Origin: Psychrobacter cryohalolentis K5
Lineage (GTDB): Bacteria > Pseudomonadota > Gammaproteobacteria > Pseudomonadales > Moraxellaceae
Assembly (NCBI RefSeq): GCF_000013905.1
Contig: NC_007969.1
Span: 3,000,001-3,032,000 of the forward strand
Direction: 5' to 3'
DNA: 32,000 nt
Positions 1 through 32,000 of the stretch are shown here, one piece after another. Below the pieces are notes generated by a model, which did no database searches, had not been told where the DNA came from, and saw only the letters and a list, made by a program, of their open reading frames with translations. A program made the position numbers and the translations under genes. Position 1 is the first letter of the stretch. Each line of letters begins with the position of its first letter.

Positions 1-687
1 GGCAACTACCTTGATGATGACGCGCTGACCGCTGCTGGCATCCCTGACCGTAATGCTTATGACGCCAGCCAAGCAACTAAGAATAAAGCACTGAGTGAAG
101 ATTTGGGTGGTAATGATCCTGCCGGTATCGGTCGTAAGCCTAAATATGCCAAAGTTTATGTCAAAAATGACGACGCTGGACAACCTGAAATAGTGGTACT
201 ACCGATCCAAGGCTACGGTCTTTGGGGTACTATCTATGGTTTCTTGACCCTTGAAAGCGACATGAATACCATCAAAGGTATCAGTTTCTATGACCATAAA
301 GAAACTCCAGGTCTAGGCGCTCGTATCGAAGAGCCAGAATGGCGTGCGATGTGGAGTGGTATTCATTCTTATGATGACAAAGGTGCCGTTGCTACTGGCG
401 TAACCAAAGCTGGTAACCCAAAAGAGAACTGGGTTGACGGTATCAGTGGTGCAACTTTGACCAGTCGCGGCGTCAGTAACATGATCCAGTTTTGGCTTGG
501 CGAGCAAGGCTATAAGCCGTACTTAGATCAGCTGCGTAAAGAGAGTGGTGAAACACTGGTAGACGCTGAAGTAAAAGCAAGTCAAAGCCCTTATAAAAAA
601 CTGGGTCAAAACTTACATCAACAGCAGGCGCATTCTGTAACCGAACTGGTAGCAGTGATACCAGCAGCACACGGCAAGGAGGCATAA
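1..687 (+). CDS. nqrC: Na+-translocating NADH:quinone oxidoreductase subunit C (5' end outside window)
   Basis: Frame 1 is open from base 1 to TAA at 685-687. It carries the NqrC flavinylation motif ISGATLTS (Thr codon 454-456) and sits directly upstream of nqrD/E/F. Confidence 0.9.
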
Positions 688-688
688 C

Positions 689-1360
689 ATGGCTGATACA
701 AAAAGTATTTTAACCTCGCCCATTTTTGATAATAACCCTATTGCTCTACAGATATTAGGTATCTGTTCGGCATTGGCGGTAACGACCAGTGTAGCAAATG
801 CACTAGTGATGAGCGTGGCATTGACCTTGGTCACAGCATTTTCAAGCTTTTTTATCTCTATTATCCGTAAGCAAATCCCATCGAGTATTCGTATTATCGT
901 GCAGATGACGATTATTGCTTCATTGGTTATCTTGGTCGATCAGATACTAAAAGCGGTCGCTTATGATGTCAGTAAAGGCTTGTCGGTATTTGTTGGTTTG
1001 ATTATCACCAACTGTATCGTCATGGGACGTGCTGAAGCATTTGCCATGAGCAATCCGCCTATTCCAAGTTTCTTGGATGGTATCGGTAACGGTTTGGGTT
1101 ATTCAGCCGTATTATTATTTGTCGCCAGTATTCGTGAAATCTTGGGTGCAGGCAGCTGGTTTGGTATCACCATTTTACAAACTGCGACCGACGGTGGCTG
1201 GTATGTACCAAATGGTTTATTGCTACTACCGCCGTCAGCATTCTTCATTATCGCCCTGTTTATCGTGATTATCCGTACATGGAAACCTGATCAGGTCGAA
1301 GATGCTGAATTTGTAATGAAGCCGCAATCTAAAGGCATGGCTCAAGGGGGCGGTCACTAA
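689..1360 (+). CDS. nqrD: Na+-NQR subunit D (polytopic membrane protein)
   Basis: 223-aa hydrophobic ORF starting 1 nt after the nqrC stop. Sequence is NqrD/RnfE-like ([17 protein letters not shown] ... [14 protein letters not shown]). Confidence 0.92.
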
Positions 1361-1968
1361 TGGGACATTATGTCAGTTTATTTATAACCTCGGTCTTTAT
1401 CGAGAATATGGCGCTGGCCTACTTCTTAGGTATGTGTACCTTTTTAGCGGTATCAAAAAAGGTTTCAACCGCCATCGGTCTTGGGGTAGCAGTCGTTGTC
1501 GTGATGGCCATTACCGTACCGCTAAATAACCTACTGTTCCAGTTCATCCTAAAAGATGGTGCGCTGGCATGGGCAGGTTTCCCTGATATCGACTTAAGCT
1601 TCTTAGGCTTACTCAGTTATATCGGTTTGATTGCTGCCACTGTACAGATTTTAGAGATGTTCTTAGATAAGTTCGTCCCAAGTCTGTATAACGCACTCGG
1701 TGTGTTTTTGCCACTTATTACCGTTAACTGTGCCATATTAGGTGGCGTACTGTTCATGGTAGAACGTGACTATAACTTTGGTGAATCAGTGGTGTACGGT
1801 GTCGGCGCAGGCTTTGGTTGGGCACTGGCGATTACCGCATTGGCAGGTATTCGTGAAAAATTGAAATACTCAGACATTCCAGCGCCGCTGCGCGGTCTTG
1901 GTATTACCTTTATCACGGTTGGTCTGATGTCACTTGGCTTTATGTCGTTTGGCGGTATGTCAATTTAA
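1360..1968 (+). CDS. nqrE: Na+-NQR subunit E
   Basis: 202-aa membrane ORF. Its ATG overlaps the nqrD TAA (TAATG at 1358-1362). Sequence is NqrE/RnfA-like ([18 protein letters not shown] ... [10 protein letters not shown]). Confidence 0.92.
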
Positions 1969-2091
1969 ACCGCTGAGCTTAAAAGCTTATTTAGCGATTT
2001 GACCTATTTAATTCATTTATTCGGTAGGGGTTCAGAGAAAACGCAATGACGTCTTTTCCCTCCCCTACTCCATAGATTAAGGATACCTACC

Positions 2092-3327
2092 ATGGATTAC
2101 GCTACGGCGATTGGTGGCGTTGCTATGTTTACCTTGATCATCATGGGTCTCGTTGCCATTATTTTGGCAGCGCGCTCACGACTGGTCAGTTCAGGCGATG
2201 TTACTATCCATATTAATGATAATCCCGAGAATGACGTTGTAACACCTGCAGGCGGCAAACTGCTACAAACATTGGCAAGCGAAGGTATTTTCTTATCTTC
2301 AGCCTGTGGTGGCGGTGGTACTTGTGCCCAGTGTCGTTGCCGCGTGATTGAAGGAGGCGGATCTATTCTGCCTACCGAAGAAGGTTACTTTACCCAAGGT
2401 GAGATTCGCAATCATATGCGTCTTGCCTGTCAGGTAGCCGTCAAGCAAGATATGAAAATTGAGATCGATCCTGAATTCTTTGATGTGCAAAAGTGGGAAT
2501 GTGAAGTTATCTCTAATGATAACGTTGCGACCTTTATTAAAGAATTGGTGCTGAAGATTCCAGATGGTGAAGAAGTGAACTTCCGCGCTGGTGGTTATGT
2601 ACAGTTAGAAGCGCCACCGCATGAAGTGCATTATAAAGACTTTGATATTGCTGAAGAGTATCAAGACGATTGGAATAACTTTGGCATCTTTAAATACGTC
2701 TCAAAAGTTGATGAGCCTGTTATCCGTGCCTATTCAATGGCTAACTATCCGGATGAAAAAGGTTTAATCAAATTTAATATCCGTATTGCCAGTCCGCCGC
2801 CGCGCGGTCCTGATGGTATTCCACCGGGAAAAATGTCTTCTTGGACCTTTAGCCTAAAACCTGGCGATAAAGTCACAGTATCTGGTCCTTATGGTGAGTT
2901 CTTCGCCAAAAAGACCGAAGCTGAGATGATATTTGTCGGTGGTGGTGCTGGTATGGCACCGATGCGCTCGCACATTTTCGATCAGCTCAAACGCCTCAAT
3001 TCTGATCGTAAGATTAGTTTCTGGTATGGCGCGCGTTCTATTCGTGAGATGTTCTACGTTGAAGATTATGATCAGCTAGAAGAAGAGTTTGCTAACTTTG
3101 AGTGGCATGTGGCATTGTCTGATCCATTACCAGAAGATAACTGGGATGGCTATACAGGCTTTATCCATAATGTCTTGTTAGAGGAATACCTCAAAGACCA
3201 TCCAAATCCAGAAGATTGTGAATACTATATGTGTGGGCCACCGATGATGAATGCGGCGGTCATCGATATGCTGCACAGCATGGGTGTTGAAGATGAAAAT
3301 ATCATGCTTGATGACTTTGGTGGTTAA
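2092..3327 (+). CDS. nqrF: Na+-NQR subunit F (2Fe-2S ferredoxin / FAD / NADH-binding)
   Basis: N-terminal TM helix, 2Fe-2S motif [15 protein letters not shown] motif RAYSMAN, NAD motif [17 protein letters not shown] at 2079-2083. Confidence 0.95.
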
Positions 3328-3388
3328 TTGGGGTAGTTAAGCTTAATCGTTAAGCAACCACAATTAATAGAATAATATATGCTAAATT

Positions 3389-3416
3389 AAGAGTCTCAAT
3401 TGAGGCTCTTTTTTTA
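3389..3416 (+). terminator. Rho-independent terminator after nqrF
   Basis: The gagtctca / tgaggctc stem (one G-U pair) is followed by a T7 run. Confidence 0.6.
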
Positions 3417-3439
3417 TGGGCGAAACGGAAAGGATTCCT

Positions 3440-4240
3440 ATGAAAACCAACTATAAAGATTTGACCATTTGGATAACAGGCGCGTCAAGCGGTATCGGTG
3501 AAGCATTAACCATCGCCTTTGCCAAACGCGGCGCTCGTATTATTCTAAGTGGACGTGATGAAGAAAACCTAGCACTGGTAAAAAGCCGCTGTAAAAATAG
3601 TAAAAAACATATCGTTATCCCTTTTGATATAACCGATGTTGAGCAAGCAAAACTAGCATACGCTACCGCTAAAACTCAAGCAGGAAAAATCGATTGGCTG
3701 ATTAATAATGCAGGTATCAGTCAACGCGCGCTTATCATGGATACCACTGAAGACGTCGAGCGACAAATTATGGACATAGATTACTTTGCGCAGACGCGTC
3801 TGAGCAGATTGGTATTGCCAGATATGCTCGAACAAGGTGGCGGCAAAATAGTGATGATATCAAGTGTTGCAGGGTTACTCGGTACACAATATCGCGGTGC
3901 TTATGGTGCTGCAAAAGCGGCTATTCATATGTGGGCGAACAGTCTGCGTGCTGAATTGCACGAGCAAGGGATAGAAGTAGCAACGATATTCCCAGGATTT
4001 ATTCAAACCAATATCTCTATTAATGCCTTGACTGGCGACGGTAGTGCACAAGGGACGATGGATGCGGCAACCAATAAAGGACTAACTGCGACTAGCTTTG
4101 CCAAACAAGTCGTCAAAGCCCTTACTAAAGGGGAAGAGTATATTATCGTTGCTGGTCGCAAAGAAAAGCTCGCCACCAAGGTTAATCGCCTATCACCGCC
4201 AAAACTTTATAAGCTCATTCGTGAGTCGCAAGTCAAATAA
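3440..4240 (+). CDS. Short-chain dehydrogenase/reductase (SDR) family oxidoreductase
   Basis: TGASSGIG cofactor motif, NNAG, and a YGAAKAA catalytic Y-x3-K. I moved the start to ATG 3440 (GGAAAGGA RBS) because the ORF-track ATG at 3416 lies in the T-tract of the nqrF terminator. Confidence 0.85.
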   Translation: MKTNYKDLTIWITGASSGIGEALTIAFAKRGARIILSGRDEENLALVKSRCKNSKKHIVIPFDITDVEQAKLAYATAKTQAGKIDWLINNAGISQRALIMDTTEDVERQIMDIDYFAQTRLSRLVLPDMLEQGGGKIVMISSVAGLLGTQYRGAYGAAKAAIHMWANSLRAELHEQGIEVATIFPGFIQTNISINALTGDGSAQGTMDAATNKGLTATSFAKQVVKALTKGEEYIIVAGRKEKLATKVNRLSPPKLYKLIRESQVK

Positions 4241-4292
4241 ATCTAGCATGTTAAATAACTATAATTAGTGACATGTGATATCGCTACATCAC

Positions 4293-4367
4293 GTACGGCT
4301 GGTATTAATTTTTCTTGCTTGCTATGCCTACATAGACCGCAAAAAATTCATACCAGCCCTACCGTAG
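4293..4367. repeat. Hairpin-forming intergenic repeat, copy 1
   Basis: Core 4299-4337 matches 20968-21006 at 34 of 39 positions (hand alignment). The terminal arms ggctggtat (4297-4305) and ataccagcc (4350-4358) are complementary. Confidence 0.6.
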
Positions 4368-4526
4368 CTTTTTTAGGTATTTTAGCTATATATATTACAT
4401 AGCAATCAATATCTGAAAATGTTTTAAGCCAACAATTGGCGTTATGGGTGACAAGGGGTGTAAAATAGGCAACGCTTAGCTTATTTAATAGCTAACGCCT
4501 CATTTATCCCTTCGCTATATCAAGTT

Positions 4527-5687
4527 GTGATGACTCATATGAAAAACCCAAGCATGCAAAAATCAATACCACTCTCATTTTCTGTCAAATCGATGAATAC
4601 CGCCCTACTACCTATTATTGCTATAAGCACTGCACTAGGGATGAGCGCTTGCCAGCAAAAGACCGATTATAATAATCTGAGCGGTGAGACCATGGGCACC
4701 AGCTATCATATTAGCTATCAGTTGCCTAAGGGCGCTGATGAAGCGACTATACAAGCAGCCATCGATAAGCGCCTGCAAGATATCAATGACAGTATGTCCA
4801 CTTATCAAGCGGACTCTACCATCTCTAAATTTAATCAATTAGGCAAAGATGAGCCTATTACCATCGATGAAGATTTTAATCATGTGTTGGTAGCTTCAAG
4901 ACAAGTTTATGAGCTATCGGGTGGTGCCTTTGATCCTACAGTGATGCCATTGATAGACACTTGGGGCTTTGGTAGCACGATGACCGTTGAGCGTTTGCAA
5001 AGCCCACCGACGGCGCTTGAGATTGCGCAAGCCAAAGCCTTGGTCGACTTTGAAAGTATCATTCAAAAAGATAAGACTATCTATAAAGCCAAAGATGGCA
5101 TTGGGCTTGATTTTTCAGCAGTGGCTAAAGGCTATGGTGTCGATGTCATCGCTGATGTGCTAAAAAACAATTATCAAATTCGCAATTATATGGTTGAGAT
5201 TGGTGGTGAGGTGGCAACCTCTGGTGTCAGTGCGCAACAACAACCTTGGCAAATTGCGATTGATGCACCAATTGAAGGTAGTACCGTCAGCGAGCGTCAA
5301 ACTATGGCAGTGATTCGCCAACCGATAAATAATGGCAACACGATGCATCTGGCGACCTCTGGCAACTATCGAAACTCAGTCGTCTTTGATGGTAAGCACT
5401 ACAGTCATACCATTGACCCGACCACAGGTGAGCCGATTGTAGGTGGTGCGCCATCGGTAACCGTCGCGGCAGACACCGTCGCGCTGGCTGATGCTTGGGC
5501 AACCGCCTTAACTGCTATGCCTTACAAAAAAGCTTTGAGCGTCGCCAAGGAGCAAAACATAGCGGCATTGTTTGTCGTGTTGGCAGATGGTGTGAGCATA
5601 GAAGCAGCTGCGGACAGCATTGATGATTGGCAAGTGGTGCAAACACCTGCTATGCAAGCATTACGTGCTGATAAAAAGTCCAGCTAA
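4527..5687 (+). CDS. apbE: FAD:protein FMN transferase (flavinylates NqrB/NqrC), lipoprotein
   Basis: ApbE-family sequence with a lipobox (LGMSAC) and a position next to nqr and nqrM. The start is uncertain: GTG 4527, ATG 4530, 4539, 4554 or 4593 are all possible. Confidence 0.88.
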   Translation: MMTHMKNPSMQKSIPLSFSVKSMNTALLPIIAISTALGMSACQQKTDYNNLSGETMGTSYHISYQLPKGADEATIQAAIDKRLQDINDSMSTYQADSTISKFNQLGKDEPITIDEDFNHVLVASRQVYELSGGAFDPTVMPLIDTWGFGSTMTVERLQSPPTALEIAQAKALVDFESIIQKDKTIYKAKDGIGLDFSAVAKGYGVDVIADVLKNNYQIRNYMVEIGGEVATSGVSAQQQPWQIAIDAPIEGSTVSERQTMAVIRQPINNGNTMHLATSGNYRNSVVFDGKHYSHTIDPTTGEPIVGGAPSVTVAADTVALADAWATALTAMPYKKALSVAKEQNIAALFVVLADGVSIEAAADSIDDWQVVQTPAMQALRADKKSS

Positions 5688-5837
5688 ATCTAAAAACACT
5701 AATAGAAGCTAATTCGGTATCTTTCTGAAATTGTCTTACTAAGCTGAGAAGCTCAAACGGACAAGATGAATTTTTGCTATACTATTAAGAGGTTATCACA
5801 CAGATAACCGTCCTACTTTTAACGCGAGGTCTCCTCT

Positions 5838-6083
5838 ATGCTTAGCCAACTGCTTCCCATGCTTGCTATCACCTTTACCGTATTCATGCTGTTTTTTATC
5901 TTTATGGGTATCGGTTATATGGTCAATAAAAAGCCGCTTAGAGGATCTTGTGGCGGTGTTGCCAAATTGATGGGCAATGAGAAATGCTCGTACTGCGGTG
6001 ATGATCCTAATAAATGCGATTCTCTAATCGCTGAACAACAAGAGAACGCTTTAAAAGCGGCTCAATTGGGCAAATCAGTATAA
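5838..6083 (+). CDS. nqrM: (Na+)-NQR maturation protein NqrM (DUF539)
   Basis: 81 aa with one N-terminal TM helix followed by a Cys cluster (GSCGG ... CSYCG ... C). It follows apbE as in other nqr loci. Confidence 0.8.
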   Translation: MLSQLLPMLAITFTVFMLFFIFMGIGYMVNKKPLRGSCGGVAKLMGNEKCSYCGDDPNKCDSLIAEQQENALKAAQLGKSV

Positions 6084-6136
6084 ATAGTCGGTTTGTTACC
6101 ATACGCTGGTAGTATTTAGCCGTCATTTGTTCTTAT

Positions 6137-6181
6137 AATAGCGCCAGACCTTATAAAAAAAGGGCTGGCGCTATTTTTTTA
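6137..6181 (+). terminator. Rho-independent terminator after nqrM
   Basis: The aatagcgccag / ctggcgctatt stem is followed by a T-run at 6174-6181. Confidence 0.7.
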
Positions 6182-6409
6182 TGGCGCAGCGTTATTGTTC
6201 TACATCACTACTTATAGATATTCATATTGCCTTACCCGTTAAGGTAGCAAGTTCATATGAATTGCTTTCTGCCAATATTTCGATATTCTATTTTTTCGTC
6301 TCACTCATCTTCTTTGTGAGATTTTTTCGGTGTTATTTTGCAAGCGACGACTCTTCGGCGCTGTTTAATGACGTGTCCTTTTTCTTATTCTAATAATAGT
6401 CGTGCTGCC

Positions 6410-7687
6410 ATGTCTACCTCTCCTAATGTGCAAAATGATTTGCCTTTACAGTCTCAGACGGATAAGCCTTTGCCGTTTCAGCTGCCCTCTTCGCGCTTTA
6501 CGTTTTGGCTGGTGCTATGTGCCATGATTCTATTGGCGACCAATATGCGCTCGCCCATTGTGGCACTAGGTTCTATAGCGCCGGTGGTTCAAGGAGCGCT
6601 CAATATCTCCGAAACCCAAATTGGCTGGCTTGGCGCGGTGCCGATGCTGACTTTTGCACTTGGGGCTTTTATTTCGCCAGCGATTGGTAAGCGTTTTGGG
6701 CTTGAAAACACTTTAATTGCGATGATTAGCCTCCTAACAATAGGTATGATTATTCGCAGCCTTATTCCCACTTGGATGGGGTTTTTGGGCGGCACATTAC
6801 TGTTGACGTTAGCGATTGGTTTTGCTAATACCCTTGCGGCGCCTGTTATCAAGCAACGTACGCCCAATCATATTCCTTTAGTTACTGGATTATTCAGTCT
6901 CACTATGACCGTGTCGGCAGGGATTGTCGCGGGCGTGGTCTTGCCATTATCTGAGCAAGTAGGCTGGCAATGGGCGCTTGGTGGTTGGTCGATTTTGGGC
7001 GTCTTTGCCTTAATAATATGGGTACTGCTACGACTGCGTTTGGGTTCTTCAAACCATCAGCCCGTAGTACCGCTTGCTGAAGGCGTTCAAGCCCCATCGC
7101 CCATCTCTATGTGGCGCACACCCTTTGCTTGGCAAATTGCGATATTTATGGGCTTACAATCGCTGCTTTTTTATACGGCTGCCAGTTTTTTACCGTCGAT
7201 TTGGCTCAGTAAAGGCTTGTCAGCAGTAAGCGCGGGACAGATGAACTCGGTATTCCAGTTTATGGCACCTGTGGCGATTTTAAGCTTAACATGGTTGGTC
7301 AATCGTGGACGACCTATTCAGGCACTGGCGGTACTTGCAGCGGTTTTAAATGTGATTGGTATCTTAGGTGTCAGCTATTTATCTGCTGATTTGGCGTGGT
7401 TGTGGTCGGCGCTGATGGGCATTGGTTGTTCAGCGATTTTTACCTTAAGTATGATGCTGTTTTCAATGCGTACTTATACCGCCAATCAATCAAGTGAGCT
7501 ATCGGGTATGGCGCAAGCAGTCGGTTATTTGATTGCGTTTTTTGGTCCATTGGGGACTGGTTGGTTACATGAAGCAACGGATAGCTGGGATTTGCCCTTA
7601 TTGATTATGCTGATATTGATGGTGGTAAACGTAGGATTTGCATGGCTGGTCAGCCGTCCGGTGATGGTCGATGGGAAGAAGGTTTAG
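6410..7687 (+). CDS. MFS transporter, CynX/YeaN-like
   Basis: About 12 predicted hydrophobic helices with an MFS-like layout. The start is uncertain. The ORF track uses TTG 6338. I prefer ATG 6410 (MSTSPNV...), but no clear RBS is visible. Confidence 0.75.
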   Translation: MSTSPNVQNDLPLQSQTDKPLPFQLPSSRFTFWLVLCAMILLATNMRSPIVALGSIAPVVQGALNISETQIGWLGAVPMLTFALGAFISPAIGKRFGLENTLIAMISLLTIGMIIRSLIPTWMGFLGGTLLLTLAIGFANTLAAPVIKQRTPNHIPLVTGLFSLTMTVSAGIVAGVVLPLSEQVGWQWALGGWSILGVFALIIWVLLRLRLGSSNHQPVVPLAEGVQAPSPISMWRTPFAWQIAIFMGLQSLLFYTAASFLPSIWLSKGLSAVSAGQMNSVFQFMAPVAILSLTWLVNRGRPIQALAVLAAVLNVIGILGVSYLSADLAWLWSALMGIGCSAIFTLSMMLFSMRTYTANQSSELSGMAQAVGYLIAFFGPLGTGWLHEATDSWDLPLLIMLILMVVNVGFAWLVSRPVMVDGKKV

Positions 7688-7777
7688 TTTTTATCATTAA
7701 TCGATTAACTTTTGCACCATATTGCTGTTTATCTGATTCTGCTAGACTGGCTCTATTGCCTATAGGACAGCAGAATT

Positions 7778-8590
7778 ATGATGAACAGACCTTTTCGCTT
7801 GCCGCAGCGCTTGCTCACGGTTGTCGCATTGACGGTAGCAATCGCAATCAGTGGTTGCCAAAAAACGCCTGATGCTAATGAAGCTCAGACGGATACTGGC
7901 AGTCAAAACAGCAATAAAAATACCAGTCAAACCTCCGATATCCAAGTGTCTCAAACCACATCTACAACGAACCCTGCTGAACAACCAGCGCCTTTGACCA
8001 TATTGGCATTAGGTGACTCGTTAACCGAAGGGCTTGGCGTTGATAATGATGACAATTACCCTGCTCAATTACAAACACGCTTACAAGAACTTGGTTATAA
8101 AGATGTAAAAGTCATCAATTCAGGATTGAGCGGCGAGACCAGTACCGGTTTGGTCAATCGCTTGGATTGGGTATTACAGACCAAACCTGATATCACTATT
8201 TTGACCATTGGTGCCAATGATGCTATTCGTGGTATTGATGTCGCGACGGTTGAAGCAAATATTCGTACTGCCGTAAAACGCTTACAGGACAATGACAGCG
8301 TGGTTATCTTGGGCGGTATGCAGATCTATGACAACCTTGGCTCTGATTATGTAAAATCTTTTGCAGCGATATATCCAAGAGTGGCGAAAGACATGAACGT
8401 GACGCTTATTCCGTTCTTTTTAGACGGTGTTGGCGGCGACCCTAAGCTCAATCAAGCCGATGCCATTCATCCGACCAAAGAAGGTTATACGCTGATCGTT
8501 AATAACAATATCTTGCCGATATTACAGCCTGAGCTTAAAAAAATAAATCCGTCGAATGTGACCAATACGCCTACTGAGACAGCACAATGA
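7778..8590 (+). CDS. SGNH/GDSL hydrolase lipoprotein, TesA-like (arylesterase / thioesterase I / lysophospholipase L1 family)
   Basis: Lipobox AISGC, then the SGNH blocks LALGDSLTEG, GxSG, GANDA and DAIHPT. Confidence 0.85.
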   Translation: MMNRPFRLPQRLLTVVALTVAIAISGCQKTPDANEAQTDTGSQNSNKNTSQTSDIQVSQTTSTTNPAEQPAPLTILALGDSLTEGLGVDNDDNYPAQLQTRLQELGYKDVKVINSGLSGETSTGLVNRLDWVLQTKPDITILTIGANDAIRGIDVATVEANIRTAVKRLQDNDSVVILGGMQIYDNLGSDYVKSFAAIYPRVAKDMNVTLIPFFLDGVGGDPKLNQADAIHPTKEGYTLIVNNNILPILQPELKKINPSNVTNTPTETAQ

Positions 8591-9276
8591 CATCAGCATT
8601 ACCTACCTCGCAAGCAGCGCTGCTCACTGCCACTAAGCTAAATAAAACCGTACACGTTGGTGACCAGTCCTTGTCTATTATTAAAGACGTCGACATTCAC
8701 GTTAATGCTGGCGAGTTTGTGGTGATCATGGGTAAATCTGGCTCTGGCAAATCCACCTTGTTGGGTTTGTTAGCGGCATTAGATTATCCTGATAGCGGCG
8801 ACGTTGAGCTGGCAGGTCAAACCTTAAGCCGATTAAATGAAGATGCGCTAGCCATCATTCGACAGCGCGATATGGGGTTTGTTTTTCAATCCTTTCATCT
8901 ACTACCAACGCTAACCGTTGCTGAAAACATCGCTTTTCCATTAGATATTGCCCGTCGCCCAGATGCGGCGCGTGTCGATGAGTTGATGGAGGCAGTTGAT
9001 TTGGGTCATCGGCGTCATAGCTTGCCAAACCAGTTATCAGGTGGCGAGCAGCAGCGTACAGCAGTTGCTCGCGCATTGGTATCACGCCCAAAGATTGTAT
9101 TTGCTGATGAGCCTACCGGCAACTTAGATGAACAAAATGCCAATCAAGTGATGCAGCTATTACTGGATTTGCGTCAGAAAACTGGCTCAGCGTTGGTAGT
9201 GGTCACCCATGATTCAGCACTAGCTGACATGGCAGATCGCGTTATCACCATGCATGATGGGCGGATTGTATCGTAA
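8587..9276 (+). CDS. ABC transporter ATP-binding protein (YbbA/LolD-like)
   Basis: Walker [10 protein letters not shown], signature LSGGEQQR, Walker [17 protein letters not shown] overlap with the upstream stop at 8587-8590. Confidence 0.9.
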
Positions 9277-11942
9277 TGGATAATAAAAATGTAGAAGACA
9301 CCTCATCGACTGATATTACTAATACCACCATGGCTAAAGAGTCAGACGCTAATGGCGGTATCGTACGCCAGCTATTGACGAGTACCCTTGGTTTACAAAA
9401 ATTAGGTTTACAAGGATTGGGTGCGCAAGCACTCAGCCGTAGCTGGTGGCAGCGCTGGATATATCCAGTATTATTTTTACTGACTTTGACGCTGTCACTT
9501 GCGACCTACCTCACACTGGACTCTATCCAGCAGTCAGTTGACACCTATATCAATGATAATCAGCGCGCTTTGGTCGGTGGCGATTTAATATTAAACAGTA
9601 AGCAAGATTGGCCAAGCGAAGTATTAACGCAGATTGATACCCTTGCCGACACACAAACGGTTTTTGACTATCAGTTTAGCGCGATGGTCGTCACTGATGA
9701 GCAGACTTTGCTTGCCAGCATAAAAGCAGTTTCCCAATCCTACCCATTATATGGTGACGTCGAGCTGGCATCAGGACAGTCCTTATGGCAGCAGCTTACA
9801 GCCAATAATATAGTGGTCGCCCCCGAAGTACTCAAAAGTTTAAACGCTGATATTGGTGACCAAATCACTATTGGTGATGCGCAATTCATCATTAGTGATG
9901 TGCTGACAAAAGAGCCTGACCGTCCGCTGAGCGCCTTTGGCTTTGGTGGGCGTATTTTGATGCCCCAGCAGGCATTAGAGGCAACCAATCTATTGGGACA
10001 GCGTAGCCGTATTAATTACCGTATTGAGCTGGCAGGTAATGCAGAATTGATGGCGACCCAGCGCGATAAACTGACGCAAATATTGACGAATTATCCTGAT
10101 ATCGAGCTCTCTGATGCAGAATCTGCGGACACCTCGGTATCGCGTATCTCTGATAATGTATTGATGTTTTTAAAGCTTTTGGTCATTGCCGTATTGTTAT
10201 TGTCCGCAGTGGCTATGTATGGCGTCATCACAGCATTTGTGACCAAGCAGCAGTCGAGCAATGCGATACGTTTGGCACTGGGTGAGCCCCTTAAGTCGCT
10301 AAAACGCAGCTACTATCAGCTCCTTATTATCACTGCCATCATCGCTTGTATCGCAGCAATTTTAGTCAGCTTTGGCTTACTCAAAGTCGGTCAGCCTTAT
10401 CTTGTGGCTATCTTGCCAACGGATGTCAGCTTGGCTATTAATCCTATTAGTGCCATCAAAACCACCGTCATAGCCTTGGTGCTTACGCTACTCATCGCCC
10501 AACGTGGCTTGAGCGCATTGAATACCACCAAACCTGCTACCTTGCTCAATCAAGGTGCAAGCTCAGCTGTGCAACACCTGCCTTGGTATAAACGCTTGCC
10601 GTTACTTTGGTATGGGTTGATGCTGGCTGGTCTATATGTGTTTTTTGTTTATGAAGTAGGTGGATGGTTATTTGGCGCGCAGTTATTAATCGGTTTAATT
10701 GGCTTTGTGAGTATATTTTGGCTATTGGCACGCGGCTGGCTGTGGTTACTGGCACGTATCGCAAGTAACGCTAAAATAGGCTGGATGCAGCGTATTGCGA
10801 TTCATAACCTTGCGCGTAAAGGCAACCAATCGGCATTATTTTTTGTCACCTTAGCACTATCGGTAGCCGTACTGACTCTCATTACAACACTTAATTACAG
10901 TATCAACGCCCAGTTTATTAACGCTTATCCTGAAGATGCACCCAATTTATTTTTGTTAGATATTCAGAGTAATCAGCATGATGAGATTGATAGCATTATT
11001 GGCGCACCAGTGAGCTACTACCCTGTTATACGCGCTCGAGTAGTGACTGCCAATAATATACCTGTGCAGGATATCGAGCCTGCTGATGGCTTTGATGACC
11101 CTGCACGTGTCTTTAATCTCAGCTATGCAGATACAGTAATGGACACTGAATTCATTACGGATGCTGTAGTAGACAATCAGCTGTATGCACCCATTAACAA
11201 TGAAAATAAAGACTCATCGTCAACCGTTGCGCCTTTATCTATTTTGGATACTGCTGCCAGCTTACTGAATGTCGGTATGGGTGATGAAGTGCGTTTTAAT
11301 ATCCAAGGGATTGAAATCGTCGGGCAGATTACCAGTATCCGCTCGCGTTTCGAGCAAGGACCCAGTCCTTATTTTTACTTTTTATTTGAGCCAGCTGTTC
11401 TCTCTGCTGCCCCGCAGATTCAATTTGCCACCGCCCATGTAAACGCTGATGATATTCCAGATCTGCAAGGAAAAATGGTACGACAATTCCCTGCGGTGAC
11501 GACGATAGACGGTACAGCTATCGCTCAGCAAATTCAAGAGCTTGTGGTGCAAATGAGCCGTTTGGTCTACGTCTTTACGCTACTCGCCTTACTGACTGGT
11601 GTCATGGTACTGATTAGCTCGTTATTATCCACCTCACAAGACCGTCTGCAAGAAAGCGCCTCATTTAGGCTGCTAGGGATGCAAAAACGCGACTTGTATA
11701 TGCTAAACATACTAGAGCTTGGGGTATTGGGAATTAGTGCGGCGACATTTGCGATCATTATCGCCAGCGTGGGCGCATGGGCTGCCCTCACCCAATGGTT
11801 TAATCTACGCTTTAGTGTGCCATGGGCAAGCCTGAGTATTGGTAGTATGGCGTTAGTCGTATTGCTGTTTGCCATTGCCATTATTTATGTGAGACTGGTG
11901 ATTGGTCGCGGGATTATGGCGAGGGTAAGGGCGATGATCTAA
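9276..11942 (+). CDS. FtsX-family ABC transporter permease (YbbP-like, duplicated FtsX/MacB-type domains)
   Basis: 888-aa protein with two hydrophobic clusters, each following a large soluble domain. TAATG overlap with the ATPase gene at 9274-9278. Confidence 0.8.
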   Translation: MDNKNVEDTSSTDITNTTMAKESDANGGIVRQLLTSTLGLQKLGLQGLGAQALSRSWWQRWIYPVLFLLTLTLSLATYLTLDSIQQSVDTYINDNQRALVGGDLILNSKQDWPSEVLTQIDTLADTQTVFDYQFSAMVVTDEQTLLASIKAVSQSYPLYGDVELASGQSLWQQLTANNIVVAPEVLKSLNADIGDQITIGDAQFIISDVLTKEPDRPLSAFGFGGRILMPQQALEATNLLGQRSRINYRIELAGNAELMATQRDKLTQILTNYPDIELSDAESADTSVSRISDNVLMFLKLLVIAVLLLSAVAMYGVITAFVTKQQSSNAIRLALGEPLKSLKRSYYQLLIITAIIACIAAILVSFGLLKVGQPYLVAILPTDVSLAINPISAIKTTVIALVLTLLIAQRGLSALNTTKPATLLNQGASSAVQHLPWYKRLPLLWYGLMLAGLYVFFVYEVGGWLFGAQLLIGLIGFVSIFWLLARGWLWLLARIASNAKIGWMQRIAIHNLARKGNQSALFFVTLALSVAVLTLITTLNYSINAQFINAYPEDAPNLFLLDIQSNQHDEIDSIIGAPVSYYPVIRARVVTANNIPVQDIEPADGFDDPARVFNLSYADTVMDTEFITDAVVDNQLYAPINNENKDSSSTVAPLSILDTAASLLNVGMGDEVRFNIQGIEIVGQITSIRSRFEQGPSPYFYFLFEPAVLSAAPQIQFATAHVNADDIPDLQGKMVRQFPAVTTIDGTAIAQQIQELVVQMSRLVYVFTLLALLTGVMVLISSLLSTSQDRLQESASFRLLGMQKRDLYMLNILELGVLGISAATFAIIIASVGAWAALTQWFNLRFSVPWASLSIGSMALVVLLFAIAIIYVRLVIGRGIMARVRAMI

Positions 11943-11966
11943 GTATCTTCAGTTTTCGCTTCATAT

Positions 11967-11982
11967 AAAAAACCCTCTTAAT
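11967..11982. terminator. Left half of a bidirectional terminator split by the IS
   Basis: aaaaaaccctct+taat. With the IS removed it joins 13410-13421 to give aaaaaaccctct-taat-agagggtttttt. Confidence 0.6.
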
Positions 11983-12006
11983 TGAACTGACCCCCAAATG
12001 TTGGAC
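11983..12006. repeat. IS terminal inverted repeat (orfB-distal end)
   Basis: TGAACTGACCCCCAAATGTTGGAC compared with the reverse complement of the other end, TGAACCGACCCCCATAAGTTGGAC. Confidence 0.85.
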
Positions 12007-12014
12007 GGTTTAGT

Positions 12015-12818
12015 TTATATCAAGGACTGAGTTCTGTACTTAACAGGACTCAGTCCTTTTAGTTTGAGTTGAATTCTTTCATGATTATAGTAGTGAATAT
12101 ACTCATGAATCTGTTTCTCTAAACCTTCAATCGAATTAGGCTTTTCAATATAAATCGTCTCACACTTTAGGGTACCAAAGAACCCCTCCATGAGCGCATT
12201 ATCCAAACAGTTGCCTTTTCTGCTCATACTTTGCTTAATACCATGCTGTTTCAGCACCTGTCCAAACAGTCTCATTTGATAATGCCATCCTTGATCAGAG
12301 TGCAGCATTAACTTGTTATCACGGCACGCTTTCGTCTTTGCCAAAGCATCCTCTAGCATCTTGCCAACTAAGTCATAAGTGGGTCTCTTTGAGAGTGTAT
12401 AACTGACAATCTCATTGTTATAACAATCAAGTATGGGTGACAAATACAGCTTATCATCACCCACCTTAAACTCAGTAATATCGGTCAGCCAGCGCTTATT
12501 TGGTTTATCTGCATGAAACTGGCGTTTTAAATAGTTCTTCGCAATCTTACCTTGTTGTCCTTTATAGGAGCGATACTTCTGACGTCTTATCTTTGCGCTA
12601 AGCTTCATGTCATGCATAAGCTTAGCGATGAGCTTATGGTTATGATGACAATCTAGCTGCTTTAATGCAGCCGTGACTCTACGATAACCATACCTGCCTT
12701 TATGCTGATGGTAAAGCTCAGTAATACGCTGTTTTAAGTCTCCATATTTGTCTTTAACGTCAAACTGACACCTATGGTAGTAAAAGACACTTTTAGCCAT
12801 CTTAGCGATGTTTAGCAA
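12015..12818 (-). CDS. IS3-family transposase OrfB (DDE catalytic domain), probably made as an OrfAB fusion
   Basis: DDE triad context: WLTDITEF, LHSDQGWHY, DNALMEGFFGTLKCE. The orfB frame stays open upstream to the A5G run at 12863-12869, reading ...KKARLIEALRQEHPLSALLNIAKMAK. Confidence 0.9.
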   Translation of the reverse strand: MLNIAKMAKSVFYYHRCQFDVKDKYGDLKQRITELYHQHKGRYGYRRVTAALKQLDCHHNHKLIAKLMHDMKLSAKIRRQKYRSYKGQQGKIAKNYLKRQFHADKPNKRWLTDITEFKVGDDKLYLSPILDCYNNEIVSYTLSKRPTYDLVGKMLEDALAKTKACRDNKLMLHSDQGWHYQMRLFGQVLKQHGIKQSMSRKGNCLDNALMEGFFGTLKCETIYIEKPNSIEGLEKQIHEYIHYYNHERIQLKLKGLSPVKYRTQSLI

Positions 12819-12841
12819 AGCAGATAAAGGGTGCTCTTGTC

Positions 12842-13360
12842 TTAGTGCTTCGATGAGCCTTGCTTTTTGCCTGCTTGTTCCTCCGCTTTGAGCAAGGCAT
12901 CGAGCTTTTTTAGGTACGCAACCTCTGCACGTAGGTATTCATTCTCACGCTTAAGCTCTGCTAAGGTTTTCTCATCATCTGGTTTGCTTGTGATAAATGG
13001 CTTGGTCATGGCGGCTCTACCTTTAGGCTTGGTTATTAGTCCAGACATGCCTTGTTGTCGATATGCTTTGTGCCAGTGGCTAATTAAAGCAGGTGAGCTG
13101 ATATTAAATGTTAAAGCGACCTCGGATTGACTTAATCCTTGCGTCAGCATGGTCGTAATCACTTTGTATTTAAACCCACTGCTGTATTTAGCCTTACTTG
13201 TCTTTGGCTTGATCGCGTCTATACCACCGCTTTGATATTGCTTAACCCATTTTTGTACAAGTTTCGAATCTACTTTAAACTTCTCACTTGTGGCAAGTCC
13301 GGTATGTCCTTGCAGATAGTATGCGATGACTTGCATCTTAAAGTCTAGATCGTAACGCAT
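12842..13360 (-). CDS. IS3-family transposase OrfA (HTH DNA-binding plus leucine zipper)
   Basis: IS3 OrfA-like sequence (SQSEVALTFNISSPALISHW, then a heptad-rich C-terminus). I prefer ATG 13360 (MRYDLDF...) with a GGGGG RBS. The ORF-track ATG at 13387 lies inside the terminal hairpin and inverted repeat. Confidence 0.85.
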   Translation of the reverse strand: MRYDLDFKMQVIAYYLQGHTGLATSEKFKVDSKLVQKWVKQYQSGGIDAIKPKTSKAKYSSGFKYKVITTMLTQGLSQSEVALTFNISSPALISHWHKAYRQQGMSGLITKPKGRAAMTKPFITSKPDDEKTLAELKRENEYLRAEVAYLKKLDALLKAEEQAGKKQGSSKH

Positions 13361-13381
13361 AAAAATACCCCCATAAGTTGT

Positions 13382-13405
13382 GTCCAACTTATGGGGGTCG
13401 GTTCA
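13382..13405. repeat. IS terminal inverted repeat (orfA-proximal end)
   Basis: See the partner repeat at 11983-12006. Confidence 0.85.
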
Positions 13406-13421
13406 TAATAGAGGGTTTTTT
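13406..13421. terminator. Right half of the IS-split bidirectional terminator
   Basis: taat+agagggtttttt, complementary to 11967-11978. Confidence 0.6.
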
Positions 13422-13606
13422 AATCCGTTAATCTTTGCTAGTCTAGGCAGCGGCTATACTTCTTGCTCAAGTAGTCACACAGAAACTTAGCGACTGCAAC
13501 TTGCCTAACTCGTCAGGATAACCGCTGCTATCAGGGCTAAACTGTGACTCCAGCCAATAACCATTACAAAACTTAAAAGATTTTTTAAACAATAAAGTAT
13601 CTTGGT

Positions 13607-15055
13607 CTATGTAATAGCAAGATGCTCTGCATGACTTATAGCACCCTTAGTTATGTAATCTCTAAACTCATCTTCTGACATCTTATTATGTCTTCCATCA
13701 TAAGTACCTGATACGCGATTATAAATTGAACGTGTACTGAATATTACAAATGAACCGCTAACATACCTACATATACGGTTTGCAGATTCTGGTAAATATT
13801 CACCATTGTACTCATTCTCGTCCCAATGAATTCTATCAACATACAGTGTTGGTTCAACTTCAACGACCTCTTCATATGAGTAATTGAAATACAAATTTTC
13901 ATATACATCTGTATGTGGAGATATTTCAACCTCTAATCTAAAATAATTCCACTGGGAGTCCATACCGAAAGATTCATAAGTAAGCTTTTTGGGTTTTAAA
14001 ATGTAGTAGGACTTTGGACTTGTTTGTATAGCTATAAACCCTTCTTCGTTAGCCATACTTGCACCAATGAATGTATTACCTCCCCCATCAGGCAAGAACA
14101 TATGATTTAAATTTTCAACCTGCGCAATTTGATTTAATATAATTAAAATATCATTTTTATCGACCCAAGTTACCGATTTCGGTGCTCCAGCAGGAAATAT
14201 ACTACGTTGTAAATCAAACCATTCTGTCAAATTCCTCGAATGGAAGTCATTATTAATTTCTGTCCACTCTTTTAACCTTCTAACAACCTCTATCATTTTT
14301 GGTCGCTGGTTTGGTGAATCTTCTGTACATTCTGTTAATAGAACATCGAATGATTTAGAGTATAGTCCTCCATAGTAATTGCTCAGACCTACAGTTGATA
14401 GAACATTATACTGTCCATCAAAACATTTATTATTACCAGTGATTGTAATCCAAAGAGTTTTGGCAAACGAATATACATCTGCAAACTCACCGCTAGCTAC
14501 ACTTGCATTGCGTCTCATTTCTGGTGCCATAGTAAACTTAGGACCAACATCTGTTTTTTCTTCAGTAATATCTTTATTATTAGGGAATTTAACAAGCCCA
14601 AAGTCTGCCAAATACAACCTATCGTCTACAAACAAAATGTTTGCAGGTTTGATATCGCGATGATAATACCCTTTGTCATGTAGATTTTTTATGGTTTCAC
14701 CCAAATTAGTTAGTTCTTTAATAGCTTCTAAGATGCTTTTACCTTCTCTCCACTTACTAAATTTAGTCCCTACTGGCATTATAAAATAAGGTAGGTTTTT
14801 CTTAAAGTCTGTATTTAGGTCATACTCTGTTATCTTCATAACACCATCAATATTTTGACTATCTAGCAAAGAACTTACTTCTCTTTTGAATCTTAAATAC
14901 GGATTTTCTCTTAAGTACTGTAGCAATTTAATAGCACCCACTTTATTACCTTTTTTTGCAATCCACACTTCTGCACTTCCGCCAGCTCCTAGCTTTTCTT
15001 GTAAAACCCATCCTTTAACCATAGTATCTTTTTTATATTTCTTTTTAGCAGACAT
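13607..15055 (-). CDS. Hanks-type Ser/Thr protein kinase with an unassigned ~217-aa C-terminal domain
   Basis: G-loop LGAGGSAEV (aa 22-30), VAIK-type Lys in GAIK (K43), alpha-C Glu in RFKREV, catalytic loop HRDIKPANIL (aa 132-141, nt 14662-14633), DFG (151-153), APE (177-179), subdomain XI NQRP. GGAG RBS sits 8 nt upstream of the ATG. Base composition is AT-rich relative to the neighbours. Confidence 0.85.
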   Translation of the reverse strand: MSAKKKYKKDTMVKGWVLQEKLGAGGSAEVWIAKKGNKVGAIKLLQYLRENPYLRFKREVSSLLDSQNIDGVMKITEYDLNTDFKKNLPYFIMPVGTKFSKWREGKSILEAIKELTNLGETIKNLHDKGYYHRDIKPANILFVDDRLYLADFGLVKFPNNKDITEEKTDVGPKFTMAPEMRRNASVASGEFADVYSFAKTLWITITGNNKCFDGQYNVLSTVGLSNYYGGLYSKSFDVLLTECTEDSPNQRPKMIEVVRRLKEWTEINNDFHSRNLTEWFDLQRSIFPAGAPKSVTWVDKNDILIILNQIAQVENLNHMFLPDGGGNTFIGASMANEEGFIAIQTSPKSYYILKPKKLTYESFGMDSQWNYFRLEVEISPHTDVYENLYFNYSYEEVVEVEPTLYVDRIHWDENEYNGEYLPESANRICRYVSGSFVIFSTRSIYNRVSGTYDGRHNKMSEDEFRDYITKGAISHAEHLAIT

Positions 15056-15104
15056 TCAGCGCACTCCACTCTCTATAAAATTTAAATAAATAACATTTTT
15101 TAAA

Positions 15105-15110
15105 ATTATA
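15105..15110 (-). promoter_or_regulatory. Possible -10 box (TATAAT) for the kinase gene
   Basis: A perfect TATAAT on the minus strand lies about 45 nt upstream of the kinase ATG. No good -35 is visible. Confidence 0.3.
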
Positions 15111-15243
15111 AAGTAATCTTAATAAATCATGTTGGAGATTTCTTAGACTTAGCTCTCCTCACCCCAGTCATTTGCTATACTAGCCTAACTTTTATCAATC
15201 AAATTCCTTCTTACAAAATCCTCCAAAACAGTATGGTAGTCTT

Positions 15244-16578
15244 ATGAAATTCTCAAAGTTCGGTCAAAAATTTACCCAGCCCACTGGCATCTCACAATTA
15301 ATGGACGATCTAGGCGACGCGCTAAAAAGCGATCAGCCTGTAAATATGCTGGGCGGTGGTAACCCTGCCAAAATTGATGCCGTCAATGAGTTATTTTTGG
15401 AAACGTATAAAGCGCTTGGTAATGACAATGATGCGGGTGAGGCCAATAGTAGCGCTATCATCAGCATGGCGAATTACTCTAATCCACAAGGTGATTCGGC
15501 CTTTATCGATGCCTTGGTTGGCTTCTTTAACCGTCATTATGATTGGAATCTGACCTCAGAAAATATCGCGCTGACCAATGGCTCACAGAATGCATTTTTC
15601 TATCTATTCAACCTATTCGGTGGCGCTTTCATTGATGAACAGAGCCAGTCTTTAGACAAATCCATTCTACTGCCATTGACCCCTGAGTATATCGGCTATA
15701 GCGACGTGCATGTCGAAGGTCAGCATTTCGCAGCGGTACTACCGCATATCGATGAAGTGACGCATGATGGCGAGGAAGGTTTCTTTAAATATCGCGTCGA
15801 CTTTGAAGCGTTAGAGAACTTGCCAGCATTAAAGGAAGGTCGCATCGGCGCGATTTGCTGCTCACGCCCGACCAATCCTACTGGCAACGTGCTGACCGAT
15901 GACGAAATGGCGCATTTGGCCGAGATTGCCAAACAGTATGACATACCGCTGATTATCGATAACGCCTACGGTATGCCCTTCCCTAACATCATCTACTCTG
16001 ACGCGCATCTGAATTGGGATAACAATACGATTCTATGCTTTAGCCTGTCTAAAATTGGCCTGCCCGGTATGCGTACGGGGATTATCGTGGCCGATGCGAA
16101 AGTGATCGAAGCCGTCAGCGCGATGAATGCGGTGGTGAATCTAGCACCGACAAGATTTGGTGCAGCGATTGCCACGCCATTGGTAGAAAACGATCGTATC
16201 AAGCAATTAGCTGATAATGAGATTAAGCCGTTTTATCAAAAGCAGGTCACCCTTGCCGTGAAGCTGTTAAAAGAAGCATTGGGCGATTATCCATTGATGA
16301 TTCATAAGCCTGAAGGCGCGATTTTCCTATGGTTGTGGTTTAAAGACTTGCCGATTAGTACGCTTGAGCTGTACGAGCGCCTAAAAGAAAAAGGTACGCT
16401 TATTGTACCAAGCGAGTACTTCTTCCCCGGTGTCGATGTCAGCGATTATCAGCACGCACACGAGTGTATTCGTATGAGTATCGCTGCTGATGAGCAAACA
16501 CTGACTGATGGTATTAGAGCAATTGGTGAAGTAGTACGTGAGTTGTATGATGAAGCTAAAAATAACAAAGCATCATAA
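15244..16578 (+). CDS. avtA: Valine--pyruvate aminotransferase (PLP-dependent, class I)
   Basis: The N-terminus MKFSKFGQKFTQPTGISQLMDDLGDAL...MLGGGNPA is AvtA-like. PLP-Lys context FSLSKIGLPG. Confidence 0.85.
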   Translation: MKFSKFGQKFTQPTGISQLMDDLGDALKSDQPVNMLGGGNPAKIDAVNELFLETYKALGNDNDAGEANSSAIISMANYSNPQGDSAFIDALVGFFNRHYDWNLTSENIALTNGSQNAFFYLFNLFGGAFIDEQSQSLDKSILLPLTPEYIGYSDVHVEGQHFAAVLPHIDEVTHDGEEGFFKYRVDFEALENLPALKEGRIGAICCSRPTNPTGNVLTDDEMAHLAEIAKQYDIPLIIDNAYGMPFPNIIYSDAHLNWDNNTILCFSLSKIGLPGMRTGIIVADAKVIEAVSAMNAVVNLAPTRFGAAIATPLVENDRIKQLADNEIKPFYQKQVTLAVKLLKEALGDYPLMIHKPEGAIFLWLWFKDLPISTLELYERLKEKGTLIVPSEYFFPGVDVSDYQHAHECIRMSIAADEQTLTDGIRAIGEVVRELYDEAKNNKAS

Positions 16579-16605
16579 CTTCAATGATAAAAATAGTTCA
16601 ATAGT

Positions 16606-16637
16606 AAAAAACGGACTTATGAATAGTCCGTTTTTTT
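16606..16637. terminator. Bidirectional rho-independent terminator between avtA and the convergent membrane-protein gene
   Basis: aaaaa-acggact-tatgaat-agtccgt-ttttttt. Confidence 0.75.
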
Positions 16638-17009
16638 CTGCCTTTTAATCATAGGTTTGACTGTACTGATTGACTGAAAAATCTTCGTCCACATGGTAAG
16701 TCCATAAAGCACATACGACAGCATACAAGTATTGATAATATCGTGGATACTTGCCATCAGCTCTGCGCTTTCTATCCCTGCGAGACCTAGCTCGGTAATG
16801 GTCTGACGGTTATCCAAATACTCGCCTAATAAAGCAATACAGGTCACCATAATTAAAGCGATAAACGCTCTGATACTGTATTTTTTGAAAATTGGACGCA
16901 GCAAAATAACGCTCAATAGATAAACACTGATGCCCACATAAATATGTAGGGCATCTTTTTCTAATCCTGTGGCACTCACGACGCCGTTTTTAAAGAGATA
17001 AAAGTCCAC
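16617..17009 (-). CDS. Hypothetical small membrane protein (3-4 TM segments)
   Basis: 130-aa ORF with hydrophobic stretches. I recognise no family. Its stop lies inside the terminator loop. Confidence 0.5.
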   Translation of the reverse strand: MDFYLFKNGVVSATGLEKDALHIYVGISVYLLSVILLRPIFKKYSIRAFIALIMVTCIALLGEYLDNRQTITELGLAGIESAELMASIHDIINTCMLSYVLYGLTMWTKIFQSISTVKPMIKRQKKTDYS

Positions 17010-17060
17010 TATTTATTCCACATATAAGAGAGTAGGAAGTCATTAAGCTTAAAATAAGAA

Positions 17061-17093
17061 TAAAAAAGAGTTTGCGACCATGCAAACTCTTTT
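17061..17093 (-). terminator. Rho-independent terminator downstream of hisH
   Basis: The agagtttgc / gcaaactct stem with a 6-nt loop is followed by a T-run on the minus strand. Confidence 0.6.
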
Positions 17094-17183
17094 GCGCGAG
17101 AGCAAAGCAGTACTGTGCTCCTTCCTCGCTCAGATTGTGCCTTTGCCAACCTGACTGCGCAACCAAATATGTCATACTTATTC

Positions 17184-17828
17184 TTAAATATCCCAGTCTA
17201 CAAAATTCTTTAATAGCTGCAAACCTGCGGTATGGCTTTTTTCTGGATGGAACTGGGTGGCAAATAAATTATCTTGCAAGATACTGGCACAAAACGGCTG
17301 ACCATAATCACAAATAGCAGCCACTTGCGAGCTATCTGCTGGCTCACAGTAATAACTGTGCACAAAATAAAAATGCGCCTTGTCTTCGATACCACTCCAC
17401 AATGGATGCTCAAAATCCATGCCACTAATAGTATTCCAGCCCATATGCGGTACTTTTATTTGTACCCCTTTTTCATCTTTCCATGCCGGATCAAAAGCGG
17501 GTACCGTGCCATCTAAGATGCTCAAACAAGGCGTGCCACCATTTTCAGCAGACTGCTCAAATAACGCCTGCATGCCAACACAGATAGCCATAACAGGCTT
17601 ATTAAATATCGCCTGACGTATGACCTCGTCAATACCTGCCGCATGCATGCCAGCGATACAATCACGCATAGCACCGACGCCTGGGAAGAAAATCTTATCT
17701 GCTGCCGCCACGACTTTTGGGTCATTGGTGATAGAGACTTCTGCCCCGACCGCTGATAATGCTTTGCTGGCTGAGTGCAAGTTACCCATACCATAATCTA
17801 ATAGTGCAATTTTTGTGGCACGACTCAT
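17184..17828 (-). CDS. hisH: Imidazole glycerol phosphate synthase, glutamine amidotransferase subunit
   Basis: Class-I GATase with the active-site context AICVGMQ and FVHSY / QFHPEKS motifs. Abuts hisB. Confidence 0.93.
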
Positions 17829-18503
17829 CTAAAACGCCTCTTTGGTCGATGGCAAGGTATTTAGCGCACGTTCATCGTATTCACACGCCATACGTAGCGC
17901 ACGAGCAAAGGCTTTAAAGGTAGATTCGATTTGATGATGACTGTTTTTGCCTTTTAGATTATCTAAATGCACGGTCATCCACGAATGATTCACAAAACCA
18001 TAGAAGAATTCGCTAAATAAATCGACATCAAAAGTGCCGACATGCGAGCGCGTAAAGGGAATATCCATATGCAGACCTGGACGACCAGATAAATCAACAA
18101 CCGCACGCGTCAATGCTTCGTCTAGTGGCGCGTAAAAATGCCCATAACGACGGATACCTTTTTTATCACCTAATGCTTTGTTAAATGCTTGACCAAGCGT
18201 AATGCCTGTATCTTCAACACTGTGGTGATCATCGATGAAAGTATCACCGGTACATTTGATGTCTAAGTCAAACAAACCGTGACGCTTGATTTGGTCAATC
18301 ATATGATCCAAAAACGGGACGCCAGTGTCCACAGTACCTTGCCCTGTACCATCAAGATTGACCGTACAGGTCACTTGGGTCTCAGCAGTAATACGCTCAA
18401 CAGTCGCGATACGTTCAGGGCGACCATGTAAATTTAGTTTTTGCGTAGGATCTTGCTCAGCTGTATTGGGTATATTGGCTGTCGTCGTTAAATTGGCGGT
18501 CAT
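17829..18503 (-). CDS. hisB: Imidazoleglycerol-phosphate dehydratase
   Basis: IGPD motifs [14 protein letters not shown] and [15 protein letters not shown]. It has an N-terminal extension of about 30 aa. Confidence 0.93.
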
Positions 18504-18839
18504 GGCTACTCTCTATAAATGAAAAGCGGTCAATAAAATAGGGCGAAAAATGCCCAATATATTCTTACTAGCGTCTAAAATAGATAATAAAACAATCAGG
18601 CTAAAAATAAGTTCAATGCTTATTCAAAAAGCCTGTTCAACAAGCCAAAATATGAGGCTTGATGCACACAGAACCTTGTCTATCTTCATCATAGCAAACC
18701 CTACCATTTACTGCCATGACCAAGCAGTAAACCACGCACAAAATTCTCGTATTCTGCTAAAATAATAGCTTCAGTTTTATCAATCGTCACCTTTGCTGAT
18801 TCTATTATGCCTTGCTGTATTAAATTATAGGAATTGAAC

Positions 18840-19262
18840 ATGCCTTTAGAAGCCATTGCCATCAATAGTTTGGATGCGCCACTCATCAAAAAGCCTACTC
18901 GTGAAAACGAATTAGCCGAGCGCTTAGAGGCGCTCTATGACACCGATGATAGCCAGCCTGATGGTGCTGACGTATTGGCTATTATTGAGCAAGGTTTTAA
19001 ACGTGGTCAAACGCTGTATGTCGGTATGTTTAATGACAAGCCTATCGCCGCAGTTGCTTGCTTTGATGATGGGCAGACCGATGCCAAACGCTTGCAGTAT
19101 CTCACCGTACATCTGCAAAATCGCGGTCGTGCGATTGATGCTAAGTTTATCAAACTGGTTTATGATGCTGAAGTCAAAAAAGGCGTGCGTGCATTTGTTG
19201 CGGTTGATGCCGAGATTCATCGTATTATGACTGAATACGAGCTACTACGCGTCAAGGATTAA
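18840..19262 (+). CDS. Small GNAT-fold protein, PanM/PanZ-like (tentative)
   Basis: About 140 aa. The central block ...LYVGMFNDKPIAAVACFDDG...LQYLTVHLQNRGRAID resembles the PanZ/GNAT core from memory only. The start is moved to ATG 18840 (AGGA RBS). The ORF-track start at 18834 is TTG. Confidence 0.4.
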   Translation: MPLEAIAINSLDAPLIKKPTRENELAERLEALYDTDDSQPDGADVLAIIEQGFKRGQTLYVGMFNDKPIAAVACFDDGQTDAKRLQYLTVHLQNRGRAIDAKFIKLVYDAEVKKGVRAFVAVDAEIHRIMTEYELLRVKD

Positions 19263-19338
19263 TTTTAGCCTAAATAGGCTTATTTCGATGACTCGTTCAT
19301 TATTTTTGCCCTTTTATTACATATAATGCAAAAACCTC

Positions 19339-19367
19339 TTGACAGTAAGCGCTATATTTAGTTTAAT
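19339..19367 (+). promoter_or_regulatory. Sigma70-type promoter for tRNA-Phe
   Basis: TTGACA (19339-19344), a 17-bp spacer, then TTTAAT (19362-19367), about 17 nt upstream of the tRNA 5' end. Confidence 0.55.
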
Positions 19368-19384
19368 AGCGCCTCAACGAAGAC

Positions 19385-19460
19385 GGCTCGATAGCTCAGT
19401 CGGTAGAGCAACGGATTGAAAATCCGTGTGTCGGCAGTTCGAACCTGCCTCGAGCCACCA
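19385..19460 (+). tRNA. tRNA-Phe (anticodon GAA), CCA encoded
   Basis: 76-nt cloverleaf folded by hand: acceptor GGCTCGA/TCGAGCC, D-arm GCTC/GAGC, anticodon stem ACGGA/TCCGT with loop TTGAAAA, T-arm GGCAG-TTCGAAC-CTGCC, 3' ACCA. Confidence 0.95.
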
Positions 19461-19476
19461 TTCGTTTAAGTATTCT

Positions 19477-19512
19477 AAAAAGCCTCAAACATCACTGTTT
19501 GAGGCTTTTTTT
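19477..19512 (+). terminator. Rho-independent terminator after tRNA-Phe
   Basis: The agcctcaaac / gtttgaggct stem is followed by T6. Confidence 0.8.
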
Positions 19513-19638
19513 ATGCCTGCAATCATGACTCACTTCTATTGATGCTCACTTTCACCGATCTATAACATATCTATGCTACATTTGAATCGTGTAGTCTCTT
19601 TATACTAAGGCATCTATGGATAGCCGATAGGTAAGATA

Positions 19639-20139
19639 ATGAGAGAATTTGATTATGACTTGGATTATAAAAATTTAGATTTGCGCGCGCAGCCTGAGCT
19701 GTACCGTGTCGGTCGCGGTGAGCAAGGGGTGTTATTGGTAGAGCCTTATAAGTCTGAGATACTGCCGTACTGGCGCTTTGCCACCCCTGAGATTGCGCTT
19801 GAGAGTAGCGATACTATTTATCAGATGTTTTTAGATTATCTAGCAGCCCATGACTTTGTAGGCGCTGATATGGCACGCAAATTTATTCAAATGGGTTTTA
19901 CCCGTGCCCGCCGCTATGCCAATCATAAAGGCGGTAAAAAGTATAAAGGGGCGGTCCCTGATGATAAAAAAGGTCAAAGCGGCGCGCATGGTCGCGAAGA
20001 GTTACCACGACAAATCGAAGACCCTATCAAAGCAGAGTCTGCACGTATTTTTAAGGAAAAATGGGATTTATGCCGTGAAAATAAAGATTATTTAGCGATG
20101 AAAGCTGAACACCGTGAGCGCTATAAAGATATTGAATAG
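19639..20139 (+). CDS. DUF4385-family protein
   Basis: 166-aa ORF. The N-terminal block YDLDYKNLDLRAQPELYRVGRGEQGVLLVEPYKSEILPYWRF matches my recollection of DUF4385. Confidence 0.6.
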   Translation: MREFDYDLDYKNLDLRAQPELYRVGRGEQGVLLVEPYKSEILPYWRFATPEIALESSDTIYQMFLDYLAAHDFVGADMARKFIQMGFTRARRYANHKGGKKYKGAVPDDKKGQSGAHGREELPRQIEDPIKAESARIFKEKWDLCRENKDYLAMKAEHRERYKDIE

Positions 20140-20235
20140 GATAGCAAAATTAAGGCTTACTGGTTTCTTATGCTATGGTAATCAACATTAACCGAATATC
20201 AATAAAAAATACAGCACTTTTAACGGGTAGAAATA

Positions 20236-20913
20236 ATGGATAAGCAACTTTTAATTTTTGATTTTGATGGTACCCTTATTGATAGCGTGCCAGATTTGGC
20301 GGATGCGACCAATGCGATGCTGACTACCCTTGGCAAAACGCCCTATCCTCTCAATAGCATTCGTAACTGGGTCGGTAATGGCTCAAGAATGCTTGTTGAG
20401 CGCGCCTTGGTTGGTAAGATAGAGGTTTTAGAGGGTGAATTAGCCAAAGAAGCCGTCGACCATGCTGAGCAAGTATTTTTCGATGCTTATAAAAATATCA
20501 GTGGCAGCAAAACTGTCGCTTACCCCGATGTTGATAGTGGGCTCAGAAAGCTACAAGCAGCAGGATATGAGCTGGCATTGGTCACCAATAAGCCGATTCG
20601 TTTTGTACCAAAAATACTGCAAGCCTTTGGCTGGCAAGACATCTTTAGCGAAGTGCTTGGCGGTGATAGCTTGTCTAGCAAAAAACCAGACCCCGCGCCG
20701 TTATTACATGTCTGTGAGACGTTGAATGTTACTCCAAAACAAGCGGTCATGATTGGTGATTCAAGAAATGATATCTTAGCGGGACAAAATGCCAATATGG
20801 ACACGCTCGCATTGTCTTATGGTTATAACTATGGGCAAGATATTCGTGAGCTTAATCCTACGGCAGCCTTCGATGATTTTAGCGCTTTGGTGGACTATTT
20901 ATTAAAGAGTTAG
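20236..20913 (+). CDS. gph: Phosphoglycolate phosphatase (HAD superfamily)
   Basis: HAD motifs FDFDGTLIDS, VTNK, and KKPDP...GDSRNDI. Confidence 0.85.
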   Translation: MDKQLLIFDFDGTLIDSVPDLADATNAMLTTLGKTPYPLNSIRNWVGNGSRMLVERALVGKIEVLEGELAKEAVDHAEQVFFDAYKNISGSKTVAYPDVDSGLRKLQAAGYELALVTNKPIRFVPKILQAFGWQDIFSEVLGGDSLSSKKPDPAPLLHVCETLNVTPKQAVMIGDSRNDILAGQNANMDTLALSYGYNYGQDIRELNPTAAFDDFSALVDYLLKS

Positions 20914-20962
20914 CCTGCAAATATAGTCAGTCTTAAATAAAAGAAGTACAAAAATTATAAGA

Positions 20963-21036
20963 TGCTACTGGTATCAATTTTTCTTGCTTACTGTGCCTAC
21001 GCAGACAGAGGCTGCGAATAATTAATCCCAGTAGCA
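20963..21036. repeat. Hairpin-forming intergenic repeat, copy 2
   Basis: Core 20968-21006 matches 4299-4337 at 34 of 39 positions. The terminal arms tgctactgg (20963-20971) and ccagtagca (21028-21036) are complementary. Confidence 0.6.
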
Positions 21037-21083
21037 CTGTATTCTTTTAAAAGTGTATCTACTATAATTGGATCTTAAAACTA

Positions 21084-22634
21084 TCATTTACTACGATAAC
21101 TGAGCGCTTCAGATACATGGGCGCTCGTGATATCCGCGCTGTCCGCCAAATCAGCAATAGTTCGTGCAACGCGTAGTACCCTATGGTAGCCACGAGCAGA
21201 TAAATTAAGGCGCTGCTGGGCGAGCTGTAATAGCTGCTGCTCGCCCGCCCCTAGCTGAATATATTTATCAATTTCACTAGGACTCAGCTCATTATTGACC
21301 TTGTTCTGTCGTATTAATTGGCGATTATGTGCTGCCGATACTCGAGTACGTACTTGCTCGGAGGTTTCTCCCGCTTGAGCGTTTTGCAAATCCGCAATCG
21401 GTAATGCTGGTACGGTAATATGTAAATCAATACGATCAAGTAGTGGTCCTGATAATTTATCTTGATAGCGTTTAATCTGCTCAGCTCTGCAACGACACCG
21501 CCCTGAGCCATCACCATCATAGCCACACGGGCACGGGTTCATCGCCGCCACCAGTTGAAAATTTGCTGGAAAGGTCATCTGTGAGTTGGCACGGCTAATA
21601 GTGATTTGTTTTGCCTCTAGTGGTTGGCGCAGTACCTCTAACACCGTACGATCAAATTCAGGCAACTCATCAAGGAATAGTACGCCCTTATTGGCAAGGG
21701 TAATCTCACCCGGTTTGGGACGTGAACCGCCACCGACCAATGCCACCGCTGATATGGTGTGATGAACTTGTCTAAAAGGTCGTGTGCCATAATCATAATC
21801 ACTATCGGCAACCGAATACGTACTGGCAACCTCTAGCGCATCTTCTGCACTCAAATCTGGCAAAATAGTTGGCAGGCGTGACGCCATCAAGGTCTTACCT
21901 GAACCCGGTGGTCCTGTAAGTAACAATGAATGACCACCTGCTGCTGCAATCTCTAAGGCACGCCGTGCATGATGCTGTCCTTTTACGTCTGCCAAATCTA
22001 CTTGATAGCCTATATGCTGCTGGATTTGATTTGGCTCTACTGCCGCTAAGCGCTCATCCGAAAGACTGCTATCGGTAAGTGACTGCAAGTGATTGCATAC
22101 GGCTTTTAAATTTGTCGCTGCCAATACGGTGATGCCATCCACACGGCTAGCTTCTGCCCCATTGATGGTTGGGACAATGAGTTGCCGTGTTGACGACATC
22201 ATTTTCTCATCACCTTTTAACAGTTGCGTCGCCAATACCTCAGCTTTCATTGCTCGTGCAACCGCCAAACTACCGCTTACTTGCCGCAGCTCACCATTGA
22301 GCGCCAACTCCCCAATAAACTCAAACCCTGACAATACCGTTGGATCCAACTGATCACTGGCTGCCAAAATACCGATAGCAATCGGTAAATCAAGGCGAGC
22401 ACCATCCTTTGGTAAATCGGCGGGTGCTAAATTAATCGTCAAACGTCTATTAGGAAACTGAAATCCAGAATTGAGTATCGCTGAGCGCACTCTATCCTTG
22501 CTCTCACGTACCGCCGCTTCAGGCAAACCAACAATGGTCAATGCTGGCAGTCCTTGCGACAAATGCACTTCAATGATGACCTCAGGTGCGTGCAGCCCGA
22601 CGACCGAGCGGGTATAGACTTGAGCAAACGACAT
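21084..22634 (-). CDS. comM: YifB/ComM family Mg-chelatase-like AAA+ ATPase (competence helicase)
   Basis: N-terminal Lon-like domain, Walker A GPPGSGKT, Walker B VLFLDELPEF, Cys cluster NPCPCGYDGDGSGRCRC. The gene is full length and uninterrupted. Confidence 0.92.
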   Translation of the reverse strand: MSFAQVYTRSVVGLHAPEVIIEVHLSQGLPALTIVGLPEAAVRESKDRVRSAILNSGFQFPNRRLTINLAPADLPKDGARLDLPIAIGILAASDQLDPTVLSGFEFIGELALNGELRQVSGSLAVARAMKAEVLATQLLKGDEKMMSSTRQLIVPTINGAEASRVDGITVLAATNLKAVCNHLQSLTDSSLSDERLAAVEPNQIQQHIGYQVDLADVKGQHHARRALEIAAAGGHSLLLTGPPGSGKTLMASRLPTILPDLSAEDALEVASTYSVADSDYDYGTRPFRQVHHTISAVALVGGGSRPKPGEITLANKGVLFLDELPEFDRTVLEVLRQPLEAKQITISRANSQMTFPANFQLVAAMNPCPCGYDGDGSGRCRCRAEQIKRYQDKLSGPLLDRIDLHITVPALPIADLQNAQAGETSEQVRTRVSAAHNRQLIRQNKVNNELSPSEIDKYIQLGAGEQQLLQLAQQRLNLSARGYHRVLRVARTIADLADSADITSAHVSEALSYRSK

Positions 22635-22968
22635 AAGCCTTTCCTATAGAGAGATTGATCGATCATAGAGGATTATTAATAAGTGCGCAAATGTTGCGTA
22701 TTTATTTGTTTGGTTTATTCACTAGCGTAGACGTTTGAAATTGTTATATGATTGAGAAATGCTTTTTGTTTATCATATTCATCAAATTTCTATAGGTTTT
22801 AAGTACATTTTGATGTTTTAACTGACATCACGATTAACCATTGAAAAGCCTGACGGTTAATAAACCTAAACAATAAAAAAGCATGAGCAATAAAAGGAAT
22901 TTATTGATCGTTTAAAGCATGTTGAATGATTTTCTGCTACATCTTTAAATAACACCAATTAACCATGG

Positions 22969-25440
22969 ATGGGTAAGCTTATGAGCATCAAAGTGCTTAA
23001 TCGGCGTGTGTACACGCTTACGTTATTAACGGCGGCAGTCTCATTGGGATTGTCTGGTTGTTCGGATAGTGACAATCTTAGTAGCAATGGAAATACTAAT
23101 GACACCTATGCAGTGGATATCCAGCGCACTGAGTTTGGTATCCCGCATATCACCGCTAAAGACTATAAGGGCTTGGGCTACGGTGTAGGTTATGCCTTTG
23201 CCGAAGATAATTTTTGTTCGCTAGCGCGTGAAGTTGTCGTTGCTAGAGGTGAAAGCTTGCTTTATTTAGGGGCTCAAGGCAACGAAGGAAGCGACGTTTT
23301 TTACACCTGGTATAACACCCCCGCCAGGCGTGCTGAATTTTTAGCAGCGCAAGACCCTGAAACTATCGATGCAGTCACAGGCTATGCTGCAGGCTTTAGC
23401 CGTTATCTACGTGATACAGGTGTGGCTAACATTGATCCTGCTTGTGCCAATGCCGAATGGGTACGTGAGATCACGCTAGATGATTTGTTGACGGTTTATG
23501 GCAAAGCCAACTTACGTGGTGGACTCTCTAACTTCGTCAGACAAATCGTAGACACAGCTCCCCCAGTGTCAGGTATCGTCATGGGTAGCTCTAGAATGAG
23601 TAGCCCTGAACCTATAGCAGAGTCGGTTGAAAAATTCGATATGACGACTATTAATGTATTAGATGGGGGTAGTAACGCTTATGCCTTTGGTAGTGAAGTA
23701 ACAGGTACTGATAGTGGCGTGATGTATGGCAATCCGCATGAACCATGGGAAGGCGTACAGCGTTTTTATGAGTTTCATACCACAATACCAGGTGAGCTTG
23801 ACGTGATGGGTTCAGCTCAGCAAGGGCAACCTTTTATCAATATCGGCTTTAATAAAGACGTGGCTTGGAGCCATACGGTATCGACTGCTAAGCGCTTTAC
23901 GCTTTATCAGCTTAGTCTAGTCAAAGGTAATCCTTTTAAATACAACTATGTCAACAGCGCAGGCATGGTTGAACAACGTGACATTGAAACGGTTCCAGTC
24001 ACTATTAAGATGCCAAACAATCAAACAATGACTCGAAACATATATGTTTCACAATATGGACCAATCTTAAACGCTAAACTACTTAATCCTAATTTACCAG
24101 CATGGGGTGATGCTAATAACGTCGTTTATACTATCCGTGACGCGGCTTCTGAAAATCCAAGAGCACTTAATCAGTGGCGTAGTATGAATATGGCCACTAG
24201 CGTTGAGGATCTCGTCGATAGAATGCAAAACATTCTAGGCCTAGGGTTTGTCAATACCATTGCTACTGATCGTAACGGTAAAGCGCTTTATGCTGATATT
24301 TCAACCGTACCTAATGTCACTAGAGAAAAGCTAGCAGCCTGTAGTGCTAACGCTGGAGCTGCTCTTCCTCTGCTGATTGCCTCAGACTTACCTGCACTTA
24401 ATGGTAGTACTGCTGCCTGTGAATGGGGTAATGATGCTGACTCTCCGCAAGCGGGGATTTTTGGTGGTTCAAACTTACCATTCATAATACGTGATGATTA
24501 TGCCCTTAATTCTAACGACAGTTATTGGCTCAGTAATGCAAAACAACCATTAACTGGATTCTCACCACTACTACAACGTAATTTAGTGTCTTTCGCTGGA
24601 GTATCAACTCCTGAAGCCACTCCATTGTCATTGCGGACTCGCATGGCGTTTACGCAAATCTTGGATCGATTAGATAATAAAGATGGTTTAGGTGGTACTA
24701 CTTTTAACATAAAAAATATGGAAGAAGTTGTCTATGGCAATCGTAGTTATGCGGCTGAACTGGTTCTCAATGATGTAATAGCTAATTGTAAAGAATTTCC
24801 TATATTACCTCTGACTGGCGGTAGTACCATCGATGCCACTCAAGCATGTAATATCTTAGCTACTTGGGATCGTCGTAATAATCTTGATAGCAAAGGCGCT
24901 CATATCTTTAGAAAATTTTGGACCAACCTTCGTGTTAGTGGACTTAATAATGCAGGATTCAGAACTCCTTTTAACGAAGCCGATCCAGTGAATACACCAC
25001 GTGATCTAATCATTAATGAGAACACGCGTAGAGCATTAGGTGACTCAATTGCTTACTTTAACAGTAAAAATATCGCGCTTGATGCCCCATTAGGCAGCTT
25101 GCAATTCGTTATTGATGCAGGCAAAAACGGTGAGAAAATTCCTATGCATGGTGGCTTTGGTCCTGAAGGCGTTTTCAACGTCGCAAGCTCAAGTCAAAAC
25201 AGCGATGGCACTTATGGTCCAGTGACCAATGGTCCAACTTATATGCAATCAGTAACGTTTGATAGTAAAGGCCCTGTCGTTGAAGCACTGCTAGCCTTCT
25301 CGCAAGCTGGTGATACGACTCGTCCTTTCCATCGTGATCAGACCCGTCGTTATTCTGCTAAAGACTGGATTCGTCTGCCTTTTAGCGCTGGTGAAATATC
25401 TAAGCAAGCCATTGGCAATAAGATTCAATTAAGAGAATAA
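22969..25440 (+). CDS. Penicillin/acyl-homoserine-lactone acylase family Ntn-hydrolase, lipoprotein
   Basis: Lipobox LSGCSD, a GGSNAYAFG site (the expected autoprocessing Ser nucleophile), about 820 aa overall. The start could instead be ATG 22981. Confidence 0.8.
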   Translation: MGKLMSIKVLNRRVYTLTLLTAAVSLGLSGCSDSDNLSSNGNTNDTYAVDIQRTEFGIPHITAKDYKGLGYGVGYAFAEDNFCSLAREVVVARGESLLYLGAQGNEGSDVFYTWYNTPARRAEFLAAQDPETIDAVTGYAAGFSRYLRDTGVANIDPACANAEWVREITLDDLLTVYGKANLRGGLSNFVRQIVDTAPPVSGIVMGSSRMSSPEPIAESVEKFDMTTINVLDGGSNAYAFGSEVTGTDSGVMYGNPHEPWEGVQRFYEFHTTIPGELDVMGSAQQGQPFINIGFNKDVAWSHTVSTAKRFTLYQLSLVKGNPFKYNYVNSAGMVEQRDIETVPVTIKMPNNQTMTRNIYVSQYGPILNAKLLNPNLPAWGDANNVVYTIRDAASENPRALNQWRSMNMATSVEDLVDRMQNILGLGFVNTIATDRNGKALYADISTVPNVTREKLAACSANAGAALPLLIASDLPALNGSTAACEWGNDADSPQAGIFGGSNLPFIIRDDYALNSNDSYWLSNAKQPLTGFSPLLQRNLVSFAGVSTPEATPLSLRTRMAFTQILDRLDNKDGLGGTTFNIKNMEEVVYGNRSYAAELVLNDVIANCKEFPILPLTGGSTIDATQACNILATWDRRNNLDSKGAHIFRKFWTNLRVSGLNNAGFRTPFNEADPVNTPRDLIINENTRRALGDSIAYFNSKNIALDAPLGSLQFVIDAGKNGEKIPMHGGFGPEGVFNVASSSQNSDGTYGPVTNGPTYMQSVTFDSKGPVVEALLAFSQAGDTTRPFHRDQTRRYSAKDWIRLPFSAGEISKQAIGNKIQLRE

Positions 25441-25467
25441 AATTAGCGTAATATTTGATAGTAATAG

Positions 25468-25501
25468 AAAAGACTTTAGGACAATCCTAGAGTCTTTTTT
25501 T
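25468..25501 (+). terminator. Rho-independent terminator after the acylase gene
   Basis: The aagactttagg / cctagagtctt stem (one mismatch) is followed by T8. Confidence 0.65.
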
Positions 25502-25713
25502 CATCACCTAACTATACAACTTTATAGCTATGTGATTAGCGTCGCTGTATAACTAACCTCGCTGTCCATGACACTATAAGCTGTGATTTGTTATACTAGT
25601 CATTACTTATTTCAATCGTTTTTTATTAGCTTTCGTAAGAAATACAGCTATTAGCAAAGCCATAAATGTCTTATTCAAAATAGCGATCGATACAGTCAAA
25701 CGAGGAATCTCGC

Positions 25714-27258
25714 ATGTCAGAACAAGTTGATATCAATAGCACACCTGAACACGCCATCAATGCGAGCGATCAGCCCACTACAGTGCGTCCTGTTATGCAA
25801 CCGGACAATCCCTATGCCAGTACTCGTGGCAGCATCACCAGCAAACAGCTGCCAGCATTCGATCAAGATATCATTAATAAGTATAATCGTTCGGGACCAC
25901 GCTATACCTCTTACCCAACTGCTTTAGAGTTTTCATCGATACCAGAAGGGCTTGAGACAAAAATCCTGCAAGCGCGCGAAGCTCATGCGCCGCTATCACT
26001 TTACTTCCATATCCCGTTTTGTCGCCATCTTTGCTATTACTGTGCTTGCAATAAAATCATCACCAAAAAGAATAGCGATGCAGGCGATTATTTAGCCTAT
26101 CTAATTGCTGAAATTAAACACAAACGTGGGTTATTAACGCCACCAGAAGACGGTAAAAAACCACTGGTTAAACAGCTACATTTCGGTGGTGGTACGCCAA
26201 CGTTTTTACAAGACAATGAGTTGATACAACTGTGGGAGTTTTTGCAGACCCAGTTTGAGTTTTTACCAGAAGATCAAGGTGATTACTCTATCGAAATTGA
26301 CCCGCGCGAGCTCAGTAGCGAGACCTTAAAAGTATTGCGTACTCTTGGTTTTAACCGCGTCAGCTTAGGCGTACAGGATTTAGACGAAACCGTACAAATT
26401 GCGGTCAATCGTGTGCATTCAGCAGAGCTTATTGAAAATGTATTAAATGAGGCGCGCGAATTAGGCTTTCATTCTATCAATGTCGATTTGATTTATGGCT
26501 TACCACATCAAACGCCTGAAACCTTTGATAAAACCATACGCCGTATTATCGAGATGTCGCCAGATCGCTTGTCGGTATTTAATTATGCTCATTTGCCTGA
26601 ACGCTTTAAGGCGCAGCGTCAAATCAAAGAGGACGATTTACCTACTCCATCTGATAAGTTCACGATGCTCGGTAATACCATCAATACTTTAACTGAAGCC
26701 GGTTATCAATATATTGGCATTGACCATTTTGCCAAACCTGATGATGAGCTTGCCGTCGCCCAGCGTGAGGGCAAGTTGCATCGTAATTTTCAGGGCTATA
26801 CCATCATGGGCGATTGTGATTTATTGGGCTTTGGCGTGTCTTCAATCAGTCAAATTGCCAATGCCAACAGCAGTTATATCCTACAAAACCATACTGATTT
26901 GCAAGTATATAAAGACAATATCGATGCGGCACGTAATAATCCTACCATCATGCCAGCGGTCAATGTGATTAAAACCTCTATCAAAGATCGCTTACGTGAA
27001 TACGTGATTATGAATTTACTGTGTCACGATTATATGGACTTTAGAGACATCAATCAGAAATTTGGCATCGATGCTATTACCTATTTTATTCATGAGATTC
27101 AACAGCTTGGTGAAATGCAAGAAGACCGCTTGATTGATATGGATGCTGCTGGCATTCGCGTATTACCAAGAGGTCGCTTATTGGGTCGTAATGTAGCCAT
27201 GGTATTCGATGAATATCTGGATAAAAAACATAAAGACCGCTTCTCAAAAGTTATTTAA
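25714..27258 (+). CDS. hemN: Oxygen-independent coproporphyrinogen III oxidase (radical SAM)
   Basis: YNRSGPRYTSYPTA block, radical-SAM CRHLCYYCAC, GGGTPTFL. GAGGA RBS lies 8 nt upstream. From memory, the N-terminus is about 40 aa longer than E. coli HemN. Confidence 0.92.
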   Translation: MSEQVDINSTPEHAINASDQPTTVRPVMQPDNPYASTRGSITSKQLPAFDQDIINKYNRSGPRYTSYPTALEFSSIPEGLETKILQAREAHAPLSLYFHIPFCRHLCYYCACNKIITKKNSDAGDYLAYLIAEIKHKRGLLTPPEDGKKPLVKQLHFGGGTPTFLQDNELIQLWEFLQTQFEFLPEDQGDYSIEIDPRELSSETLKVLRTLGFNRVSLGVQDLDETVQIAVNRVHSAELIENVLNEARELGFHSINVDLIYGLPHQTPETFDKTIRRIIEMSPDRLSVFNYAHLPERFKAQRQIKEDDLPTPSDKFTMLGNTINTLTEAGYQYIGIDHFAKPDDELAVAQREGKLHRNFQGYTIMGDCDLLGFGVSSISQIANANSSYILQNHTDLQVYKDNIDAARNNPTIMPAVNVIKTSIKDRLREYVIMNLLCHDYMDFRDINQKFGIDAITYFIHEIQQLGEMQEDRLIDMDAAGIRVLPRGRLLGRNVAMVFDEYLDKKHKDRFSKVI

Positions 27259-27284
27259 ATCCTTAGCCTCTAAAATATAAATAA

Positions 27285-27315
27285 TAAAAAAGACCTCGAT
27301 TGAGGTCTTTTTTTG
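27285..27315. terminator. Bidirectional terminator between hemN and the convergent phytase-like gene
   Basis: aaaaaa-agacctc-gatt-gaggtct-ttttttt. Confidence 0.75.
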
Positions 27316-27355
27316 GTTAGTGATAAATGTAATGTCTTATTATTAGAGACCGTTT

Positions 27356-28741
27356 TTATGCAGTAGGCATCACAAGATATAATCGATTGGCATCCTCTAT
27401 GGTTTTTTCTTTATCTAGATATTTTTGTTCAATCGTGCTTTTTGCATCCACTATCTCTGTATCTGTCAGCGCAAAATCATCATCATTGAGTAAACCTAAC
27501 GAGCCATCTTGGCGTAACCATAATCCTTCAAGCTTATCATGCGGATAATCTAGAGTAGCAAGCACATCGACGACCAAAGTTTTTTTAACAGGCTTGATAG
27601 CTAGCTTTTCGAGTAGTTGCCAGCTTGCTTCGTTTTCTGCTATCAATTGCTCGAGCGTTTGACCGTCAATAGTCAAACCGAAAGTATCATTTTGTTGGAT
27701 GATATGTGGATTATCAGCACTGATAATGGTTTCAATATCTGTTGCCTGAGAGATATTTATTTTATAAATAAGTTTTTTTGCCGATTTATCTTGTAAAGGA
27801 AACTTGCGGCCATGCTCAATGAGATAAAATTCATGTTCATTGATAGCGACTATCCCTGATGCCACGTGCTCTGCAATATCAAGACGATATAAATATTGCT
27901 CTATTTTCCCTGAAACTAAGTTGATAATGACGATACGAACCAAACTAGAGCCACGACCCGATTTATCAGGATTGTCCATAGAGGACTCCATGATACCTAC
28001 AAGCGTAGTCTGGTCTGGCGTTATAGTTAATGCTTCCATACCACGATTGGCACGGCGCTTGGTAAACTCTGCCGGTAATAACACCTGCTTACCATCAATA
28101 AACACATTATTGCGTTCGTCATGTGCAAAAGGATTGATACGGGCAATTTCCACCCCATCCGCGTCATAGTGGACAAGATGTGGACCATATTCATCGCTGA
28201 TCCAAAAACTGCCATCTTTGAGCGCGGCAAGTCCTTCGGGATCTAAGCCATTGATATTACTTTTAATGGGGTTGGTCACTTCATCAAACGGTAAATCTGG
28301 ATTCACCGTCATCGGCTGACCATTGATATCGTAAGGTACTTCATTGGTACCGCCAAAGGCTTTTGGATTCGGTAGTCCAGAGATAGGATTGCCATTGCTA
28401 TCTTTAAGCACAATGTCTTTTATCTTGATGATTTTGCCATCAGCTTGTAACTCAAACAATCCAATAGACGGCGTATAATTGGGCACTAAAAACTGCTTAC
28501 CTTTACCAGCAATACCATCAAAGTCGGCATTGGGACCTCGATCGGTAAGTACATAGAATTGATTAGCATTGCTTGGATGTGCCGCCGCATCTGAACCATA
28601 ACCGCCACCGCGTATTTCTAAATTTTTCTCAGGATAGGCAGCATTAGTATGCGTTGCGTCAAGCACGCTATAAGGTAATGGACTGCCTTGCGGAAAATCC
28701 ACAATTGAGATTATTTCTATATTTACCTTCTGTTCAGTCAT
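27356..28741 (-). CDS. Esterase-like activity of phytase family protein (beta-propeller-like)
   Basis: The sequence resembles the Phytase-like family (YVLTDRGPN, FWISDEYGP, NRGMEALT). The start is moved to ATG 28741 (AAGGA RBS). The ORF-track start at 28846 lies inside the upstream operon's terminator hairpin. Confidence 0.65.
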   Translation of the reverse strand: MTEQKVNIEIISIVDFPQGSPLPYSVLDATHTNAAYPEKNLEIRGGGYGSDAAAHPSNANQFYVLTDRGPNADFDGIAGKGKQFLVPNYTPSIGLFELQADGKIIKIKDIVLKDSNGNPISGLPNPKAFGGTNEVPYDINGQPMTVNPDLPFDEVTNPIKSNINGLDPEGLAALKDGSFWISDEYGPHLVHYDADGVEIARINPFAHDERNNVFIDGKQVLLPAEFTKRRANRGMEALTITPDQTTLVGIMESSMDNPDKSGRGSSLVRIVIINLVSGKIEQYLYRLDIAEHVASGIVAINEHEFYLIEHGRKFPLQDKSAKKLIYKINISQATDIETIISADNPHIIQQNDTFGLTIDGQTLEQLIAENEASWQLLEKLAIKPVKKTLVVDVLATLDYPHDKLEGLWLRQDGSLGLLNDDDFALTDTEIVDAKSTIEQKYLDKEKTIEDANRLYLVMPTA

Positions 28742-28816
28742 TATCGTTTTCCTTATCTCAATATTCTTAGTATTCAAAAACGGTATTTCATAAAAAATGA
28801 TAGATAAATTAAAGGC

Positions 28817-28849
28817 AAAAAAATAACCAGTGCTTAGCATACTCACTGG
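28817..28849 (-). terminator. Rho-independent terminator after the SPFH gene
   Basis: On the minus strand, the ccagtg-(11 nt)-cactgg hairpin is followed by ttattttttt. Confidence 0.6.
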
Positions 28850-28896
28850 CTATTTTTATACGTTGTGCTTATAGCATGTGGTCAAAGCACAGCTGC

Positions 28897-29757
28897 TTAA
28901 ACCTTAAGCTTATCACCGACCATGCCTTTTACGGTACTTAGAATGTCAGCAGGTAATACCACCATTTTTGAGTTGTCAGACTCAGCCAGCTGACGAATCG
29001 CTTTAATATACTGCTCGCCAAGTAAGTAGACAATCGGCATCTCTTCCGTACCCATCGCCGCAGTGATTAGACGGATAGACTCCTCTGAGCCTTTCGCCAG
29101 TACCACCTGCGCCTCAGCGTCACGGCGTGAGGCCTCTAAACGCCCATCTGCTTCTAAGATAGCCGCTTGCTTTTGACCATCAGCACGGGTCACTGTCGCT
29201 CGGCGTAGACGCTCTGCCGCTGCCTGTTCTTCCATTGATGCTTGCATGGTTTGCGAGGGGTTAATGTCTTGAATCTCTACTGTCTTTAACGTGATACCCC
29301 AATCTGCAATATCTTCTGAGATGGCATGCTTTAGCTTCATTTTTATTTCATCACGGCTAGATAAGGCACTATCAAGATCCATCTCACCGATGATTGAACG
29401 TAAAGACGTTTGTACCAGATTACGGATACCATACTCATAATCTTCGATGCCATAGACCGCTTTATCAGGGCGAATAATATTAATATAAGCCACAGCATTA
29501 GCGATAATCACTACGTTATCGCGGGTAATCACTTCTTGTGACGGAATATCAAGGACGATATCTTTGGTCGTTACTTTGTAAGAAACATCATCGACATAAG
29601 GGATAATAAGGTTTAGACCTGGTTCTAACGTTTGGCTATATTTCCCTAAGCGCTGTACCACCCATTTATACCCTTGTGGTACGATTCGCACACCTTTAAA
29701 CACGGTAAAGACTACCAGTGCAACCAAAACCACCATAACAATGCTAAAGCTTTCCAT
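28897..29757 (-). CDS. SPFH/Band-7 (stomatin-like, QmcA-type) membrane protein
   Basis: N-terminal TM helix followed by an SPFH domain (VPQGYKWVVQRLGKY ... ITRDNV ...) and a coiled-coil tail. AAGGA RBS. The NfeD partner gene lies 15 nt upstream. Confidence 0.88.
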   Translation of the reverse strand: MESFSIVMVVLVALVVFTVFKGVRIVPQGYKWVVQRLGKYSQTLEPGLNLIIPYVDDVSYKVTTKDIVLDIPSQEVITRDNVVIIANAVAYINIIRPDKAVYGIEDYEYGIRNLVQTSLRSIIGEMDLDSALSSRDEIKMKLKHAISEDIADWGITLKTVEIQDINPSQTMQASMEEQAAAERLRRATVTRADGQKQAAILEADGRLEASRRDAEAQVVLAKGSEESIRLITAAMGTEEMPIVYLLGEQYIKAIRQLAESDNSKMVVLPADILSTVKGMVGDKLKV

Positions 29758-29772
29758 AATTTATCCTTATTA

Positions 29773-30270
29773 TTATACGCGCATATTTTGGTTCACAGCT
29801 GCCTTCGATGTCATGCTACTCACAATCAGCTCGTTACCAACGATATCTGTTACCACTACTCGATCACCGACTGCCACTTGCTCACCTCGAGTACGGCACA
29901 TCCATTCAGTGGCACCCACAATAGGCACATTAAAACGCACCATGCCCGCCCTATCTGGCTGCGGCTGCGCAATAATCATACCTGTTTCACCAACGATCAC
30001 ACTGCCACCAAGTCCTGCTTTAGTACGATCAACCGATAAAGGTTTGATAAACTTAAACCATGCCAGCAAAAAGATGGCGGAGAGGAGTAACCAGATAATG
30101 ATTTGTACGGATACCGAAACAGGCAGAAGCCATGCAAGCGCAGCCACTATGATAGCAGCGGCACCAAACCAAAGGCTAGCAAAGGTTGGCACAAACATCT
30201 CGACTATCAGCAGCGAAAAGCCTAATACTAGCCAATGCCAAGGTTCAATCATCCAAAGAGTCTCCATCAT
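29773..30270 (-). CDS. NfeD-family membrane protein (YbbJ-like)
   Basis: Three or four TM helices followed by a C-terminal OB-fold-like soluble tail (GETGMIIAQP...VTDIVGNELIV). I prefer the ATG at 30270 (AGGGA RBS) to the ORF-track start at 30306. Confidence 0.8.
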   Translation of the reverse strand: MMETLWMIEPWHWLVLGFSLLIVEMFVPTFASLWFGAAAIIVAALAWLLPVSVSVQIIIWLLLSAIFLLAWFKFIKPLSVDRTKAGLGGSVIVGETGMIIAQPQPDRAGMVRFNVPIVGATEWMCRTRGEQVAVGDRVVVTDIVGNELIVSSMTSKAAVNQNMRV

Positions 30271-30442
30271 TGCTTTATTCCCTATCTTTGTTATCCTAGC
30301 TTTCAATGTAGCACATTTACTCCTCTAAGGACGTTTTAAAAGCGCTATAAAAACAATGTCTTAATCCAATTAACTTTCTTAGTATTAAAGCACATCCCTA
30401 TTTGCCTTAAACTAAGACTATCTATATTGTGCTTAAAAAAAG

Positions 30443-30476
30443 CAAAAAAAAACGACCGCCGAAGCGATCGTTTTTT
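30443..30476 (-). terminator. Rho-independent terminator after the OMP gene
   Basis: The aacgaccgc / gcgatcgtt stem with loop cgaa is flanked by an A-run on the plus strand (a T-run on the minus strand). Confidence 0.65.
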
Positions 30477-30529
30477 ATTCTGGGCGTTCTTATTAATACT
30501 TTAATATAAAGAGATTAAGTATCAAAATA

Positions 30530-31069
30530 TTAGAACTTTAGCTGTGCACCAACGGTCATTAGATCCGCGTCGCTACCTAGCTTGTCATATTCAGCTTCAA
30601 CGCTGAAGTTAGGGTTTACTGAGTAGCCAAGACCTACACCACCAGCTAAGCTAGTATCTTTGTTTGAACCATTATAAAAACCTGCTGGAGAAGTACCAGT
30701 CGCTTCTATTTCAGTTCTTGCAACACCTAGCTTACCTTTAGCATATAGACCGGTATTTGGGAAAGCATAACGGTAGGTACCATAAGCGCCGTAAGTTTTT
30801 GCGTCGATGTCACCGCCCCTGTAATCTGCGTCATCTGAGCCTACAAATTCAGCTTCCATACCAAAGTTAGGATCGAAATTGTAGCCTGCATATACGCCAT
30901 ATGCGGTTGGATCATCAGCGCCATCAACGTCTAAATCAAATTGACCGACTTTAGCACCAACGTATGGTTGACCAGTGTAGCCGTTGCCATAAGAAACGGC
31001 AGCTTGTGCACCCATGCTTAGTAATGAACCGGCTGCTAATGCAATTAGAGTTTTCTGTAGAGTTTTCAT
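30530..31069 (-). CDS. Small outer-membrane beta-barrel protein (OmpA-like/OmpW-size porin family)
   Basis: Signal peptide MKTLQKTLIALAAGSLLSMGAQA, alternating aromatic/Gly beta-strand pattern, C-terminal ...VGAQLKF. Strong AAGGAG RBS before ATG 31069. Confidence 0.8.
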   Translation of the reverse strand: MKTLQKTLIALAAGSLLSMGAQAAVSYGNGYTGQPYVGAKVGQFDLDVDGADDPTAYGVYAGYNFDPNFGMEAEFVGSDDADYRGGDIDAKTYGAYGTYRYAFPNTGLYAKGKLGVARTEIEATGTSPAGFYNGSNKDTSLAGGVGLGYSVNPNFSVEAEYDKLGSDADLMTVGAQLKF

Positions 31070-31389
31070 GTGTATCTCCTTAAAATCACTGTGGACAAAC
31101 AAGTTATTTATTTATGTGGAATTTTTAGTCATATCGCCTTGTTTGCTAACGATGTATACATAGTAACAAACCATGTCAGAGACTCTGTCAGTGTTTAATG
31201 GTAAGAAAGTTAAGTTTTGCAAGTGTTTATCAGTGTTCAAGTTACAAAGGCCGATATATGAAATCTTTTGTTACAACCACTCAGTTTGTGCAATAATCCC
31301 TACTTATTCTTGAGACGATTTACTCAGAACCTCATTTTAATAAGTAAAAACGATTAAATAAAAGCGATTAAATAAAAAAAGGGACCTCA

Positions 31390-32000
31390 ATGACTGCTCT
31401 TATTATCAATCGTCTGCAAGAGTCGCTCAACGCGCTAAAAGCAGCGAATCAATACCGTCAGATACCTAACTTACAACACCATGAGCAATATGTGATTAGC
31501 GAAGGCAAGCGATTACTCAATATCGCTAGCAACGATTATCTTGGCTTGGGCAGTAATAAGCAACTCCAGAGCGATTTCCTTAATCAACTCAATCAATTTC
31601 CAGTCGATAGCATACCTAGGATGAGTGCCACCTCCTCTAGGCTCTTGACAGGTAACGATGAACATCTGCAAGCATTGGAGTCTGAACTACAAGAATGGTA
31701 TCAAAACGCTGTAGACAAGAAAAACTTATCTTCATCAAAATCGGTACTGGTATTCAACAGCGGCTACCATGCCAATATAGGTATTTTGCCTGCACTGACG
31801 ACATTGCCAATCAAAACGCTCATTTTGGCAGATAAACTGGTGCACGCTAGTATTATCGACGGCATACGCCTCAGCCAAAGTAAGCTGGTTAGCTATCGTC
31901 GTTACCGTCACAACGACTATGAGCATTTAGCCAAATTTATTGAGCAAGCAGATTCAAGTGTTAAGCGCATTATTATTGTCACCGAAAGCATCTTTAGTAT
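31390..32000 (+). CDS. bioF: 8-amino-7-oxononanoate synthase (3' end outside window)
   Basis: The frame is open from ATG 31390 to the window edge. BioF-like blocks are LLNIASNDYLGL, LVFNSGYHAN, LVHASIIDG, YRHND and IIIVTESIFS. Confidence 0.85.
   Translation, partial: MTALIINRLQESLNALKAANQYRQIPNLQHHEQYVISEGKRLLNIASNDYLGLGSNKQLQSDFLNQLNQFPVDSIPRMSATSSRLLTGNDEHLQALESELQEWYQNAVDKKNLSSSKSVLVFNSGYHANIGILPALTTLPIKTLILADKLVHASIIDGIRLSQSKLVSYRRYRHNDYEHLAKFIEQADSSVKRIIIVTESIFS

Follow-up and report, generated by a model that had tools for sequence, protein, structure and literature searches.

Kinase-based phage defence is known from few cases (Stk2, PD-T4-6 and KKP), and how infection is sensed is largely an open question. 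Friedman et al. reportedly found in 2011 that the Stk kinase of prophage 933W aborts infection by the heterologous phage HK97 upon being triggered by a phage protein. In Staphylococcus epidermidis, Stk2 is described as a stand-alone Hanks-type kinase carried on SCCmec (Depardieu et al. 2016; cited in PMC11470126), and by the latter account it is switched on by phage infection and phosphorylates host proteins, leading to abortive infection (PMC11470126). PD-T4-6 of E. coli UMB0949 (RRM76169.1), a single Ser/Thr kinase of 436 amino acids with its kinase region at residues 10-284, was found by function as a defence against T4 (Vassallo et al. 2022, PMC9519451). Hanks-type kinase domains also occur in multi-gene phage defence, namely in MAD6 of MADS, PglW of BREX/Pgl and the KKP system (PfkA/PfkB/PfpC) of Pf prophages.

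Here we describe a kinase gene in a 32,000-nucleotide stretch of DNA from Psychrobacter cryohalolentis K5 (“the window”). It represents a cleanly delimited, motif-intact, single-gene kinase family for which the genomic evidence of a defence role is strong. Homologues occur in tractable hosts (E. coli prophages and Vibrio integrons), and the defence idea is therefore directly testable. The gene and its surroundings comprise the following features:

9276..11942, plus strand: ybbP-like ABC permease of the FtsX/MacB type, forming the conserved left flank; its orthologue matches Pfam MacB_PCD and FtsX
13607..15055, minus strand: predicted stand-alone Hanks-type Ser/Thr kinase gene, 482 amino acids, stop codon at 13607-13609 (ORF and translation)
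14282..15004, minus strand: kinase catalytic domain, residues 18-258 (Pfam, motifs, homologue invariance, Foldseek)
13610..14248, minus strand: conserved beta-rich C-terminal domain, residues ~270-482, ~215 amino acids (AF2, family alignment)
15056..15243, no strand: divergent intergenic region between kinase and avtA, GC 0.30
15244..16578, plus strand: avtA-like aminotransferase of class I/II, forming the conserved right flank; its orthologue matches Pfam Aminotran_1_2

An intact stand-alone kinase

The first-pass annotation had marked the interval 13423-15243, which comprises the kinase gene and both intergenic spacers, and had reported a 482-residue kinase with every catalytic motif in place. 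The ORF, the Pfam search, the motif positions and 53 homologues all bear this out. PF00069 (Pkinase) scored 68.2 bits (cut-off 31.7), with residues 18-258 corresponding to profile positions 3-258 of 263. The protein carries the G-loop GAGGSAEV (residues 23-30), AIK with K43, the alpha-C residue E59, HRDIKPAN (132-139, with HRD at 132-134), DFG (151-153) and APE (177-179), and its activation loop contains T164 and T175. The catalytic residues, including T164 and T175, were invariant across the 53 homologues. An AF2 model of the whole protein had a pLDDT of 90.2 and a pTM of 0.82, and Foldseek matched the kinase domain to solved kinases, M. tuberculosis PknI among them, at E of ~1e-14 to ~1e-13 and with target TM-scores of 0.65-0.74. 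From its motifs and fold, the protein is therefore predicted to be an intact Hanks-type Ser/Thr kinase.

As had been proposed, there is no transmembrane segment (the highest 19-residue Kyte-Doolittle mean was 1.04). No PASTA domain was found in the protein by Pfam search, and its NCBIfam and Pfam assignment is that of a generic kinase. Between the window kinase and the copy in a second lineage described below (L001), dN/dS was 0.17 in both domains, which points to purifying selection.

Comparison with named defence kinases

Like PD-T4-6, the window kinase is a cytoplasmic Ser/Thr kinase of the eukaryote-like type that is encoded by a single gene and whose C-terminal region is not part of the kinase domain. 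About 20 PD-T4-6 HMMs matched it at 1e-9 to 6.5e-24, over the kinase domain only, and the match ends with that domain (e.g. profile positions 4-214 of 292). None of ~25 PD-T4-6 HMMs matched the 215-residue C-terminal domain at a threshold as lax as E<=10; the C-terminal domain of the E. coli family member likewise had no PD-T4-6 match, and PD-T4-6 is ~46 residues shorter than the window kinase. HMMs of this type also label a core housekeeping PASTA kinase that every S. thermophilus genome carries and that had only a very mild phenotype. The PADLOC label “PD-T4-6” does not appear to be specific here, the kinase domain alone being enough to earn it; in practice, automated tools will file the protein under this name on that basis.

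The window kinase resembles Stk2 as a stand-alone Hanks-type kinase on mobile DNA, and Stk2 is the mechanistic model that we adopt below. However, the alignment is confined to the catalytic core (profile positions 129-329 of 500 in PADLOC Stk2, 3.1e-15), and the extra region of Stk2 is N-terminal and unrelated. Judging from these alignments, the window kinase is of the PD-T4-6/Stk2 kind but falls outside both families.

The top PADLOC match was mad6 (1.7e-26), again over the kinase domain only. Unlike MAD6, the protein scored 61.9 bits with NF047741 against a cut-off of 460, and its neighbors are an insertion sequence (IS), ybbP and avtA. Unlike PglW, it scored 20.9 bits with NF033442 against a cut-off of 990, and BREX genes are absent from the window, as are the partner genes (methyltransferase, phosphatase etc.) that accompany the MADS, BREX and KKP kinases. 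It also differs from the housekeeping kinases of the PknB/Stk1 PASTA type (NF033483, 59.7 bits; cut-off 450) in having no transmembrane segment, PASTA domain or nearby phosphatase gene. The description of the gene as an orphan thus holds, with no adjacent phosphatase, FHA, PASTA, TPR or transporter partner gene in the window, and so does the statement that the protein belongs to no recognised named system, given that its PADLOC matches to PD-T4-6, mad6 and Stk2 are limited to the kinase domain. The family is not described in the DefensePredictor, domain-centric screen or P2/P4 hotspot papers. CapK/CapS (PMC13373217) was ruled out as a relative, CapK being an anti-sigma-type rather than a Hanks-type kinase.

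A previously undescribed C-terminal domain

The C-terminal domain is marked by the motifs NHxFxPxGGG, KPxKLTxESFG, WNYFRLE, FVxFSxxSxYN and TYDxRHNKM..FRxYI. Modelled alone by AF2 it gave a pLDDT of 92.0 and a pTM of 0.88, and in the confident two-domain model it packs onto the kinase domain. It had no Pfam match, no PADLOC match (residues 263-482, even at E<=10), no fold match in the PDB or BFVD and no PDB sequence match in a profile-to-PDB search. The domain is previously undescribed.

It had been called private to this protein, which proved incorrect. The family comprises 819 cluster representatives, and the domain is also widespread as a free protein of ~210 amino acids that aligns with the fused form. 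Free forms of this length are found in Bacillus phage genomes (Bacillus phage EZ-2018a and relatives); the EZ-2018a gene lies at L097, 5983-6615, and P0124 is a further free-standing homologue. When the domain has a partner, this is always a kinase. Being fused only to kinases or free, including in phages, it may offer a way into the sensing step and perhaps into counter-defence, and we infer a sensing or regulatory role for it.

Evidence for horizontal acquisition

At 0.340, the GC content of the kinase gene is below that of the remaining window sequence (0.435) and of the flanks (~0.44), and only 1% of sliding windows of the same length have a lower GC. GC3 is 0.25 in the kinase gene, 0.49 in avtA and 0.46 in ybbP. 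The G+C counts made by hand in the first-pass annotation were reproduced, both within the gene (10, 27, 20 and 21 for the lines at 14101, 14161, 14221 and 14281) and in the flanks (28 and 32 for the lines at 11041 and 15301).

In the closest relative, P. glacincola CCUG 34874 (L027), the flank is ~93% identical and ybbP and avtA are separated by a gap of 129 bp without the kinase. The blastn breakpoints place window position 11950 at L027 position 5881 and window position 15235 at L027 position 5992, which delimits one further feature:

11951..15234, no strand: window segment missing from the empty site of L027, consisting of the kinase islet and the IS (blastn breakpoints, identity profile)

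The kinase was found in none of 80 Psychrobacter/Moraxella species representatives; it is not conserved at this locus across the genus, nor is its composition (GC 0.34) native. Low GC, the empty site in L027 and absence from the 80 representatives together point to horizontal acquisition of the gene, as first suggested.

Eight contigs (L001 to L008) have this kinase in the same position but lack the IS. Between the window and the L001 lineage the kinase is 98% identical while ybbP is only ~75% identical. We considered co-transfer of avtA with the kinase and dropped it: the sliding identity of avtA is about equal to L001 (0.92) and L027 (0.89-0.93), and in the comparison with L001 only the kinase (0.98) stands out against ybbP (0.75).

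The gene had also been credited with its own ribosome-binding site and a TATAAT box. Both sequences are present on the minus strand, GGAG at 15064-15067, 8 nt before the kinase ATG, and TATAAT at 15105-15110 in the kinase/avtA spacer; the consensus promoter scan, on the other hand, was no better than chance (11 sites, 10.7 expected). No ncRNA or tRNA was found in the kinase islet.

The ybbP-avtA junction as a defence hotspot

With avtA as the anchor we collected 80 loci, and we compared the site over 54 Psychrobacter species/loci, in which ybbP is 60-96% identical. In 13 species (L027 and 12 others) the site is empty, with 113-228 bp separating the flanks in the absence of the kinase. In the remaining 41 of 54 it is occupied by ~34 cargo types with a GC of 0.29-0.40.

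Lead proteins were compared to PADLOC families for 29 of the cargo types, and 18 of them matched. At least eight cargo types matched at full length with E<1e-85: LmuB (3e-145), retron RT-Toprim (3e-172), AbiU (2e-174), PtuA (2e-183), Drt8 (2e-157), ThsA (3e-110), AbiLi (7e-87) and a type II MTase (2e-92). The systems among the cargoes include Lamassu, retron, Septu, AbiU, AbiL, DRT8, Thoeris, OLD and R-M. By these comparisons the junction is a hypervariable defence hotspot, and the kinase fits the operational definition of its cargo.

For 11 of the 29 cargo types, PADLOC returned no defence match, leaving about a third of the cargo types at the hotspot unannotated; one of these is a 579-amino-acid protein in L018, L029 and L055. 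With respect to the kinase, guilt by association is not proof of a defence function.

Hotspots of defence genes flanked by conserved core genes of the chromosome, and integrons acting as defence “biobanks”, are among the arrangements described in PMC10121019, PMC12614218 and bioRxiv 10.1101/2024.07.02.601719. The Psychrobacter site resembles published hotspots in that a single fixed intergenic position with core-gene flanks holds defence systems that vary with the strain or species and is empty in some alleles; the parallel with integron “biobanks” is that a homologue of the kinase is an integron cassette in Vibrio. The literature found on defence kinases and integron cassettes, rather than by searching for the hotspot itself, does not mention the ybbP-avtA site. 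Neither an integrase nor a tRNA or att repeat is present as a marker of the site, and cargo is therefore probably exchanged by homologous recombination in the flanks.

Homologues travel as single genes

Homologues of the kinase are patchily distributed, and their GC is below that of the host in every case examined (e.g. 0.39 compared to 0.60 in Marinobacter and 0.48 compared to 0.67 in Hydrogenophaga). In V. furnissii, the homologue P0021 (L096, 10001-11431) is a single-ORF integron cassette lying between attC-like repeats of ~120 nt (L096, 9864-9984 and 11442-11562); the array has at least 20 such repeats. A homologue in an SfV-like E. coli prophage (L110, 5977-7413) adjoins PD-T4-3 (E 1e-128) in the interval that separates the integrase from the tail-fibre genes; 3 of 5,426 complete E. 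coli genomes carry a homologue. Others reside on a conjugative plasmid with an HNH gene alongside, and on a Rhizobium pTi plasmid beside a KKP-like kinase-kinase-PP2C trio and an ABC-3C system. Further neighborhoods contained RES/DUF6988/integrase, IS/UvrD/OLD or NERD/ParD genes. Full-length homologues were present in 10 IMG/VR viral contigs, and PHROG 2361 (“serine-threonine kinase”) matched the kinase domain at 7e-26.

The neighborhood survey that had been suggested thus showed stand-alone, low-GC genes associated with mobile elements or defence islands, with two exceptions: the homologues in Hydrogenophaga (L094) and Shewanella (L095) are located among metabolic genes without defence or mobile-element neighbors. 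An all-against-all BLAST of neighbors in six contexts revealed no conserved partner gene. ORFs of 216 amino acids upstream of the homologues in L089 and L095 were considered as a shared partner; their sequences are unrelated and the equal length is therefore a coincidence. Judged by these contexts, the kinase moves between genomes as a single gene in the form of an integron cassette, a prophage moron, plasmid cargo or island cargo.

The E. coli prophage homologue and 933W Stk are parallel by description, both being prophage-encoded eukaryote-like kinases. When phage records were searched by tblastn, no Escherichia phage gave a full-length match, and any relationship to 933W Stk is therefore limited to the kinase fold.

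A candidate one-gene anti-phage module

Since the kinase stands alone at a site that holds many anti-phage systems in related species, it most likely constitutes a phage-defence module of one gene. We favor, as reasonably likely, the reading that the gene is a self-contained, horizontally acquired candidate anti-phage module of the abortive-infection or exclusion type. According to this model the kinase would be kept inactive in uninfected cells, and the beta-rich C-terminal domain, packed on the kinase, would sense or regulate in response to a phage-derived cue. The cue would lead to autophosphorylation at T164 and T175 in the activation loop. By analogy with staphylococcal Stk2, the active kinase would then phosphorylate host and/or phage proteins, and productive infection would be blocked.

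One possibility is that the kinase is instead a conflict gene of mobile elements and not anti-phage: an addiction or post-segregational killing toxin, a factor in anti-plasmid or anti-ICE competition, or one in kin discrimination. Its place in the hotspot would then follow from the hotspot collecting any selfish cargo. Carriage on integrons, plasmids and prophages and the toxin-type neighbors of some homologues (e.g. RES and ParD) would suit such a role, and kinase toxins such as HipA are known, one related system having recently been tied to defence. However, this is unlikely as no small antitoxin-like gene adjoins the kinase and no neighbor is conserved in any context; a single gene in an integron cassette cannot encode a constitutively toxic protein, and most of the identifiable cargo at the ybbP-avtA site is anti-phage.

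Another possibility is that the kinase derives from a phage and serves the phage life cycle (host takeover or lysogeny control, cf. T7 kinase and Pf KKP), the Psychrobacter copy being a stranded remnant. Phage kinases with life-cycle roles are documented in accounts such as PMC13645617 and PMC11341870, and this origin would agree with the homologues in viral contigs and the SfV-like prophage, the free-standing C-terminal domain homologues in Bacillus phages and the PHROG 2361 match. On the other hand, no phage genes surround the kinase in the window or in L001 to L008, the E. coli prophage copy occupies a moron/accessory slot by PD-T4-3 rather than a core module, and the kinase is under purifying selection at a non-phage site, all of which makes a remnant very unlikely. 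A prophage moron kinase excluding other phages would itself be classed as defence, and this explanation therefore overlaps with that of an anti-phage module.

A role as a horizontally acquired accessory signalling regulator of host physiology (e.g. in stress or cold response), in the hotspot by coincidence, would be in keeping with the mostly regulatory functions of bacterial Hanks-type kinases, the matches of PD-T4-6-type HMMs to housekeeping kinases, the metabolic neighbors in Shewanella and Hydrogenophaga and the merely generic Pfam/NCBIfam assignment, but it is highly improbable for a strain-specific and extremely patchy gene (0/80 Psychrobacter/Moraxella representatives, 3/5,426 complete E. 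coli genomes) without sensor transmembrane segment, PASTA, FHA or phosphatase partner, which is foreign in GC in every host examined and recurs as prophage, integron and plasmid cargo.

The reading as an anti-phage module can be extended, and it could be speculated that the C-terminal domain is a new widespread immune-sensing module linking phage detection to the kinase, that the phage copies of ~210 amino acids are decoys or dominant-negative mimics that disarm kinase immunity, and that the hotspot is a source of several further new defence systems. We give this combined proposal little credence; if true, the free-standing phage copies would represent a domain-mimicry anti-defence strategy against kinase-based immunity. 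As to a cognate host target for such decoys, a homologue search from P0133 (the top-scoring phage-profile match within the length range of the two-domain form) returned no named Bacillus/Firmicutes kinase with the C-terminal domain. A degenerate DNA motif for TYD[GA]RHNKM had 0 matches in viral contigs. Cryptic kinases beside free-standing domain genes were ruled out, as a search with an alignment-derived HMM matched 0 neighbors. DRT9 is adjacent to a free-standing domain gene in one locus (L100); we attribute this single case to island co-location rather than partnership.

An insertion sequence in the terminator loop

The IS reported downstream of the kinase is an IS3-family element, 197 nt past the kinase stop codon, with orfA at 12842-13387 and orfB at 12015-12818. 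It separates the two halves of a bidirectional terminator hairpin:

11967..11982, no strand: left half of the split hairpin, A-run with stem CCCTCT at 11973-11978, complementary to 13410-13421
11983..13405, minus strand: IS3-family insertion sequence, 1423 bp, with TG..CA ends and imperfect terminal inverted repeats
13406..13421, no strand: right half of the split hairpin, AGAGGG at 13410-13415 followed by a T-run (inverted repeat)

The element is bounded by a TAAT target-site duplication (11979-11982 and 13406-13409). Because L001 to L008 carry the kinase without the IS, and because the IS has its own TAAT duplication inside the terminator loop, we ruled it out as the vehicle of the kinase. 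It is a later, unrelated insertion into the terminator loop and no part of the kinase module.

The kinase gene is intact and atypical in composition

The interval under study holds a single ORF (13607-15055, - strand, 482 aa), and the only Pfam domain of its product is a protein kinase domain at residues 18-258 (68.2 bits; cut-off 31.7). The first-pass annotation had described a 482-aa kinase with every catalytic motif, and the ORF, Pfam and motif checks agree: the G-loop, K43, HRD (132-134), DFG (151-153) and APE (177-179) are all present. These motifs are invariant across 53 homologues, as are E59, K136, N139 and the activation-loop threonines T164 and T175. Against the L001 copy, the dN/dS ratio was 0.17 for the whole gene, with 0.14 for the kinase domain and 0.22 for the C-terminal domain; the gene is maintained and not decaying.

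The low GC reported earlier was confirmed, the hand counts of G+C being reproduced exactly. The gene has a GC of 0.340 compared to 0.435 in the remaining window (lowest 1% of equal-length sliding windows), and its GC3 is 0.25 while that of the flanking genes is 0.46-0.49. The gene had also been credited with its own RBS and a TATAAT box. GGAG (8 nt upstream of the ATG) and TATAAT (15105-15110) are both there, but a generic promoter scan performed no better than chance. As claimed, we found no TM segment in the kinase and no partner gene in the window; nor was any ncRNA or tRNA found within the kinase islet.

The downstream IS is a bystander

An IS had been noted directly downstream of the kinase gene. 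The element is present, but it is incidental, with its own target duplication:

11983-13405: IS3-family IS, TG..CA ends, imperfect terminal inverted repeats
11979-11982 and 13406-13409: TAAT target duplication flanking the IS

Removing the IS in silico rejoins AAAAAACCCTCT-TAAT-AGAGGGTTTTTT, and the convergent ybbP and kinase genes are then separated by a bidirectional terminator hairpin. The IS sits precisely in the 4-nt TAAT loop of this hairpin (CCCTCT/AGAGGG, flanked by an A-run and a T-run; window 11967-13421). In eight independent contigs (L001-L008) the kinase (96% amino acid identity) lies between ybbP and avtA without the IS, and we therefore rejected the IS as part of the kinase module.

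The kinase occupies a hypervariable site

Loci were fetched by their AvtA anchor from 80 Psychrobacter/Moraxella species representatives, none of which carries the kinase; comparison of the site used the 54 loci with ybbP upstream of avtA. The first-pass annotation had proposed looking in relatives for these genes without the kinase between them. Such an empty site, with a spacer of 113-228 bp, was found in 13 of the 54 species, including the closest relative, P. glacincola CCUG 34874 (L027), to which the window is ~93% nucleotide-identical in the left flank and 96% identical in the ybbP protein. In the other 41 species the site holds 1.3-5.1 kb of DNA at GC 0.29-0.40, in ~34 arrangements comprising ~70 protein clusters.

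When the lead protein of each of 29 cargo types was scanned, 18 matched PADLOC families, many over their full length.

Cargo of the ybbP-avtA site with PADLOC matches (locus, E)
Lamassu LmuB: L035, 3e-145
Retron RT-Toprim I-C: L046, 3e-172
AbiU: L010, 2e-174
Septu PtuA: L048, 2e-183
DRT8: L053, 2e-157
Thoeris ThsA: L017, 3e-110
AbiL: L064, 7e-87
Type II methyltransferase: L021, 2e-92
Further matches: OLD-family, HEC-05/PDC-M55C, HEC-02A, NsnA-like, RT UG17, RmrA-like, PDC-S02, DUF262-type

Therefore, the slot of the kinase is filled mainly by anti-phage systems, and the Psychrobacter ybbP-avtA junction (L009-L070, at about positions 2400-6000 of each locus) is, by its gene content, a hypervariable defence hotspot. 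The other 11 lead proteins had no PADLOC match, and these cargo types are candidates for new systems.

Cargo without PADLOC match
579 aa: common to L018, L029 and L055
575 aa: L066
471+172 aa: L031, L034
447 aa: L039
389 aa: L013
349+143+224 aa: L009, L011
367+210 aa: L045
317+233 aa: L065
297 aa: L020
277+184+270 aa: L037
266 aa: L022

Since the site is not marked by any integrase, tRNA or repeat, we infer that cargo is exchanged through recombination in the conserved flanks. In a sliding profile against L001, nucleotide identity was 98% in the kinase gene body compared to ~75% in the adjacent ybbP and ~92% in avtA. The difference between the kinase gene and ybbP therefore indicates recent transfer of the kinase between diverged Psychrobacter lineages, into the same site.

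Homologues are single genes, mostly in mobile or defence contexts

The 120 matches listed are full-length relatives (~480 aa, query coverage 94-100%), while the 1,900 matches at E<=1e-3 take in generic kinases too. Names among the 120 include Vibrio, Acinetobacter, Marinobacter, Methylophaga, Shewanella, Pseudoalteromonas, Hydrogenophaga, Paraburkholderia, Massilia, Desulfomicrobium, Bacteroidota and Acidobacteria. The homologue stood alone in every context examined, with no conserved neighbour, and its GC was below that of the host (0.39 vs 0.60 in Marinobacter, 0.48 vs 0.67 in Hydrogenophaga).

Contexts of kinase homologues
V. furnissii (L096): single integron cassette between attC repeats
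V. atlanticus (L089): island that also encodes an integrase, RES and DUF6988
Acinetobacter (L091): mobile element with IS, UvrD-like helicase and OLD-like ATPase
Marinobacter (L093): neighbours NERD, ParD and AAA_15
Pseudoalteromonas (L098): conjugative plasmid, HNH gene adjoining
Rhizobium (L099): pTi plasmid, adjoining a kinase-kinase-PP2C trio and an ABC-3C system
IMG/VR (L103-L112): ten viral contigs
E. coli/Shigella (L110): in an SfV/SfIV-like prophage, flanked by the tail-fibre/invertase genes and the integrase

DUF6988 has recently been tied to defence. The L110 homologue directly adjoins PD-T4-3 (E 1e-128), and the E. coli allele was found in just 3 of the 5,426 complete genomes of this species. 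The neighbourhood survey thus bore out the earlier expectation in most contexts, with mobile elements or defence neighbours; in Hydrogenophaga and Shewanella there was a GC drop, but no defence or mobile-element hallmark was seen.

Two of these loci have further features. The V. furnissii chromosome 2 region (L096 1-21431) is a large cassette array with >20 attC/VCR-like repeats, where most cassette products lack a Pfam match and the kinase is one cassette. In SfV/SfIV the moron slot carries gtr O-antigen genes; in L110 (IMGVR_UViG_2534682338_000012, 4623-8387) it is occupied by the PD-T4-3 GIY-YIG gene together with the kinase homologue and a 205-aa ORF without annotation (7770-8387).

The kinase belongs to neither the PD-T4-6 nor the Stk2 family and carries a modular domain

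PADLOC would label the kinase PD-T4-6 or mad6, but the alignment covers the catalytic domain only. The C-terminal domain is missing from all PADLOC PD-T4-6/mad6 models, and the E. coli member behaves likewise. PD-T4-6 HMMs are known to match housekeeping kinases too, and on alignment extent the PD-T4-6 label appears superficial. The NCBIfam equivalog cut-offs of MAD6, PglW and PknB-PASTA were missed by large margins, and the full-length protein is not covered by any curated model of Pfam, NCBIfam or PADLOC, in keeping with the earlier remark that it was not recognised as a member of any named system.

Residues ~270-482 are conserved as strongly as the kinase domain, with recurrent motifs (NHxFxPxGGG, KPxKLTxESFG, WNYFRLE, FVxFSxxSxYN, TYDxRHNKM). 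This region had no Pfam match, no PADLOC match at E<=10 and no PDB sequence relative. AF2 predicted a compact beta-rich fold for it alone (pLDDT 92.0, pTM 0.88; whole protein 90.2 and 0.82). The domain had been considered private to this architecture; on the contrary, it is also widespread as a stand-alone protein. In tblastn against phage records, only the C-terminal domain was matched, in Bacillus phage EZ-2018a (32.5% identity, E 5e-26), as a free-standing 210-aa ORF on the strand opposite to its neighbours.

Stand-alone domain genes in Bacillus phages
L097 (EZ-2018a, CP027117.1): 5983-6615
L101 (related phage contig): 8001-8633
L102 (related phage contig): 5001-5624

In these large phages the domain gene is flanked by an Ig-like structural gene on one side and a PD-(D/E)XK nuclease gene on the other. 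The phage carries no kinase of this family.

With a profile of these phage proteins as query, 1.84 billion cluster representatives yielded 819 relatives at E<=1e-3 (572 at E<=1e-10). The best 150 of the 819 comprised 84 stand-alone forms (<=260 aa), ~26 kinase-domain fusions (~470-560 aa) and 23 fusions extended at the C-terminus by another unannotated region (560-812 aa); the remainder were mostly truncated kinases. Among 18 fused or longer forms scanned with Pfam, Pkinase or PK_Tyr_Ser-Thr was the sole significant domain in 14 and four had no match at all; a few long forms carry DUF3775 at the end. Genomes of Bacillota and Bacteroidota also encode stand-alone forms. One adjoins a DRT9 reverse transcriptase in an island that also contains a serine recombinase and an nSTAND3 protein, and another adjoins an HNH-like protein and an AAA ATPase. 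The domain is thus an evolutionary module in its own right, associated with kinases and with conflict loci.

The DRT9 neighbour is P0124, 48 bp downstream of the full-length gene (E 5e-209) in Pseudalkalibacillus hwajinpoensis (L100 4463-6642); by position, a functional link is possible. P0124, P0135 and P0140 (~210 aa) lack a kinase domain, yet public records call them "serine/threonine protein kinase", a name apparently propagated from the fused form.

Proposed function

By sequence, an intact Hanks-type kinase, single-gene autonomy, mobility, hotspot residence and purifying selection are established. The earlier reading as a defence gene is supported as a candidate, with corrections concerning the IS, the PD-T4-6 label and the domain. 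We consider a defence role somewhat probable, and each mechanistic detail considerably less so. By analogy, the protein would act like a PD-T4-6/Stk2-type defence kinase, but it is a member of neither family. PD-T4-6 is a functionally validated single-kinase system (PMC9519451), and Stk2 is described, as cited in PMC11470126, as causing abortive infection through host-protein phosphorylation. On this model the C-terminal domain would keep the kinase in check and answer a phage cue, autophosphorylation of T164/T175 would turn the kinase on, and host and/or phage targets would then be phosphorylated to abort infection. In a further reading, which is unlikely, the domain would be a novel immune sensor and its phage-borne free copies would be decoys; our search found no host kinase that matches the copy in the Bacillus phage.

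Additional observations

Low-GC 500-bp bins (0.35-0.37) occur elsewhere in the window at 22501-23000, 27001-27500 and 31001-31500. Contig L081 (BMPS01000006.1), which carries the label Streptomyces cinereus JCM 3040, encodes an AvtA that shares 68% identity with that of Psychrobacter and ranked among the Moraxella sequences. An actinomycete would not be expected to have such a protein, and contamination or mislabelling is suggested. A second small variable spot lies at window 16500-17010, where a 130-aa membrane-like ORF (16617-17009, - strand, GC 0.37) shares just 66-69% identity with L001 and with L027, against 89-96% for the genes around it.
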